64,000 bases of DNA from IMG/VR virus record IMGVR_UViG_3300022602_000037; one strand, written 5' to 3'. Position 1 is the first letter of the stretch. The number at the start of each line of letters is the position of its first letter. Under the pieces are notes generated by a model. The model was not told the DNA's origin. It saw only the letters and a list, made by a program, of their open reading frames with translations, and did no database searches. The position numbers and the translations under genes are program-made. This stretch comes from a virus. Below, piece by piece: positions 1 to 64,000 of this stretch.

Positions 1-2
1 TT

Positions 3-1289
3 GACTGGGAAAACGGGGATAGTGATGTACTAAGTGCGGCAGAAGTCTACAGACTTATATTTGAAAGCAATCAGCCTTGGATGCTTTCAAGTAATGGTAC
101 TATCTTCACCTATGAAAAAGAAGGTATTATTCCAGGGCTACTTAAACGCTGGTATGCAGAACGTAAAGAGATGCAGGCCAAACTAAAGGAGGCTATAAAT
201 GCTGGAAACAAAATTGAAGAAGAATATTGGGATAAGCGACAGCTGGTTAAGAAAATTAACCTTAACAGTTTGTATGGCGCTATTCTTAACAGCGGTTGTC
301 GATTCTTTGATAAACGAATCGGACAATCAACAACGTTGGTCGGTCGCCAGATCGCAAAACATATGGCGAGTAAAGTAAATGAAATCATTGCCGGCGAATA
401 TAATCACATAGGAAAGGCAGTTATATATGGTGACACTGATAGTTGTTATTTTAGTGCTTATCGCACTCTACAGAAGGACATTGAAGCCGGACGTATTCCC
501 TGGACGAAAGAAACAGTCATCCAACTCTACGACCAAATAGGCGACGAAGTCAACGCTACATTCCCACAGTTTATGCTAGACTATTTCCACTGTCCAAAGA
601 CACGTGGAGAAGTTATCAAAGCAGGTCGTGAAATTGTTGGATCAAAGAGCTTGTTCATTACCAAGAAACGTTATGCTGTTCTTTACTATGATAAAGAAGG
701 CAAGCGTACAGATATAGATGGCAAGCCTGGTAAGATCAAGGCCATGGGCTTGGATCTAAAGCGTAGTGACACTCCAGAATTTATTCAAGACTTTTTAAGT
801 GAAGTTCTTGAAATGGTTCTAATGGGTAAAGATGAACAGGATGTGCTAGATCATATCAGTGCGTTCCGTATCAAATTTAAAGCTCGTCCTGGATGGGAAA
901 AAGGATCTCCCAAACGTGCTAATAACATTACCGACTATCAAGCTAAAGAAGCTAAAGCAGGTAAAGCTAATATGCCAGGACATGTACGTGCTAGTATTAA
1001 TTGGAACACTTTAAAACGTATGTATGGTGACAAGTATTCCATGGCTATTACAGACGGTGCTAAAGTTATTGTTTGTAAACTTAAACCTAATCCGTTAGGT
1101 TATACATCAGTCGCTTATCCAGTAGACGAACTGAGGTTACCGCAGTGGTTCAAAGATTTACCATTTGATCATGCTGAGATGGAAGCTACCATCATTGATA
1201 AGAAACTGGAGAACTTAATCGGTGTGCTTAAATGGGATATTACCAGCACCGAAGAAAAAAATACATTTAACAGTTTATTTGAGTTTTAA
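3..1289 (+). CDS. Family B DNA polymerase (T4 gp43-like), 5' part outside window
   Basis: Motif B KKINLNSLYG, motif C YGDTDS and KKRYA are present. The frame is open from position 3 (DWENGDSDVL...), so the gene starts upstream of the window. It ends in ...NTFNSLFEF, resembling a clamp-binding peptide. Confidence 0.97.
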   Translation, partial: DWENGDSDVLSAAEVYRLIFESNQPWMLSSNGTIFTYEKEGIIPGLLKRWYAERKEMQAKLKEAINAGNKIEEEYWDKRQLVKKINLNSLYGAILNSGCRFFDKRIGQSTTLVGRQIAKHMASKVNEIIAGEYNHIGKAVIYGDTDSCYFSAYRTLQKDIEAGRIPWTKETVIQLYDQIGDEVNATFPQFMLDYFHCPKTRGEVIKAGREIVGSKSLFITKKRYAVLYYDKEGKRTDIDGKPGKIKAMGLDLKRSDTPEFIQDFLSEVLEMVLMGKDEQDVLDHISAFRIKFKARPGWEKGSPKRANNITDYQAKEAKAGKANMPGHVRASINWNTLKRMYGDKYSMAITDGAKVIVCKLKPNPLGYTSVAYPVDELRLPQWFKDLPFDHAEMEATIIDKKLENLIGVLKWDITSTEEKNTFNSLFEF

Positions 1290-1290
1290 T

Positions 1291-2064
1291 ATGAATATAA
1301 TAATTGCAGGTTACGGATTTGTAGGCAAAGCAGTTGCTAACTCAATAGGTTCAAAGAATATGTTGTATATTGTTGATCCTAAAGTCAGCGAACATAAAAT
1401 AAAAGATTTTCCCTATGCGGAAGCTATTATAATTTGTGTAGGTACTCCTAGTACACAATTAGGTGATTGTGACATTAGTCAAATTACCAGTGTGCTGGAT
1501 GAAACGCCGATACATTTACCAGTGTTAATTAAATCGACTGTGCCACCCGACTATTTAGAAAAGATTCTAAAACAATATCCTCAACATGATATTTGTTACA
1601 GTCCAGAATTTTTACGTGCTGTAAGTGCTAACGAAGATTTTGCCAATCAAAAATATATGGTCATTGGTGGAATAGATCCAGAAGGTATTTGGCAAACAAT
1701 GTTCCAGGAATCTTTACCTAACTGTAAAATATTCTTTAGCACTAGTATTGTAGAAGCTAGTATGATCAAATATGCTACCAATTGTTTTTTAAGCGTTAAG
1801 GTTGCATTTTTTAATCAGATATACGATTTGTGCGAAAAGAATGGTGCAGATTATGGACTAGTTAGACAAGTATTAACTCATGATACTCGTATAGGCAATA
1901 GCCATATGATGGTGCCGGGCCCGGATGGTAGTAGAGGATTTGGTGGTGCGTGTTTCCCCAAGGATACAAATGCATTTATGCACTATTCAGATCGAATGAA
2001 TCAGTCACACACTTTGGTCGAATCGGCCATAAAGTACAACAAAAAGGTTAGGAAAAATCCTTGA
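1291..2064 (+). CDS. UDP-glucose/GDP-mannose 6-dehydrogenase family protein (short; C-terminal domain absent)
   Basis: Rossmann IAGYGFVG, CVGTP, KSTVPP, YSPEFLR, KY..N and catalytic GFGGACFPKD. The ATG at 1291 immediately follows the polymerase stop. Confidence 0.9.
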   Translation: MNIIIAGYGFVGKAVANSIGSKNMLYIVDPKVSEHKIKDFPYAEAIIICVGTPSTQLGDCDISQITSVLDETPIHLPVLIKSTVPPDYLEKILKQYPQHDICYSPEFLRAVSANEDFANQKYMVIGGIDPEGIWQTMFQESLPNCKIFFSTSIVEASMIKYATNCFLSVKVAFFNQIYDLCEKNGADYGLVRQVLTHDTRIGNSHMMVPGPDGSRGFGGACFPKDTNAFMHYSDRMNQSHTLVESAIKYNKKVRKNP

Positions 2065-2088
2065 CATTGTCTAAAAAACCTATATAAT
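2061..2088 (+). promoter_or_regulatory. sigma70-type promoter for the clamp/dpdA operon
   Basis: TTGACA (2061-2066), 16-nt spacer, TATAAT (2083-2088); GGAG RBS before ATG 2109. Confidence 0.75.
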
Positions 2089-2108
2089 AACAAAACATGG
2101 AGAATCAT

Positions 2109-2840
2109 ATGAAAGACTTTTTACAAGACCTAGTAGCACATACACATAGTTTGGGCTTTTTGCCTTTGGTCAAGGTAACTGCATCAGACACTGAAACTAT
2201 TATCGAATCTATGGCAGAAGATCGTTCAGTTATCTTAAATGCCAAGACACATAATCCAGTTGAAGATTTGGAGGGTGTATTTGGTATGCCTAACTTAAAC
2301 AAACTAGACATCCATTTGAAATGTCCAGAATATAAAGAAAATGCCACCATTCGTGTAATTAAACAAGAACGTAACGATGAAACAATCGTCACAGGTTTAC
2401 ATTTTGCCAACAACACAGGTGACTTCGAAAACGACTATCGTTTTATGAGTGTAGAAATTATCAATGACAAACTTAAAACAGTCAAATTCAAAGGTGCTAA
2501 ATGGGATATTGAATTTGTTCCTACAATAGCATCTATTCAAAGATTAAAATTCCAGTCAGCGGCACATACAGAAGAGCCGACATTTCAAGTTACTACAGAC
2601 AACAGTAATTTAGTGTTTAGCTTTGGTGATGCTAGTACACATGCTGGATCGTTTACATTTGCAAGCGGTATTACTGGCAAACTAAAACAAGCATGGTCGT
2701 GGCCTGTTGCTCAAGTACAGAGTATTTTGAATCTTGCAGGCGATATTACAATGAAATTTTCTGATGCAGGCGCATTGAATATTACAGTAGATAGCGGTAT
2801 TGCAGTTTACGACTACATTTTACCAGCACAAAGCAAATAA
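2109..2840 (+). CDS. Probable DNA sliding clamp (gp45/PCNA-like)
   Basis: About 243 aa with a two-domain alpha/beta pattern. The C-terminus ITMKFSDAGALNITVDSGIAVYDYILPA resembles the PCNA/gp45 terminal strands. It lies two genes from the polymerase. The fold is inferred, not verified. Confidence 0.6.
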   Translation: MKDFLQDLVAHTHSLGFLPLVKVTASDTETIIESMAEDRSVILNAKTHNPVEDLEGVFGMPNLNKLDIHLKCPEYKENATIRVIKQERNDETIVTGLHFANNTGDFENDYRFMSVEIINDKLKTVKFKGAKWDIEFVPTIASIQRLKFQSAAHTEEPTFQVTTDNSNLVFSFGDASTHAGSFTFASGITGKLKQAWSWPVAQVQSILNLAGDITMKFSDAGALNITVDSGIAVYDYILPAQSK

Positions 2841-3019
2841 TGACAGAACTTCATAAACGTACAATAGTCAGAGCACTGACTTATAGAATAGTAGCATTGC
2901 TAATCACAGCTATATGGACTGGATTAAGCGATGCTGTAATCATACATAGCATCTTAACTGCTGTGCATTATGTTATGGAAAGAATCTGGTTAAAAATTAA
3001 GTGGGGTCGAATTGAATAA
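2840..3019 (+). CDS. Small membrane protein, DUF2061-like (not in ORF track)
   Basis: Translated by hand: MTELHKRTIVRALTYRIVALLITAIWTGLSDAVIIHSILTAVHYVMERIWLKIKWGRIE (59 aa). The R..K/RALTYR...YxxERIW.KI.WG pattern is typical of DUF2061. It overlaps both neighbours. Confidence 0.7.
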   Translation: MTELHKRTIVRALTYRIVALLITAIWTGLSDAVIIHSILTAVHYVMERIWLKIKWGRIE

Positions 3020-4565
3020 GAACTTAACAGCAACTCAGAACGATTACGCATATTTCCTGCCAGCTACGTCAGGATTTTACAGTACATACATAGGTAAACA
3101 ACGTCACGGCAACTATGTAGATCCTGCTCGCATACCTGCTAGTTTTGGTCCTATGGGTATCGAAGCTATGAACTATCTAGATCCCAATGCGGCATTTTAT
3201 TATGACCATTGTTTGTATTCAGCGGGTCATGCGAATTTAGATTTGAATAAACACGATCCTAGCGAAGACATGTTCCGTAATCGCAACCGTGCTACTAGTT
3301 GGGTGTTAGGTGATTCAGGCGGATTCCAAATTGGTAAAGGCAAGTGGGAAGGTGACTGGAAAAATCCTAACTGCCCTAAGGCACAGAAGAAACGCGAACA
3401 AGTGCTTAAATGGATGGATGCACTTATGGACTATGGCATGTGTTTAGATATACCTGCTTGGGTTGCTCGTAGTCCCGAAGGTGCAAAAGCAACAGGCATT
3501 AGCACTTATGCAGAAGCAGTACAGGCTACATTTATTAACAATGATTATTTTATTAATAATCGCAATGGTAATTGCAAATTCTTAAATGTATTACAAGGTG
3601 AAAATCATACAGATGCCGAAGGATGGTATCAACATATGAAAAAGTATTGCGACCCTAAACAATATACTAATCATTTTAATGGTTGGGCGATGGGTGGACA
3701 GAATATGTGTGACATACATTTGACCTTAAAACGTCTAGTAGCGTTACGATTTGACGGCCTGTTAGAAAAAGGCGAACAAGACTGGATGCACTTCTTGGGT
3801 ACTAGTAAACTTGAATGGGCATTGATTTTAACAGATATACAACGTGCAGTTCGTAAGCATCATAATAGCGACTTTACTATTAGTTTTGACTGTGCTAGTC
3901 CGTTTTTGGCAACTGCTAATGGACAAATTTATGTACAAACAGAAATCAAAGATCGTGAAAAATGGTTGTATCGTATGCTACCTAGTTTAGACAATAAGAA
4001 ATATAAAAATGATAATCGATTATTCCAAGACGTAGTAGTACAAGACAAACATTTTGCTAATTTTGAAACAAGTCCTATCATGGACGGAGTCAAAGTTAAT
4101 GAAATCTGTATATATGGTCCAAACGATCTAAACAAAATTGGTAAGGTGGGCAAAACATCTTGGGATAGTTTTACCTATGCTATCATGATGGGACACAATG
4201 TATGGATGCATATCAATGCCGTACAAGAAGCAAATCGTCAGTATGATGCAGGATTGTGTCCTAGTATGCTTGTACAGGAAAAATTTGATAGACTTTATGC
4301 TAAGGATGTAATTGAAGCTATATTTGCAACAAGTGATCGAGGAACAGCAGACGCTATTGTAGACGAATTTAGTCGTTTTTGGATGGCTATTCCTGGTACT
4401 AGAGGATATACCGGTAAGAAAACTGTAAATCCAACTACAAAATATTTCGAATTGTTTGACGAAGTGGATACAGATAGTGTACAATCAGAAGATGAGCCAG
4501 ACTTCAGTGACGAAGTTTCCGATAAACTAGACGAATTAGAGGCTAGTGTACATGACATTACCTGA
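3012..4565 (+). CDS. dpdA: DpdA-like DNA-guanine transglycosylase (TGT fold; 7-deazaguanine insertion into DNA)
   Basis: TGT motifs LGDSGGFQ, MCLDIP, NVLQG, GWAMGG, MHFLG and ISFDCASP, clustered with folE, queE and a QueD-fold gene in a phage. TTG start; acidic C-terminal tail. Confidence 0.8.
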   Translation: MNKNLTATQNDYAYFLPATSGFYSTYIGKQRHGNYVDPARIPASFGPMGIEAMNYLDPNAAFYYDHCLYSAGHANLDLNKHDPSEDMFRNRNRATSWVLGDSGGFQIGKGKWEGDWKNPNCPKAQKKREQVLKWMDALMDYGMCLDIPAWVARSPEGAKATGISTYAEAVQATFINNDYFINNRNGNCKFLNVLQGENHTDAEGWYQHMKKYCDPKQYTNHFNGWAMGGQNMCDIHLTLKRLVALRFDGLLEKGEQDWMHFLGTSKLEWALILTDIQRAVRKHHNSDFTISFDCASPFLATANGQIYVQTEIKDREKWLYRMLPSLDNKKYKNDNRLFQDVVVQDKHFANFETSPIMDGVKVNEICIYGPNDLNKIGKVGKTSWDSFTYAIMMGHNVWMHINAVQEANRQYDAGLCPSMLVQEKFDRLYAKDVIEAIFATSDRGTADAIVDEFSRFWMAIPGTRGYTGKKTVNPTTKYFELFDEVDTDSVQSEDEPDFSDEVSDKLDELEASVHDIT

Positions 4566-4812
4566 TGAACGATTTAGAAGTATACAACGCACAGAAGAAT
4601 TCTTAACGGATTTAATGAATCCTCAAAAGACTCCACGTATTCCAAAAGAAATACGTGAGCAAGCTCGCTGGTGTTTGCGTCATTACCCTAGTTATCATAA
4701 TCTAAAAGAATTAGAACGTGCGGCACCTAATGTTGTACAAGAACGTATGGAAGATGTTAACCGTATGATAAAATATTGGGAAGAAGGAAAGAAATTTACA
4801 AATGAAAACTAG
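4552..4812 (+). CDS. Hypothetical phage protein
   Basis: Translationally coupled ORF MTLPDERFRS...WCLRHYPS. Confidence 0.7.
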   Translation: MTLPDERFRSIQRTEEFLTDLMNPQKTPRIPKEIREQARWCLRHYPSYHNLKELERAAPNVVQERMEDVNRMIKYWEEGKKFTNEN

Positions 4813-5689
4813 TTTAGTTATAGGTATGGGCATTGGTAATTTATATGCTAAAGTGTTATCCGAATTAGGTCACGGTGTTGTCACAGTGGATAGCGACCCC
4901 GCCAAAGGAGCAGACTTCGAAACAGTCGATGCGGCCATTGTAGCATGCCATATGTTTGATACTGTACATATTTGTACTCCTAATTTTACACATTTTGATA
5001 TTGCTACTAAAGTTGCTAAATGTTCTAATATAGTGTTCATTGAAAAACCAGGTGTTAGTACTAGTAACATATGGTATACATTAGTTAAGACATTTCCAAA
5101 TACACGCTTTATGATGGTAAAGAACAATCAATGGCGCAGTAATTTTTCAGAAATCAAACAAATGGCAGATCGGGCAAAAACTATTAATCTTCGTTGGATT
5201 AATAAAGATCGAATACCTAGTCCAGGAAGTTGGTTTACTACAAAAAAATTAGCATTTGGTGGAGTTAGTAGAGATCTAATGCCGCATTTATTAAGTTGGA
5301 TGACTAAATTAGATCCAAACTATAAAAATTCAGAAAGATTACTGCAAACACATCATCAACGTTGGAAATTAGAAGATTTGCTTACTACAGACTATGGTAC
5401 TGTAAATCCTAATGGTACATATGATGTAGACGATTTTTATTATTTAGAATATAAAACCAATAATAAACGTTGGTTATTGACTGCCGATTGGCGTAGTGTA
5501 GGCGATGAAAGGATACATATTCAATTTATATACCCTGAAGATGATTACGATATTGTTCCTTTAGGTTTATGCCCAGAAGATGCATATAAAAGTATGATCG
5601 AAGACGCTATTGCAAACCTAAATAATAATGAGTTCTGGAATAATCAATTAGAACAAGATTTGTGGATACACGAACAAATATCAATATGA
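4802..5689 (+). CDS. Gfo/Idh/MocA-family NAD(P)-dependent oxidoreductase
   Basis: VIGMGIG Rossmann, ICTPNFTH, FIEKPG and GGVSRDLMPH (GGxxxDxxxH). Confidence 0.85.
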   Translation: MKTSLVIGMGIGNLYAKVLSELGHGVVTVDSDPAKGADFETVDAAIVACHMFDTVHICTPNFTHFDIATKVAKCSNIVFIEKPGVSTSNIWYTLVKTFPNTRFMMVKNNQWRSNFSEIKQMADRAKTINLRWINKDRIPSPGSWFTTKKLAFGGVSRDLMPHLLSWMTKLDPNYKNSERLLQTHHQRWKLEDLLTTDYGTVNPNGTYDVDDFYYLEYKTNNKRWLLTADWRSVGDERIHIQFIYPEDDYDIVPLGLCPEDAYKSMIEDAIANLNNNEFWNNQLEQDLWIHEQISI

Positions 5690-6591
5690 AAGTAAAATGT
5701 TTACAAACTCAAGGTCGAGGCTACTTTGAAGAAGTAGATTACGAAATTGGACCATGGGCACAAGATAGTATATATGTTCGTGCTGTTATGACAGGTGTTT
5801 GCCGTAGCGACATAGATATGATGATGGGAGAATTTGGACCATTACCCTTACACATGCAGGGCCATGAAGGTATTGGGCAGGTTATGACAGTAGGAGCAAA
5901 TTGTAACGATGTTCAAGTAGGTGATTATGTTGCTACACGTGGCGAACCTGCTTATGCTGATCAATATACTGTACGCAAAGATGAATATGTAAAGATTCCA
6001 GAAGCACATCCTCGCTATATTTTAGAACCAGTAGCTTGTGGTATCAATCTTATCAATCAGGCTAAAACATATTTCCAAGACCGTCAGGGTAGAAATGAAA
6101 ACAACAGAGTACTAATCCTGGGTAGCGGATTCTTAGCATGGGTGGCTTATCATACCTTACGTCTAAATGGTTATATCTTTCATGTAGATGTATTAGGGCA
6201 TAGTAACAAAGAATTATGGAATGATCGATTGTTGCCAAGTACTATCGAAAACTATGATATTGTTATCGATCTAAGTGGCAATTACGAATTAGGCACACAG
6301 ATTAACCTAAATAACAATGCGGTCATTATCGATGGCGTTGGTAAGGCAGTATCAAAACAAGAAGCACAGCAACAACTTTGGAAGGCTGTTACTACTATTA
6401 AACCGAGTCCACGTAATCCTGAGTTCATAGATTGTATGCGCATGGCCAAGTATTGGATTGAAAACGGTTATCTCGAGGTTGATCATTTCTGGACAAGATC
6501 ATATAATCGTACTACAGAATGGCAACAAGCGTTTGCGGACGGCGCTAATCGTCCGAGTGGTTACAGCAGAGGCTATATCAAATGGGATTAA
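5686..6591 (+). CDS. Zn-dependent medium-chain (polyol/sugar) dehydrogenase
   Basis: GVCRSD catalytic-Zn Cys, GHEGIG motif, LEPVAC and ILGSGFLA. The 4-Cys structural Zn lobe is absent. Confidence 0.85.
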   Translation: MKVKCLQTQGRGYFEEVDYEIGPWAQDSIYVRAVMTGVCRSDIDMMMGEFGPLPLHMQGHEGIGQVMTVGANCNDVQVGDYVATRGEPAYADQYTVRKDEYVKIPEAHPRYILEPVACGINLINQAKTYFQDRQGRNENNRVLILGSGFLAWVAYHTLRLNGYIFHVDVLGHSNKELWNDRLLPSTIENYDIVIDLSGNYELGTQINLNNNAVIIDGVGKAVSKQEAQQQLWKAVTTIKPSPRNPEFIDCMRMAKYWIENGYLEVDHFWTRSYNRTTEWQQAFADGANRPSGYSRGYIKWD

Positions 6592-7121
6592 ACACTGAAG
6601 AAAGACAAGGTGTTACGTACTTTACAGGCTACGAAGTTGAACATACAGTTTGTCATGGTATGTACACACTATTTGTAGTTGGTACACCGCCAGTTGAAGA
6701 TATACTCCGTATTGCCGATGATAGTCAGGCCCTTTTAGACGAGTCTAAACGCATTAAACATATCTACTTTGGTACTAGTCAAAGTTTCAATCCTTTAAGT
6801 ATCACACACGACCAATACAAACGCTGGGATGATGTTATTATTCCATGCCTAAAGAAAGACTACTGGGTTACATTAGACTTTGATGTTGCTCATGTAGAAG
6901 GAGTACTTGAATCTTGCTATTGTGAATATCCAAGATTCGTACCAATGATTAGCTGTAAGATTCCTTACATCAATCAACTTAACTATAACGCCACACTTAA
7001 ACTAGATGATCTTACTTGGGGTAAGACTAATCCGGGTGTGTGGACACATCAACTACATGATCTAATGAGTAAGGACAAGTATACTTATTGGGATCAATAT
7101 ACACAAGATACACCAACATGA
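6582..7121 (+). CDS. Hypothetical protein in the deazaguanine cluster
   Basis: 179-aa ORF overlapping both neighbours; FTGYEVEHT, HIYFG and NPGVW segments; no family recognised. Confidence 0.75.
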   Translation: MGLNTEERQGVTYFTGYEVEHTVCHGMYTLFVVGTPPVEDILRIADDSQALLDESKRIKHIYFGTSQSFNPLSITHDQYKRWDDVIIPCLKKDYWVTLDFDVAHVEGVLESCYCEYPRFVPMISCKIPYINQLNYNATLKLDDLTWGKTNPGVWTHQLHDLMSKDKYTYWDQYTQDTPT

Positions 7122-7507
7122 TTATTAGACAAGACGTTCGACCAAACAAGATGATCTGGGTCACCTTCCAAAAAGAAGGCATCCATGCCTATCCAGCGGC
7201 CGCAACTGATCCAAACTTAGCAACAGGAGATGAATATGATGTATCGTTTTTGGCTACTCCTCATCGCCATATATTCCATTTTCGCGTTTGGCTTTCAGTT
7301 ACCCACAACGACCGTGATGTCGAATTCATCCAGTTCAAACGCTGGTTGGAAAATTTATACAAAGACAGTATACTAAAACTAGATTATAAAAGTTGCGAGA
7401 TGATGTCAGATGATTTATATGACATGATTTCACAAAAGTATCCCAACCGTGAGGTTTGGATTGAGGTCTCCGAAGACGGAGAAAATGGTTCATTTATTAA
7501 ATATTAA
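7118..7507 (+). CDS. QueD/6-pyruvoyltetrahydropterin-synthase (T-fold) paralogue, DpdL-like
   Basis: EGIH..., FLATPHRHIF (LxxxHRHxF in place of the QueD CxxxHGH), SCEMM and IEVSED; about 129 aa. Confidence 0.7.
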   Translation: MIIRQDVRPNKMIWVTFQKEGIHAYPAAATDPNLATGDEYDVSFLATPHRHIFHFRVWLSVTHNDRDVEFIQFKRWLENLYKDSILKLDYKSCEMMSDDLYDMISQKYPNREVWIEVSEDGENGSFIKY

Positions 7508-7518
7508 GGAAAGCTATA

Positions 7519-7776
7519 ATGGCTAAGAACTACAAGGACATTAATTATTTAGAAACCCGTCCTGATATCGTTAAGATCTTTGATGATCTAGAGGCATTCC
7601 ATAATTGGTGCCGTTTGGAACTTTGTGAGTTCAACCCAGCCCATCTTTATAATAGAGAAAGCTGGCAGTGGCGTAATTTTGATAAGACCCGCCGTCCTAA
7701 GAAACCTGGAAATGGTGAGCGCAAACCTTACTTAGGCAAGAATCCTCGTCCTTACAATGAACGTATTTCTAATTGA
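7519..7776 (+). CDS. Hypothetical basic protein
   Basis: AAGGA RBS; IFDDLEAF..WCR pattern; basic C-terminus. Confidence 0.7.
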   Translation: MAKNYKDINYLETRPDIVKIFDDLEAFHNWCRLELCEFNPAHLYNRESWQWRNFDKTRRPKKPGNGERKPYLGKNPRPYNERISN

Positions 7777-8848
7777 TCTAGAAGCAGTAGAAACAAGGTA
7801 CACTGGCGAATGGAAGCGCCATGTACCTGCTCTCTTACGAAAGGCAAGACACAATGTTCAAGTTATATCTGGGCCTACGGATATTCCTACAGCCACTACT
7901 CCTGGTGCTTTTCTTAATTTTGGCGGCACCAATATCTATAAGTCTAGCCAAGTGGAACAAATGGGGCGCCTATTTTGCTCCGGATCAGTACAGCCTGGCG
8001 ATCACTTCTTGTTTACCGATGCTTGGCATCCTGGCATCATAAACTTAAAGTACATGAGTGAACTACTAGGCATCCCAGTAACAACACACGGACTATGGCA
8101 TGCCGGTAGTTATGATCCCCAAGATTTCTTAGGACGACTAGTTGGTAACAAACCCTGGGTACGTCATGCTGAGAAAAGTTTTTTTGCGGCATTTGATCAC
8201 AATTACTTTGCTACCCAATTCCATATTGATATGTTCCATCATAATTTATTAAATGATGGCATGGTTGAAAATCCTTGGGAGGAAGAAGACAAAGCAGACA
8301 TGATTGGAGATAAGAAGTATGTTCGCACAGGTTGGCCCATGGAGTATATGGACGATACATTAACCATGTATAAGAATATGCCCAAGCGTGACTTAATTCT
8401 TTTTCCGCATCGCATAGCACCCGAGAAGCAAGTTGAGATTTTTAGAGACTTAGCTACACACTTACCGCAGTATGAATTTGTAGTATGTCAGGATCAACAG
8501 CTAACAAAAAATGAATATCATAATTTGTTAGGCGAAGCAAAGATGGTGTTTAGTGCTAACTTACAAGAAACTTTAGGAATTAGTTGCTACGAAGGTGCAG
8601 TAGTTGATGCTATTCCCATGGTCCCGGATCGGTTGAGCTATACAGAAATGTATTATGATATGTTCAAGTATGACAGTAAATGGACTGAAAGCTATGATGC
8701 TTATACAGTATATCGTCCAGACTTATGTCGTGCTATCATGACACATATGGATTATTATTCTACGAGAATACCCCACATACGCAAACAAGCAAAGGATTTA
8801 CATGACAACTTCTTCAGCGCTACCGGACTACTCGATAACATCAAGTGA
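7757..8848 (+). CDS. GT-B fold (GT4-like) glycosyltransferase
   Basis: LFTDAWHPG, LWHAGSYDP, FPHRIAPEKQ and the C-terminal ETLGISCYE (Ex7E) followed by PDRLSYTE, typical of retaining GT-B enzymes. Confidence 0.8.
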   Translation: MNVFLIDLEAVETRYTGEWKRHVPALLRKARHNVQVISGPTDIPTATTPGAFLNFGGTNIYKSSQVEQMGRLFCSGSVQPGDHFLFTDAWHPGIINLKYMSELLGIPVTTHGLWHAGSYDPQDFLGRLVGNKPWVRHAEKSFFAAFDHNYFATQFHIDMFHHNLLNDGMVENPWEEEDKADMIGDKKYVRTGWPMEYMDDTLTMYKNMPKRDLILFPHRIAPEKQVEIFRDLATHLPQYEFVVCQDQQLTKNEYHNLLGEAKMVFSANLQETLGISCYEGAVVDAIPMVPDRLSYTEMYYDMFKYDSKWTESYDAYTVYRPDLCRAIMTHMDYYSTRIPHIRKQAKDLHDNFFSATGLLDNIK

Positions 8849-9221
8849 TACTATAACTATAAGTACATTAGATACAAGTACATTTGGTAATATCACTGTT
8901 AGTAATAATACCGGATCAAGTTATTATCACGGTGGCGGTGCTAGCACAAGTACCGTGACTATTGGTGGTATAACTGGCTATACGCTTGGCTCAGGCCTAA
9001 CTAGTAGCGGTACCATTAGCGTTGCTCCATTGACTGTAGATCAAATAACCAGTTTTACATTACCGGTAGATTGGCAAGATCGTTTTCCAGATTGGGATAA
9101 AGTTAAAAAAATGTGTGAAGAATATCCCGGATTAAAAATAGCATTTGAAAAATTCCAAACAACTTACAAACTAGTAGTAGATCATTATGATACTCCAGAA
9201 GATAAAAGACCTAAGCCTTAA
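8802..9221 (+). CDS. Hypothetical protein, Thr/Ser/Gly-rich N-terminus
   Basis: Low-complexity N-terminus plus C-terminal MCEEYPGLKIAFEKF helix. Confidence 0.65.
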   Translation: MTTSSALPDYSITSSDTITISTLDTSTFGNITVSNNTGSSYYHGGGASTSTVTIGGITGYTLGSGLTSSGTISVAPLTVDQITSFTLPVDWQDRFPDWDKVKKMCEEYPGLKIAFEKFQTTYKLVVDHYDTPEDKRPKP

Positions 9222-9681
9222 TTGGTTAGAACAACATGATCGCAAACGTGTTATCATGGATCGTATATGCAACGAGCCATACCTTGAACGCTACTACATC
9301 TTTCTAAAAGATCGTAAACGTTTTCCCTTTAATATATTTTTACATAAATTCTTAAAAGGTGATCCAGACGATGTACATGATCATCCATGGCCATACGCTA
9401 CTTTAATTCTTAAAGGCGGCTACTATGAATGGATTCCGCAATTCAATGCCGACGGAACAAAATCGTGCGAAGTTAGGAAATGGCGAGGTCCGGGACACTT
9501 CCGTATTTGCAAACCAACAAGTTATCATCGTATTGAATTAAAAGAAGGTGTTACTGCATGGACATTGTTTATGCCAGGGCCACAACGCCGTGAATGGGGA
9601 TTCCTTGTTAATAACAAGTGGATCCACAATGATGAATATTTAACAGATAGAAAGAATGGCTTACTTCCCAACACCAATTAA
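9187..9681 (+). CDS. Cupin (double-stranded beta-helix) metalloprotein
   Basis: LHKF..GD.DDVHDHPW...ILKGGYYE...YHRI...WTLF..GP..REWGF gives His-x-His...Glu...His metal ligands. Confidence 0.7.
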   Translation: MILQKIKDLSLNWLEQHDRKRVIMDRICNEPYLERYYIFLKDRKRFPFNIFLHKFLKGDPDDVHDHPWPYATLILKGGYYEWIPQFNADGTKSCEVRKWRGPGHFRICKPTSYHRIELKEGVTAWTLFMPGPQRREWGFLVNNKWIHNDEYLTDRKNGLLPNTN

Positions 9682-10051
9682 CACATCAACAGCTAATCAC
9701 GCTGTTCCTGTTCCGACTAATACTACCGTACCAAATGGTGGTTACATAACATCGACTGGAACTAATACTGTCTGGACTACTGGTACTAGTGTCGCCAATC
9801 CTTATGACGCGGTAATGGTTTTCAACCAAGGTGACCCTCCTCAATTAGACGTTAAAGGTCGAATGGTTATTAATGGACGCGATTTAGAAGAACGGTTGAA
9901 TACAATAGAAAAAGTCTTGAATATTCCAGAAAGAGATGTTATACTAGAACATAAACATCCAAAGCTCAAAGAACTGTACGATGCGTACATAAATGCTTTG
10001 GGCAAATATAGAACATTTGAAGCAATTAAAGGAGATGAAGATGCAAGTTGA
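9656..10051 (+). CDS. Hypothetical protein
   Basis: Thr-rich N-terminus, DLEERLNTIEKVL coiled coil and KHPKLKELYDAY. Confidence 0.65.
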   Translation: MAYFPTPINTSTANHAVPVPTNTTVPNGGYITSTGTNTVWTTGTSVANPYDAVMVFNQGDPPQLDVKGRMVINGRDLEERLNTIEKVLNIPERDVILEHKHPKLKELYDAYINALGKYRTFEAIKGDEDAS

Positions 10052-10280
10052 ACAATTACACGAATCAGTTAAAGATACTTATAAAGAGATGGTTATTAAA
10101 GAACATGAAGGATTTCGCCTTGTGTTGAAAAAGCATGAAGTAATCAGTCCTAAAGGCCTATTTGCTCTCGATTTAGAACAACAACATTTGAAAGATGGCG
10201 AAATAGTTAACTCTTGTACTTACAATTTCTTTATGGATAAAGAAGAATTGCAAGTATTAGCCTCGGGTTTGACTGCATGA
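10041..10280 (+). CDS. Hypothetical protein
   Basis: AAGGAG RBS before ATG 10041; ATGA overlap with the next gene. Confidence 0.6.
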   Translation: MQVEQLHESVKDTYKEMVIKEHEGFRLVLKKHEVISPKGLFALDLEQQHLKDGEIVNSCTYNFFMDKEELQVLASGLTA

Positions 10281-10777
10281 AGAAACTATATTATAGTTGG
10301 GCAGACATTGAAGGTGCTTGTTTAGATCTTGCTAGACAAATTAGACAAGATAACTGGCAACCCGATTATATTGTAGGGATTGGACGCGGTGGATTGATCC
10401 CTGCCACATTGTTAAGCCATTATATGGATGTACCTATGCAAACTTTAGATGTAAGTTTGCGTGATGGTGGTACTACTATCAGTAATGCCGGTATGGCAGA
10501 TGATGCTTACGAAGGTAAAAACATTCTTATTGTAGATGATATTAATGATCAAGGCAGTACCATTGCATGGATTAAAAAAGATTGGCGTAAAATGTCTTTA
10601 CCTAGTGCTATACGTTGGGATAATGATATCTGGGGTAAGACTGTTCGATTTGCTGTATTAACAGATAACTTTGCTAGTAATAGCGAATCGGATTATCATG
10701 TTTGGGAAGTTAATAAAATAGAAGAAGATTGCTGGTTGGTTTATCCTTGGGAGGAGTATTGGAAATGGCGTCGTTAA
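10277..10777 (+). CDS. Type I purine phosphoribosyltransferase (Gpt/XGPRT-like)
   Basis: IVGIGRGGLIPA, PRPP loop ILIVDDINDQGST and terminal WLVYPWE. Confidence 0.9.
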   Translation: MKKLYYSWADIEGACLDLARQIRQDNWQPDYIVGIGRGGLIPATLLSHYMDVPMQTLDVSLRDGGTTISNAGMADDAYEGKNILIVDDINDQGSTIAWIKKDWRKMSLPSAIRWDNDIWGKTVRFAVLTDNFASNSESDYHVWEVNKIEEDCWLVYPWEEYWKWRR

Positions 10778-10965
10778 CAGGAAGTATCGTTAAACTTATC
10801 TTTGGTATTGCATTAATATTAATTGCAGTTATATTTGGTCCAATAGTGGGTATTTGGAGTTTGAACACTTTGTTCCCAGTGTTAAATATTCCATTTACTT
10901 GGCAGACTTGGTTAGCCTTTAATTGTTTATTTGGTGGCACTATTGCTAGTAGGTTAAAAAAATGA
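10765..10965 (+). CDS. Small membrane protein
   Basis: Two hydrophobic segments; GGAGG upstream. Confidence 0.6.
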   Translation: MASLTGSIVKLIFGIALILIAVIFGPIVGIWSLNTLFPVLNIPFTWQTWLAFNCLFGGTIASRLKK

Positions 10966-11141
10966 GTTTGACTGTACAAGAAATCAAAGAAAAAATCGAT
11001 ATGGTTAATAAAGATATTGAAAACCTTCGATCCGATGTAGGTAATGATCGTAAAATATCTATACTAGTCGACTATATCGATTACTTAAAAGACGAATTGA
11101 AAGAGGCTCAAATTGCAGAACGATCTCATAAAGGCACTTGA
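10962..11141 (+). CDS. Small coiled-coil hypothetical protein (not in ORF track)
   Basis: Translated by hand: MSLTVQEIKEKIDMVNKDIENLRSDVGNDRKISILVDYIDYLKDELKEAQIAERSHKGT (59 aa). ATGA overlap with the upstream gene; it fills the apparent gap. Confidence 0.6.
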   Translation: MSLTVQEIKEKIDMVNKDIENLRSDVGNDRKISILVDYIDYLKDELKEAQIAERSHKGT

Positions 11142-11487
11142 TGAAAAAAGAGCACCATGGACAGAAATTGAATACAGAACTAAAGAGTTCTGGGTCTTCC
11201 GAGATGCATTTCCGGTTACCCAAGGGCATTTGTTATTTGTGCCTACCTACGAAAAATCTGAAAACTTATACGAGTGCTACAAGGCCGCATACAAATTTGG
11301 CTATGAAGGAGTTGAAACAGAAAAATGGGATGGGTTCAACATCGGACAAAATGTTGGGCAGACTGCTGGCCAAACAGTAATGTATCCTCATGTACATATG
11401 ATTCCAAGACGAAAAGGAGATATGGAAGATCCACGCGGTGGAGTTCGGCATGTTATTCCGTCAAAAGGAAATTATGAAAGAACTTAA
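11113..11487 (+). CDS. HIT-family nucleotide hydrolase
   Basis: DAFPVTQGHLLFVP, GFNIGQNVG..AGQTV and the histidine triad HVHMIPR. Confidence 0.92.
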   Translation: MQNDLIKALDEKRAPWTEIEYRTKEFWVFRDAFPVTQGHLLFVPTYEKSENLYECYKAAYKFGYEGVETEKWDGFNIGQNVGQTAGQTVMYPHVHMIPRRKGDMEDPRGGVRHVIPSKGNYERT

Positions 11488-11686
11488 TTCTGTTTGGGAA
11501 ATTAGATTAAACTGGTATAATCAAGACAAGTATTGGTGGAACCAAGTTTGTGCAGATGTAGTTGAAGTATTTGGCCTTCCTGGAGACAGATTCACTAGTC
11601 ATCCACATGAAGACTGTATGTTGTTTCGATTCAGATCAAAAAAAGATTATAATTTATGCAAAATTCTACTATCAGACAAAATTTAG
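11474..11686 (+). CDS. Hypothetical protein
   Basis: AAAGGA RBS; WWNQVCADVVEVFGLPGDRF. Confidence 0.6.
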   Translation: MKELNSVWEIRLNWYNQDKYWWNQVCADVVEVFGLPGDRFTSHPHEDCMLFRFRSKKDYNLCKILLSDKI

Positions 11687-11874
11687 ATTTTATATTTGTT
11701 ATATTGGCAAGCCTAGCATTTATAGGATTTGTCCTGTATATGGCTATACACTATCCACATGTAACAGTTCGATATGATTGTTCAATATCTGAGATTTCAC
11801 CCGATTATCCTATTCAAGTTAAAGAAGCATGTAGACAACTTCGAGCAGGAAATATCTTGCTATCGCCTAAATAA
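11656..11874 (+). CDS. Small membrane-anchored hypothetical protein
   Basis: One TM helix, then YDCSISEISPDYP..VKEACR. Confidence 0.6.
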   Translation: MQNSTIRQNLDFIFVILASLAFIGFVLYMAIHYPHVTVRYDCSISEISPDYPIQVKEACRQLRAGNILLSPK

Positions 11875-11885
11875 ACCTATATAAT
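11857..11885 (+). promoter_or_regulatory. sigma70-type promoter for folE-queE
   Basis: TTGCTA (11857-11862), 17-nt spacer, TATAAT (11880-11885); AGGAG RBS before folE. Confidence 0.6.
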
Positions 11886-11903
11886 ACTAACATAGGAGTA
11901 ATA

Positions 11904-12674
11904 ATGACTGAATCTAGAACATACGAACACGAAAATATTCTTGCTGGCGCAGAACAGCAAGACGATGATGACAAAAATTATAAAGAATGTAATCTAGCGG
12001 ATGTTATCCGCTTTCAAATGAAACGACGAGGCAAGCGTTTTTGGGCCGGTGACAACATTAGCGAGTTTGTCGACGAAGAACAAAAAGAAGTCTTAATCGA
12101 AGAAGCTACTAAGGCTTTTGAAAAAGTTTTAGATGCATTGCTGATTGATCGCGAAACAGATCCTAATAGCAAAGGCACTGCCAGACGTCTTGCTAAAATG
12201 TATTTTAATGAAATAATGAGTGGTAGATATGACCCAGCACCAGACGCAACAGCATTTCCAAATGATTCGGCGGACCGCTACGAAGGTATGTTGGTTGTCC
12301 GCAGTGAGCTTCGCAGTATGTGTAGCCATCATCACCAACCCGTTACTGGCGTTGCTTATATTGGTATTATTGCGGCTGAGAAACTTATCGGCTTATCAAA
12401 GTACACAAGAATCGCACAGTGGTGTGCCCGACGTGGTACTCTCCAGGAGGAACTTTGTAATGACATTGCTAGGGAAATCCAAAAAGCAACAGAAGCAAGA
12501 GATTTAGGTGTGTATATTCAAATGACACACGGATGCTGTGAGAATCGTGGTATTATGGCCAAGAGTAGTTTGACACAAACTACAGTACTCAAAGGTGCGT
12601 TCAAAGACGACCACGGTACAAAGAAAGAATTTTTTGATAACATTAAAATGCAACAGGAATACGCTTCCAAATGA
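11904..12674 (+). CDS. folE: GTP cyclohydrolase I
   Basis: TARRLAKMY, SMCSHHHQP, IGLSKYTR, LQEEL and HGCCENRG. Confidence 0.97.
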   Translation: MTESRTYEHENILAGAEQQDDDDKNYKECNLADVIRFQMKRRGKRFWAGDNISEFVDEEQKEVLIEEATKAFEKVLDALLIDRETDPNSKGTARRLAKMYFNEIMSGRYDPAPDATAFPNDSADRYEGMLVVRSELRSMCSHHHQPVTGVAYIGIIAAEKLIGLSKYTRIAQWCARRGTLQEELCNDIAREIQKATEARDLGVYIQMTHGCCENRGIMAKSSLTQTTVLKGAFKDDHGTKKEFFDNIKMQQEYASK

Positions 12675-12877
12675 TCAAAAAAGTATTTGCGAGAATACTA
12701 AGTGAAGCGTTATACTACTTAGGACATTGGATTAGTTTTCCAATGCACTACTGCGATTGGGCATGGTTGTACCCTACTTATAGTAGAATAATGTGCTGGA
12801 GCAGTGATGTCCAGGAGTGGGCGGGGAATGAATTACCTTGGAGGAAAATTGATGACGAAGACAGCACAGCAAATTAG
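12671..12877 (+). CDS. Hypothetical Trp-rich protein
   Basis: ATGA-coupled to folE. Confidence 0.55.
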   Translation: MIKKVFARILSEALYYLGHWISFPMHYCDWAWLYPTYSRIMCWSSDVQEWAGNELPWRKIDDEDSTAN

Positions 12878-13085
12878 TGATGAACTAATTTATCGTATGA
12901 AAACTACAAGCCTAAATAAGTTTGAGATTAAAAGAGAAGTTGGCCCTAACTGGTTGCCTGACGGAACTATTCCGTTTGATATTCGTGCTACTAAAGGCAT
13001 TGCTATTTTTACAGTATGGGCAGAAAGTGTTCAAGACGCAGAAGATCAAGTATCACAATTTTTAGAAAAAGACGAAGATGAGTAA
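12852..13085 (+). CDS. Hypothetical protein
   Basis: GGAGG RBS; overlaps the queE start. Confidence 0.6.
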   Translation: MTKTAQQISDELIYRMKTTSLNKFEIKREVGPNWLPDGTIPFDIRATKGIAIFTVWAESVQDAEDQVSQFLEKDEDE

Positions 13086-13935
13086 AATTAAAATCGCAGA
13101 ATTATTTTATAGTATACAAGGCGAAGGACGGTACATGGGCGTTCCTAGCGTGTTCCTTAGAACTTTCGGCTGTAATTTCCGCTGTGCGGGCTTTGGTATG
13201 CCACGCGGTGAACTGAGTACAGAAGCTGAAGACATTGCTACAGTAGTACATCTATATAACAAATATGAAGAACTTCCTTTGGTTAGTACAGGGTGTGATA
13301 GTTATGCTAGCTGGCATCCTAGTTTTAAAGATCTTAGTCCAATGCTTACTACAGGTGCCATAGCAGATCGTATTATGGAAATTCTTCCATATCATCAATG
13401 GCAAGACGAACATTTAGTTATTACAGGCGGAGAACCGTTGTTAGGTTGGCAACGTGCTTATCCTGACTTGTTAGATCATCCTAATATGCAGTCATTGAAA
13501 GAATTGACATTTGAAACAAACGGAACTCAAACGTTAACCGATGATTTTCAAAGGTATTTGTTAAACTGGCAAAAAAGCGAAGGACAGTTATATGCCAGAG
13601 ATGTTACATTTAGTGTTAGTGCTAAGTTAAGTAATAGTGGCGAAAAACGTGAAGATGCTATTCGCCCAGATGTATTGCTACAATATCAAGATGTAGGTTA
13701 TACATATCTTAAATTTGTAGTAGCAACAGAAGATGATGCATATGAAGCTATCGAAGTTATGGACATTTACAGACTTGCAGGATTTACAGGCGCAGTTTAT
13801 CTAATGCCAGTCGGCGGTGTCGAAAGTGTCTATGCATTAAACAATCGTCGTGTAGCAGAATTGGCTATGAAGGCAGGCTTACGCTACAGTGATCGACTAC
13901 AAGTGCCTTTATTTAAAAACGAATGGGGTACTTAA
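13078..13935 (+). CDS. queE: 7-carboxy-7-deazaguanine synthase (radical SAM)
   Basis: ELFYSIQGEG, VFLRTFGCNFRC...GCDS, VITGGEPLL, ETNGT, SVSAKL, LKFVV and YSDRLQV. Confidence 0.93.
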   Translation: MSKIKIAELFYSIQGEGRYMGVPSVFLRTFGCNFRCAGFGMPRGELSTEAEDIATVVHLYNKYEELPLVSTGCDSYASWHPSFKDLSPMLTTGAIADRIMEILPYHQWQDEHLVITGGEPLLGWQRAYPDLLDHPNMQSLKELTFETNGTQTLTDDFQRYLLNWQKSEGQLYARDVTFSVSAKLSNSGEKREDAIRPDVLLQYQDVGYTYLKFVVATEDDAYEAIEVMDIYRLAGFTGAVYLMPVGGVESVYALNNRRVAELAMKAGLRYSDRLQVPLFKNEWGT

Positions 13936-13936
13936 C

Positions 13937-14098
13937 ATGTTCTTTTATGCTTGCATTATTATTGGTTGGATACTATTAGTATTACTAGTTTTACTTTTTT
14001 TAAAAGGCGCTAGTTTTACCAATAGTGCTTGCACTGGTAATTGTAGGCAAGGAAGAGACTGTACTTGTATGGAACCAAAAAATGAAAAAATTGATTAA
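13937..14098 (+). CDS. Small membrane protein with Cys-rich tail
   Basis: TM helix plus CTGNCRQGRDCTC. Confidence 0.55.
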   Translation: MFFYACIIIGWILLVLLVLLFLKGASFTNSACTGNCRQGRDCTCMEPKNEKID

Positions 14099-14534
14099 AC
14101 GACTTTTAGGTATTGATAAGTTAGAAGAAAACTTAGCATTACTTAAACAAATGGAAGCAGATGCACTAGCACGTACCGCAGAAGCTCAAAATGCTGAAAA
14201 AGATGCAGTAGAATCTGAACGCATTGCCAAATTAACTCCCAAAGAACGTGCAACAATACGTGGCGAACCTTGGGTTAGTGTGTTGGATACACATGTAAAC
14301 AAGGAAAACATTCGTAATGGATTCTTTGAGCTTGACTGGAACCCAGAGTTTATAGTACAATTAAAGGCAGCTGGTTATGGTTTTGAAGGCGATCCTGAAG
14401 AAGAAATTGTTGATCGTTGGTTTAGAGATTTGGCCGCAAACATGCTAGCAGAGGCAGGACAGGATCCTAGTAGATCAAGTGCTGGTTTTATTAATGTAAG
14501 TAAATTAGGCGGCGGAAGAGCCGAGGTTCAATGA
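14082..14534 (+). CDS. Hypothetical phage protein
   Basis: KERATIRGEPWVSVL...GFFELDWN...IVDRWF. Confidence 0.75.
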   Translation: MKKLIKRLLGIDKLEENLALLKQMEADALARTAEAQNAEKDAVESERIAKLTPKERATIRGEPWVSVLDTHVNKENIRNGFFELDWNPEFIVQLKAAGYGFEGDPEEEIVDRWFRDLAANMLAEAGQDPSRSSAGFINVSKLGGGRAEVQ

Positions 14535-15523
14535 CATATATTGTAGTCGATACTGCTAATACGTTTTTTCGTGCTAGACATGTAGTACAAGGTAGTGCTG
14601 ATATTAAACTTGGCATGGCATTTCATATTACTTTTAACAGTATTAAGAAAGCATGGCAAGACTTTGGAGGCACACATGTAGTATTCTGTCTCGAAGGTCG
14701 TAGCTGGCGTAAAGATGTTTATAAGCCATACAAAGCTAATAGGCAAGAAACTCGTGCGGCTATGACACAAAAAGAACAAGATGAAGATAAATTGTTCTGG
14801 GAAGCATTTGACGAATTTAAAAATTTCATTACAGAAAAGACTAACTGTACTGTAATGCGTCATGAAAACTTAGAAGCAGATGACTTGATTGCAGGTTGGA
14901 TACAAGCACATCCAGATGCAAAACATGTTATTATTTCGACAGATGGCGATTTTGCACAGCTAATCGGCCCTAATGTAAGTCAATATAACGGTGTAGGTGA
15001 CTTACATATTACACACGAAGGAATATTTGATGCGAAAGGTAAACCAGTTAAAGACAAAAAGACGGGAGAGCCTAAGCCTGCACAAGATCCAGAATGGATG
15101 CTATTCGAAAAATGTATGCGAGGCGACACATCCGACAATGTGTTTTCGGCTTACCCGGGAGTTCGTACGAAAGGGTCAAAGAATAAAGTTGGTCTCATGG
15201 AGGCATTTCAAGATCGTAAGACTCGCGGATATAATTGGAACAATCTAATGTTGCAACGTTGGGTCGACCATAATGGCGTCGAACACAGAGTCCTAGAAGA
15301 TTATCAACGCAATGTACAGTTGTGCGACTTAACAGCACAGCCTGAAGACATTAAGAATAAAATTAAAGAAACAATCAAAACTAACGCGGTGCCAAAAGAA
15401 GTTAGTCAAGTAGGTATTCGTATGCTCAAGTTCTGCAATGCTTGGGATATGAAAAAGATTGCTGATAACATTCAGCAGTATGCAGAGCCATTTCAGGCAA
15501 AATATCAAGGAGAAATTAAATGA
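14531..15523 (+). CDS. rnh: 5'-3' exonuclease / RNase H (T4 Rnh, FEN superfamily)
   Basis: VDTANTFFRA, SWRKDVYKPYKANR, EADD, STDGDF.QL and RGDTSDNV. Confidence 0.92.
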   Translation: MTYIVVDTANTFFRARHVVQGSADIKLGMAFHITFNSIKKAWQDFGGTHVVFCLEGRSWRKDVYKPYKANRQETRAAMTQKEQDEDKLFWEAFDEFKNFITEKTNCTVMRHENLEADDLIAGWIQAHPDAKHVIISTDGDFAQLIGPNVSQYNGVGDLHITHEGIFDAKGKPVKDKKTGEPKPAQDPEWMLFEKCMRGDTSDNVFSAYPGVRTKGSKNKVGLMEAFQDRKTRGYNWNNLMLQRWVDHNGVEHRVLEDYQRNVQLCDLTAQPEDIKNKIKETIKTNAVPKEVSQVGIRMLKFCNAWDMKKIADNIQQYAEPFQAKYQGEIK

Positions 15524-15714
15524 GTGCAATTACAGATAAACTAGTTAAGGCTAACGAGTCATTTACAATCAATCGTTACGACAATGGATTTATGATTGAA
15601 GTCGGCGGACGTGATGACAACGACGATTGGAAAAATGCTAAAGTTATTGTTGGTACAGAAGAAGAACTGATTGACGCTATCAAAGAAGCATTGTCTTTAC
15701 CATTAGCAGAATAA
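15520..15714 (+). CDS. Hypothetical protein
   Basis: AAGGAG RBS; ATGA overlap. Confidence 0.7.
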   Translation: MSAITDKLVKANESFTINRYDNGFMIEVGGRDDNDDWKNAKVIVGTEEELIDAIKEALSLPLAE

Positions 15715-15724
15715 GGGGATAAAC

Positions 15725-16228
15725 ATGGCAACATGGACCGTTAGCACACATTATAAAAAATCTTGTCAAGAAGTTGAATTTTGGGTTCGACGTGAAGGCG
15801 AAGGTAAAATTATCACTACTAACGGTTTCCGTTATGGTGAATGGACTGTAGAAACTACAGACGACAATCCTCCAGAGTTTGAGTTTACTTTTGTTCCCGG
15901 AGGCGATGGCAAGAAAGACAGCATCAATATGCTAGACTGTGAAGTTAATAATATTGAAAGTGTTGAACTTGTTGAAATGTTTGACGGCGGTTGCTGGTAT
16001 GATACTGAGTTTGTAGATCTTACTGAAGAAGAGGAAGATGAGCTTCAAGAGTTCATTGATGAAAACAGCATCTACGATTTAGAGGATCGTGACGAAGACG
16101 GTTGGTATCAAGATGAAACTGAATGGTGGATCTGGGGACCAATTGAAATTAAAAACGAAGCTGGTGAAACAGTACGCATTATCTGTGCAGATGCCGAGGG
16201 TAATGTAGTAGATTTTGTCGAAGAATGA
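15725..16228 (+). CDS. Highly acidic hypothetical protein
   Basis: About 47 D/E versus about 11 K/R in 167 aa (hand count). Confidence 0.75.
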   Translation: MATWTVSTHYKKSCQEVEFWVRREGEGKIITTNGFRYGEWTVETTDDNPPEFEFTFVPGGDGKKDSINMLDCEVNNIESVELVEMFDGGCWYDTEFVDLTEEEEDELQEFIDENSIYDLEDRDEDGWYQDETEWWIWGPIEIKNEAGETVRIICADAEGNVVDFVEE

Positions 16229-16230
16229 GA

Positions 16231-16238
16231 GATAAATA
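16231..16238 (+). promoter_or_regulatory. Putative late promoter (T4 TATAAATA-like)
   Basis: GATAAATA in an intergenic gap; the same octamer occurs at 17000, 29042(-) and 33261(-). Confidence 0.5.
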
Positions 16239-16289
16239 CATACATTACTCGGGTGCCGCCAGGGCCTTTGTAATACTAAGGAGAAAAAT

Positions 16290-16769
16290 ATGACCGAAAT
16301 ATATGCCAAGCCTATTGTGGATGGTAAGTTTTGGATTGTAGAGCAAGATGGCTCTAAAATCGCAACGCTACACAAAAAAGAAAATAACAAATTTGTACTT
16401 TCTAGTACACAAGGTGAAGTTATGTTTAATCGAAAACAAGACCTCACAAAACAATTTGGTGAAGGGTTCTTCCTCAATAGCAACAAAGTAAAAATCACAC
16501 AATCGGACCCTTACGAATGCCACGGTTTTGCCACTAGTGTCAAACCTTATAATAGTATGTATGATGTAAGACGTCGTTTGCCATTGTTTACAAAAAGTAA
16601 TCAAAGTAAAAGTCTATACTGTGCAGGTTACTATATTATAAAATTTAACAAAGGATGGGTTAAAAGTTTTTGCCCTAAGGTTATTACATTAGAACGTAAT
16701 CCCTATCGAGGGCCTTTTAAGACCGAAATCGAAATGAAACAGGTACTTGCCAATGCAAAATCCGATTAA
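16290..16769 (+). CDS. Hypothetical phage protein
   Basis: AAGGAG RBS; AKPIVDGKFWIVE...SLYCAGYY...SFCPK. Confidence 0.8.
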   Translation: MTEIYAKPIVDGKFWIVEQDGSKIATLHKKENNKFVLSSTQGEVMFNRKQDLTKQFGEGFFLNSNKVKITQSDPYECHGFATSVKPYNSMYDVRRRLPLFTKSNQSKSLYCAGYYIIKFNKGWVKSFCPKVITLERNPYRGPFKTEIEMKQVLANAKSD

Positions 16770-16998
16770 TTTATCACCTATCACACAATTTGCTCAACTG
16801 GTACGTGCCGCTGAACTTAGCCAAAGTAAAGAAGTCAAAATACCCATTCAACAGGCTAGGCTTATGAATCTAGCCTTTGTTGAGCTAATGGAACAGGTAA
16901 AACAAGACTACGAAAGTATGTTTAATCAATTAAAACAAAGCATTACAACTGAAGTAGTTAATGTAGAAATGGATGGCGGTGGTTTTGAAGACAAATAA
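16753..16998 (+). CDS. Hypothetical protein
   Basis: Helical ORF ending VEMDGGGF. Confidence 0.7.
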   Translation: MQNPINLSPITQFAQLVRAAELSQSKEVKIPIQQARLMNLAFVELMEQVKQDYESMFNQLKQSITTEVVNVEMDGGGFEDK

Positions 16999-16999
16999 T

Positions 17000-17007
17000 G
17001 ATAAATA
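17000..17007 (+). promoter_or_regulatory. Putative late promoter
   Basis: GATAAATA 27 nt upstream of ATG 17035. Confidence 0.5.
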
Positions 17008-17034
17008 TATGCGTACATTATCGGGGCGCATATT

Positions 17035-17319
17035 ATGTCAAGACCAAAGCCAAAAATTCTATTAGAGAGCATTAATAAAAAAACCTATAAAGCCGAACAA
17101 ATATTAGAAGCTGAAGCTATATGGGCAGTATTTTATAAAAACGAGCCTTTTAATCTAAAGAGCTTTAACAGCCTCACGAGTTATCCCGGACCAAAATATA
17201 AAAAAGTTTCTTTTTCAAATCCTGGCCATGCACATAATTTGGCAAAGAAATTAAATCAGACTTTCAATACAGAGGATTTCCAGGTTGTTATGCTTACACA
17301 AGGCACTATTATAAAATGA
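17035..17319 (+). CDS. Hypothetical basic protein
   Basis: MSRPKP...PGPKYKKVSFSNPGHA. Confidence 0.8.
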   Translation: MSRPKPKILLESINKKTYKAEQILEAEAIWAVFYKNEPFNLKSFNSLTSYPGPKYKKVSFSNPGHAHNLAKKLNQTFNTEDFQVVMLTQGTIIK

Positions 17320-17723
17320 TCACACGAGATGCCCTAACCAAAATATTTTTACAGCAATGGGGCAAGACTACAGACGAAGCTAATCTAAAATTGTTTAGTC
17401 GTAAATGGTGGCAAAGTACTCGTGCAGGTAAACAAACTAATTTTCGTCTTAGTGACGAAGGTTATGAATTTTTGGTTAAAGAATTGGATCTAAAAGAATA
17501 TGAAATTCCTTTTACCGAACCAATCGAATTAAGTCCCCAAACAATTATATTTTTGGAAAGATATGTAGATTGTCCATATTACCTAACTCCAATGTCAATC
17601 ACTGTCTTTTCAGAACGCAAGGGTTTCGAGCTAATGTTGTTTAGTGACGACATTAGAAAATTTGGCATAATAAAAGCCATGAATGAGCGAGAAAAAGAAC
17701 TAGCAAGTCAAAATAATAGTTGA
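17316..17723 (+). CDS. Hypothetical protein
   Basis: WWQSTR...FRLSDEG...DCPYY; coupled to the upstream gene. Confidence 0.75.
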   Translation: MITRDALTKIFLQQWGKTTDEANLKLFSRKWWQSTRAGKQTNFRLSDEGYEFLVKELDLKEYEIPFTEPIELSPQTIIFLERYVDCPYYLTPMSITVFSERKGFELMLFSDDIRKFGIIKAMNEREKELASQNNS

Positions 17724-17748
17724 CAGAGATCATAGTTTCCCATATAAT
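17720..17748 (+). promoter_or_regulatory. Consensus sigma70 promoter for the AAA+ gene
   Basis: TTGACA (17720-17725), 17-nt spacer, TATAAT (17743-17748). Confidence 0.85.
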
Positions 17749-17805
17749 ACATACATAGACAGCGTTATTCGTAACAACACTTTTTTAACTAAGATAGGAA
17801 ACAAC

Positions 17806-18894
17806 ATGCCAGAAATTGCTAGTCGTACCGTTGGCCCAAGCGGCGCCAAAAAGTCTTTGCGCAAGGCTTTCAAAAATCAGCGTCCAATCTTCCTTTGGGG
17901 TCCTCCAGGTATTGGCAAGTCGGACATTATTAAACAATTAGGCACAGAACTCGATGCTCATGTTATCGATGTACGTTTGAGTTTGTGGGAACCTACCGAT
18001 ATTAAAGGTATTCCATACTTTGATAGTAACGATAGTACTATGCGTTGGGCACCACCTAGCGAATTGCCTAGCCAAGAATTGGCTAATCAGCATAAACAAA
18101 TCATTTTGTTCTTAGACGAAATGAACTCTGCGGCTCCTGCTGTACAAGCCGCGGCATACCAATTGATTTTGAATCGTCGTGTAGGCACCTATCACCTACC
18201 TGACAATGTTGTACTAGTTGCGGCTGGTAACCGTGAAACTGACAAAGGTGTTACATTCCGTATGCCTGCTCCGTTGGCTAACCGTTTTGTGCATTTGGAA
18301 ATGACTGTTGATTGGGATGACTATTTTGAATGGGCAGTTGAAAACAAAATCCATCAAGATGTAGTTGGTTTTTTGAGCTTCAGTAAAAAGAGCTTGTACG
18401 ATTTCGATCCAAAATCTAGCTCACGTGCTTTTGCTACACCTCGTTCTTGGAGCTTTGTAAGTGAATTGTTAACAGATGACGATGTAGACGTAGATACATT
18501 GACAGATTTGGTATCAGGTTCGGTCGGTGAAGGATTAGCTGTCAGTTTTATGGCCCATCGTAAAATTGCTAGCAAAATGCCTAACCCTACTGACATTTTG
18601 AACGGCAAAGTCAAAAAGATGGATTCAAAAGAAATTTCAGCTATGTATAGTTTGACTGTATCTTTGTGCTATGAATTGAAAGATTCTTGCGAAAAGAAAG
18701 TTAAAAACTGGAATGAGCAAGTCAATAACTTTTTCGAATTTATGATGAATAACTTTGAAACAGAATTGGTTATTATGGGTACTAAATTGGCTTTGAGCAC
18801 TTACAAATTGCCGTTGGATCCAGATGAAATCAAATGCTTTGACGATTTCCATGCCAAATACGGTAAGTATATTAGTGCCGCAACTGAGAAATAA
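17806..18894 (+). CDS. MoxR-like AAA+ ATPase
   Basis: Walker A GPPGIGKS, Walker B LFLDE, AAGN sensor, PLANRF arginine finger and TPRSW. Confidence 0.92.
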   Translation: MPEIASRTVGPSGAKKSLRKAFKNQRPIFLWGPPGIGKSDIIKQLGTELDAHVIDVRLSLWEPTDIKGIPYFDSNDSTMRWAPPSELPSQELANQHKQIILFLDEMNSAAPAVQAAAYQLILNRRVGTYHLPDNVVLVAAGNRETDKGVTFRMPAPLANRFVHLEMTVDWDDYFEWAVENKIHQDVVGFLSFSKKSLYDFDPKSSSRAFATPRSWSFVSELLTDDDVDVDTLTDLVSGSVGEGLAVSFMAHRKIASKMPNPTDILNGKVKKMDSKEISAMYSLTVSLCYELKDSCEKKVKNWNEQVNNFFEFMMNNFETELVIMGTKLALSTYKLPLDPDEIKCFDDFHAKYGKYISAATEK

Positions 18895-18910
18895 ATTGGT
18901 TTAAGGATAT

Positions 18911-18939
18911 TTGACACCTCCTGCGGGAGGTGTTATAAT
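18911..18939 (+). promoter_or_regulatory. Consensus sigma70 promoter with extended -10 and palindromic spacer
   Basis: TTGACA (18911-18916), 17-nt spacer, TATAAT (18934-18939), with TG at 18931-18932. Confidence 0.85.
18914..18933 (+). terminator. 8-bp hairpin with cUGCGg tetraloop (possible terminator or operator)
   Basis: ACACCTCC-TGCG-GGAGGTGT is a perfect inverted repeat 19 nt after the AAA+ stop. It is followed by AT-rich sequence with only a weak U-tract. Confidence 0.55.
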
Positions 18940-18963
18940 ATATACATACAGTAAAGGAGCATT

Positions 18964-20148
18964 ATGTCACATACAGATCCAATTATCGACAAAATTATTG
19001 TAGCCCGTGTAGGTCTATTACTTCGCCATCCTTTCTTTGGTAATATGGCTACTCGCTTAAAAATTGAAGAAGGCTCCGAATGGATGGGCACTGCCGCTAC
19101 AGACGGTCGCACAATTTACTTTAATCGCGAATTTTTTGAACCTCTTACAGTTAAGCAAGTTGAGTTTGTGATTGCCCACGAAATTCTACATAATGTGTTT
19201 GATCACATGAGTCGTAGAGAAAGTCGTAATCCACGCATTTTTAATATTGCCGCAGACTATTGTGTAAACGGACAATTAGTCCGAGATCGAATTGGTGATC
19301 ATAATATTGAAGGTATCAAAATCTTCCATGACCAAAAGTACTACGGTATGGGTGCAGAAGAAGTATACGATAAAATCTTCGACGAAATGGACGAAGAAGA
19401 ACTAAATGCTCTTGGCCAGTTACTTGACGATCATATTGATTGGGGAGAAGATGGCAAAGATGGCAAGCCAAAATATTCTAAAGAAGAATTAAAACAGATT
19501 CGTGATGAAATCCGCGAAGCTACAATGCAGGCCGCACAAGCCGCAGGCGCTGGTAATACTCCTGCTAGTGTACAACGCATGATTAAAGAATTAACTGAGC
19601 CTAAGATGAATTGGCGTGAAATCTTACGTCAACAAATCCAAAGCACTATTAAGAATGATTTTAGTTTTATGCGTCCTAATCGTAAAGGTTGGCACATGAA
19701 TGCCATTCTTCCAGGTCAACAGTTTCAAGAAACTATTGATATTTGTGTTGCAATTGATATGTCAGGTTCTATTGGTGACGAACAGGCAAAAGACTTCTTA
19801 ACAGAGATTAAAGGTATTATGCAAGAGTATAAAGACTTTAAGATTAAAGTATGGTGCTTTGATACTAAAGTCTACAACGAAGCTGACTTTGATGGATATA
19901 ACATTGACGAGTTCGACAGCTATGAACCAATGGGCGGTGGCGGAACTGAGTTTGATGCCAACTGGGAATACATGAAAGAGAATGACATTCAACCTAAAAA
20001 GTTTATCATGTTTACTGATGGATATCCTTGGGGTAGTTGGGGTGATGAAAATTACTGTGATACAGTATTCATTATCCACGGTAATAACACTATTGTTCCA
20101 CCATTTGGAGAATATGCTTATTACGAATTTGCTAAAGAGGCGGCATAA
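18964..20148 (+). CDS. Putative metallopeptidase plus vWA domain protein (DUF2201-like), MoxR partner
   Basis: TAATDG, HEILH (HExxH), NIAADY, MIDAS IDMSGS, GGGGTEF and FTDG. Confidence 0.88.
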   Translation: MSHTDPIIDKIIVARVGLLLRHPFFGNMATRLKIEEGSEWMGTAATDGRTIYFNREFFEPLTVKQVEFVIAHEILHNVFDHMSRRESRNPRIFNIAADYCVNGQLVRDRIGDHNIEGIKIFHDQKYYGMGAEEVYDKIFDEMDEEELNALGQLLDDHIDWGEDGKDGKPKYSKEELKQIRDEIREATMQAAQAAGAGNTPASVQRMIKELTEPKMNWREILRQQIQSTIKNDFSFMRPNRKGWHMNAILPGQQFQETIDICVAIDMSGSIGDEQAKDFLTEIKGIMQEYKDFKIKVWCFDTKVYNEADFDGYNIDEFDSYEPMGGGGTEFDANWEYMKENDIQPKKFIMFTDGYPWGSWGDENYCDTVFIIHGNNTIVPPFGEYAYYEFAKEAA

Positions 20149-20435
20149 TGGCATTAAAGAATGGCAAACCTAATCCGTTAGATTATTATAATCTTAGAAG
20201 GGTTGAGTTTGCCTGTCCTCATTTTAAGTATACAACTATAGATAGGTACACTCCTACTATAGTCAAATCTATGGATGCATGGATCCACAAGAATCTAAAT
20301 AATAGGTATTATGTAGGACAAGGCATAACCTTGGATAATACCAATACCATAGTATATAACACCCGTATTGGTTTTGAGTCAGAAAAAGAACTCAGTTTTT
20401 TCACGATTGCCTGTCCTTTACTACAAACAAGATAA
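20148..20435 (+). CDS. Hypothetical protein
   Basis: Coupled ORF; IGFESEKELSFF. Confidence 0.7.
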   Translation: MALKNGKPNPLDYYNLRRVEFACPHFKYTTIDRYTPTIVKSMDAWIHKNLNNRYYVGQGITLDNTNTIVYNTRIGFESEKELSFFTIACPLLQTR

Positions 20436-20461
20436 TTAAGTTAGTACTTTAAGGAGACAAT

Positions 20462-20710
20462 ATGACTGACGACGTACAACAAAATACAACAGATAATGCT
20501 ACATCTGATACTCAAAACAGCAATGATTTAACTATTAACGATCTACAATCAATGAAAGTTATTATTGATATTGCTAGTTCACGCGGTGCGTTCAAACCAA
20601 ATGAAATGGTAGCAGTAGGTCAAACTTACAACAAGTTAGAAGCATTTTTGAACAATGTAGCAAAACAAGCAGAAGCACAAAAAGCCGCTCAAGCGACTGC
20701 GGGAGTCTAA
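20462..20710 (+). CDS. Hypothetical protein
   Basis: AAGGAG RBS; LTINDL...IIDIASSRGAFKPNEM..VG..YNKL. Confidence 0.8.
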   Translation: MTDDVQQNTTDNATSDTQNSNDLTINDLQSMKVIIDIASSRGAFKPNEMVAVGQTYNKLEAFLNNVAKQAEAQKAAQATAGV

Positions 20711-20711
20711 T

Positions 20712-21332
20712 ATGGCCGAACTCAAACACGTGGCACGTGTCAAGGCTACTAACAAAAAATGTCTAGTAGTTTATCGCACACTGCCCGGCGATGCGTATCA
20801 TTGCCTAATTGTTCCAACTGAAAACATGCCCGATATCTATCATGATGCTATCATCAATTTGGTAGAAAGTGGAGCAGGACAGGATGCGTACGAATTTGCC
20901 GATGTGTTAGCACGTACACAATTCCCAGATGGTAGTACTATGCTTCCATGGTTACATGTAAATGGCCGATTGATCAAAGCACAAACCAGTGAAATTGAAA
21001 TGATGCCAGCACCCAATTTTGGTATCCTTCTATCTGAGTTGAATCAACTGATTGCCGAGCAAAGAGGTGTTGCTGTTGACGATTTATCTATCAAATCGGA
21101 TACTCCTGAAAAAACAGAAGCTCGTCCAATAAGTGAAATTGACAATATGCCTAAAGTAACTGCTACTGTTGAACAAACAGTACAAGCTACTGTACAAACT
21201 ACCCAACCAACTTCTTTTGATTCACCAGAATCTGAAGCAAAGTTCTATCGTAGTCAAGCCGATAAACTAAGCAAAGAAGCCGCACAGATGCGTCGTAAAG
21301 CAGAGGAATTGGTTCCGACCAAGAAGAAATAA
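20712..21332 (+). CDS. Hypothetical phage protein
   Basis: LKHVARV...YRTLPGD...; C-terminal coiled coil YRSQADKLSKEAAQMRRKAEEL. Confidence 0.8.
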   Translation: MAELKHVARVKATNKKCLVVYRTLPGDAYHCLIVPTENMPDIYHDAIINLVESGAGQDAYEFADVLARTQFPDGSTMLPWLHVNGRLIKAQTSEIEMMPAPNFGILLSELNQLIAEQRGVAVDDLSIKSDTPEKTEARPISEIDNMPKVTATVEQTVQATVQTTQPTSFDSPESEAKFYRSQADKLSKEAAQMRRKAEELVPTKKK

Positions 21333-21334
21333 CA

Positions 21335-21655
21335 GTGACTAACTCGGGAAGATATCTTCCCAAGGAGGTCGTTAAACATTGGCCGGAAGTATTTGAAGAC
21401 ATACGATTAAATGTGGTACCTATGGAGTACCTACATACCGTATTGGTTAATTTCAAAGACGGAAAAACTTGGGAAATTAAAATAACACATAAAGCCAAAC
21501 GGGAAGGATGGACTGCCTTTGAAAGAAGTTTGGCCGAGCTTTGCAGAAACTATGAAACAAAAATAAACGATATCGACTTTAAGCTAGATACACAAAAAGT
21601 TAAAAAAGATATTGAAAAAAGCACTCAAAAATTCCTTAAGAAAAAGAAGCTATAA
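21335..21655 (+). CDS. Hypothetical protein
   Basis: GTG start; HWPEVF...VPMEYL...DFKLD. Confidence 0.7.
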   Translation: MTNSGRYLPKEVVKHWPEVFEDIRLNVVPMEYLHTVLVNFKDGKTWEIKITHKAKREGWTAFERSLAELCRNYETKINDIDFKLDTQKVKKDIEKSTQKFLKKKKL

Positions 21656-21659
21656 ATAT

Positions 21660-22340
21660 ATGAATGTCCGACTACTTAGTTACAGCCAACCAACTACAGA
21701 ATTTGCTAGCATGGGAATTGATGACGCCCAAGAGCTCATTGCCTACTGTGCCAGAGTCAGTAACCCAAGCAATCAACTCAACACAGAAACTAGTGAACGG
21801 CTTATCAGGTACCTCATCCGACACCAGCATTGGAGCCCACTTGAAATGGTCTCAGCTTGCATCGAAATTACAACAACTCGAGACATTGCCCGTCAGATCC
21901 TTAGACACAGAAGTTTTAGTTTCCAAGAGTTTAGCCAACGCTATGCTGACCCGACAAAGGATCTCAACTTTATACTTAGAGATGCCAGAAGGCAGGACCT
22001 ACAGAATAGACAGAATAGTGTAGAACTAGATGTTCATAATAACGATGAAGATCGTTTCCTTGCTTATCAGTGGGAACGTATGCAAGAGCTAGTAATTAAA
22101 CAATCACGCGAAGCGTACGAATGGGCTATTCTAAAAGGTATTGCTAAAGAGCAAGCCCGTGCTGTATTACCGGAAGGTTTAATCGAAAGTCGGTTGTATA
22201 TGAATGGCACACTACGCAGTTGGATTCATTTTATCGAATTACGTAGTGCCAACGGCACACAAAAAGAACATCAGGAAGTTGCTATTGCTTGTGCAAAAGT
22301 TATTTCTGAAATTTTTCCTTTAGCAAAAGATCTTACTTAA
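21660..22340 (+). CDS. thyX: Flavin-dependent thymidylate synthase
   Basis: AYCARVS, HWSPLE, the ThyX motif RHRSFSFQEFSQRY, EQARAVLP and GTLRSWIHFIELR. Confidence 0.97.
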   Translation: MNVRLLSYSQPTTEFASMGIDDAQELIAYCARVSNPSNQLNTETSERLIRYLIRHQHWSPLEMVSACIEITTTRDIARQILRHRSFSFQEFSQRYADPTKDLNFILRDARRQDLQNRQNSVELDVHNNDEDRFLAYQWERMQELVIKQSREAYEWAILKGIAKEQARAVLPEGLIESRLYMNGTLRSWIHFIELRSANGTQKEHQEVAIACAKVISEIFPLAKDLT

Positions 22341-23049
22341 AAGTTTCTGGTGGAAACATTTTAATGTGTTGCTCAAATTCTGCTTCAAGCCAATCATAAT
22401 CATTTATTTTAGATAACATTTCGTTGTCATCTTTATAGGTTTTTCCAAACCATTCTCCAGCACTTGCTCCGCCTCGTGCATATTCAGAAAATGGAGCTGA
22501 ACTATTGTTATAACACCACGTGTTTAATCTTTCGGTAGTTTCTTTATCCAACTGTCCTGGAATTATTCTACTACTTAATTTAACACATTCTCTAAAAGCA
22601 GTGCGCCACGTGCTCAATGCATCGGTATTAAATTTGTTTATATTACTAACTTCTTTTATAACTTTGAATCTTTTAGATATGCTAGTAGTCATATCTGGGG
22701 CAGATATGTCCATATGCAATGTTAGGTTAGTTGGTAGCAATTTTATGCCGCCGTGTCCATATTCCAATCCATTTATTGGATTTCTACTATGCCAAACATG
22801 CACGATATCCTCTTCGTTGGTATTTAATTGGTTCGTAAACTTAAAAGTATGTAAAATTTCAGCATCCGCATCAATTACATAAAACATCGGAGTTTTAACC
22901 TTTTTGGCTGCTTCTATGTGTGCTTCCTTAATACCTTTGACACCATGTACTCTGTGTAACCTATTAAACCCAGTAAATGTTGTAACAAATTGAAAATAAT
23001 TTGTATTAGCATAGGGCTCGTTATAAGATATAAAAACAATATCATACAT
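22333..23049 (-). CDS. GT-A fold (GT2-like) glycosyltransferase
   Basis: YDIVFISYNEP, RVHGVKG..AH..AA, DxD (IDADA), YGHGGIKL and WRTAFRE; paralogue of the next gene. Confidence 0.7.
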   Translation of the reverse strand: MYDIVFISYNEPYANTNYFQFVTTFTGFNRLHRVHGVKGIKEAHIEAAKKVKTPMFYVIDADAEILHTFKFTNQLNTNEEDIVHVWHSRNPINGLEYGHGGIKLLPTNLTLHMDISAPDMTTSISKRFKVIKEVSNINKFNTDALSTWRTAFRECVKLSSRIIPGQLDKETTERLNTWCYNNSSAPFSEYARGGASAGEWFGKTYKDDNEMLSKINDYDWLEAEFEQHIKMFPPETFK

Positions 23050-23941
23050 AGCGTTTTACTCTCCGGGGTGCATTATGATATACCGTTTTGAAAAATTTAC
23101 TGCCAGCAGGATCTAAGTTAGCAATTTCTAAACCACATTTTGATTTCAATTCACTTGCTAAAAAATTAACATAATCAGAATTTGTAGTGGTACTGGCATT
23201 TGCATGTCTAGTATTCCAATAATCTAATAACCAATCAAAATCTCTAACATTGCTATAGTCCCAATCAGTACAATTGGTCATATAAGTGCCTTCCCGTGCG
23301 CCTAAAATACTCCAAATGCCATTTTCAACATCGGTTCCTACACTACACCAAATCAATAATCTATTGTAGTTTTGCCAATGAGATTTTTTGAGGTCAGGAA
23401 CTTTGGCACCTTGGTCTAATGACATTTTTACACCTTCCCTGAATCCTGCTCGCCATGCTTGAAAAGGACTTCCGTTTGTAAAACTTTCACTGTAGTTTTC
23501 AGAGAATTGAAAATAGTATTCATCAAAACAAAATTCAACTAATCCTTTAGTATCATTAGGATCACTGTTTTCATGAGTGCGCATATTGTTGACAAAATCA
23601 GGAGTCCACATTTTAAGTCCACCGTTGCCATACATTAGTCCATTCACATGAACATTGCCGCACCAACTGAATACGTGTTTAGATGTTAAACCCAATGCAT
23701 CTAGATCTATCTCAACTTCTAAAAATTTAGGATCAACAATATTATCTCCGTCCACAGTTACAAAGTATTCGGTTTCGCACTGAGCGGCGCAGGCCTTGTG
23801 TGCCGCATCACTGCCTTTAACACCATGTACACGTTTGGCCCAAGGAATTTTAGTCAATAAATCTGCATAGTGTTTTTCAGCATTAGGTTCGTCATAGCTG
23901 AGAAAAATAACATCTTGCTCAATTACTTTTATCTTAGTCAT
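23042..23941 (-). CDS. GT-A fold (GT2-like) glycosyltransferase
   Basis: DVIFLSYDEP, RVHGVKG..AH.ACA, VDGDN, YGNGGLKMW and AWRAGFRE. Confidence 0.7.
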   Translation of the reverse strand: MTKIKVIEQDVIFLSYDEPNAEKHYADLLTKIPWAKRVHGVKGSDAAHKACAAQCETEYFVTVDGDNIVDPKFLEVEIDLDALGLTSKHVFSWCGNVHVNGLMYGNGGLKMWTPDFVNNMRTHENSDPNDTKGLVEFCFDEYYFQFSENYSESFTNGSPFQAWRAGFREGVKMSLDQGAKVPDLKKSHWQNYNRLLIWCSVGTDVENGIWSILGAREGTYMTNCTDWDYSNVRDFDWLLDYWNTRHANASTTTNSDYVNFLASELKSKCGLEIANLDPAGSKFFKTVYHNAPRRVKRYV

Positions 23942-24509
23942 TTGTTGCTTCGCTTATAGTTAGTTTATATTCTAAAGTTGAATCAGTAAACAAAGAAATA
24001 TCATTTATAGATTTTTCATAATTAGATTCAAAAGGTATAACAAGTTTATCTAGTATGAGATCTTTGAAAATTAAATTAAAACTTCTAATTAGATAATTTT
24101 TTTCATTTTCAAGAGTTAGATATAACTGAACAGAATCTCCGATAAGTTTTTTATCGTAAAATTTTTGTCTTGTTGTTTCGGTCAATAAAAATGTCCAATG
24201 TTCACCCCAAAAAATTTCTATGTCTGGTGTTTTAGAGTCATTTATTAATTTTAATTTTTTAACTTTTATTGATATTTTATCAGCAGTGATATAAATCAAT
24301 TCACCATTTTCAACTTTAATATCTGCAAGTTTATTTTTACCTGTGACTATATTTTCGTAGTCTGTATAAGTAATTTCGATAGAATTAATTGTATTAGATT
24401 TTTCATTAGAAACAGAAATTACATTACCTAATTCGTCATAATGCGCATGAAAAGAAGGATTCCAAACTTGTGGAGGATCGGCAAATTTTATTTTTTTCTT
24501 TTTAGGCAT
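23934..24509 (-). CDS. Hypothetical protein in the GT cassette
   Basis: 191-aa ORF overlapping both neighbours. Confidence 0.7.
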   Translation of the reverse strand: MPKKKKIKFADPPQVWNPSFHAHYDELGNVISVSNEKSNTINSIEITYTDYENIVTGKNKLADIKVENGELIYITADKISIKVKKLKLINDSKTPDIEIFWGEHWTFLLTETTRQKFYDKKLIGDSVQLYLTLENEKNYLIRSFNLIFKDLILDKLVIPFESNYEKSINDISLFTDSTLEYKLTISEATND

Positions 24510-25344
24510 TTGGTAATGACTCCAACTTTTTTAACAGGTCAGGTGTTACAAAATTCTTTTCAACATAATGAAATACTTTAGGTTGCTTAATGTTGTTTAT
24601 TAATAATTCACCTTTAGAATTAAAAGTTGCCGATGCAACATCTTGCCAGCTATCAGGAATGAGGTTCCATCCTTGTATAGGCGCTTTCATATGAACAAAT
24701 TCCATAGGATTATTAATATCTAGGACTTGTTCTTGGGCCCCCATCATTTCAATTGTAATAGCTACTGCTAAATCCATACTTGGCCAATCTTGATATTTTT
24801 CTGGTGCAAAAATAGTCCAACATTTTTGCCAGTTGGAACATACAAATTCTAGCATCTTATAAAAATTATCTGCAAATTTTGATTTCTTAAAATAATGTAG
24901 AGCGTAGTATGGATTAGTTAAGTTGTTTGTTAAAAAAGTTTCTCTATGAAATGTATCTTTTATAACAGGTTCTAATTTGTAATTCATAATTCTATTACAA
25001 AATTTAACATCAAAATTACTACAATACTTCCACCATTGATCTATATCGCCTAATATCAACATATCGGAATCTAAAACCATAGTTTCATCATATGGCGATG
25101 CACTATATAACTGATATCTATGTTCTGTTTTAAGAGCGCTATTTTGATCTTGATTAAAATAGGGAATAGGAATTACTTGATCAAATAATTTTTTATATTT
25201 TTTTGGAACAAAGTCATCGGTAACAATAGAAATATTTTTAACCGTTATTTGACTAGATTTTATACTCAAAGCAAGAGCATAGGCCTGTTGAACATAATCC
25301 ACTGTATCTGTATTTTGAGCAAATACTAAAAATCCTTTAGACAC
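24502..25344 (-). CDS. GT-A fold (GT8-like) glycosyltransferase
   Basis: GFLVFAQN..VDY..A..LA.SIK, FDQVI, SPYDETMVLDSDM (DxD) and FVHMK. Confidence 0.7.
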   Translation of the reverse strand: MSKGFLVFAQNTDTVDYVQQAYALALSIKSSQITVKNISIVTDDFVPKKYKKLFDQVIPIPYFNQDQNSALKTEHRYQLYSASPYDETMVLDSDMLILGDIDQWWKYCSNFDVKFCNRIMNYKLEPVIKDTFHRETFLTNNLTNPYYALHYFKKSKFADNFYKMLEFVCSNWQKCWTIFAPEKYQDWPSMDLAVAITIEMMGAQEQVLDINNPMEFVHMKAPIQGWNLIPDSWQDVASATFNSKGELLINNIKQPKVFHYVEKNFVTPDLLKKLESLPNA

Positions 25345-26185
25345 CTAAACCTCCATCAATATATCTTCCTAAACTAGCTTTATTCATAATATGTACATCT
25401 AGACCACTAGTTTTAACTAAAGTATATTCGCCTAGGTATTTTTCTTTTTCTACTAAAAATTTCATCTTATCATCTTTAGATTCAATTAAAATATCTCGGT
25501 CCATTATATAAGTCATTTTACCTGGAAGTTCTACTGCAAATACGCCTTCGGTTTTTCCGTTCATAATATGTATAGCAATACTAAATGCTATATCATTTCT
25601 ATATGTTGGTGAATCGATAGAATATAGCAATTTGTAATAATTCCAATTTGTTTTAATATAATCTAACAGATCAAAAAAACATCCTACAATATAATTTTTT
25701 TGAAATACAAATGCTGTGGCCCAGTAGAAAGGAATACTGTATTGATTTATTCTTGTAAACTCTGCATTAGACCTCCATCCTGCAAGATCAAAGCTATTTC
25801 GATAAATTTGAAAATCGTGTTCCATTTCTAGTGCAGGTGCAAGTACACTAGAATTTAATATATAATCGCTGTCAATGACTAGAGTAGTTTCGTATGGAGT
25901 TAACTTATATACATTAGTTCTGGATTCATTTTTCCATTCTAAAGTTCTATTTGAAATTGATCCATCGTAAAATTTTTTAACTTGTGCTGTTGTAGAAAAA
26001 TCTAAATCAATAATTTGATCAAAAGGATGATCTGGATGACTTTTTTCTAACCATCCTCTGCTATCTGTAATAATACTTACAGGAATATTCAAATATTGTT
26101 TTATTCTTTTAGCTGAAAAAATTGCCAGTTTAACATAATCAACACCTGAATTATTTTGAGCAAAAATTATGGCGCCAGTTGTCAT
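25337..26185 (-). CDS. GT-A fold (GT8-like) glycosyltransferase
   Basis: GAIIFAQN..VDY..A, FDQII, TPYETTLVIDSDY, YRNDIAFS and HIMNK; paralogue of the previous gene. Confidence 0.7.
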   Translation of the reverse strand: MTTGAIIFAQNNSGVDYVKLAIFSAKRIKQYLNIPVSIITDSRGWLEKSHPDHPFDQIIDLDFSTTAQVKKFYDGSISNRTLEWKNESRTNVYKLTPYETTLVIDSDYILNSSVLAPALEMEHDFQIYRNSFDLAGWRSNAEFTRINQYSIPFYWATAFVFQKNYIVGCFFDLLDYIKTNWNYYKLLYSIDSPTYRNDIAFSIAIHIMNGKTEGVFAVELPGKMTYIMDRDILIESKDDKMKFLVEKEKYLGEYTLVKTSGLDVHIMNKASLGRYIDGGLGV

Positions 26186-26532
26186 AGTTCAATAATATCA
26201 GTAATTCTTCGTTTGGTTCTAATATTATGATATTTGAGTGCATAATCATCACAGGCTTTGAAATAAAACTCAGTGATATCATTAAAAAATTTCTGCACAT
26301 CTGAAATAACAACAGGCAATGAATTTGAATCAACAAATACCGTATCTGTTGTTCTTCCAATATTAATTGCTATTTGAACAAGACTAATTAGTTCAGGAGT
26401 TATTTTGAAAGTCGAACCGTTGGTGTAGTATAGTAGACTTTGATTAAATTCTTCTAGTATTATTCTGCGCTGATTTGATAGCGTAGCCATAAAATTGGCT
26501 GTAGCAAATGCTTTTTCAATTCTTTCGTCCAT
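26182..26532 (-). CDS. Hypothetical protein, first gene of the GT cassette
   Basis: GGAG RBS; MDERIEKAF..ANFM.TL.NQRR. Confidence 0.75.
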   Translation of the reverse strand: MDERIEKAFATANFMATLSNQRRIILEEFNQSLLYYTNGSTFKITPELISLVQIAINIGRTTDTVFVDSNSLPVVISDVQKFFNDITEFYFKACDDYALKYHNIRTKRRITDIIEL

Positions 26533-26551
26533 AGATAACTCCGTAGTCTAT

Positions 26552-26580
26552 ATAATATACTACTTTAATTATCTTGTCAA
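26552..26580 (-). promoter_or_regulatory. sigma70-type promoter for the GT cassette
   Basis: Minus strand: TTGACA (26580-26575), 17-nt spacer, TATTAT (26557-26552). The spacer contains GATAATTA. Confidence 0.7.
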
Positions 26581-26598
26581 TGAATTAAGAGTGGTTAA

Positions 26599-27501
26599 TT
26601 ACGGCCCAGTACTGGTAACACTTGGTAAGTAGTTTGTAACAGATACATTTGAACCCGAAGCATAGTATCCTTGTACATTGCTTACTAATGTACCTTCGAC
26701 GTTTTCGTCTACACCCCAAGGAGGATTTGGTTGCCCTGATTGATCTTGGAATTGTATGCTATAAGTAATAATAGATCCAGTACCATCTACTTTAGCATAT
26801 ATATCGTATTGGTTTGGACTATATGTTGGACTAGTAGTTGCTCTAGTAAACAAAGTTTGGAAATTAGTATTTAATTGATAAAATCCAATACTACCTGCGG
26901 CTGTTCCTGAACCCGAAGTAACTGTACTATTTAGGTTCATAGTAATTGTTCCCATGTTGGTCAACAATGTAGCCCAGTCATTACTTTTTTGATAACTGCC
27001 GTCTTGAGGATAGTTTGTCAAACTTGCACTAAATTGAACATTGCCACCAGAATTAAAATACCATCTTGCGGCATTATAGTTAGGAAATTGTAAAGTTACT
27101 GTATGTGTAACTGTTCCGTTCCATGCTGTTGTTCGAGTACTACTGCTAAATGTAGTCAATGTTGCTTGTCCAGCAGGAGGAGTTGCATTAACACTAGATA
27201 AGATAGCTTGTGCATAGTTATAATAAGTTGCACGGTCGGCTTCACGTACTAGAGTATTAGTTGTTAATACTGGTAAATTTCCACTTTCATTTACACCAGT
27301 TTGATGCTGACGAGCGGCTAATAAATCGTTACGTAAATTGATCCAGTCGCTTGCTTGAATTTTTCCGCCGACTGAAACTGAATTACTAGTAACTGTTTGG
27401 CCGTATCCAACATTGCTTGAGCCAGCACCTAACACATTAGATATAGTTGTCTGTATTGCGTTATAGTCACTAGCTCGAATTGGGGTTCCTACACCAGCCA
27501 T
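26599..27501 (-). CDS. Virion structural protein (tail-associated)
   Basis: T/S/N/G-rich; I.ASDYN...GYGQ...I.ASDW..LR.D; ARWYFNSGG; located in the tail operon. Confidence 0.7.
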   Translation of the reverse strand: MAGVGTPIRASDYNAIQTTISNVLGAGSSNVGYGQTVTSNSVSVGGKIQASDWINLRNDLLAARQHQTGVNESGNLPVLTTNTLVREADRATYYNYAQAILSSVNATPPAGQATLTTFSSSTRTTAWNGTVTHTVTLQFPNYNAARWYFNSGGNVQFSASLTNYPQDGSYQKSNDWATLLTNMGTITMNLNSTVTSGSGTAAGSIGFYQLNTNFQTLFTRATTSPTYSPNQYDIYAKVDGTGSIITYSIQFQDQSGQPNPPWGVDENVEGTLVSNVQGYYASGSNVSVTNYLPSVTSTGP

Positions 27502-27526
27502 TTTTTATCCTTTTATAACTTTTATT

Positions 27527-29017
27527 TTAGAGTATAACACATTCAACAAGTGTTTCTGTTACAGTAGAACAATCTTCAAGTGCAATAGCAAAACAAATAG
27601 GTACATTATCATCTGCACTGAACATTACACTCATACTTACAGCTACTCCATTTCCATAAGAAGCCATTTGATCGCCTTTACTGCAACCTCCAACAACTCT
27701 AACTGGAATACGTCCTTTAAGTGCTACATATTGTCCGCCTTCTAAAGCAGAATTCATCATATATGCTGGATTAGTACTAATAGCGCCGATTGGTCTGCTG
27801 CCATAAGTTGCGGCAACAACTTCAGCTGAACCACCTACACATACTACTGTTCCTGGTGGATATTCTTCTTGTGTTAAATATTTTTCTGCCAAGTCAGCAT
27901 AATAACTTGTTGTACTTGCACCATTAAAAATTGTTGCATTAACATTACCGTTACCGTCACGAACTACTACTGTATTTGGACTTGAATTTGCACTCGGTGT
28001 AATAACTGTACTGTTATATGCTAGACCAGATGCACTTGTAGCGTTTCCATTAAACGTTGTTGCCCAAACATTTGACCATTGATAATTTTGATTACCTAAA
28101 TTGCTAGTTGCAGTTTGTCCTGGCAATACGTCTGCTCCAACTAGTTGCATTGGAGTAACAGTACTCGAACTTACTGTTGTTTGGAAAACAATAGTGTTGT
28201 TTGATTGATTTTGAATAGTAGGAGTACTACTATTATTGTTAAACACACGTAGACGAGCAACTGGATTACCAACTGTATATCCAACGTCCGCAAAATTTAC
28301 AACAGTACTAAATGCCGCAGATCCAGCTTGAACAAAATTACTTGCGGCAAGGCCACCTAATTTATCTGAGTTAGTAGCTGTTCCCCAGAATCTATGAGCA
28401 CTTGTTGTAACTCCTGGTGTACTATTGTTATTGGTATAACATAGTGTTACACCTTGTTGTATCTGTGTAAACCCTGTAATAGGATTTACTGTATTATCTA
28501 GAGTAAATGCGCTGTCTGGACTAATTATAAAAATAACTTGACCATTATCTACAGCTTCAATTACTGTATGACTTGTGCCAAATGTATCTTTAACACTGGT
28601 ACTTAACATTTCTGTAGTTCCAGATCCTGCAACTGCTTGTGGACCAACTAGAGTAAATGTAGTACCATTCCATGCAAACAACTGGCTAGTTGTTGTATCA
28701 AACCAAAAATCGCCCACTGTTAACCCGCTCGGAGCAATAGCTCCAATTTCAGCACCACCAGTTGTACGGAATTGTGTACCGTCCCAGAATTTTAGCTTGC
28801 TTGTACCGCTGTCGAACCAGATCTGGCCAGTTTGTGGACTAGATGGCGGTGTTGAATTTGCAAAATTTTCAAGCAAATAAACGAAATTTTCGTTCTGAAT
28901 CGCACCGTAGCCGGCGTAATTTTTACCTACTAGTTTGAGATTTGTAGTTGCATCAACTGTGCCATCGGCAATTGTTGCTAGTAATGTTCCATTATAATGA
29001 TTGATAGTATATGCCAT
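27527..29017 (-). CDS. Tail fibre/spike protein with C-terminal auto-processing chaperone-like domain
   Basis: Shared N-terminal module (DGTVD.TT.L.LVGKNY.GYG...LLENFAN...GQIWFD). C-terminal YADLAEKY...PGTVV...ST.PAYMMN...VALKGR.PV resembles peptidase G2/intramolecular chaperone domains. Confidence 0.7.
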   Translation of the reverse strand: MAYTINHYNGTLLATIADGTVDATTNLKLVGKNYAGYGAIQNENFVYLLENFANSTPPSSPQTGQIWFDSGTSKLKFWDGTQFRTTGGAEIGAIAPSGLTVGDFWFDTTTSQLFAWNGTTFTLVGPQAVAGSGTTEMLSTSVKDTFGTSHTVIEAVDNGQVIFIISPDSAFTLDNTVNPITGFTQIQQGVTLCYTNNNSTPGVTTSAHRFWGTATNSDKLGGLAASNFVQAGSAAFSTVVNFADVGYTVGNPVARLRVFNNNSSTPTIQNQSNNTIVFQTTVSSSTVTPMQLVGADVLPGQTATSNLGNQNYQWSNVWATTFNGNATSASGLAYNSTVITPSANSSPNTVVVRDGNGNVNATIFNGASTTSYYADLAEKYLTQEEYPPGTVVCVGGSAEVVAATYGSRPIGAISTNPAYMMNSALEGGQYVALKGRIPVRVVGGCSKGDQMASYGNGVAVSMSVMFSADDNVPICFAIALEDCSTVTETLVECVIL

Positions 29018-29041
29018 CTCATCCTATTCCTTTTGCTTGAG

Positions 29042-29049
29042 TATTTATC
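29042..29049 (-). promoter_or_regulatory. Putative late promoter
   Basis: GATAAATA on the minus strand 24 nt upstream of ATG 29017. Confidence 0.5.
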
Positions 29050-29065
29050 ATTGTTTTGTTCCTTA

Positions 29066-30238
29066 TTACCACGTGCTAAGAGCCGCTCTTTTCCAAGTAT
29101 TTGTGGCAATACAGATATAAACATATGAATTATCCCATGTAATCTGACCTTTTACACCTGTACTTGAACTTGTAGCTGGTGTATAGGAAGTTGTTACATT
29201 TAATGCTGTTCCTGTTAGGGCCGCTCCCGAAGTGATTGCTCCTGTTGCTTGAATTGTAGTTCCAGCAGTAATTGAAGTTGTTGCTATTAATGAAGTTGTG
29301 CTACGAATTGAACCAACAACATCTAAAGAATACTGAGGATTATTTGTAAAAATGCCAACTGATTGGGCACTAGAGTTTACAAATATTGCCGGACTTGTTC
29401 CAGACTGACTTAAAGTAGCTATTTCAAAGTTTTGATTAGCTATGTTTGATTTAATCTGAAATAATGAAGTGCTAATATCAATTTCATTATTAGAAAATGG
29501 TCCTAATACCAGCGGAGTTCCTGCTTGTATTGTCAAAGATCCAGTAATTGTTTGTGTAGTTGCTACTGTTTGTATAAAATTATCTGCTGTATGAGATACT
29601 CCGGCAGCATCTAATAATTTAGTTGCAGTAAGTACTGGTACATTAAATTGTAATCCATTCAAGGTTGAAGCATTAAACCCTACACCTATGCTTCCCGAAA
29701 ACCCTGTTATTGCTTCCTTAGGAGTAAATGCTGTTGAACTAAAAATTCCAAGTAACGATTTTCCTACATATAGATACACAATAGTATGACTTAAATTATT
29801 TGAATCTACAATATCATCGACAAAAAATCCATTTTGCCCTTGGGTAGAAGTGTATATTGGTCCACATAATATATTAGACACGCCATCATTAAAATATAAT
29901 TGACTAGTTCCACTATCTATCCATATATCGCCTGTTGTTAAACTACTAGGAACTGTAGCACCTATAAGCGTACCGCCGGTTACTTTGAATTGCACACCAT
30001 CGTATACTTTTAATCTGTTTTGTGTAGTATCAAACCATAATTGTCCTATGATAGGGTTGTTAGGTTGACTAGTATTAGCAAAATTTTCTAATATGTGTAC
30101 AAAATTATCATTGATGAATACACCGTACCCTGTAGAATTTTTACCTATCAAGGTCAAATCAGTAGTAGTTTGGTCTATTGTACCATCTACAATTTCAGTT
30201 AGTGTGCTTCCATCAGTTTTAAGAATTGAATAACTCAT
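29066..30238 (-). CDS. Tail/baseplate fibre protein (paralogue)
   Basis: Same N-terminal module; C-terminal GVKGQITWDNSYVYICIATNTWKRAALSTW. Confidence 0.75.
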   Translation of the reverse strand: MSYSILKTDGSTLTEIVDGTIDQTTTDLTLIGKNSTGYGVFINDNFVHILENFANTSQPNNPIIGQLWFDTTQNRLKVYDGVQFKVTGGTLIGATVPSSLTTGDIWIDSGTSQLYFNDGVSNILCGPIYTSTQGQNGFFVDDIVDSNNLSHTIVYLYVGKSLLGIFSSTAFTPKEAITGFSGSIGVGFNASTLNGLQFNVPVLTATKLLDAAGVSHTADNFIQTVATTQTITGSLTIQAGTPLVLGPFSNNEIDISTSLFQIKSNIANQNFEIATLSQSGTSPAIFVNSSAQSVGIFTNNPQYSLDVVGSIRSTTSLIATTSITAGTTIQATGAITSGAALTGTALNVTTSYTPATSSSTGVKGQITWDNSYVYICIATNTWKRAALSTW

Positions 30239-32628
30239 TATATGGCACCAGTAAAGATTATGTAATTAATAGTAGTATAAGGCTGAAGTACAGTAAATGG
30301 AGTGGCAAGCGAAGGACTTATCACGCTACCACTATCCTGTAATCCGTAACCTTGACCGTCTTGCGATTGAACTGTTAAACCACGACCGGTAGCTACATTA
30401 CTATATGGGTCTGTTGACGGATTTGGGCCGCCTACAGCAAAATACTGTGCGTTACCATCATTTAGACTGTGTTTGTGATCTGGCAAGTTACTTAATTGTA
30501 AGGTAACAGTTTGACTACCGCCCGATGCTCCTATGGTATCTGCTGTAACATCGCTAATTCTGTTAGCAATACCTCCGCCGGCATTAATTTGTATTCCAGA
30601 ACCGTCGGCAGCAGGAACAGTTAATCCGTTGTTCATGTTATCTGCACCAAGTGGAATACGTCCTCTTAAATCTGGTAAAGCAAATGTACTCAAACCAGTT
30701 AATAAAATTGCCGCTTTGTATGTATAACCTATTACTGCAAACAATTGAGGATATGCACTTATTTGTATTTCGCTACCATCACACAACAAATAACCTGTTG
30801 GAAGATTTGTAACAGATCCTGCATAGACAAACATGGATCCAACTGGAACTGTTGCTACGTGTTTTAATAAATTTTGTTTTTGCATCTTAACTAGCTGACT
30901 AGTTGATGCTTGGAATACTAATAGTTGATCGTTGAGTGCTGAATCAGTAGCTTCATTTTTACTGGTAATAATACCCGAGTTAATACTTGTATTAAATACC
31001 ACAGTTCCTGTAGCAGTTTGTCCGTCAAATGTAATACCAGGACTTGTAACGTCACCAGTTAATGAAAATACAGTAGAAGATTGCAATTTTGCGGCGGCAC
31101 CTGTGATGCTTCCGGTCAAACTACCTGTGAATGTTCCGCTAAAATTACCTTGGAAAGCCTGAGCATAAATGTTTCTAAATGGTCTAGCTACCGTTCCAAT
31201 ATCATACAGATTGGCAGCACTGTCAGTCCCTGGCTGAATTACACTGGCAGCTACTGGATTACCGTTGACATCGAGATAATTAATATAATATTGCCCATAA
31301 CTAGTAACATCGTCACCTAGAGAAGTTTTTTTACCTACACTTAATCCGCCTGCTGTTTGAATACTTGCTCCGCCTGGATCAAACGGGCTTGTGCTAGCTG
31401 TTCCTACATCACTAGTTCCAGTAATAACTAATCTTCCTGGTACTACACTTGCCGGAACTGATCCTATAAAACTCAATGTAGCTGTACCGTCTGTGCCAGT
31501 ACCTGAAGTAAACACAGGGCCACTAGTTCCACTTATACCTGCTACAATAACTTGATAGTAATAATTGTTGTAAACGATATATGTATTAATACTAAATGGA
31601 GTATTAGCTGTCCATGTTACTGCATGACTACTTGGATCATCTTTAATTGTTAATCCGCCAATAATATCTAATGTACTTTGAGGATTGGCGTTGTTTGTAC
31701 CAATACCTAACTTAGCATCTGCTGTCAAATGCATTGCTGTAATAACTGTTCCTGCATTATTTGTAGCAAATTCTATAGCGTTTCCACTATTTTTTGAATA
31801 CAAAACTGTAGTATTACCAGTAATACCAAGGTTAAAACCTAAACTAGCACCAATTGTAATACCGCCATCATTACGAACGTTAATTGGATAATTGGCAATA
31901 GTTGTAGTATCACCTCTTAAAAAGTTTGCCGCGGCAACTGTTGTTGTTCCAACTAGCAAAGCATCAGCTTGTTGAGCGGTTCCCCATATTCTAGACAAGC
32001 TAGTAGCACTGGTAGAGTCTAAAGTACTTAAATTAAATCCTTGGTTGATTGCTTGAAATCCAGCTATTGCGGCTTTTGGAGTAAATGTATCCTTGCTAAT
32101 AATAGCAATTCTGTAATTGGTTGTTGTACTGCTACTACTACTCGCATAAAGAGTAATAACGTTGTGGCTAACATTAGATGTATCAACAATAGTTTCTACT
32201 ACAGGACCAGTTTGTAGTCCTGCACTAAATTGTGGACCAACTAAAATCCAAGCACTTCCTGAATATAGATATAACTGACTAGTATCTGTATTGACCCATA
32301 AGTCTCCGGTTGTTGCGGCTGCAGGAGCAGTACCAGATTTTTTAAGACTACCAGCAGGATTCCAAGACGAACCGTCATAGACCTTTAATATATTAATGCC
32401 ACTTGCAGTGTCAAACCATAGTTGTCCTTGAACTGGATTAACAGGTGCTGTATCATTAGCAAAATTTTCTAGTAAATGTAAGAAATCATTAGCCAGTATA
32501 GGAGCATATCCAGCATAGTTTTTTCCTATAAATTGCAGACTAGTAGTATTATCTACAGTACCATCAGCAACTGTGATAGGTGGTTTATCAGGATTGTTAC
32601 TTTGAGTATAAGTTACTTGATATGACAT
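30238..32628 (-). CDS. Tail fibre/baseplate protein with tail-collar domain (gp10/gp12-like)
   Basis: Same N-terminal module; collar motif PVGSMFVYAG..P.GYLLCDGS...YPQLFAVIG...FALPDLRGR; ends QPY..INYII. Confidence 0.85.
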   Translation of the reverse strand: MSYQVTYTQSNNPDKPPITVADGTVDNTTSLQFIGKNYAGYAPILANDFLHLLENFANDTAPVNPVQGQLWFDTASGINILKVYDGSSWNPAGSLKKSGTAPAAATTGDLWVNTDTSQLYLYSGSAWILVGPQFSAGLQTGPVVETIVDTSNVSHNVITLYASSSSSTTTNYRIAIISKDTFTPKAAIAGFQAINQGFNLSTLDSTSATSLSRIWGTAQQADALLVGTTTVAAANFLRGDTTTIANYPINVRNDGGITIGASLGFNLGITGNTTVLYSKNSGNAIEFATNNAGTVITAMHLTADAKLGIGTNNANPQSTLDIIGGLTIKDDPSSHAVTWTANTPFSINTYIVYNNYYYQVIVAGISGTSGPVFTSGTGTDGTATLSFIGSVPASVVPGRLVITGTSDVGTASTSPFDPGGASIQTAGGLSVGKKTSLGDDVTSYGQYYINYLDVNGNPVAASVIQPGTDSAANLYDIGTVARPFRNIYAQAFQGNFSGTFTGSLTGSITGAAAKLQSSTVFSLTGDVTSPGITFDGQTATGTVVFNTSINSGIITSKNEATDSALNDQLLVFQASTSQLVKMQKQNLLKHVATVPVGSMFVYAGSVTNLPTGYLLCDGSEIQISAYPQLFAVIGYTYKAAILLTGLSTFALPDLRGRIPLGADNMNNGLTVPAADGSGIQINAGGGIANRISDVTADTIGASGGSQTVTLQLSNLPDHKHSLNDGNAQYFAVGGPNPSTDPYSNVATGRGLTVQSQDGQGYGLQDSGSVISPSLATPFTVLQPYTTINYIIFTGAI

Positions 32629-32631
32629 CTA

Positions 32632-33240
32632 TTATACTCCCACTAGTCCGGTCAAACTCTGTATACGCACTGTATAATCAATTTGGATTAAACGATTAAG
32701 ACTTTTTAATACAGGGTGAAAAATAACATGAGTTAATAATAAACTATTTCCATTAGAATTATAACCAACAAGTCCTAGCTCATCAAATACAAATTGACTA
32801 GAATTAGAACTTACAGTATCAAATGCACTTTGAGAACTTGGTTCACCATAGTCTAGCAAACAAGTTACAAATAAATCTGTATAATTTGTACCGGTGGTAT
32901 GACGTGTTTCAATAAAATTTCTACTAGGGTCAATATTGTTACTGGAATTTTGATTAACAACTTTTAGATATGTTTGATTATACAAACTTGCATTAGTACC
33001 AGTAGTGTTTGGTGTAAGATATGTAATAATTCCTGTTGGGTCTATACTGGTTCCACCGTTTCCAAACGCCATTTGATAAACAAAGCCGTTACCGCTATCT
33101 GCTAGACTTTGAGCCAGAGCTAAACTAATATTCTCGTAGTGAATTGCATTGCGTTTGTCAATGTAGATTTCTTTGGATGCAGGATCATATATTTTGATAT
33201 GCCCTTCAATGTGAATTCCTGTTTGATCTTTAGTCTGCAT
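32632..33240 (-). CDS. Baseplate/fibre-attachment structural protein
   Basis: GHIKI...NAI...MAFGNGG...FDELGL...LLTHVIFHPV.KS...I.YT pattern of phage fibre-attachment domains. Confidence 0.65.
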   Translation of the reverse strand: MQTKDQTGIHIEGHIKIYDPASKEIYIDKRNAIHYENISLALAQSLADSGNGFVYQMAFGNGGTSIDPTGIITYLTPNTTGTNASLYNQTYLKVVNQNSSNNIDPSRNFIETRHTTGTNYTDLFVTCLLDYGEPSSQSAFDTVSSNSSQFVFDELGLVGYNSNGNSLLLTHVIFHPVLKSLNRLIQIDYTVRIQSLTGLVGV

Positions 33241-33260
33241 AATTAACTCTCTTTATCTTA

Positions 33261-33290
33261 TATTTATCAATAGTTATAATGTGCTAATAT
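33261..33290 (-). promoter_or_regulatory. Bipartite putative late promoter
   Basis: Minus strand ATATTAGCAC-N12-GATAAATA; same spacing as the copies at 58140 and 63921. Confidence 0.6.
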
Positions 33291-34867
33291 TATGTTGTTA
33301 AAACTTGAGAATCTTGGGCCAAAAGGTTCTGAAGTGTAACTTCAGAGTAAATTGAAAAAACAATCCTGATATTAGCCGGCATAGATGCGCTAAATGACGC
33401 TGCCAAAATCACTTGGGTACCCGAAAATGTCAAAGTTCCCGAAGTAGCCCCACTTGCAAAATATGTGTTAGCTGTTGAAAGGTTAACTTGACTTGCTCCA
33501 TTGAACAATATCATTGCATAATAAATTGTTGAATATGAATTATAATTAGACGTCACTGTATATGTAACAGATGAAGTATGCGAAGGACTTGTTGTATTTG
33601 GAGCAACAGTGTAAGAAAAACTCACTATTTTTCCAGTATTTCTCAAGTTAATAGTTTTTCTAGGATATACTGACCCGGTTGTGGGGCGAAGTCCATAATT
33701 ATGTTTAGGAAAACTAACTTGTGGTCTGAGTAATGGATATAATTTACTTCCCGTAGGAGGTCCCAGTCCTGTAACACAGTCCCATCCAGATGTACCTGCA
33801 TAACCTGAAGTTATAACGTCGTTATTAGTACCAGTAGTTATGTCGTAAAATGCACTAGGATTATTATAAAACAATGTGTTGTATTCGACACTAGATCTTT
33901 GTATACCAGTAAGTTGTTGAAATCTAGCTAACATACCGGCAATTACAGGAGCTGCCAAACTTGTTCCGCCAAATCCTCCAATGGAACCGTTGAAGTAACA
34001 ACCATATACATTCATAGGAGCAGAAATGTCTGGAATTCCTCTAACAGTTAAGTTTGTAGGACTACCAGTTACGCCGTTTGTGATAGGTGTATATTTAAGT
34101 CCTGTTTGATAACTTGGCAAAGTAAACAAGGTACTTAGACCACCACCGCCTCCCCAAGTACTTCCAAAACTGGAATCTCTATTATCATCAGATTCGGATA
34201 CTCTATTGTCTAGGGAATTCAACGCAAGTTTTGTGCCGCCAATGGATATTATATAAGGGCTTGAACCTGGGTACCCCACTGATAATGTGCTAGCGCCACT
34301 GTACCAGGCCGATCCATGATCGCCAGAAGCAATGACAATTGCCTGCTTATTAGTGTTTGCAGTTGCTAGTTGCGTTTGTAAAAAATCAGTTGATTCATTA
34401 GTTGACCAACTGATTGAAATTATATGGCAGCCATCTGCAATGGCTTGATTAATAGGACTTTCCCATGTATTGCCTATATAAATTGTAATATCAGCAAGCG
34501 GAGCCATGGTAGCTGTACAATAAATGTCAACTGTATTTTCTCCACTAGCACCGTCTGCGGCATTAAATGTTCCGCTTGCGCCATCAAATGTTTTCTTTTT
34601 TATTGTGGGAGGTGACATATCAGCTGATATATAACCTGCTACTTGCAAATCTGCAAAAGATCTGTTTAGATCGCTTTGCAAAAAGCCACCACCGCCTGGG
34701 CTTATAATACCAATCTTTACTCCGTATCCAAAACTGCTTGGTAGCCCGTAGGCGTTAGCAATTTGAGGAGGGGTCAAATAAGACCCGTTTACGATAGATG
34801 CTAGTGGCTCTCCTGTGTTAGGATCAATAGCATCAATCTGGACAAGATTAGCTGGTTTAGAGTTCAT
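33290..34867 (-). CDS. Sedolisin/kumamolisin (peptidase S53) lacking a prodomain
   Basis: YLTPPQIANAYGLP mature-domain start, GENTVD (Glu/Asp), ISISWS, ASGDHG oxyanion Asp, PDISA, GGTSLAAP nucleophile Ser and Ca site DITTGTN...GWDCVTGLG. Confidence 0.9.
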   Translation of the reverse strand: MNSKPANLVQIDAIDPNTGEPLASIVNGSYLTPPQIANAYGLPSSFGYGVKIGIISPGGGGFLQSDLNRSFADLQVAGYISADMSPPTIKKKTFDGASGTFNAADGASGENTVDIYCTATMAPLADITIYIGNTWESPINQAIADGCHIISISWSTNESTDFLQTQLATANTNKQAIVIASGDHGSAWYSGASTLSVGYPGSSPYIISIGGTKLALNSLDNRVSESDDNRDSSFGSTWGGGGGLSTLFTLPSYQTGLKYTPITNGVTGSPTNLTVRGIPDISAPMNVYGCYFNGSIGGFGGTSLAAPVIAGMLARFQQLTGIQRSSVEYNTLFYNNPSAFYDITTGTNNDVITSGYAGTSGWDCVTGLGPPTGSKLYPLLRPQVSFPKHNYGLRPTTGSVYPRKTINLRNTGKIVSFSYTVAPNTTSPSHTSSVTYTVTSNYNSYSTIYYAMILFNGASQVNLSTANTYFASGATSGTLTFSGTQVILAASFSASMPANIRIVFSIYSEVTLQNLLAQDSQVLTT

Positions 34868-34868
34868 A

Positions 34869-37832
34869 TTATATTTCTAGTTTTAAGATTGTAAGTGTTA
34901 CAGTTATATTAGCAGATGATCCACTATTATTATAAACTTTCAAATACATGTTTGAGCTAACTGTTCCATCAGCATTGAATCCAATTGCGGCTGGAGTAAA
35001 ATAAGTTGTTGTTGAAACAGTTGAAATTGATTCTGCAATGACTCCACTTCCTGGAGTAGGATCTGTAGTAATAGATCTAGAACTGTCATTAGACTGTGCT
35101 GTTGAACTAGTATAAACAGTTACCCATGCTCCTGCTGAAACTTGAATACTATATAATGCGTAACCTTTAGCGGCTGTAATTGTTCCCGTCACTGAGTTTC
35201 CAGAATTAATAATACCTGTAACATATTGTACAGTAGTTCGACTTTGTAATCCAGATGTTTGAACCGCACTAATCGTACCGCCACTGATTGTAATAGTTGT
35301 TCCGTCTGGTTTTACTGCACCAAGTTGACTTGTTGTTGCGGTAGCTACTGCAATATTTCCATTAGTAGCTATAATAGTTGAACCGTCAACAGTTACACCA
35401 CCTAATTGGCTAGTTGTAGCTAGAGCAAGGCCAATTGTTCCTGTTGTGTTTGTAATACCACTTGTAGATACTGACGGTATAATAACTCCGCCTAATGCTG
35501 ATGTTGTGGCTGCTGGAAGTGTATAAGAAATTGTACTAGTGATTACACCACCATTAATTGTAATAGTTGTACCATCTACTTTAACACCACCTAATGTACC
35601 ACCAGATCCAACACCTGCGGTTGGTAAAGTATAACTAGTGATATCAGACAAATTGGCTAAAGGACTCCAAACAGAATCGTGTGCATAATACATACGAGCA
35701 TCTGCATTACTAAAAGCAACTGCACCTTTATAAGAACTTGCCGATGGAAACGCTGTTTGATTTGTAAAATAAAATGGTATAATGCTACCTACAACAGGGG
35801 CAGTAATAACTCCAGTATTGTCTATAGTTACTGCACTATTTTGTAGTGTTTGTCCACCAGTGCCGTTGTATATTGCAATAGCTCTGTTGGTAGATGCTAC
35901 TGGGCCAATAACAGTTCCTCCTGATGAAGGCGCACTTATAACACCAGATCCGCTGATTGTAACTGTCGTTCCATCAACTTTGACTCCGCCCAATTGTGTA
36001 GTGCTTGCTATTGCTAGTCCGATAGTACCACTGGAGTTTGTTATTCCGCTAGTAGCCACTGTTGGAATAATAACTCCACCTAATGCTGAAGTTGTGGCTG
36101 CTGGCAAAGAATATCCGCTAGCACTACTAATTACACCGCTTCCACTAATTGTAATAGTTGTACCATCAACTTTAACACCGCCCAATGTTCCTCCGCTACC
36201 TACTCCAGCTGTTGGTAAGCTATACGGTGCTGGAGGTGTAAATGAAAACACTCCGGTAGAATTGTTATAAGATAAACTGCCATTGCCGCTAGCTGTTTGA
36301 GTAGTTATACTAAGACTACTCAATTGAATTGGTGTGAATCCTAGTCCAGTTGTAATTTGATTGCTGGATAAAGTATTGCCGCTGATACTAGTTACTGTAC
36401 CAGCATTTCCAGTGACGCTACCGTTAATTGGATTTGTTACTGTCAAATTAGTTAAAGTTCCAACACTGGTTAAACTAGAATTAACAATGTTTGAATTCAA
36501 AGTTGTACCAGTCAGCAATCCTGCGGCTGCCACAGTCGATCCTGGAATTTGTTGCCAGGTAGTTCCGTTATAAATTACATAATCACCGGCACTAAATGTA
36601 ATGCCTAAAGCTGTACCTCCAACGGTAACAGCATATTCCCAACCAGCAGTACCAGAACCGTTGGTTAATGTTGGAGTATTGGTACTGGCATTCCAAGTAC
36701 CTTTATAAACAACTGCTCCTGTTAAACTTGCAGGTATCTGACTAGCTGTCAATCTTCCGTCCGGTCCTAATGTTGCTATTCCACTAGCGGCACCAATTGT
36801 ACTGATTGCCGGAACTGAAATAATTCCTCCTGATATTGAAACGGTTGAACCATCTCCTTTAACAACTCCTAATACGCTTGAAGTAGCAGTTGGCAATGAC
36901 GCAATATAATCAACGCCCGGAACTGCAATACTCAATGCACCCGTCGATGTAGTACTCTTAAGTAAACCCGTAGCCAAACCGCTAGTGCCAGGTGCATAAT
37001 CTGTACCGCTTACTGCGGCTGTTCGAGTAGTGCCCGAAGACTTAACAATACCTGTTACACTTTGCGCACTTTGATAATCTGTTCCAGCAACAGCCGCAGA
37101 CATACTAGTACCGTTGCCTTTTAATATGCCGTTTATGTTAGTAATTATTGTAATAGCAGGAGTTGTGGTGCTATTGGCAACAGTTCCTGCAAAACCATTT
37201 GCTGTAACAACACTTATCGATGATACTGTTCCAGATCCTGCAATAGCAGTAATAACTCCATTATTAATAACAATCGAAGTTCCGTCAACTTTGACACCAC
37301 CTAGTGTTCCTAAAGTGCTAGTTCCAACAGTAGCCGTTGGTATAACACTACTAATAACTCCATTATTAATAACTATTGAAGACCCATCAATCTTAACACC
37401 ACCCAATGCGGTTGTTGTTGCTGTTGGTAAGCTATAACCGCTAGGTGCCGCACTGATCACACCGCCATTTATTGTAATAGTTGTACCGTCAACTTTGACA
37501 CCGCCTAATACTGAAGAACTTGCTACCGGCAAACTATATGCGGCTGGAGCTCCAACTAATTTATTATAACTTAATGCTGTAATCCAACTTGGATCTGAAT
37601 AATTTCCTGTTGTCAGCACCGCATTTGTTGTTGTATTAGGCGCCCAAAATAATTGAAATCCATCTGTATACAAGGCATTTCCAGCTTGTCCAACCTTACT
37701 TGGCAACACTGATGCCGCGACATTTGTGTATAATTCTGTAAAATTGGCATTTATCTTTTGCCCGGCTGTACGTAGACTGTCACCAGTGCCATCGCCTGGG
37801 GCTGATCCTACGTTAATAAGTTGTTGTGTCAT
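34869..37832 (-). CDS. Repeat-rich tail fibre with gp9/gp10-like N-terminus
   Basis: N-terminal INVGSAPGDGTGDSLRTAGQKINANFTELY; 11 copies of an LGGVKVDGTTITI-type repeat; YKGTWNASTNTP module. Confidence 0.8.
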   Translation of the reverse strand: MTQQLINVGSAPGDGTGDSLRTAGQKINANFTELYTNVAASVLPSKVGQAGNALYTDGFQLFWAPNTTTNAVLTTGNYSDPSWITALSYNKLVGAPAAYSLPVASSSVLGGVKVDGTTITINGGVISAAPSGYSLPTATTTALGGVKIDGSSIVINNGVISSVIPTATVGTSTLGTLGGVKVDGTSIVINNGVITAIAGSGTVSSISVVTANGFAGTVANSTTTPAITIITNINGILKGNGTSMSAAVAGTDYQSAQSVTGIVKSSGTTRTAAVSGTDYAPGTSGLATGLLKSTTSTGALSIAVPGVDYIASLPTATSSVLGVVKGDGSTVSISGGIISVPAISTIGAASGIATLGPDGRLTASQIPASLTGAVVYKGTWNASTNTPTLTNGSGTAGWEYAVTVGGTALGITFSAGDYVIYNGTTWQQIPGSTVAAAGLLTGTTLNSNIVNSSLTSVGTLTNLTVTNPINGSVTGNAGTVTSISGNTLSSNQITTGLGFTPIQLSSLSITTQTASGNGSLSYNNSTGVFSFTPPAPYSLPTAGVGSGGTLGGVKVDGTTITISGSGVISSASGYSLPAATTSALGGVIIPTVATSGITNSSGTIGLAIASTTQLGGVKVDGTTVTISGSGVISAPSSGGTVIGPVASTNRAIAIYNGTGGQTLQNSAVTIDNTGVITAPVVGSIIPFYFTNQTAFPSASSYKGAVAFSNADARMYYAHDSVWSPLANLSDITSYTLPTAGVGSGGTLGGVKVDGTTITINGGVITSTISYTLPAATTSALGGVIIPSVSTSGITNTTGTIGLALATTSQLGGVTVDGSTIIATNGNIAVATATTSQLGAVKPDGTTITISGGTISAVQTSGLQSRTTVQYVTGIINSGNSVTGTITAAKGYALYSIQVSAGAWVTVYTSSTAQSNDSSRSITTDPTPGSGVIAESISTVSTTTYFTPAAIGFNADGTVSSNMYLKVYNNSGSSANITVTLTILKLEI

Positions 37833-40800
37833 TGTGTTGTTCCTTGATCGAATGTTGTGCGAGTACCGTCAAAACTTAATAGTGTGTTGTCAAAAGTTCC
37901 CACCGATACATTACTTATTTGTTTATACTCACTATACCATATGCCAGGTTCTGCTCTTAAGAAATCGCTTATTTTTCCAGTGTCATAAAGCACACTTGTT
38001 ACATTATCCCAAGCCAATCCTGAATTTTGTACTACTGTAATTTGTGTTCCAAAACTTAATAAATTAGTCAATATTACAGTTGCTCCATTAATTATAAAAG
38101 TTAAAGAAGCAGTTCCATTTGAGGCTGTTCCCAATGTGTGATTAGGACCTGTAGTTCCTAGAACTCCGGCCACAGTAACTTCATAATAATTATTTTCATA
38201 ATTTACATAAACACCTATTGCAACTGCTAAACCAGATGCCCATGTTGGTCCATAATATTTCACTGCTGGTATAGTAAAATCTGGACTAAATGCAACATCT
38301 CCTTCTGGGCTAGTTGGGGCGTTGTTTATATTAAAGACACTATATCCAACTTTCTTCAAGCGTCTATTTCCAATAAAGAATTTCCAAGCACTGCTTGATG
38401 CAATATTAGTTGCAATAGAAGTAGTAGTTCCATCACTGTTAATTGTAACTTGGGTAACAGAACTAAAGAATGTGCTTCCACTAATATGGCTAATTAAACA
38501 TCTATAGGTGTAAGATCCCACATTAACTATAGCACCTACAGGATAAACTGCGCCAGTTTCCCATACTGATCCGTCGTTGTATCCTCCTACAAAAATTTCC
38601 ATATCGTTAATAGTAGCTGGTACAAAATCTAAACTAACTAGATTTGTACCGTCACTAACAATTTGTGTGACTTTTTGTGTATCACTATATGGAATATTTT
38701 CAAAAGGTCCAATATCCTGGACTAGTGTACCTGCTAAGGATACTGAATAAATTCCTGTACCAAGAGTCCCTCGACGCAATTGACTTAACTGATTACCTAC
38801 TAGCGAGAAGTACTCAATACGCTCACCTCTAATTTCAATAACTCCTGGTTTATTTTTACTTGGATTTGGTAAGTCAAAATTAGAAGCATTTTCAACTACA
38901 ATCACAGTGTCATTCCAGTGTAAATCTTGTGCCAATGTAGTTTGTTTAGATTTACTTAGACGTTTATAGGTCACACGATTTAACATATCTTTGAACTGCA
39001 TATATGCGATTCCAGATGTATATACATTGCTACCAAAAGTAATTATGGTTAACTTGTCAGTAATAGATGTATTTTGTGCTAATGTTATACTTTGATAATC
39101 TGGATTTAATTTATAATCAATCACAGGACTTAATAGAGTTCCATTTTTAATAACCCAAACGTAGTATTCACTTAATACTTGTCGGTCAAGCTGGACGATT
39201 CCTCCAAGAATATTATACATGTAAAAATAAAAAGAACTATTTGGTGTAAGAGATGCTAATGTAGAAGTAGATAAGGTAGTTCTTTGTGAATCTAAAAATT
39301 CATGTTGATAACTACTTATAACTTGTACCAAATGTGTGTTGTCATATGCTGTGTTAAATGTAATCTGATTATTCAGTGCATTATATGTGTAGCCTTCTCC
39401 GGTAGTTAGACTCACAACCAAAGTTTGACCTTTATATGTGTTATAGGTAGTTTTATTAATTTTAATTGTAACACCTGACAGATCAACAATATAATCTGTT
39501 CCTAGTGTTAATGTATTACTTCCCGCATAGACATACAAAGTTCTAATGTCAATCGAATATGGAACAAATTTGGTAGGATCAACTGTATAATTAAGTCTGT
39601 TGCTACCTATTGTAAAATATGCATTTACTGGAGCAGGTAAAATAGACTGATCGACACGCACTATCATGTCTGATTCGTCTGGTAAGAATGTTCCAACAGG
39701 ATTTTGCAAATTATAGGTAAATTGTCCGTTAGTTGCTATTGTTTCAACATTAGTTATAGCATAAGTCGGCACCGTACCAGCAACTATAATAAAATTAATT
39801 AATGCACCGGCAGCAGGAGCTTTTCCAAAATTAAATCCAATTGCTCCAGAATACAAATATGTCTTATCAGTCTTAAATATCTGAGGGCTAGCAACTTTAC
39901 CATCAACATATACTAAAGTTGTGATAGGAGTTGTCCAAGTTGCACTTGATACAAATTCAGATGTTGTTCCATCGCCAACAAAGTAATCAATATCTATAAT
40001 GTTTGCGCCATTGAATCCAATACTAAAAATACTAATTTCTGAATTAGAAGTAGGAGCAGTATGGAAAACAATATTATTATTTCTATAATCAACATCATAA
40101 TCAGTTGTCACAGTTTTTATCGCACCACCTACTTTTACTATTACAGCACCTGGACTGTTTGGTTGTTGACTTATTTTGAAACCAGTAGTAGCTCCATCCC
40201 CAATATAATTGTCAGTTCTTATAACTCCCGATCCGCTAGTTGGTTTTTCAAATATTTTAATAGCTAACGCATCAACTAACTGTCCTGGAACAACTTCTTC
40301 GGGAGCCACATTCGTAGTAGTTGTAATAAGACCGTCGCCATCGACGATAATGTCATCTGCTGATAAACCAGTAGCTGTGGCATAAACACCATTTAATGTG
40401 GTAGTATCACCGCCACTTAAACTAGTATCATAATCCTGATCTCTTGGCGCTATCGAACCATCGCTGGTAGTTTGTCTAATAACAAATTCGTCACCTTTAG
40501 ATACAGTAAACACATTAGCCGATGCATTTGATCCAGCATCTACTTTGTCAAGTATTCCATATACTGTACTTGCAGATCCTCCGTCATCTACCTCAATATC
40601 TATAGTTGTATTGGCTTGACCGCCGTCAACTAGTGTATAAGGTTGCGGAATGCTAAATGTTTTAGTTGTTAAACCACCAACATCGCTAACACCATCAGAT
40701 AAGAAAGTGTTTACAATAGCAGTTGCATTTATTGAAGGTATTAATGTAGATTCGTTTGATAAGATTGTACTTAATACAGTTTGCAGACCTGCATCTTGAG

Positions 40801-43800
40801 CCGGTGCTGTAGGATTAGTTACTGGTGCATTTGGATAAAATGCACTGCTTATAATTGTTGTAATTGTTGATATATTATTACTAATAGCAGTTCCTGCTAT
40901 TTGACCGTTAGCCAGGCCGCTATTTGTATATTGGAAAAAGTGTGTTTGTAATCTTGTAAATTGAGTATTGGTAATAATATGCTGAGCCATAGAATTCAAA
41001 TATCCAAAAACACCTGACCAATAGGCAGGGGGTTGAATGAATGGAATACTATTATTGTAAATCCAATACTGATTTGCTGAATAGATAGATTCTCTATTGC
41101 CGCCGTAGGTTAAATCGTAACATAGACTCAACACGATATATTGAATTTTTGTTTGGAAATCTGTTTGATCATATACTACACTTGGATAATTGTTAGTAAT
41201 ATATTGTATTAATTCTGCTTGAATAAACGGAATATTATCATTCAACAAAGTAGCCGCACTATAAAGTCCGTAATTAGGAGAAATAAAAGTATAATTCCCG
41301 TATTCTGCTTGTAGTCCAATACTTTGATTAATTTGTGCCGCAACTAGGCCATTATGTAGTACTACTGCTACGACTGTTGCAAATCCTGTTAGCCCAAGAC
41401 CACTCACTGACCACCCTGCTTGCACTGGCGTAGCACTAATAGATGCTACTGGAATGTATACATAGGTTCCTATCGGTGATCCGTTTATATTTGGTACATT
41501 ATAAACTATAGATGTAGGAGTACCATACGGCAATGTAAATATTGGTTGAGGAACAATTCCACCGCCAACAATAGTTGTTACTATTGCTGTGTTTGTATCA
41601 ATTGCCAAGACTGCTTCTGCATTAGTACCCACTCCTTGTAGATTAGATACTGTTTCAAGTAAATTATTAATTGAATAATTTGTTTCACTAGATTTATATC
41701 CGTAAGAAGTAATGTGGTTTGATATTGCAAGTCCTACCAAAATACTTTGATAGTTTGAATTATACGCGGCATCATAAGCTGCCGATTCTACTAGTTGAGC
41801 AAAGAAAGGTTTTATATTATAATTAGGATCATCTAATCTAACAGGATTTAATTTTCCAAGAATACTAATTATAGAACCCAGCGCTATTCCGCTATTTGTT
41901 AAATTTGTTAACGTAATTTTTCCATTGTTACTAATAACTACATCAGTTGGGTGAATTAGTGTACGAACAAAATTTAAGTAAGTGCTATCTGGTATTTCAA
42001 AATAAAGTATAGAACTTAGTTGTACTTGATTTGCAGATAAGCCCAACGTAGAATTTGGACCTACTGCTGTAACTGTAGTATTCAATGCAAACAATGATAA
42101 CGATGTATCTGTAGTTGTTATAACATCACCTACTCTTATTCCAGTCACGCTATTAACATACAAAATGTTGCTAGCAACCACGTTAGTTGTAAAAATAATG
42201 ATTCCGCTAGGAAGACTATCGGGCGGAACACTTAATTGTACCTGAGTTGATGATAGTATTGCTGTTACGGTTTGCCCCGATACAAATCCTTCTCCAGTTG
42301 CAGTCATACCCACCGTTATATTTGCAGTGCTTACTAGAGTAATAGTGTTTACATAAGATCCTGCAACAGACGCAACAGATGCAAATGTAGCACGAACACC
42401 GCTAGAGTAAGTTGTATGAGTCAATGTAACATATGGTGCAATATCTTGAGTATTATAAACATATTCTTTAGTAACACCATCTGATACATATGAATCTACA
42501 TTAACCTGTGTTCTATAAATGTTTAGTTGTATACCATTATCTGGAGTGTACGGTAATGTAAATGTATTAGTGTTAGCATTTACAACAACACTATAATCTT
42601 TATATGTGCTGTCATAACTATCCCACTTATCTGAATAAAATGGTACACTATCCCAACCCTGAGAAATTTCAAATCCTAATCCGTTAACAATAACACCGCC
42701 ATAATCTATACCAGTCATTAACTGTGCAAGATCTTTTCCTGGTTCACCTGCACTTGGTGTATAATAATACTGTATTCTATCTGTAGCACTTAACAAAGAT
42801 TCTGCAATATTATATGTAACAACTATTGATACTCCTTTTTTAGGAGCAGTTGTAAATGTTATTGTTCCAGAATATGTGGTATACCCCTTAACAGTACTTG
42901 AAACAATAGCAAGTGTATAAGTATCTCTTAATGCAAGAATACCATTAAGTGTAACAGAACTTTTACCTATAGTGTTATCTGGTCCCCATTGTAAAACAAA
43001 TTGTAATCTACTACCAGTTCCAGTAAATGTTTCAGTTTTTTCTAATTGTGTAATAACGTATGTTTGATCTACTCTGTCAAATTTAATTCCAACATAATTA
43101 GATCTAACAAGGCTTTTTCCAATAATTGCTACCGCAGTTGCTGGTGTTCCAGTAGGCAGTATTCCACCTTTAATTGTAATCGTTGGTGCCGATAAGTAAC
43201 CAGTTCCCGGAGTTAATAGCACTATTCTATTGACTTTTTCATTACTAATAAATGCTCTAGCTGTTGCTCCGGATCCGCTGTTGCTTGTAAAAATAACCTG
43301 AGGTTCAGTTACATACCCGCTGCCGCCGCTAGTTAATTTTAATTCTGTAATTGTAAATCCTGCATTATCAAGCCAGAACTTCCAAGGATATGTTTCTATA
43401 GCAGGATCTTGGGCGATGATTTTATCATTTTGAGAATAAACTTGTATCAAAGTTCTCTTATTATTTTCGTAAATAGAAGGTAAATCAAAATCTGTTATAG
43501 GCAATTGGGCAGGATCAATGCTGTCATAATTGCTAATGTATTCCCTGACAGTAGTTTTATAAGGTTTAACTTCGTTGACATAATCTTCAAAATTAGCAAG
43601 ATTATCTGGTTTGTAAGTCACAGGCTGATCTAGACCGCCGACATTGTGTTGGGCTCTTACAAAACTAGTCTTAAATATCCAATCAACATAAAGTTGTTCG
43701 CTATGAATATAATGTACACTACCAAAGAATAAATCTAAATAAGAACCGTTTAGTTCTCCTTTGAAAATATCATTTTTTAGACTAGACAGTATAATTCTCA

Positions 43801-46800
43801 ATTCAGTTGATGCATATAGGTCAAAAGATTGAGAGTCATATATGTTATTATCAAAACCTAATTGAGTATTCGATAAATTGTAAAGAGAAGCATCCAGCTG
43901 AATGGTGCCATTTTGTAAGCCAACTACATGATAACTCTGTGTCCAATCTATGCTTGTAGAATCCGCATACTTATATAATAGTTCCCAACCGCCTGTGTTA
44001 GTGGTTCTAACTTTAACTGTTTGTCCTATAATAGGAGAAATTGAATTTAAGTCCGCCAGTGTGGCAACTGAAAAATCAGCGGCTGTAAATTGACTGTAAC
44101 CAGTTGCATACCAGTCTGCATAACTCCAATAATTTCTAACATCATATGCTTGAGTTAAGACTAATGACCAATATCCAACTGTAGTCTTTCCTACTGATGT
44201 TACTGGAGGTATCCATGCATATATACTCCAATTTCCATTAGCGTTAACATCGCTTCTAATTAATGCACTGTAATTTCTAATGGTTAATGTAGTTGTACTA
44301 TCATAACCTTGTCCTGATGATATTACTTTAGCTCCGGTAATCTGACCTTTTGTATTAATAATTGCATTTACTACAGCCCCAGTACCGGTACCATTAACTG
44401 TAATATAAGGAGCAACAAGATATCCTTTTCCTGATAAAGGATTACCAGTACTATCAGTATTAATAGTTATTCCAGTAATCCTGCCATCCGAAATTGTTGG
44501 GTTAATACTTGGTGTTGTATAATTACCTACACTAGCATAAATTAATTCTGCATAATTATCAAAAGCAATATCATACAACCCCGTAGTAATTGCAGGTGCT
44601 GGATCATAACTTTCTAAATTTTTAAGATCTGAATTTTCTACTATCTGATTTGCTAACAATATCTGATTAGCTTGTTCTACAAATTCTTTTAATGCTTCAA
44701 AACGATTAACAAACATACCCTGGCGAGGTCGATTTTCAATACCATAACGTAACTTAGGAGGCAATGCCGGATCGGGCACTGGTCGACCTACTGAATCATT
44801 TCCACATAAACTGTCAATCCATTTTTGTTCAATTACATCAGGAATATATGTTGTAGGGTCTTCGCTAACTAATTTCCAATGACTATGTACATTCTGATTT
44901 GTTTTAGAACCTAACCAGTACTCAACACTTAATACAACTTCGTCATGCTTTAAGTATTGTTTTGCATTAACTAGACTAAAACTACTTGGGCCAGTTAATG
45001 CAAGATATGTATAACCCTGCCCTCTTGGATTAGCAATTAAAGTAGAAACATCGCTAGCTGCCAAGTTTCTTCCGGCAACATTAGGAATGAATTTTTTGTT
45101 TTTAACCCAGAAATAATAGGTATTCTTAAATGTTTGAGTTACAGTATTATAAGTTTGTTTTACACTATAACAACTATTGCCATATAAACTAGTTCCACTT
45201 ATTCCGGCCGTAATACCAGCTGGTGTGTCTGCTAGAGAATCCCATACTGCTGGCAATTGGTTATAACTTACCCATTCGTAAATATCAATACTTGCACCGG
45301 TTGCTAGCGAATTCCAATTTGTATTTTTATAAACAGGGTTATCTTCATATGCATTTAAGAATTTTGCGGTTCTTAAATCCCACCATAATAAGCCTACTTG
45401 ATCATCTTTCCATGCAGTGCCAGTATTGACATTAACTGTAGTATCTCCTACACTATAAGTAGCTGGATCATAAAATGCTTTGAATTTAATTTCTTCTTCT
45501 GCTGGCCCAGCAATTTTGCCCTGTGCAGGATCAATAATATCTAAGTATGTTACTAATGTTCCTAAAGTTCTATTATACAAGAACGCTTTTTTAATTTTCT
45601 TAACGTCTGGTTTATCAATTTCGCTGTGTATGATAGTCCAAGTCTTTGTGCCTGGCATCTTACTATAATCATATACTCGACCAGAAGTTAATCCATGATC
45701 TATACCAAATGGTGCACCAATTAATACGTGATTGCCCCCTACTGCAAATCCAGTACCATATCCGTCAGCTACTCCACCTTCATTAGTAATTATTGCGGCA
45801 ATACCTGTACCTGAACCGTCACCTGTTGCAGTAAATGTAACACCAATAGCATTAACACTAGCACCAACTTTTGTAAAATCTGTAGTGCCTAAACTTAATA
45901 TTGAATATGTATTACCAACAACAAATTCTCCTGCTGGGGTAACTGGATTAGACCTGGTTAAACTTTCACTAAACACCCAACTAGTATCATAACGATCATA
46001 GATATCAATGCGACCACTATTAATTTGTCGTACAGTAAATGGTGTAGAATTTTTATCAAATGTTGTAGAATTTTTATCAAATGTTGTAGTTATAAACGTA
46101 TCGCCATACTGACTATAAATTACTAATGTTTCAAAGTTATTCATGAAAGAAATTTTACGGCCAAAATGTCCGTTAGTTTCTGGTTGATGAGGAACTAATG
46201 TCTGTTGTATAAAATATAATCCAGAATCAGTATGATAATTATATACTGCTACAGAACCTTGTTGTTTAATTTGTGTTGAACTTGTAGTATCATCTGAAAT
46301 AGCAATATAATTGCCATCATCTGATATTGCCAATTGTATATCATAATCAACACCTTGTAATATTTGTACTAGTCCAAAACCAGTTAAACTATTTCCAGAA
46401 ATAGTACCTGCCTGTGTTTGCGGGCCAGTAGCGTGGCTAGCATAACTAACACTATTCAATGTAACAGCAGTTACAACAAATGCGCCGTTAAATGACGATG
46501 GTACAACACCAGAGACTGTAATTGTATCGCCTAATGCATAGGGCAATAGTGTTTGTTTAGCAAACGTCAATGTTGCCGTTGTGCCGGTTCCAGTAGCACC
46601 TGTAGTCGTCAATACAACTGTTGGTGTAGCTTTGAATATTGCCACTAAAGCAGTTGTAACACTACTTGCGGCACTAATTGCTAATGTAGAATTATCATTA
46701 CTTATGGCTAGACTATAACCAAAATTCATTCCGGTTATATTACCAGTATACACCTCGGCTTGATCATAGCCCCAACCAACAACTGCAAATTCAATTACTC

Positions 46801-49800
46801 CGTTTGGAGTGCTATCTGGGCTGCCACTTAAAATTAATGTTGTAAAATTAACTACACTAGTAACTGTCTGTCCGCTTGTGAATCCAGTACCTAGCACATA
46901 CATGCCTGGAAGTATGCCGATTGTACTAGTTACTCGCAATGTTGCTTCTGCACTTCCTACAGGATTATATGCAGACTGAGCTTGTACTACTGAAGAATAT
47001 TTTAATTTATATACTCTACCAGATGAATTATTATATCCCGGAGCTGATATATAAATTACATCATTACCAAATGCAAAATTTGATCCAAAATTTTCATTAG
47101 CAACAGGATAAGGACTTACAATAGTATCTACTAAAGCGTAGATATTATTTGAATCTTTCTTATATAGACTTATTACACCTTGTCGTGCATATCCAGTTTG
47201 AGCATACTGGAATGACCATTGGCCGCTGCCGCTATCAGGTGTAGAAGGAGCCTGCTGAGTAGCAGACATGATTCCACTTGCAGTCGTTAACGGCACTGCC
47301 AAGTTACTTCCTTGTATAGCTGTTATTGTAAATTGTGTACTACTAATAATTGTTTGTACATAATAAATGACTCCAGCTACTGCTCCTCCAAATGTATTTC
47401 CAGAAAAAATAATTTCATAACCAACGCCTAATACGCTAGTATCTGCTGTGGTCAAATAATATGTAGAGGCTGCGGTATTAGTTACTGTAATTGTTACTTG
47501 CCCATAAATTTTAATAATAGATTGATAAACATTACTCTTATAGATAACCAAGCATCCCGAAGGATAAATTACAGTTGGATCCCAGGTTCCATAACTATCG
47601 ACTGGAATATAATATATTGTTTCCCAGTAGCCGTATACATCATATAATGGCTCATTATTTGCTGGTACAACTTTAAGTGCTCGATAAAAGTTAGTAAATC
47701 CAGTATCTAAATCTACTTCACTTACAATGAGTCCTGGGCCATATACTAAAACTTGATTCCAATTACCAATATAATTTGTAATTGCATAACCTGCCAATGG
47801 ACTGCCAGTTATCATGTACGATGCATCGGGTGCGATTGCAACTGCTGTAGCAACAACATTTCCTTGATTTGGATTAGTTGTTATTATATAAGTAGCAGTT
47901 GTTATAGATGCATTTGCTGGCTGGCTAATTGTGACACTAACTCCTTGAATTACTGAAATTATAATTGAATTTGGAGAAATGCCTTGACCTTCTATAACTC
48001 CGTTTAACATTCCAGAGGCTGCCGCAGACATTGTAACTACAGTACTATTGATTATAGTGCTTGCAATAACATTATAAACTGTATTGGTAGAAATAAAAGG
48101 AGGTTCAATGATTTGTCGTTGTACCCATGGCAAGGCCGGACTAGATTTATCATAAGTGGTGATTTGCCCATAACCTGTGCCTATGGCAGCCATGTTACCT
48201 TCTCTGTTGATTGCAATAACAGCACCAAACTCTAACTCATTTTGTGGAGCAGAATTATTCAAATAAGAAATTTCATATACTGGGTTGTATTGCCAAGTAG
48301 CCCATTTGCCGTTACCCTGATCATCGGTCCAAATTAGTTCTCCTGGATTTAGACGAACTGTGAGAATAGAATCTAATGAGTTAATACTAGATGTTCGTTG
48401 ACTTACCAGTGCATACACTACCAATTGGTTTGATTGTGTAAATGGTTGAGGAAACCCAGAAATAGTAGCAGAAATTGTAAACGAATTTAAGTTTACACTG
48501 GTAATTTGATAAAATCCTTGCAACAACGCTACTTGAGAAAGCCCGACCCAATCACCTACTTGGAATGAGGTTAAATTTTCAGTAGTTAATGTTAGTGTAA
48601 AGTTATTATTGTTATAAGAAACGTTATTAATTATAATTTGTAAGTCGGTGAATCTGTAGACATTCCAACTTGGACCATCAAATGCCACCCATACATAGGC
48701 ACCTTCATTAAATGTAGTGATATCATAAGAAGATATTTCTGACAAGTATCCTAAACTTAAGAATACATCTGTGGCATTAACATATCCTGCTTCTCTTAAG
48801 AAAGAATTATACACTGGTAGTAGAGGCCAGGGTTGACTATTATAACCTAAAGGTTTTAGATAAACATCATTATATGTTTGTTCAATAATAAATGTTTCAC
48901 TAAGACTTGTGTCTTTTAATTGTCTTAGTTCAAATCCCTGAGGATTAGATCTAAAATTTGCTTCGTTGAGTATAAACTCTATATTTTCAAACGCTTTAGC
49001 GGCACCGTATTGTCCCAATCGTAATGCCCATTCTTCATAAAATACCAAACTCTCTAAGTTATCAGAACTTAGTACATTAAACAATTTATTAAGACTATTT
49101 TGTGTACCTTTTTCACGAATCATTCCTTGATAAAACTTAAATTCTGTAACATCGTCTTGTAAGATGTTATCTAGGTATTGACGTTTTTGATAACCAATTA
49201 AATGCTGTGCAACTTTTTGTTGATTATTATCAAAATTATCACTGTCTAAGCTATAAAAATCTTCAAACTGACTTGCCTTGTAAGACCAATTAGGTAATAG
49301 TTTTGCTGTAGGTTTTGTTGCCAGTTGAGTCCACTGTGTAGCATCAAAGGTTTCTGTACCAATCAATGCCGACAATGCGCTATAATAAAATCCTTGATAA
49401 TTAACAATATCGCCTAATGCATAATCTGTCCATGCTTTCCAATTTTGTATAATTGCTTGGTCAAAAATAAATCCTGGAATGTCTAATCCGCCATACCAAT
49501 CGATACTAACATGTCCAGAAACTTTAAGTCTTTCTTGTCTATAACCACTTTCTGGGTTATAAATTACATCATTAAAAATTGTTGTATTACTTAAAGTAAT
49601 AACTTGTTCATGTTGGATTAGATAAAAACTTGCACCATATATTCCATCAGTTGTTCGAGGACTATAAGATACTATATTTCCACTTCTGTAGCTATCTAAA
49701 AATTTTGAAGCCAGTGGAGTTCCATCAACCTTGAAAATTTCATAGTGATAGAATGGATTTGTTATATCATCGACTACAGCTAAATTAGTTGTAAAAGTTA

Positions 49801-52800
49801 ATTTACTTGCAGATGGACTTAGACTTATAACACTATTACCTACATTGCTTATTCCAGGCAACATTTGATATTTTGCCTTATCAAAAGAATCAGTAGCTGA
49901 AAGATTATATAAAGCACTGTAATAATCTCCGTTATATCTTACAATAGTACCATAAGTTACCGGAGCATTTGGCATCCAATCTTTCCATTGACTAGAATCA
50001 GGAGTCCAGTTTTGAGTAGTCCAGAATAAAAATTCTTTAGCACTAGTTTCCCAATTTGTAACTAGGCCTAAGTTAACGTTAAAGCTGTCAAAAGTAAATC
50101 CTTCGTCTTGAAGATATCTGCCGTACCCTAGTAAGAAATCTACAACTTCTTGTTTAGTTTGAAATTCAGTACCGTAAGGAACAACAATAGGTTTAGTTCT
50201 GTCCCAACCAGTTCTAATAACAGCACTAGCTCCACCTACTACCGGTAAATGACCTAAGGGAGTAAAAATATTTGAATCAAACGCAGTACCTGCAACAGTG
50301 GTAGATAATGTTCTGTAGTAAGAATTTACATATTTTACAATAGTACCAGTTACGTATGTTTCTCCTGGCGTCCAAGTTACATAAGGTGCGCTAATACCAC
50401 CAATGACTGTTGTAGGACCAGATTTAACATAAGGATAATAGGTAAAATATGGTTGAGTTTGACTGTAGCCTTTTACTTCATACCCGTCGGGCATCTTTGT
50501 AATAATAACACCACTATAAACTATTTTCCTAATTGGGCTTGAACTATTTAGAAATACATTAAAATTTTCTGCAGGAACAAATACGTTACCAGTACTTGCA
50601 GGAGTTTTAGAATCTAATAATAAATTCATCTGCTCTTTACTAGTAAATGCGCCAATTCTATAAGATATCTGTGCTGTCATTGTAGCAAGATCAGTTATAT
50701 ATTGCTTGTAAGATTGTACATTATTACTAAAAATAAAATTTAAGATTTGATCTACAATATAGTTTACAATACCTGCGGTTTGTACTCTAGTAGTACTAGA
50801 ATAAATGCTTGGTAATAAAATATCTGCTGGAGATATTCTTAAATTAGTTTTTGTATAAACTAATTGTCCTGCTAAATTTCTTGCTATTCTAGATCTGTCT
50901 AACAAAATGTTTATAGTTTTAGCAGGTGTTAATAATATACTAGCAATAACAACTGCAAATGGGTAATGACTGCTACGACGCCATGCTGTTTCAACTGGAC
51001 TTTGATCTCCGAATACAAATCCGTTTCCTGTATTTTGTGTTATAGTGCCGTTAGCAAGGCCAGACGCTATAGGATTTATTAATAATCCATTGCTATCCAC
51101 TGGGATATGCTTCATTAAAAAGGGTTTAGCATACTTAGACAATTTAATTGTAGGCATTCCTGGCTCTCTGACCATGCCATCATTAATATCTTGCCACATT
51201 GGTAGATTGTCACCGGTATAAGGTGCTGGTCCGTATAACTCTACCCACCAACTTGGTTGTTGACTAAATCCTAACATTTCCCAAGGACATAAATTTGGAC
51301 GATCGGTGTCTAATAAATATTGGAATATGCCTCTCCAATATCCTGGAAGTTGTCTGCCGTCGGGTGCATAGTTATCCGAATAATTATAACTAAACGGATT
51401 GTTTATATCATAACTAAGAGGTTTTGTAAAATCTCTTCCTGATAGTTTAGTCCACTTGTAAAAATTAGGAGCTAATACTTGATTAAATTCTGCAAGACTG
51501 TAATCATTAGATCTGTTATAACTAGGAATAATGTCAGCTACATCAAAAATTGTAGGATCGTACTGAACTTTAATATTATTAAAAATACGTTTTTCTAATT
51601 CTAATAACAGCTGATCTCGGTAATCTCCATAGGCAAGTATTTTACTACCATCGTGACCTTGAATCATAGTTTGCGGAGTAGCATAGGTATTGTCTACATA
51701 AATTTGTGGAACATAGGCTGGCCACATTCCATATTTTGTAGGTGTAGCTGGAACAAAACTACCATCAGTGCTGTCATATTCTACTGTTGTGATAGTGTCT
51801 CCATTATTCATTACTACGCTATTGGTAATAGTAAAATATCCTTGATTGTCAAATGTATAATCTCTACCATGTACTAATTGACTGTTATTCAAGTAAATAC
51901 CAACAGCTTTATTGGATAAAGTAGTTAATGTGAATACTGAACTTAATGGATATTGTTTTATTCTATAATCAACTACTGAAAGATTTGTTTTAACAGATGC
52001 TCCGTACGGAATCATATCACTAAAATAATAAGGAGCAGTATTAGGACGATCCTTGTTTATTTTTTGCATTATTAAATCTACAAGTGTAACTGGATCTCCG
52101 TCAACGCCCAAACTAGTAGCTGTCTTAACAAAATTTCTTTTGAAATTATTATAGTCATCTCGACTTTGTTCAATTGAACGTATAATATTATTTGTTTCTG
52201 AAGTAATATGATATATTGTAGTGCTTAACGGACCACTGTGCTGTACAAATTTTGTTCCGTATTGTGTAACATTGCCTAAATCTCTTAAATTTCCATCCCC
52301 TGGAAATGATCCAACAAATGTTGTTCCAAGATTATCAACAATTGAATTTACATGATCTGCAACTTCACCTAATGTAAAATCTCCCATGATGTTATTCAAA
52401 GGATTATTTTGCAGATTAATTGGAATTTCGTAGTAGCCTTTACTATTAATTATTTGTGAGGCAAATGCACGGATTGTTAAAACATCACTTTTAGATATCG
52501 GATTAACCAATGTAATAAATTTGTAGTTAGGTCCTGAATTTAATTGCCACAATGTTGGGCTTAATCTAATTCCGTTTACATAAATTTTAACCACAAGATC
52601 TGATAAGTTTGTGATATCGTCAAAAATATCTAAATTAAATTTTGTTGTTAGCCCAGAATTTTTGTAAATTCTAACGGCAGCTTGCGTATTAGGTGCAGAA
52701 CATGTTTGCCAGCCATTTTTATAAGTTAACCCACCAGCATAAGTTTGTTTTACTAGATATCCTACATTAATATTTTTTGTAATTAGTGATGTAGATTCCT

Positions 52801-54661
52801 TATACTGGAATGTATCAGTAGCCAATGTGAAATTAAAAACAATATCGCCAATATTACTGATATTTCTGTAACTAAGAGGAAACCCTAATGTAGTATCTGC
52901 TACCCCAGATCCTATTTTATATGAAAATAAAGTAGTTCCTACAAATGTACTACCATTGTAAACACTAGTATCTCCGTAACTTATTGTGTTTTCATCAACT
53001 ACATCAAACAAAGGTGCTTGGTTAATTTTAGTTTTTTGCTGGCCTAATACCCAAGAAGTTCCGTTATACCACCAACTGGTTCCTTGATAAGTTAAACCAT
53101 TCTTAATCAATGCAACTTGATTCAGAACTGGTTCTGCTATTTCAGCTAAATGTATTTGTCGGCTACCTGAACTAAGATGTAATACGTCTAAGAACTGTAC
53201 TTCAAACACCTTATTTCTTGTAAGTCTATCTGTATCGGCTGTGAAAATAATACGTTGCCCTTGAGCTAATGGAATTCCATCAACATGATATCCAAATGCT
53301 CCTTCAATTTGTGTAAATGCATCTTTAGTAAAAGTATCAATGATATCAATATCGGCAATTGCGGTGGTTCCTGAATTTGCTAACTTGAGATCTGCTTCAA
53401 ATTCTATAATAGGTCTAATAGCTCTTGCTGTTTGATCGATACTAGCAACATTGCCATTATATGTTGCACTTGCGGTGATTACATCTTTATGAAACCATCT
53501 ATTATAACGACTCCAATTATTGTAATCGTTACTAGCCCGGTTAATCACAATATAGTCTTGTGACCCAGCAAAACCTGTTGCATCGCTGAAAGGGTTATTA
53601 TCAAATTTATCGCTGTCAAAAGGAATAGTTTTTTCTGTAGTATAGTTATTAATAACTTCTAAAGTAGTTGTCAATATTAGTTTTATAGCAACGCCCACTC
53701 CTTCTACATAATATTCACCGGTAGCGTACTCTGCCGGTGTTACATTGCCGACAAATTTAAGTTTCATTCCGTTACTAAGTTGTGTTCCATCAGCAAATTT
53801 ATAAGTCTTTTTACCTAGAAGATCATTAGCAACATCTGTGTAAGTATCTTCGGTAATTGATAATATTTCAAAAACTCCGCCCAGGTTAAGATCGCTTTCA
53901 CTTTGATAATAAAGCACTGTTGGAGCATCTAATGGAACTGTAAATGTTAGTAAACCTTGTTCTATTCCGTAGCCGCTTACTAAATCATTTTCGTATCTGT
54001 TATCTGTTCCTGCACTTCTATCAGTTTTTATACTAAAAGGATTTCCAGGACTATTAATTTCAAAATTATATGTTTGCCCTCTGTAGAGTTTTAACACAGG
54101 ATTTCTTGTAAACCCGTTAGGAGTAAACAAATATTCTTTATTGCTTAATTCATTTTCAATAGTAACAGTATATGTACTTTCAATGGCCTTAACTTGTCCC
54201 GGAAACACAATAGTCTCGGGTCCGTAAGGCAACCAATAGTAGTTTTGAAAATTAACAAATTTGTCCCAATCAATATGGGGATCCCAGCTATAAAATTCTT
54301 GTTTATTTAATCTAGCATGATTTTTTGTATTACCACCAAATACTCCGATTTGATTTATGTAATCCATGTAATCTTTGAAAAATGTAGTATTACCTAAACT
54401 ATCTTGAATATTAATACTAGGTTCAAGTTGATAATTTTGTCTGTTTACTGTAGGTGCAGTTAGATAGATATCAGAACCTGTGGCACTTTTTGCATTTTCT
54501 CGACCAATATAACCGTTGATTTTCTTTACAGCACCTGGTTGGAATAACTGATCAACCGTTGCTTGTAAAAATTTGTCGTTGGCGGGTGTTTGATAAAATG
54601 TTGGTAATAATTTTTTTGTTATACCTACATTGCCGCTTTTTGCGTCACGACTATTAGCCAT
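37829..54661 (-). CDS. Giant (5,610 aa) virion structural protein, probable baseplate wedge/fibre-network protein (gp7 position)
   Basis: Uninterrupted 16.8-kb ORF directly after the gp6-like gene. It contains W..G..Y..G..V.Y (CBM5/12-like) repeats, FG-GAP-like propeller repeats, GSGY..P repeats and Ig-like G.G.T..F repeats. Confidence 0.85.
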   Translation of the reverse strand: MANSRDAKSGNVGITKKLLPTFYQTPANDKFLQATVDQLFQPGAVKKINGYIGRENAKSATGSDIYLTAPTVNRQNYQLEPSINIQDSLGNTTFFKDYMDYINQIGVFGGNTKNHARLNKQEFYSWDPHIDWDKFVNFQNYYWLPYGPETIVFPGQVKAIESTYTVTIENELSNKEYLFTPNGFTRNPVLKLYRGQTYNFEINSPGNPFSIKTDRSAGTDNRYENDLVSGYGIEQGLLTFTVPLDAPTVLYYQSESDLNLGGVFEILSITEDTYTDVANDLLGKKTYKFADGTQLSNGMKLKFVGNVTPAEYATGEYYVEGVGVAIKLILTTTLEVINNYTTEKTIPFDSDKFDNNPFSDATGFAGSQDYIVINRASNDYNNWSRYNRWFHKDVITASATYNGNVASIDQTARAIRPIIEFEADLKLANSGTTAIADIDIIDTFTKDAFTQIEGAFGYHVDGIPLAQGQRIIFTADTDRLTRNKVFEVQFLDVLHLSSGSRQIHLAEIAEPVLNQVALIKNGLTYQGTSWWYNGTSWVLGQQKTKINQAPLFDVVDENTISYGDTSVYNGSTFVGTTLFSYKIGSGVADTTLGFPLSYRNISNIGDIVFNFTLATDTFQYKESTSLITKNINVGYLVKQTYAGGLTYKNGWQTCSAPNTQAAVRIYKNSGLTTKFNLDIFDDITNLSDLVVKIYVNGIRLSPTLWQLNSGPNYKFITLVNPISKSDVLTIRAFASQIINSKGYYEIPINLQNNPLNNIMGDFTLGEVADHVNSIVDNLGTTFVGSFPGDGNLRDLGNVTQYGTKFVQHSGPLSTTIYHITSETNNIIRSIEQSRDDYNNFKRNFVKTATSLGVDGDPVTLVDLIMQKINKDRPNTAPYYFSDMIPYGASVKTNLSVVDYRIKQYPLSSVFTLTTLSNKAVGIYLNNSQLVHGRDYTFDNQGYFTITNSVVMNNGDTITTVEYDSTDGSFVPATPTKYGMWPAYVPQIYVDNTYATPQTMIQGHDGSKILAYGDYRDQLLLELEKRIFNNIKVQYDPTIFDVADIIPSYNRSNDYSLAEFNQVLAPNFYKWTKLSGRDFTKPLSYDINNPFSYNYSDNYAPDGRQLPGYWRGIFQYLLDTDRPNLCPWEMLGFSQQPSWWVELYGPAPYTGDNLPMWQDINDGMVREPGMPTIKLSKYAKPFLMKHIPVDSNGLLINPIASGLANGTITQNTGNGFVFGDQSPVETAWRRSSHYPFAVVIASILLTPAKTINILLDRSRIARNLAGQLVYTKTNLRISPADILLPSIYSSTTRVQTAGIVNYIVDQILNFIFSNNVQSYKQYITDLATMTAQISYRIGAFTSKEQMNLLLDSKTPASTGNVFVPAENFNVFLNSSSPIRKIVYSGVIITKMPDGYEVKGYSQTQPYFTYYPYVKSGPTTVIGGISAPYVTWTPGETYVTGTIVKYVNSYYRTLSTTVAGTAFDSNIFTPLGHLPVVGGASAVIRTGWDRTKPIVVPYGTEFQTKQEVVDFLLGYGRYLQDEGFTFDSFNVNLGLVTNWETSAKEFLFWTTQNWTPDSSQWKDWMPNAPVTYGTIVRYNGDYYSALYNLSATDSFDKAKYQMLPGISNVGNSVISLSPSASKLTFTTNLAVVDDITNPFYHYEIFKVDGTPLASKFLDSYRSGNIVSYSPRTTDGIYGASFYLIQHEQVITLSNTTIFNDVIYNPESGYRQERLKVSGHVSIDWYGGLDIPGFIFDQAIIQNWKAWTDYALGDIVNYQGFYYSALSALIGTETFDATQWTQLATKPTAKLLPNWSYKASQFEDFYSLDSDNFDNNQQKVAQHLIGYQKRQYLDNILQDDVTEFKFYQGMIREKGTQNSLNKLFNVLSSDNLESLVFYEEWALRLGQYGAAKAFENIEFILNEANFRSNPQGFELRQLKDTSLSETFIIEQTYNDVYLKPLGYNSQPWPLLPVYNSFLREAGYVNATDVFLSLGYLSEISSYDITTFNEGAYVWVAFDGPSWNVYRFTDLQIIINNVSYNNNNFTLTLTTENLTSFQVGDWVGLSQVALLQGFYQITSVNLNSFTISATISGFPQPFTQSNQLVVYALVSQRTSSINSLDSILTVRLNPGELIWTDDQGNGKWATWQYNPVYEISYLNNSAPQNELEFGAVIAINREGNMAAIGTGYGQITTYDKSSPALPWVQRQIIEPPFISTNTVYNVIASTIINSTVVTMSAAASGMLNGVIEGQGISPNSIIISVIQGVSVTISQPANASITTATYIITTNPNQGNVVATAVAIAPDASYMITGSPLAGYAITNYIGNWNQVLVYGPGLIVSEVDLDTGFTNFYRALKVVPANNEPLYDVYGYWETIYYIPVDSYGTWDPTVIYPSGCLVIYKSNVYQSIIKIYGQVTITVTNTAASTYYLTTADTSVLGVGYEIIFSGNTFGGAVAGVIYYVQTIISSTQFTITAIQGSNLAVPLTTASGIMSATQQAPSTPDSGSGQWSFQYAQTGYARQGVISLYKKDSNNIYALVDTIVSPYPVANENFGSNFAFGNDVIYISAPGYNNSSGRVYKLKYSSVVQAQSAYNPVGSAEATLRVTSTIGILPGMYVLGTGFTSGQTVTSVVNFTTLILSGSPDSTPNGVIEFAVVGWGYDQAEVYTGNITGMNFGYSLAISNDNSTLAISAASSVTTALVAIFKATPTVVLTTTGATGTGTTATLTFAKQTLLPYALGDTITVSGVVPSSFNGAFVVTAVTLNSVSYASHATGPQTQAGTISGNSLTGFGLVQILQGVDYDIQLAISDDGNYIAISDDTTSSTQIKQQGSVAVYNYHTDSGLYFIQQTLVPHQPETNGHFGRKISFMNNFETLVIYSQYGDTFITTTFDKNSTTFDKNSTPFTVRQINSGRIDIYDRYDTSWVFSESLTRSNPVTPAGEFVVGNTYSILSLGTTDFTKVGASVNAIGVTFTATGDGSGTGIAAIITNEGGVADGYGTGFAVGGNHVLIGAPFGIDHGLTSGRVYDYSKMPGTKTWTIIHSEIDKPDVKKIKKAFLYNRTLGTLVTYLDIIDPAQGKIAGPAEEEIKFKAFYDPATYSVGDTTVNVNTGTAWKDDQVGLLWWDLRTAKFLNAYEDNPVYKNTNWNSLATGASIDIYEWVSYNQLPAVWDSLADTPAGITAGISGTSLYGNSCYSVKQTYNTVTQTFKNTYYFWVKNKKFIPNVAGRNLAASDVSTLIANPRGQGYTYLALTGPSSFSLVNAKQYLKHDEVVLSVEYWLGSKTNQNVHSHWKLVSEDPTTYIPDVIEQKWIDSLCGNDSVGRPVPDPALPPKLRYGIENRPRQGMFVNRFEALKEFVEQANQILLANQIVENSDLKNLESYDPAPAITTGLYDIAFDNYAELIYASVGNYTTPSINPTISDGRITGITINTDSTGNPLSGKGYLVAPYITVNGTGTGAVVNAIINTKGQITGAKVISSGQGYDSTTTLTIRNYSALIRSDVNANGNWSIYAWIPPVTSVGKTTVGYWSLVLTQAYDVRNYWSYADWYATGYSQFTAADFSVATLADLNSISPIIGQTVKVRTTNTGGWELLYKYADSTSIDWTQSYHVVGLQNGTIQLDASLYNLSNTQLGFDNNIYDSQSFDLYASTELRIILSSLKNDIFKGELNGSYLDLFFGSVHYIHSEQLYVDWIFKTSFVRAQHNVGGLDQPVTYKPDNLANFEDYVNEVKPYKTTVREYISNYDSIDPAQLPITDFDLPSIYENNKRTLIQVYSQNDKIIAQDPAIETYPWKFWLDNAGFTITELKLTSGGSGYVTEPQVIFTSNSGSGATARAFISNEKVNRIVLLTPGTGYLSAPTITIKGGILPTGTPATAVAIIGKSLVRSNYVGIKFDRVDQTYVITQLEKTETFTGTGSRLQFVLQWGPDNTIGKSSVTLNGILALRDTYTLAIVSSTVKGYTTYSGTITFTTAPKKGVSIVVTYNIAESLLSATDRIQYYYTPSAGEPGKDLAQLMTGIDYGGVIVNGLGFEISQGWDSVPFYSDKWDSYDSTYKDYSVVVNANTNTFTLPYTPDNGIQLNIYRTQVNVDSYVSDGVTKEYVYNTQDIAPYVTLTHTTYSSGVRATFASVASVAGSYVNTITLVSTANITVGMTATGEGFVSGQTVTAILSSTQVQLSVPPDSLPSGIIIFTTNVVASNILYVNSVTGIRVGDVITTTDTSLSLFALNTTVTAVGPNSTLGLSANQVQLSSILYFEIPDSTYLNFVRTLIHPTDVVISNNGKITLTNLTNSGIALGSIISILGKLNPVRLDDPNYNIKPFFAQLVESAAYDAAYNSNYQSILVGLAISNHITSYGYKSSETNYSINNLLETVSNLQGVGTNAEAVLAIDTNTAIVTTIVGGGIVPQPIFTLPYGTPTSIVYNVPNINGSPIGTYVYIPVASISATPVQAGWSVSGLGLTGFATVVAVVLHNGLVAAQINQSIGLQAEYGNYTFISPNYGLYSAATLLNDNIPFIQAELIQYITNNYPSVVYDQTDFQTKIQYIVLSLCYDLTYGGNRESIYSANQYWIYNNSIPFIQPPAYWSGVFGYLNSMAQHIITNTQFTRLQTHFFQYTNSGLANGQIAGTAISNNISTITTIISSAFYPNAPVTNPTAPAQDAGLQTVLSTILSNESTLIPSINATAIVNTFLSDGVSDVGGLTTKTFSIPQPYTLVDGGQANTTIDIEVDDGGSASTVYGILDKVDAGSNASANVFTVSKGDEFVIRQTTSDGSIAPRDQDYDTSLSGGDTTTLNGVYATATGLSADDIIVDGDGLITTTTNVAPEEVVPGQLVDALAIKIFEKPTSGSGVIRTDNYIGDGATTGFKISQQPNSPGAVIVKVGGAIKTVTTDYDVDYRNNNIVFHTAPTSNSEISIFSIGFNGANIIDIDYFVGDGTTSEFVSSATWTTPITTLVYVDGKVASPQIFKTDKTYLYSGAIGFNFGKAPAAGALINFIIVAGTVPTYAITNVETIATNGQFTYNLQNPVGTFLPDESDMIVRVDQSILPAPVNAYFTIGSNRLNYTVDPTKFVPYSIDIRTLYVYAGSNTLTLGTDYIVDLSGVTIKINKTTYNTYKGQTLVVSLTTGEGYTYNALNNQITFNTAYDNTHLVQVISSYQHEFLDSQRTTLSTSTLASLTPNSSFYFYMYNILGGIVQLDRQVLSEYYVWVIKNGTLLSPVIDYKLNPDYQSITLAQNTSITDKLTIITFGSNVYTSGIAYMQFKDMLNRVTYKRLSKSKQTTLAQDLHWNDTVIVVENASNFDLPNPSKNKPGVIEIRGERIEYFSLVGNQLSQLRRGTLGTGIYSVSLAGTLVQDIGPFENIPYSDTQKVTQIVSDGTNLVSLDFVPATINDMEIFVGGYNDGSVWETGAVYPVGAIVNVGSYTYRCLISHISGSTFFSSVTQVTINSDGTTTSIATNIASSSAWKFFIGNRRLKKVGYSVFNINNAPTSPEGDVAFSPDFTIPAVKYYGPTWASGLAVAIGVYVNYENNYYEVTVAGVLGTTGPNHTLGTASNGTASLTFIINGATVILTNLLSFGTQITVVQNSGLAWDNVTSVLYDTGKISDFLRAEPGIWYSEYKQISNVSVGTFDNTLLSFDGTRTTFDQGTTQ
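46043..46089. repeat. 21-bp perfect tandem duplication within the giant gene
   Basis: TGTAGAATTTTTATCAAATGT x2 plus TGTAG; encodes TTFDKNS x2. Confidence 0.9.
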
Positions 54662-57600
54662 TAGTTACTCCAAATGTTGCACTAGTTATATTTTGACTTG
54701 ATGTAAGAGTCGATAAAGATTGTCCTGTTACAGTTTTAAGGTTGTCAGATGTTAGTCCTGGAACAATATTAATATTTGCGGCAGTAGCGCAACTTATAAA
54801 GATTCGATCGCTTGGGCATTGAATTTCAAATAAACTTCCAAAAAATTGATTACCTTGTACTGGAACTATAACAAAATTTGTAATATCAGGAGCCAACTGC
54901 ATCATTACATAAGTTGACAATTCTGAAAAATAAAATGTATCTCCAAAATTCCAATTATCTAATGCAAAGAATGTGTTAAAGGCTGTGATTATTCTTGCAG
55001 TAATATCGTTATTACTTAATGTACTGCTTGGATTTTTTACTACATTAAAAGAAGCCTGAAGATTAGTATCTGCTAACGCACCAAATAATAAAATATAACT
55101 AACTGGATGATAAATTATTTGATCTGAAATAGATTTTATTAAATCCAAGTCTGCACCTAACAAATTATCTAATTCTCCGCTACTTGGAGGCAACGGCTCT
55201 GCTATGTTTGCACCACTCAACCATTGTCTAAATTTAGTATCGTAGTCTGTGGTCAACACATAGATATCCATAATATTACTTGCACCCGGATCAATCCTAG
55301 ATTCAAAATCAGCATTATGAATATATTGGAATTTGAGTTTATCTCTTCCGACATACACCTTAAAATCTAGTGTTGGATTTAATGTACTTGTAGAAGCATT
55401 ATATTTTTTTACCACTTGTTTATCAACAAAATAAAAATATTGTCCGTCTGTGTATTGTGTCAATACACCGACATTGCCCTGTGTACTTAAAATTATTACA
55501 AGATTATTATCATTACTTACATATTTGTAATCTTCTTGCCCTTCGCTTATAAAATATTTTTGTTGTAAAATATATTTGTTTAAGCTATTTGTATTAGGAG
55601 CAACAATATCTAAGAACAATTGAGGATTGTCAACAATTCCATTATTTTCACTATCAGCAAATGATACAACAATTTTTGTTGGGTCAATATATCCATCTTG
55701 ACCAGTATATTCTTTTATTATCTGCCAAGCCATATCAGTAGTAAATGGACTAGTACTATCTGGTTGAGTATTAATACTTAAAACATTTAGTCTGTCTAAT
55801 ATTGTACTGCTCGATACAATATCATATACTTTCTGAGTACCGTCAAAATAGAAAGTTACTTCTTGATCACTTTCAAAAACATATCGCAATAATCTGGTAC
55901 TAACTGTATAATATTCGTTGTTAGTTGTAAACAATAATAGCCAACTAGAATCTTGTTGTGTATTTGTAGAATCCCCTTGATTGCCTAAACTAAAAGAACT
56001 TGTAGTATTCAAATTAGTTTCAAAAATTATCTGCCAGCTTTGTGTACCGGCATCGTATCTTAAACCAAACGGCTTATTGTAAAATATTAAATCAATCATA
56101 GAAGTTACTATTGAACTCTGTATAGTAACATTTAATTCTGGAATAATTTGACTAATAACGGCATTTGTTGGAATAACTTTATTAAGAGTAACAGATCCAA
56201 ATTTAGTTGATAATATGCCGGTCGAACTTACTCCTGTTCCATCTCCTGTGATGGAAACAACTTGAGACCATAGATAATTTACAGATCCTAAATTAGTAGC
56301 AGTACCTTTAACCAGCATGTTGTTATTGGTCGTATCAAAATAATATCCAGATGGTGCAACAAATTTTATCAATGCTCCAGTGGTGAAATATTTCAAATCC
56401 GTACTGGTAAACGATGCAAGTTTATAAGGAACGCCGTCTGAAGAAGAACCTACATAACCTGTACAACTATTGCTATCACTAGTGATATTATACCAAGAAA
56501 TATTTAGACTTTCTGTAATGTAATTAATAAAATTTGCATAATAAAAATTACGTAAATCTGGAGTATCTAAAATTGGAAAAATAGTATTATAGATAATACC
56601 TTCTATATCTGTTTTAGTTAGATAAGAAAAATTGATAGGAGAAACATAGGGTTCTTGATAAATTATGCCATCATCTGCAAATAAATTAGTGCTAGAATAT
56701 TTTCCAGTAGGATCTTTAAGATCAAAATATCTACTAATACCGCTACTTGTTCTATTAATACTTTTTACTTTTGCAACTTTTTGCGTAACAGACAAAGGAC
56801 TAATGTTATAATCTTCTCCAGTGACCATACGATTTTGTGTATAATAAGTTTGAGGAGCATTGGCTTTAATACTAGCATTAGTCTCAGTAGCCGCACTATT
56901 ATTAACTGTAGAGGCCAGCCCCAAACTAAGAGTTAAAGTTTCAAAATTATTTTGTGTACTTACGTAAGGAATGGTAATCAGAACATTTATTATATCCGAT
57001 GGATTGATAGTGTAGGATAAATTATTACTGGTTCTATAATAGACTCTAAAATTCCCTAAAGGTAAATTACCAAATACACCATCTGCAAACCCCAATGAAA
57101 TGGCATCTCCTGCTCGAGTGATAACATTATAGATAGTTTTAATTTTGTTATTAAGACTGTTGTATATAATGTTATTGCCTGTTAGAGCAGGTACTTGAGT
57201 CCATAAAGTGTTTTCAAGACCTGTACTTTGATCAATACTATACAGCCATACATCAGTATTATTAATATTTTGAGTATTAACATCTATTGTTTCATTAGCA
57301 CTAGGCTGTGTAACGGTAAATGTTCCCTGATTAAGAGTACCTTGGGTAAAGTTAAAGAAAAATCCAGTATTTGCACTGCCGGCTCCGTAGCCGTCATCTC
57401 GATAAACACAGGCAATATTATTAGCAATCTTTGGAGGTTCTTCGTAGATATAACTTTTACCGCTAAATGTTGTGCTAGTAATTTCAAAATTCATACTTCT
57501 ACCAGCTACTGTTTTAGTAAAACTATAAGTAGGTACATTGGTATTGGCGCCATTAAATCTATATTGCCCTGTACTAATGCCGTAAATGTTAGCTTGATCT

Positions 57601-58121
57601 ATAGGAGTTCCAAATTGGTTAGTCGGTAATAAGGCGGCATTTAAGATTTTTATAAATTGATCATACCAATTAGGATTACTACTATCGTTCCATGTAATGT
57701 ACTGTCCTGCTAAATTTATACCATTACTGTCCAGTATTGTTTCTGTAGTGCTAATAGTATTAACTTTTAATAACCCTTGAGCTGGTACATTTCTACTAGC
57801 ATTGTACCCAATCATTCTTGAAAGTCGTAATACACTTTCACGACGTTCTGCTAGTTCTAAAAAGTTTTCTCGGGCGTTAAGATCCACTCGGAAAGCTATA
57901 CTTTGACCTACAAAAGCTATGAGATCAATAAGAGCAAGGTATTCGCTGGATTCAATGTAATCATTGAAATCTTCTGGAAAATTCACACGGATATAATCAA
58001 TCATTGTACGGCGCAAATTTTCAAAGTCGTAACTTTGAAAATCAGCATTTTTGAATGATTGATAGATTTTTTGCCAGTCTTCGTTTACTAATAAATTGTT
58101 TAGTCTATCCGTCGAGCTCAT
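54654..58121 (-). CDS. Baseplate wedge protein (T4 gp6-like)
   Basis: SYDFE.LR..MIDY...PEDFNDY.ESS...LIDLIA...ENFL..AERRESVLRL..M.GY; ET..SIK.NAP..Y.TQNRMVT..DY. Confidence 0.9.
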   Translation of the reverse strand: MSSTDRLNNLLVNEDWQKIYQSFKNADFQSYDFENLRRTMIDYIRVNFPEDFNDYIESSEYLALIDLIAFVGQSIAFRVDLNARENFLELAERRESVLRLSRMIGYNASRNVPAQGLLKVNTISTTETILDSNGINLAGQYITWNDSSNPNWYDQFIKILNAALLPTNQFGTPIDQANIYGISTGQYRFNGANTNVPTYSFTKTVAGRSMNFEITSTTFSGKSYIYEEPPKIANNIACVYRDDGYGAGSANTGFFFNFTQGTLNQGTFTVTQPSANETIDVNTQNINNTDVWLYSIDQSTGLENTLWTQVPALTGNNIIYNSLNNKIKTIYNVITRAGDAISLGFADGVFGNLPLGNFRVYYRTSNNLSYTINPSDIINVLITIPYVSTQNNFETLTLSLGLASTVNNSAATETNASIKANAPQTYYTQNRMVTGEDYNISPLSVTQKVAKVKSINRTSSGISRYFDLKDPTGKYSSTNLFADDGIIYQEPYVSPINFSYLTKTDIEGIIYNTIFPILDTPDLRNFYYANFINYITESLNISWYNITSDSNSCTGYVGSSSDGVPYKLASFTSTDLKYFTTGALIKFVAPSGYYFDTTNNNMLVKGTATNLGSVNYLWSQVVSITGDGTGVSSTGILSTKFGSVTLNKVIPTNAVISQIIPELNVTIQSSIVTSMIDLIFYNKPFGLRYDAGTQSWQIIFETNLNTTSSFSLGNQGDSTNTQQDSSWLLLFTTNNEYYTVSTRLLRYVFESDQEVTFYFDGTQKVYDIVSSSTILDRLNVLSINTQPDSTSPFTTDMAWQIIKEYTGQDGYIDPTKIVVSFADSENNGIVDNPQLFLDIVAPNTNSLNKYILQQKYFISEGQEDYKYVSNDNNLVIILSTQGNVGVLTQYTDGQYFYFVDKQVVKKYNASTSTLNPTLDFKVYVGRDKLKFQYIHNADFESRIDPGASNIMDIYVLTTDYDTKFRQWLSGANIAEPLPPSSGELDNLLGADLDLIKSISDQIIYHPVSYILLFGALADTNLQASFNVVKNPSSTLSNNDITARIITAFNTFFALDNWNFGDTFYFSELSTYVMMQLAPDITNFVIVPVQGNQFFGSLFEIQCPSDRIFISCATAANINIVPGLTSDNLKTVTGQSLSTLTSSQNITSATFGVTNG

Positions 58122-58139
58122 AGTTTGTCCTAATAATTA

Positions 58140-58169
58140 TATTTATTGAAATAAATTATGTGCGTAGTT
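58140..58169 (-). promoter_or_regulatory. Bipartite putative late promoter
   Basis: Minus strand AACTACGCAC-N12-AATAAATA, 18 nt upstream of the gp6-like ATG. Confidence 0.65.
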
Positions 58170-58171
58170 AA

Positions 58172-58609
58172 TTAAGCTACACGGAGCCCGTTGTCTTGAT
58201 CAAATGTCAATTGCATTCTTTCTTGAAGATTATATTGCGAGTATTTTAGTGTAAAAGATATCTGTAGGCCAGTATCATACGGAGTGATAACCACATTTCC
58301 GGCTTGAACTCTTGGGTCATAATTTACTATTTCATTAACGTTTTGCAATATCAAATTCTTAATTTCTTCAGTCAACGGTTCGAATATCAAGTCCCAAATT
58401 ATAGTTCCAAAAGCAGGATTCATTAGACGTTCGCCCTGGCGAATATAAAAATGATTCAGTAAATCTTGTTTAATCAACTCAAAATCGTAGAGAGAAAAAT
58501 TTTCAGTATTTCTACTAACAGTACTAAATCCTTTATAAGTTTTAGGAGGTGCAATGGTATTAGTTCCTACTGCTGGTACTGCAATTTTATGATATAGTTG
58601 TGATGCCAT
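58172..58609 (-). CDS. Baseplate/sheath initiator (T4 gp25-like)
   Basis: D.ELIKQDLLN...GERLMNP.FG..IWDLIFEP...YDPRV. Confidence 0.92.
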   Translation of the reverse strand: MASQLYHKIAVPAVGTNTIAPPKTYKGFSTVSRNTENFSLYDFELIKQDLLNHFYIRQGERLMNPAFGTIIWDLIFEPLTEEIKNLILQNVNEIVNYDPRVQAGNVVITPYDTGLQISFTLKYSQYNLQERMQLTFDQDNGLRVA

Positions 58610-60261
58610 TATTTTCCTCCTTGTACCTTATTAAAAGTATCTGTTTTGGTTGTATATTTTTGATAAAACTCCGGAGTAGCAATAGCACTTCCAGATTCTC
58701 TGTCTGTATTTGAAGTCTTAAATTTTGTAGCATCTAGATTTTCATGATGTGCATAAGGTTCAGTAGTAGGTATACGCAACATGATGCTGTTTATACTGCT
58801 TCCTGCCGATGCTGTTCCATCAGAACCAACAGTTGGTTCACCAGGATTATCAAATGTGCTCAACGGAGTAGGTGTTGTTGCTGCCGATGCAGAGCCAGCC
58901 GTGGCGGCTGCTGGTCCATTAAGGTTAATATTACCACCAGAAATAGTAGTATTAGCCGCACTAAGTTCCATATTACCGCCAGATGTTAATTTATTAGACC
59001 CACTTGTATTCAAATCAAATCCGCCACTAATTGTCATATTTGTTTGGCCGCCAACAGTAACATCCCATGTAGAACCAAAAGATTGTTTGTGTGCGCCTGT
59101 TATAGTTTCATCTTGTGTACCATCTACTTTTATCTTGACATTGCCGTTTACTATGGTAATTTTGTCTTTACCTATTTCGGTTTGATGTCTTCCTCCAACT
59201 TTTAGATTGAAATTCCGTTTGGCTTCAAAGTTAAAGTCTCGTCCTGCGTAAAAATTAAAATCGTGTTCACTATGCACACTAATACTGTCTTTAGCATAGA
59301 TATCAATCTTACCGTCGCTAGTTAATTCTATCCAAGCAGTTCCTCTGCTATTTGTAATATAGATAAGATCTTCACTGTTATGTAATAATATTTCATGGCC
59401 TGTTCTAGTTCTAATTCTTACCAACTCATTATGGGGAATATCAGGTTTACCAGTATACTCGCCTTGCTCTACTGCCGCATAATCTGGAGGACCGTCCTTA
59501 GGTGTAGTCTTGCGTAAAAATTTATCATCACCGTCATCCATAACAAATGTAGTACCACCTAATCTACTTACAGGAGAATTAGGTATTAGATGTTCTAATT
59601 TACCAACTGGGCCTTGTTTTGCTCCTGGACGTTTATCTAAAGGTCCTGGAGTACTAATACCAAATACCATACTGGGTGCTTCTCTCCTAGCACTGCTGGT
59701 AGTTATTCCTCTTATATCGTCTTTTATCAGTCCTTGATGGTTTAATGCATCAGCTAAAGGATGCGTAGGTTTTTTAATCTGCGAAGGATCTGAAGGACTA
59801 TTGTTTATTTGTTTGTTGTATTCTGCTGTAGGAGCTCGTGTATATGTACCTTCAACATTATTTTGTGTTGCCGCTATACCTGGCAACATAAAATTAGCAT
59901 TTTCATCTTGAACACATCCCATCCAGTAGCCTTGACGAGGATCTCCGTCAATAAAAAACACAATCACAGTGGTTCCGGGATCGGGAGGTATCATCCACAT
60001 ACCATAACTTTTTTGAGTATTGTTATAATCGTTAGGATCGGCTTGAACATACTTAACACCAGTAATACCATAAAATGGACTCATATATTTTACTTGGTGG
60101 AGTTGACTTTCTGTTCCGTCGCCGCCTGCTGGTCTTAAAATTTCAACTTCTAATATACCCATATAAGTAGGGTCAAGATGGCTAACAACTCGTGCTAGAA
60201 ACGGGCCTGGTTTTTGTTCTGCATCGTGCGCAGGAGCGTAGTCATAATTTTTATCTGCCAT
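58609..60261 (-). CDS. Baseplate central spike (gp5/VgrG-like)
   Basis: OB-fold ARVV...DP...G.L.V and SYGMWMIPPD.G..V.V.F..GD; RIRTRTGH; C-terminal beta-helix repeats (T.T..G). No lysozyme domain was recognised. Confidence 0.85.
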   Translation of the reverse strand: MADKNYDYAPAHDAEQKPGPFLARVVSHLDPTYMGILEVEILRPAGGDGTESQLHQVKYMSPFYGITGVKYVQADPNDYNNTQKSYGMWMIPPDPGTTVIVFFIDGDPRQGYWMGCVQDENANFMLPGIAATQNNVEGTYTRAPTAEYNKQINNSPSDPSQIKKPTHPLADALNHQGLIKDDIRGITTSSARREAPSMVFGISTPGPLDKRPGAKQGPVGKLEHLIPNSPVSRLGGTTFVMDDGDDKFLRKTTPKDGPPDYAAVEQGEYTGKPDIPHNELVRIRTRTGHEILLHNSEDLIYITNSRGTAWIELTSDGKIDIYAKDSISVHSEHDFNFYAGRDFNFEAKRNFNLKVGGRHQTEIGKDKITIVNGNVKIKVDGTQDETITGAHKQSFGSTWDVTVGGQTNMTISGGFDLNTSGSNKLTSGGNMELSAANTTISGGNINLNGPAAATAGSASAATTPTPLSTFDNPGEPTVGSDGTASAGSSINSIMLRIPTTEPYAHHENLDATKFKTSNTDRESGSAIATPEFYQKYTTKTDTFNKVQGGK

Positions 60262-60263
60262 CT

Positions 60264-62600
60264 TTAACTTCCTGCACTTTCGCCATCAGGGCCGTTGTAT
60301 CCTGCCGGATCCCCTAGAGCTGGTGCTGTTTTATCGCCTTCGCCATCTGGGTTGTTAGGATTAACTGTACTCTCGCTAGTATTGAGAGGTTTACCAGATA
60401 CTGTCATCTCTTGTGCTGGTCTTCTAAATCCAATTAAATTTTGTGTAAATTTACCTTGTTTGAAATGACTTTCAACATTATTAATACAATATAATCCGCT
60501 AAAAGCCATTACGGGTTTAGTAGTTCCAGATCCAAAATCATACATTCCAGTAGTTTGATTAATATCTATAGGAGTTCTAAAATTTACAATAATATCAACT
60601 TCACCGCTTTGATGATTTACTGTACCATCAGCATTTAGATTTTTGAATTGACTTGGAGGCGAAGTATATGTACCTGTTCCGCTTTGAATAATAAAATAGG
60701 GATCACCAATAATTTCCATATTGAGTTGTAGCATATCAACACCGCCATTAATAGCATCGTGCCATATGCGAGCCGCTCGAGTTTTTTGATCTTCAGAACC
60801 GCCGCCGCCCTTTTTATCTGTAGCCTGTGTAGTTCCTGAATATTTTATTGTAGTAGGATTTTCTCCTAAATTACCCGAAGGAGCAGAACCTTGTTCTACA
60901 GGTTTTAGTGTTGGAACAACTTTATCTTTTGTCCCACCTTCTGCGGCAGAATTTTTATTATCTTGAGTATTTGCTAAACTACTTGCTGGCAAACTTGTAC
61001 TAAAAGTTGCATTGTATTCTATATCAAATTTTATTACATCGATATTTTTGCCTGTATAGATATAATTGTATACTTTTACTGCTTGTTTTTTTAGTTCTTC
61101 GAACCCAGGTGCTCTAGTATTTGGAGGCATTATTTTACTTGTATGTGCTTCCCAAGGCACAACACGATAAACAATTAATCGAGGTTGTTTACCTGTACCT
61201 TTCTGATAATCTCCAATATTATAAACTTGAGTGTCAATTCTCCACCATTGTCGCATACCAGTCGGAGTAACGTTTGACTCTTCAAGTGCTTTGTTTGCGT
61301 AGTCACTTTTTAACATTACCTGATTTATTGCATTTGGAATATCACTATCCTGTGTAAACTTAAATTCACTCATTTTAGGATCAATTGTATTTTTTCCTCT
61401 AATGGTAACTTGTCCTTTAGGATCATAAAGTTTATTTTCTTTACCCATGCTTGGGTCGCCTTTTTTAACTTCATCAAATGCTAATACTGCTTTTCCTAAA
61501 GGATTACATGCTGATTGAGACTGTACTAGTGTTTTATTTGTACTACTTCTAGTAAGACCTAATTTTGTAAATACTCCTTGCGCACTTGGTGCATCTATAG
61601 GCTGAGTAGCAGATGTGTTATTTTCACTAGTAGTAGAATCTGTCGCTAGTGTGACTCCAGACGATATATCAGTTGGGAACATGATTACTATTTCGTCTGG
61701 AATTTCAACTACTTTGTCGTCTTTTAATTTTTGTAGTCTTTGATTAACAGCAACTTGTAGACTTTTTTCTCCTGTTTGCAAAACTTCTTGCACAGTTTTT
61801 CCTGCTACAGATACATCAGTTTTCAATGAAGTATACTCTGCTGTGTGAGCTTGATCGGCTTGTGCAAACGCTTCCACATTGTATGTTGCACCTTTTTCAT
61901 TAACTTTCATTGTTAAATTTTGAAACTTAAAAGGTATTTTACGAGTAGTGTTAGGCACAGGCACCATAGATCCTGTTTCAGTTTCTCCTCTAAATTCAAT
62001 GGTCAATAAAAATGTTGTATCTCTCCAATTACCTTTACCTTTTGTAGGTGCTACTAAATTTGCGGCTTCTTGAACTGCAATATAAAACAACCCCATACTA
62101 TAAGGCTCTATAATGTCAAATGTAATATTTGTAACACTAGAATTTTTTCCGCCTTGACCGGTCAACACTCCATTAACTTGTAAATTATCAATATAAAAAT
62201 CAAATTTACCATAGTCTGTATTAATCCTATTAGTAGGATCAGCGTTTGCTGATTTACAAATTAAAGGATACTGACTTGTATTCATATACAATGCAGGATT
62301 ACTCAACTGATCGTTGGATAATGCTCCTATGCCAAGAACATAATCATAACTTGCATAGACAAACAAGGGATTAGGTAATGGTAATTGTGTCCCTGATAGC
62401 GGTTTTATAAAACTTGATATACTTTGAAAAATACCTGATATTGCATCTCCGGCGGCACTCAACGCACTTGCAGGGCCTTGTGAAAGAAAGTTTCCAACAC
62501 TGCCTCCAATGTCAGATACTGTATCGCCTACAGCTTGAACTCCTGACTGTACAGAGGCAGTTGCTGAATCTAGTAATCCTGGTAATCCGTCAAGACTCAT
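60264..62600 (-). CDS. Baseplate hub / tail protein (gp27-like position)
   Basis: NPL..YASY.Y, F.IIEPYSM, FLL.IEF.G, YNYIYTGKN, MEIIGDPY and FSGLY.I..V.S.F..G.FTQ.L. Confidence 0.7.
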   Translation of the reverse strand: MSLDGLPGLLDSATASVQSGVQAVGDTVSDIGGSVGNFLSQGPASALSAAGDAISGIFQSISSFIKPLSGTQLPLPNPLFVYASYDYVLGIGALSNDQLSNPALYMNTSQYPLICKSANADPTNRINTDYGKFDFYIDNLQVNGVLTGQGGKNSSVTNITFDIIEPYSMGLFYIAVQEAANLVAPTKGKGNWRDTTFLLTIEFRGETETGSMVPVPNTTRKIPFKFQNLTMKVNEKGATYNVEAFAQADQAHTAEYTSLKTDVSVAGKTVQEVLQTGEKSLQVAVNQRLQKLKDDKVVEIPDEIVIMFPTDISSGVTLATDSTTSENNTSATQPIDAPSAQGVFTKLGLTRSSTNKTLVQSQSACNPLGKAVLAFDEVKKGDPSMGKENKLYDPKGQVTIRGKNTIDPKMSEFKFTQDSDIPNAINQVMLKSDYANKALEESNVTPTGMRQWWRIDTQVYNIGDYQKGTGKQPRLIVYRVVPWEAHTSKIMPPNTRAPGFEELKKQAVKVYNYIYTGKNIDVIKFDIEYNATFSTSLPASSLANTQDNKNSAAEGGTKDKVVPTLKPVEQGSAPSGNLGENPTTIKYSGTTQATDKKGGGGSEDQKTRAARIWHDAINGGVDMLQLNMEIIGDPYFIIQSGTGTYTSPPSQFKNLNADGTVNHQSGEVDIIVNFRTPIDINQTTGMYDFGSGTTKPVMAFSGLYCINNVESHFKQGKFTQNLIGFRRPAQEMTVSGKPLNTSESTVNPNNPDGEGDKTAPALGDPAGYNGPDGESAGS

Positions 62601-62601
62601 A

Positions 62602-62901
62602 TTACAATCCTAAAAATGTTGTTAGCGCTGAACCTTTTGGTATATAAATTTGTGTCCCTGGAACAAAATCTAAGATAGGATCTTGTAGTACATCTAAATT
62701 ACGTTGAATAAAAACCCACCACAGTGCGGCGTCTTTATACAAGTCAAATGCCAATAAATCTGGTCTATAAGTATACTGAGGCTGAATAGTATATAAAAAA
62801 TCATCAGCAGACGTTGGCACTGGTCTAATAGACAGTACATCTAAATAATTATTAGATATTGTTGTTGTAAACCAAGGACTAGCAGATTTGTATTTTGCCA
62901 T
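62602..62901 (-). CDS. LysM-like baseplate wedge protein (gp53-like)
   Basis: YTI...Y.YRPDLLA.DLY....LWWVF...N......P..DF.PG..IYIP. Confidence 0.85.
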   Translation of the reverse strand: MAKYKSASPWFTTTISNNYLDVLSIRPVPTSADDFLYTIQPQYTYRPDLLAFDLYKDAALWWVFIQRNLDVLQDPILDFVPGTQIYIPKGSALTTFLGL

Positions 62902-62902
62902 A

Positions 62903-63898
62903 TTAGATGTATCCAAAACTATTATTGAGATATCCACCTTGAACAAATCTATCAAGACTGAAATTCTTCACACTATTTCTACTGTACATTGGTTGTAGAC
63001 TAATAGTAAAACTACTCTTTGTTGGTACATGTGTAACTCCGCCACTTGTTGTTCCACCAAGACCTAACGACCCAGCTAATGAAGCAACTTGACCAATACC
63101 ACCCGCTATACTACTTACCGTACTAGTGATATCTGATATACCAGGAATGGCTCCACCTAATGAATCAGCAAGTCCGCCAATTGAATCGGCTACACCGTTT
63201 ATCTGGCCTGCCATACTACCAACAACATTAACACCAATATAATCGCAAGTGGAATCTAGTGTAGTTGTAAAACTTGTAACTACTACTGGCACATTCTTAA
63301 ACACATAGTTTCCATAACCGTTTAAGAATACAATAGGAGGAGGATTACCTGCTTTAGGATCAGATCCTGTGAACATTTTGGTAAGACTTCGTAAATAATG
63401 TACCGCCGCGACCCAGTATAGACCTTGAGTTGGATCTTCAACGTTCATAGGTGCAGTAATTTGTATTTCACCTGGTTCGCTATTTTGAAAAGCCTTGAAA
63501 GCATAGTTAGAATGAGTGATAGGAATACTGGTATAACTGGCTTTACTGGTCATAGTGATTTGAGGAGTATACGGAAAGATTAACCCGCCCGCATCTTTTA
63601 ACGGAGCAAGCACTGGACTATTCCTAAAAGCCGGCCAAGTTGGCAAGCTCATTCTAACACGCCAATCGTTAGAATTTGCATCTCCGCCAAAACTGGCCAC
63701 AGCACTGAGTACATCGCCTACTGCTTCTCCTGCCGCTGGTAAATCTATGCTTCTAATAGCACTCATTACTCCGCCATTGGCATATCCAGCGCTAATAGCA
63801 CTAGATAAGTTACCGGCAACATTGATAGCATTAGTGCCCGCACCAATGATATTTTGTGAAGAAGTTATGTCTTGTATTAGATTATCGCCGAATGCCAT
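62903..63898 (-). CDS. Tail tube initiator / baseplate tube-like protein (gp48/gp54-like)
   Basis: GLIFPYTP.I....A.Y......HSNY....NS; YLRS.TKMF.G...GNPPP...L.GYG...F..VPVVV..F. Confidence 0.7.
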   Translation of the reverse strand: MAFGDNLIQDITSSQNIIGAGTNAINVAGNLSSAISAGYANGGVMSAIRSIDLPAAGEAVGDVLSAVASFGGDANSNDWRVRMSLPTWPAFRNSPVLAPLKDAGGLIFPYTPQITMTSKASYTSIPITHSNYAFKAFQNSEPGEIQITAPMNVEDPTQGLYWVAAVHYLRSLTKMFTGSDPKAGNPPPIVFLNGYGNYVFKNVPVVVTSFTTTLDSTCDYIGVNVVGSMAGQINGVADSIGGLADSLGGAIPGISDITSTVSSIAGGIGQVASLAGSLGLGGTTSGGVTHVPTKSSFTISLQPMYSRNSVKNFSLDRFVQGGYLNNSFGYI

Positions 63899-63920
63899 AA
63901 TAATATTCCTTTTGGTATAT

Positions 63921-63950
63921 TATTTATTTGACTTTATTAAGTGCGTAGTT
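63921..63950 (-). promoter_or_regulatory. Bipartite putative late promoter heading the baseplate operon
   Basis: Minus strand AACTACGCAC-N12-AATAAATA; AAGGA RBS before ATG 63898. Confidence 0.65.
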
Positions 63951-63956
63951 TATAAT
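63928..63956 (+). promoter_or_regulatory. Divergent sigma70-type promoter
   Basis: TTGACT (63928-63933), 17-nt spacer, TATAAT (63951-63956); GAGGA, then ATG at 63983. Confidence 0.65.
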
Positions 63957-63982
63957 TAACCTATCAGAGGACTGAGAACAGG

Positions 63983-64000
63983 ATGACAACTAAAATAAAT
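63983..64000 (+). CDS. Start of the next gene (MTTKIN..., truncated by the window)
   Basis: ATG after a promoter and RBS; only 6 codons are visible. Confidence 0.45.

Follow-up and report, generated by a model that had tools for sequence, protein, structure and literature searches.

We believe that a gene cluster in a large uncultured aquatic myovirus (a giant phage) encodes a QueC-less, DpdL-type 7-deazaguanine DNA modification module extended by a dedicated glycosyltransferase (GT), which would transfer a sugar to the deazaguanine-derived base, and we hold this reading as a whole with moderate confidence. The folds, motifs, gene order and linkage described here are direct observations. Within the window, by which we mean the whole stretch of 64,000 nucleotides that was analysed, the deazaguanine gene set lies next to the DNA polymerase, within the replication gene block. 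Every named gene is read from the + strand, and its position agrees exactly or nearly with that given in the preliminary description:

1291..2064, + strand: short Ugd-like NAD dehydrogenase, 257 aa from MNIIIAGYGFVG (PF00984, PF03721)
3012..4565, + strand: DpdA-like DNA guanine transglycosylase, 517 aa, tRNA-guanine transglycosylase (TGT) fold in the AF2 model
4546..4812, + strand: small conserved ORF with no assigned function, 88 aa, between dpdA and the MocA-type gene
4802..5689, + strand: accessory Gfo/Idh/MocA-type oxidoreductase (PF01408)
5662..6591, + strand: accessory Zn-dependent MDR dehydrogenase (ADH_N; phrog_2640)
6582..7121, + strand: U179, conserved, fold not assigned, 179 aa, recurrent module partner
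7118..7507, + strand: DpdL, a QueD-like T-fold paralogue (phrog_17812; LATPHRHIF; alternative start 7088)
7519..7776, + strand: small basic ORF with no assigned function, 85 aa, pI 9.4, between DpdL and the GT
7757..8848, + strand: GT4-type GT-B glycosyltransferase, 363 aa (AF2 model)
9187..9681, + strand: cupin (cysteine-dioxygenase-like), clade-specific accessory (phrog_4786, 1.4e-38)
10277..10777, + strand: xanthine/guanine-type PRTase (PF00156, 67 bits; NF006613 XPRT, 6.6e-13)
11113..11487, + strand: HIT-family nucleotide hydrolase/transferase, variable (PF01230)
11904..12674, + strand: FolE, GTP cyclohydrolase I (PF01227, 131 bits; NF006824, 7.9e-40)
13078..13935, + strand: QueE-like radical SAM enzyme, 7-carboxy-7-deazaguanine synthase (NCBIfam QueE models)

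The tight, overlapping run that had been described from dpdA through the MocA, MDR, 179-aa and QueD-fold genes to the GT is real, its coordinates and strand being confirmed, and the reading frames from 3012 to 8848 form one run with short overlaps. The identities first given to the downstream genes are likewise backed by phrog_4786 (cupin), PF00156 (PRTase), PF01230 (HIT), PF01227 (FolE) and the QueE models, and the interval from the GT to the PRTase also contains three ORFs absent from the earlier naming (8802-9221, 9656-10051 and 9993-10280).

Judged by its predicted structure, the 517-aa protein is a distant DpdA with the TGT fold. Pfam and PDB sequence searches gave no match to it. The AF2 model (pLDDT 89.8, with an acidic, disordered C-terminal tail) finds TGTs in all of its best 50 Foldseek matches (E ~1e-6) and aligns with TGT structures at a VIA Z of 17-18 across ~300 residues. 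Residues D101, S102, G104, D146, H260, G263 and D293 are invariant among 47 homologues, and hhalign relates the protein to the DpdA of phages ACP17 and BUDD at 96%. The neighbouring "QueD-fold" gene is indeed a T-fold paralogue, but its LATPHRHIF motif fits LxxxHRHxF, the DpdL signature (PMC10516641), and makes it DpdL rather than a canonical QueD. Its tblastn matches include the named DpdL genes of ACP17 (4e-36) and phiST (gp040, 2e-8); H23, H49, H51, H63 and SCE are invariant. DpdL is the proposed 7-carboxy-7-deazaguanine (CDG) decarboxylase. No canonical QueD (CxxxHGH) was found within the 64-kb window, and QueC scored above cut-off in none of four cultured GT-bearing phages. QueE matches five NCBIfam QueE models (E 1e-10 to 1e-14, all under the curated cut-offs), is 31% identical to a PA5oct gene annotated as CDG synthase, and keeps C32 and C36, which are invariant. 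The PRTase has a 36% match in PA5oct, sited between DpdL and QueE, and the BUCT-ZZ01 cluster likewise carries an annotated XGPRT; the HIT gene was found in 33 of 81 related loci.

The GT, for which Pfam gave no match although its relatives carry a PF00534 annotation, was assigned in the preliminary description to the GT-B glycosyltransferases, and the AF2 model (pLDDT 94) upholds this, with a GT-B fold of GT4 type by Foldseek and a VIA Z of 24-26 against sucrose-phosphate synthase, BshA, MshA and GlgM. Its top BFVD match is the ACP17 GT (TM 0.86/0.91). The donor-binding and EX7E residues are retained, with R219, K224 and E271-x7-E279 invariant in 50 sequences at identities down to 31%, and we take the protein for a genuine glycosyltransferase that is apparently competent. 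The nearest solved structures act on small molecules or glycans, none on DNA; T4-type DNA glucosyltransferases are absent among the best 50 structural matches, and a cyanophage 'DNA alpha-GT' stands at rank 34 among the BFVD matches. The family is acidic (median pI 5.4), which counts weakly against the main reading, since DpdA is acidic too. One might suppose that the GT acts on some pathway compound that stays out of DNA, such as a pterin intermediate (in the manner of tetrahydrobiopterin glucosyltransferase), or on a nucleotide made by the PRTase. The structural matches do include the tetrahydrobiopterin glucosyltransferases 5ze7 and 9v0l (Z 20.7), and its closest relatives of solved structure (BshA, MshA, GlgM, LmbT) use small acceptors; the genes for FolE and for a PTPS-like T-fold protein are neighbours, and a PRTase recurs in the cluster. 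We consider this decidedly unlikely. The pterin-enzyme matches are no better than those of dozens of GT4 enzymes (Z 21-26), a free pterin glycoside has no apparent use in a phage replication module, and in bacteria the GT is constantly partnered by an enzyme that acts on DNA, DpdA, in islands where FolE was not found and QueE was found solely in locus L123.

Linkage also speaks for sugar transfer to the deazaguanine-derived base. The gene order is kept in 64 IMG/VR loci, and the GT belongs to, or borders on, the deazaguanine cluster of PA5oct-like phages (dpdA-GT-DpdL), ACP17 (U179-DpdA-GT-DpdL-QueE), Phosso (a DpdL-GT pair), the Xanthomonas phages BUDD (GT-DpdA-DpdL-QueE) and X1, and cyanophage BUCT-ZZ01 (DpdA-DpdL-GT; hhalign 99.6%). 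On bacterial chromosomes the GT adjoins a DpdA of the same family as the one here in 23 of 24 loci; of the loci with both, 13 carry DpdL as well and 15 a YhhQ-type (Vut_1) transporter. The co-occurrence and synteny proposed earlier as a check on the cluster thus hold for the GT with dpdA and dpdL far beyond chance, across at least six phage lineages in addition to the bacterial loci. Six of the bacterial loci (L099-L104), however, carry DpdA, a transporter and the GT without DpdL, so that the GT acceptor may not depend on the 7-substituent. The linkage data also bear on the notion that the target has nothing to do with guanine (being instead a hydroxymethyl-pyrimidine in DNA, a protein of the virion or host, or a cell-surface glycan) and that the GT sits here by an accident of the replication block, to which we give only a slim chance. 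Phage GT-B enzymes of this kind are common, many appearing among the BFVD matches, and a ThyA-family protein is indeed encoded by PA5oct and by Phosso; but adjacency to DpdA or DpdL recurs across unrelated phage families and in the 23 bacterial loci, with no replication genes nearby, and no ThyA-family gene was found in ACP17 or BUDD, so that the GT of these two phages cannot serve a ThyA-derived hydroxymethyl-pyrimidine.

On the evidence of its sequence relatives, U179 is a recurrent partner of the GT-DpdL-DpdA module. It has no Pfam, PHROG, NCBIfam or PDB match, but the expected co-occurrence of the 179-aa family with the cluster was borne out in all 64 loci spanning dpdA to DpdL, and a homologue immediately precedes DpdA in ACP17, while in PA5oct one immediately follows MocA-MDR. 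The 88-aa and 85-aa ORFs, neither with a family match, have tblastn matches in 50 and 75 of 81 loci, respectively. The genes cast as sugar-tailoring enzymes fared less well. MocA (a weak PF01408 match of 26 bits, with weak NCBIfam sugar/inositol dehydrogenase matches) keeps its GxGxG and EKP motifs and is 31% identical to PA5oct EST35_0362, and MDR keeps its GVCRSD and GHE ligands and is 38% identical to EST35_0363. Both genes of the presumed pair are present, MocA being always accompanied by MDR, but they are optional, occurring in 32 of 64 related loci; in PA5oct the two genes have lost the cofactor motifs GxGxG and EKP and the Zn-ligand motifs, EST35_0363 being without the ligands, and MDR was absent when searched for in ACP17, Phosso and BUDD. 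The upstream "UDP-glucose dehydrogenase" is Ugd-like from its true start at 1291, having a Rossmann domain, a central domain and, in GFGGACFPKD, the catalytic Cys, but it covers only positions 69-295 of 382 of phrog_9148, its alignment with Ugd 4a7p stops at residue 302 of 446, and it breaks off at the point at which the UDP-binding C-terminal domain would be expected, a domain missing from every relative examined as well. Without that domain, synthesis of UDP-glucuronate in the usual way is unlikely. The short form (265-307 aa) recurs in related loci, directly after the GT in some. The suggested contribution of the cupin is weakened, since the gene, found in 72 of 81 related loci and absent from PA5oct, ACP17, Phosso and BUDD, is specific to this clade. 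Overall, MocA, MDR, the short Ugd and the cupin are lineage-specific extras, which may tailor the sugar.

Among the closest known systems is that of the Cellulophaga phage phiST, which makes plain dDG using DpdL and DpdA3, together with FolE, QueD and QueE (Cui, Hutinet et al., NAR 2023, PMC10516641). In both, the pathway lacks QueC and ends at CDG or DG, DpdL bears LxxxHRHxF, the DNA transglycosylase is a distant member of the TGT fold, and the genes sit beside replication genes, but phiST has no detectable GT or U179, carrying MazG and a small ATPase instead, and its DpdA3 (259 aa against 517 aa here) is a weak match (hhalign 64%). The GT is thus not needed for dDG itself. The DNA might contain plain 7-deazaguanine or CDG, with the GT-fold protein and U179 giving help that DpdL or DpdA requires in these lineages (as scaffold, base carrier or maker of a transient activated intermediate, for example) and no sugar staying in the DNA. 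In favour of this, dDG is the sole product shown for any DpdL system, the motif-less MocA and MDR of PA5oct are kept beside U179, suggesting structural roles, and ACP17 DpdL and DpdA, expressed without their neighbours, gave no dDG in E. coli, for which Cui et al. suggested that further enzymes are needed (PMC10516641). This last failure also counts in favour of the main reading. Such a helper role is rather unlikely, in our view: phiST does without one, and invariance of R219, K224 and EX7E is what one would expect if the protein still binds an NDP-sugar and catalyses its transfer.

DpdA-GT-DpdL blocks accompanied by QueE also occur in the Pseudomonas jumbo phage PA5oct (Wroclawvirus) and in Acidovorax phage ACP17, and PA5oct further shares the PRTase, the FEN gene and the MocA-MDR-U179 unit; identities are only 29-56%, both phages lack the short Ugd and the cupin, and DpdA2 of the Vibrio phages nt-1 and VH7D is the nearer relative of the ACP17 DpdA. 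As a working analogy, the alpha- and beta-glucosyltransferases that glucosylate 5-hydroxymethylcytosine in T4 are also phage GT-B enzymes encoded with base-modification genes, placing a bulky sugar from an NDP-sugar in the major groove, with lineage-specific extra tailoring. There, however, a pyrimidine is incorporated as a nucleotide, whereas here a purine analogue would enter by base exchange, and the acceptor hydroxyl used in T4 has no obvious counterpart. The bacterial Dpd restriction-modification systems (DpdA/B/C, inserting preQ0 and making ADG) resemble the GT-bearing islands in having a TGT-fold DpdA for chromosomal DNA, a mobile island setting and nuclease-like neighbours, but the islands differ in carrying the GT, DpdL or the YhhQ-type transporter; the PADLOC Dpd models matched neither DpdA of this family nor the island neighbours, and a run of the neighbours against all PADLOC defence models, Dpd among them, gave no match for those tested.

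A general pathway can be outlined, in which we infer every chemical step, the acceptor atom and the stage of sugar addition. FolE would convert GTP to dihydroneopterin triphosphate, a QueD from elsewhere in the genome or from the host (the window has none) would yield CPH4, QueE would form CDG and DpdL would decarboxylate it to 7-deazaguanine, which the TGT-fold DpdA would exchange for guanine in DNA. The GT4 enzyme would transfer a sugar from an NDP-sugar to the deazaguanine-derived base, whether the base is still free or already part of DNA. The short Ugd may work after this transfer, since it cannot hold UDP, and the PRTase, in the simplest view, would recycle the guanine freed by DpdA. Decarboxylation by DpdL, if it proceeds as proposed, strips the only obvious handle at position 7, leaving no O, N or S there; position 7 is thus not an obvious attachment point, and attachment there would require C-glycosylation or a different role for DpdL. 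No retaining GT4 enzyme is known to act as a C-glycosyltransferase.

A literature search found no paper on glycosylated deazaguanine in DNA, and none describing a deazaguanine DNA pathway that uses a GT, in keeping with what had been supposed at the outset. PA5oct DNA has been reported to contain an unidentified modified G. A GT that travels with the deazaguanine genes predicts a sugar-bearing purine in DNA.

We read the beginning of the window as a DpdL-type deazaguanine pathway to which a glycosyl transfer has been added; this is the best reading we have, and we give it about an even chance. The genes concerned lie in a replication block that occupies the first 16 kb on the + strand.

Genes discussed in the text (window coordinates, strand, description)
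81-1289, +, family B DNA polymerase, C-terminal part; upstream end of the replication block
1291-2064, +, short Ugd-like dehydrogenase (short Ugd)
3012-4565, +, DpdA, 517 aa
4802-5689, +, MocA oxidoreductase
5662-6591, +, MDR oxidoreductase
6582-7121, +, U179, conserved protein of 179 aa
7118-7507, +, DpdL
7519-7776, +, basic protein of 85 aa, pI 9.4, between DpdL and the glycosyltransferase; no family match
7757-8848, +, glycosyltransferase (GT), 363 aa
14531-15523, +, FEN/RNase H gene; downstream end of the replication block
18964-20148, +, HNH endonuclease, 394 aa (phrog_1314, E 2e-111), placed in the replication block

In the remainder of the window there are genes for an ATPase and an HNH endonuclease, and the − strand carries myovirus baseplate and tail genes. 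A megablast search of phage records with the region gave no match, and there is no close phage record at the DNA level. At the level of gene order, polB, the clamp-like phrog_12062, dpdA and, further on, FEN follow one another both in the window and in the Pseudomonas jumbo phage PA5oct (31-56% protein identity), as they do in hundreds of IMG/VR contigs. The PA5oct region corresponding to the HNH gene contains homing endonucleases, one of which splits the polymerase gene. Amid the baseplate and tail genes, a single ORF of 5,610 aa (37829-54661, −) has as its neighbors a 1,155-aa baseplate wedge subunit on one side and, on the other, a protein of 987 aa whose N-terminus is baseplate-wedge-like. 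Between 24001 and 26000 the G+C content falls to 0.28, against about 0.36 on the flanks, and several − strand ORFs of 190-300 aa are found there.

The two enzymes at the center of the proposal, DpdA and the GT, were resolved only by folding, searches of Pfam, NCBIfam, PHROGs, PADLOC and the PDB by sequence having given nothing usable. DpdA and 46 homologues had no sequence match in Pfam, NCBIfam, PADLOC or the PDB; among tRNA-guanine transglycosylase (TGT) models, PF01702 was absent and TIGR00430 and TIGR00449 appeared at E 0.05-0.07 only. The AlphaFold (AF2) model built from the 47-sequence alignment (pLDDT 89.8) matches solely TGTs, at Foldseek probability 1.0 and E of about 1e-6, and at Z 17-18 and rmsd 4.2-4.9 over some 300 residues in VIA-align; on this model, DpdA has the TGT (beta/alpha)8 fold. 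It carries the motifs GDSGGFQ (D101) and SFDCAS (D293), and D101, S102, G104, D146 and D293 are invariant among the 47 homologues. The putative catalytic aspartates are equated with TGT D102, D156 and D280 by motif resemblance rather than by residue-level superposition. The structural zinc site of TGTs (CxCxxC...H) is absent, there being no CxCxxC in DpdA and no invariant cysteine in the family alignment. By hhalign, the family reaches a probability of 96% to the DpdA of phages ACP17 and BUDD and of only 64%, over 82 columns, to DpdA3 (CGPG_00065) of Cellulophaga phage phiST, and the ACP17 protein matches DpdA2-type proteins of Vibrio phages; we therefore call the window protein a distant DpdA without a subfamily. 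Three distant DpdA representatives, used to scan viral contigs, gave no match. The family is abundant, more than 7,800 relatives having been scored among metagenome proteins.

The preliminary description had proposed a GT-B glycosyltransferase, and the folding result bears this out. The AF2 model (pLDDT 94) predicts a two-Rossmann-domain GT-B fold closest to retaining GT4/GT5 enzymes, with VIA Z scores of 24-26 and rmsd of 2.8-3.5 over 300-317 residues against sucrose-phosphate synthase, BshA, MshA and GlgM. All 50 GT sequences share E271-x7-E279, R219 and K224 without variation, and we take this EX7E element and Arg/Lys pair to serve GT4 catalysis and binding of the donor diphosphate. The window protein has no Pfam match, including to Glycos_transf_1 (PF00534); among relatives, that family is recorded on several with 40-50% identity to the GT of ACP17 and, in one Atlas cluster, on 29%. 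At least 8,000 GT relatives were scored among metagenome proteins; a viral-contig scan with the PA5oct GT gave no match. It may yield a small-molecule product, as the nearest structural matches would suggest. No DNA-modifying GT is among the top 50 PDB structural matches; a cyanophage 'DNA alpha-GT' stands at rank 34 in BFVD (E 3e-5), and net charge in the family gives no separation of DNA acceptors from small-molecule acceptors. Given the company that the gene keeps, described below, we consider a small-molecule product quite improbable.

Linkage of the GT to dpdA, expected in the preliminary description if the sugar belongs to the deazaguanine, was found in phages of several kinds and in bacteria.

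Gene order around the glycosyltransferase in phages
PA5oct-like phages: dpdA-GT-DpdL
ACP17: FolE-U179-DpdA-GT-DpdL-QueE
Phosso: DpdL-GT … FolE … QueE
Xanthomonas phage BUDD (X1 similar): GT-DpdA-DpdL-QueE
Burkholderia phage BCSR5: GT and DpdL about 3 kb apart
Cyanophage BUCT-ZZ01: DpdA-DpdL-GT

The BUCT-ZZ01 GT was overlooked by tblastn and recovered by hhalign at 99.6%, so the list of DpdL-bearing phages without a GT is an upper bound. The 80 IMG/VR loci that we compared were chosen by GT similarity, and the apparently greater conservation of the GT across them (at least 79% identity, versus 39% for DpdA) is therefore not used as evidence. The 85-aa basic protein is retained in 75 of 81 related loci. 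Directly upstream of DpdA, BUCT-ZZ01 also encodes a 447-aa protein (L127:4665-6008) whose C-terminal motifs, namely a GRWEDGKNPEVF segment and one reading ESFSFGMFE, are GT1-like and which reaches only 2% in hhalign to the GT family; from these motifs, the cluster may include a second, different glycosyltransferase.

Among prokaryotes, scanned at one genome for each species, there were 35 loci, 11 of them short MAG contigs, most visibly phage-like, and the other 24 on long bacterial contigs. A DpdA related to that of the window adjoins the GT in 23 of these 24, with DpdL in 13 and a Vut_1/YhhQ-type transporter in 15; in six bacterial loci the GT stands with DpdA and a transporter but without any DpdL. 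Integrases, a CoiA-like nuclease, and HEPN or GmrSD are found in the neighborhood. The pair lies on chromosomal islands in Ochrobactrum and Magnetospirillum (L102:2641-12828 and L111:2319-17488), and occurs in Methylobacterium, Pelagibacterium, Sulfitobacter and others. PADLOC models gave no match to the bacterial islands, which could represent a modification-based defence island not described before.

It might still be argued that the GT acts on an unrelated target, as the preliminary description had itself allowed for hydroxymethylcytosine. The recurrent pairing with DpdA points the other way, and in ACP17 and BUDD, which lack thymidylate-synthase-family genes, the GT cannot serve a hydroxymethyl-pyrimidine that an enzyme of this family would have made. 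We regard an unrelated target as very improbable indeed. PA5oct DNA is resistant to several enzymes whose sites contain G, and nucleases sensing modified G attack it; its modified G is known from this enzyme and nuclease behavior (PMC12191111).

The synthesis genes support a deazaguanine pathway of the DpdL type. FolE (PF01227, 131 bits against a gathering cut-off of 27), an XPRT-like PRTase, a HIT protein and a cupin, all named previously, were confirmed by family searches. The radical SAM enzyme is QueE-like: it matches five QueE models at E 2e-14 to 6e-10, below their cut-offs (39-54 bits versus 200-300), and its radical SAM Pfam match is weak. The gene previously described as QueD-fold is assigned to the T-fold type, but where QueD has CxxxHGH it carries LATPHRHIF (at 7250), the signature LxxxHRHxF given for DpdL, a proposed CDG (7-carboxy-7-deazaguanine) decarboxylase (Cui, Hutinet et al., PMC10516641). 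The protein is 139 aa long (129 aa if it begins at 7118); phiST gp040 is among the 11 family members in which H49, R50 and H51 are conserved, and tblastn gives 4e-36 to the ACP17 gene and 2e-8 to phiST gp040. Its profile reaches only 32% to ACP17 QueD in hhalign, so that it is the motif and the published HHpred result that place it in the T-fold group. No canonical QueD motif occurs within the 64-kb window, PA5oct and ACP17 encode QueD elsewhere in their genomes, and no QueC above cut-off was found in PA5oct, ACP17, Phosso or BUDD. A xanthine/guanine-type PRTase lies within the deazaguanine cluster of three distant phages (window 10277-10777; PA5oct, L001 at about 16000; BUCT-ZZ01, L127:2748-3209), and recycling of the guanine released by DpdA would explain its recurrence.

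Conversion of CDG to 7-deazaguanine by DpdL is a proposal, and its reconstitution failed, ACP17 DpdL and DpdA in E. coli yielding no dDG, the 7-deazaguanine deoxynucleoside (Cui et al., PMC10516641). In ACP17, the GT and U179 genes lie between and beside those for DpdL and DpdA, and the idea of a glycosylated base could account for the failure of these two alone. A GT that merely helps, leaving no sugar in the DNA, would also fit that failure, and phiST, with DpdL and DpdA3, makes plain dDG. We think this helper role unlikely.

The sugar-type enzymes around the core vary among lineages. The upstream gene described as a UDP-glucose dehydrogenase does have the NAD-binding and central domains (PF03721, PF00984) and the catalytic cysteine, its GFGGACFPKD aligning with GYGGSCFPKD of 4a7p, but it ends at the equivalent of residue 302 of 446 in that protein and is followed by an unrelated gene (phrog_12062). 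The C-terminal UDP-sugar-binding domain is missing from it and from every relative examined (265-307 aa), and on sequence grounds the short Ugd presumably lacks the usual means of binding UDP; should its substrate be a sugar, a base-attached one would be more plausible than UDP-glucose. Its gene stands upstream in 26 loci and immediately after the GT in 10, and seven loci have none. Neither cupin nor short Ugd is present in PA5oct, ACP17, Phosso or BUDD.

U179 is present in all 64 of the compared loci that span dpdA to DpdL, and MocA and MDR in exactly half of these, invariably as a pair. Pfam, NCBIfam, PHROGs and PDB sequence searches with U179 had no usable match, and no relatives were found in phiST, BUDD or BUCT-ZZ01. 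The idea of a cysteine-less QueE paralogue is unsupported by sequence profiles (0.4% probability in profile-profile comparison), relaxase-like Atlas scores of 0.91-0.92 rest on just 143-151 shared features, within the chance range, and the Phosso 'glycosylase' at the U179 position is unrelated. As to the sugar tailoring earlier ascribed to MocA and MDR, the cofactor motifs are intact in the window (GxGxG and EKP in MocA, GVCRSD and GHE in MDR), but the pair is optional in the clade. In PA5oct, MocA, MDR and U179 form a contiguous unit (L125:4370-6647; PA5oct 250869-253146) 27 kb from the DpdA block, and GxGxG, EKP and the Zn-ligand motifs are lost, so that the MocA-like and MDR-like proteins look like pseudoenzymes. 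This links U179 with the pair and speaks against a redox step being essential.

The main difficulty with a DpdL-type pathway plus glycosyl transfer is chemistry: decarboxylation leaves position 7 without a heteroatom. This, together with the six loci lacking DpdL, means that the acceptor could be elsewhere on the ring, the CDG carboxylate, or carbon 7 itself. Consider, then, the fuller proposal, which we hold at somewhat less than even chances, that these phages, including PA5oct, ACP17, Phosso, BUDD and BUCT-ZZ01, and a set of bacterial islands swap DNA guanine for a glycosylated 7-deazaguanine, and that the aquatic clade of the window tailors the sugar further. The tailoring, on the base or on DNA, would fall to the Ugd-like oxidase lacking the UDP domain and to the optional MocA/MDR pair, and would yield lineage-specific sugar variants, much as hmC glucosylation differs among T-even phages.

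To our knowledge, none of the eight natural 7-deazaguanine DNA bases described bears more than a small group at position 7, and known glycosylated DNA bases are pyrimidines without exception; we found no description in the literature of a glycosylated deazaguanine in DNA. The idea is testable now, because five cultured phages have the module and PA5oct shows a modified G. If it is true, no purine base bearing a sugar would have been known from any genome before, and a sugar on a deazapurine would constitute a new class of DNA hypermodification, one of consequence for how phages evade restriction, type IV systems and CRISPR, and also for enzyme tools and the chemistry of sequencing.
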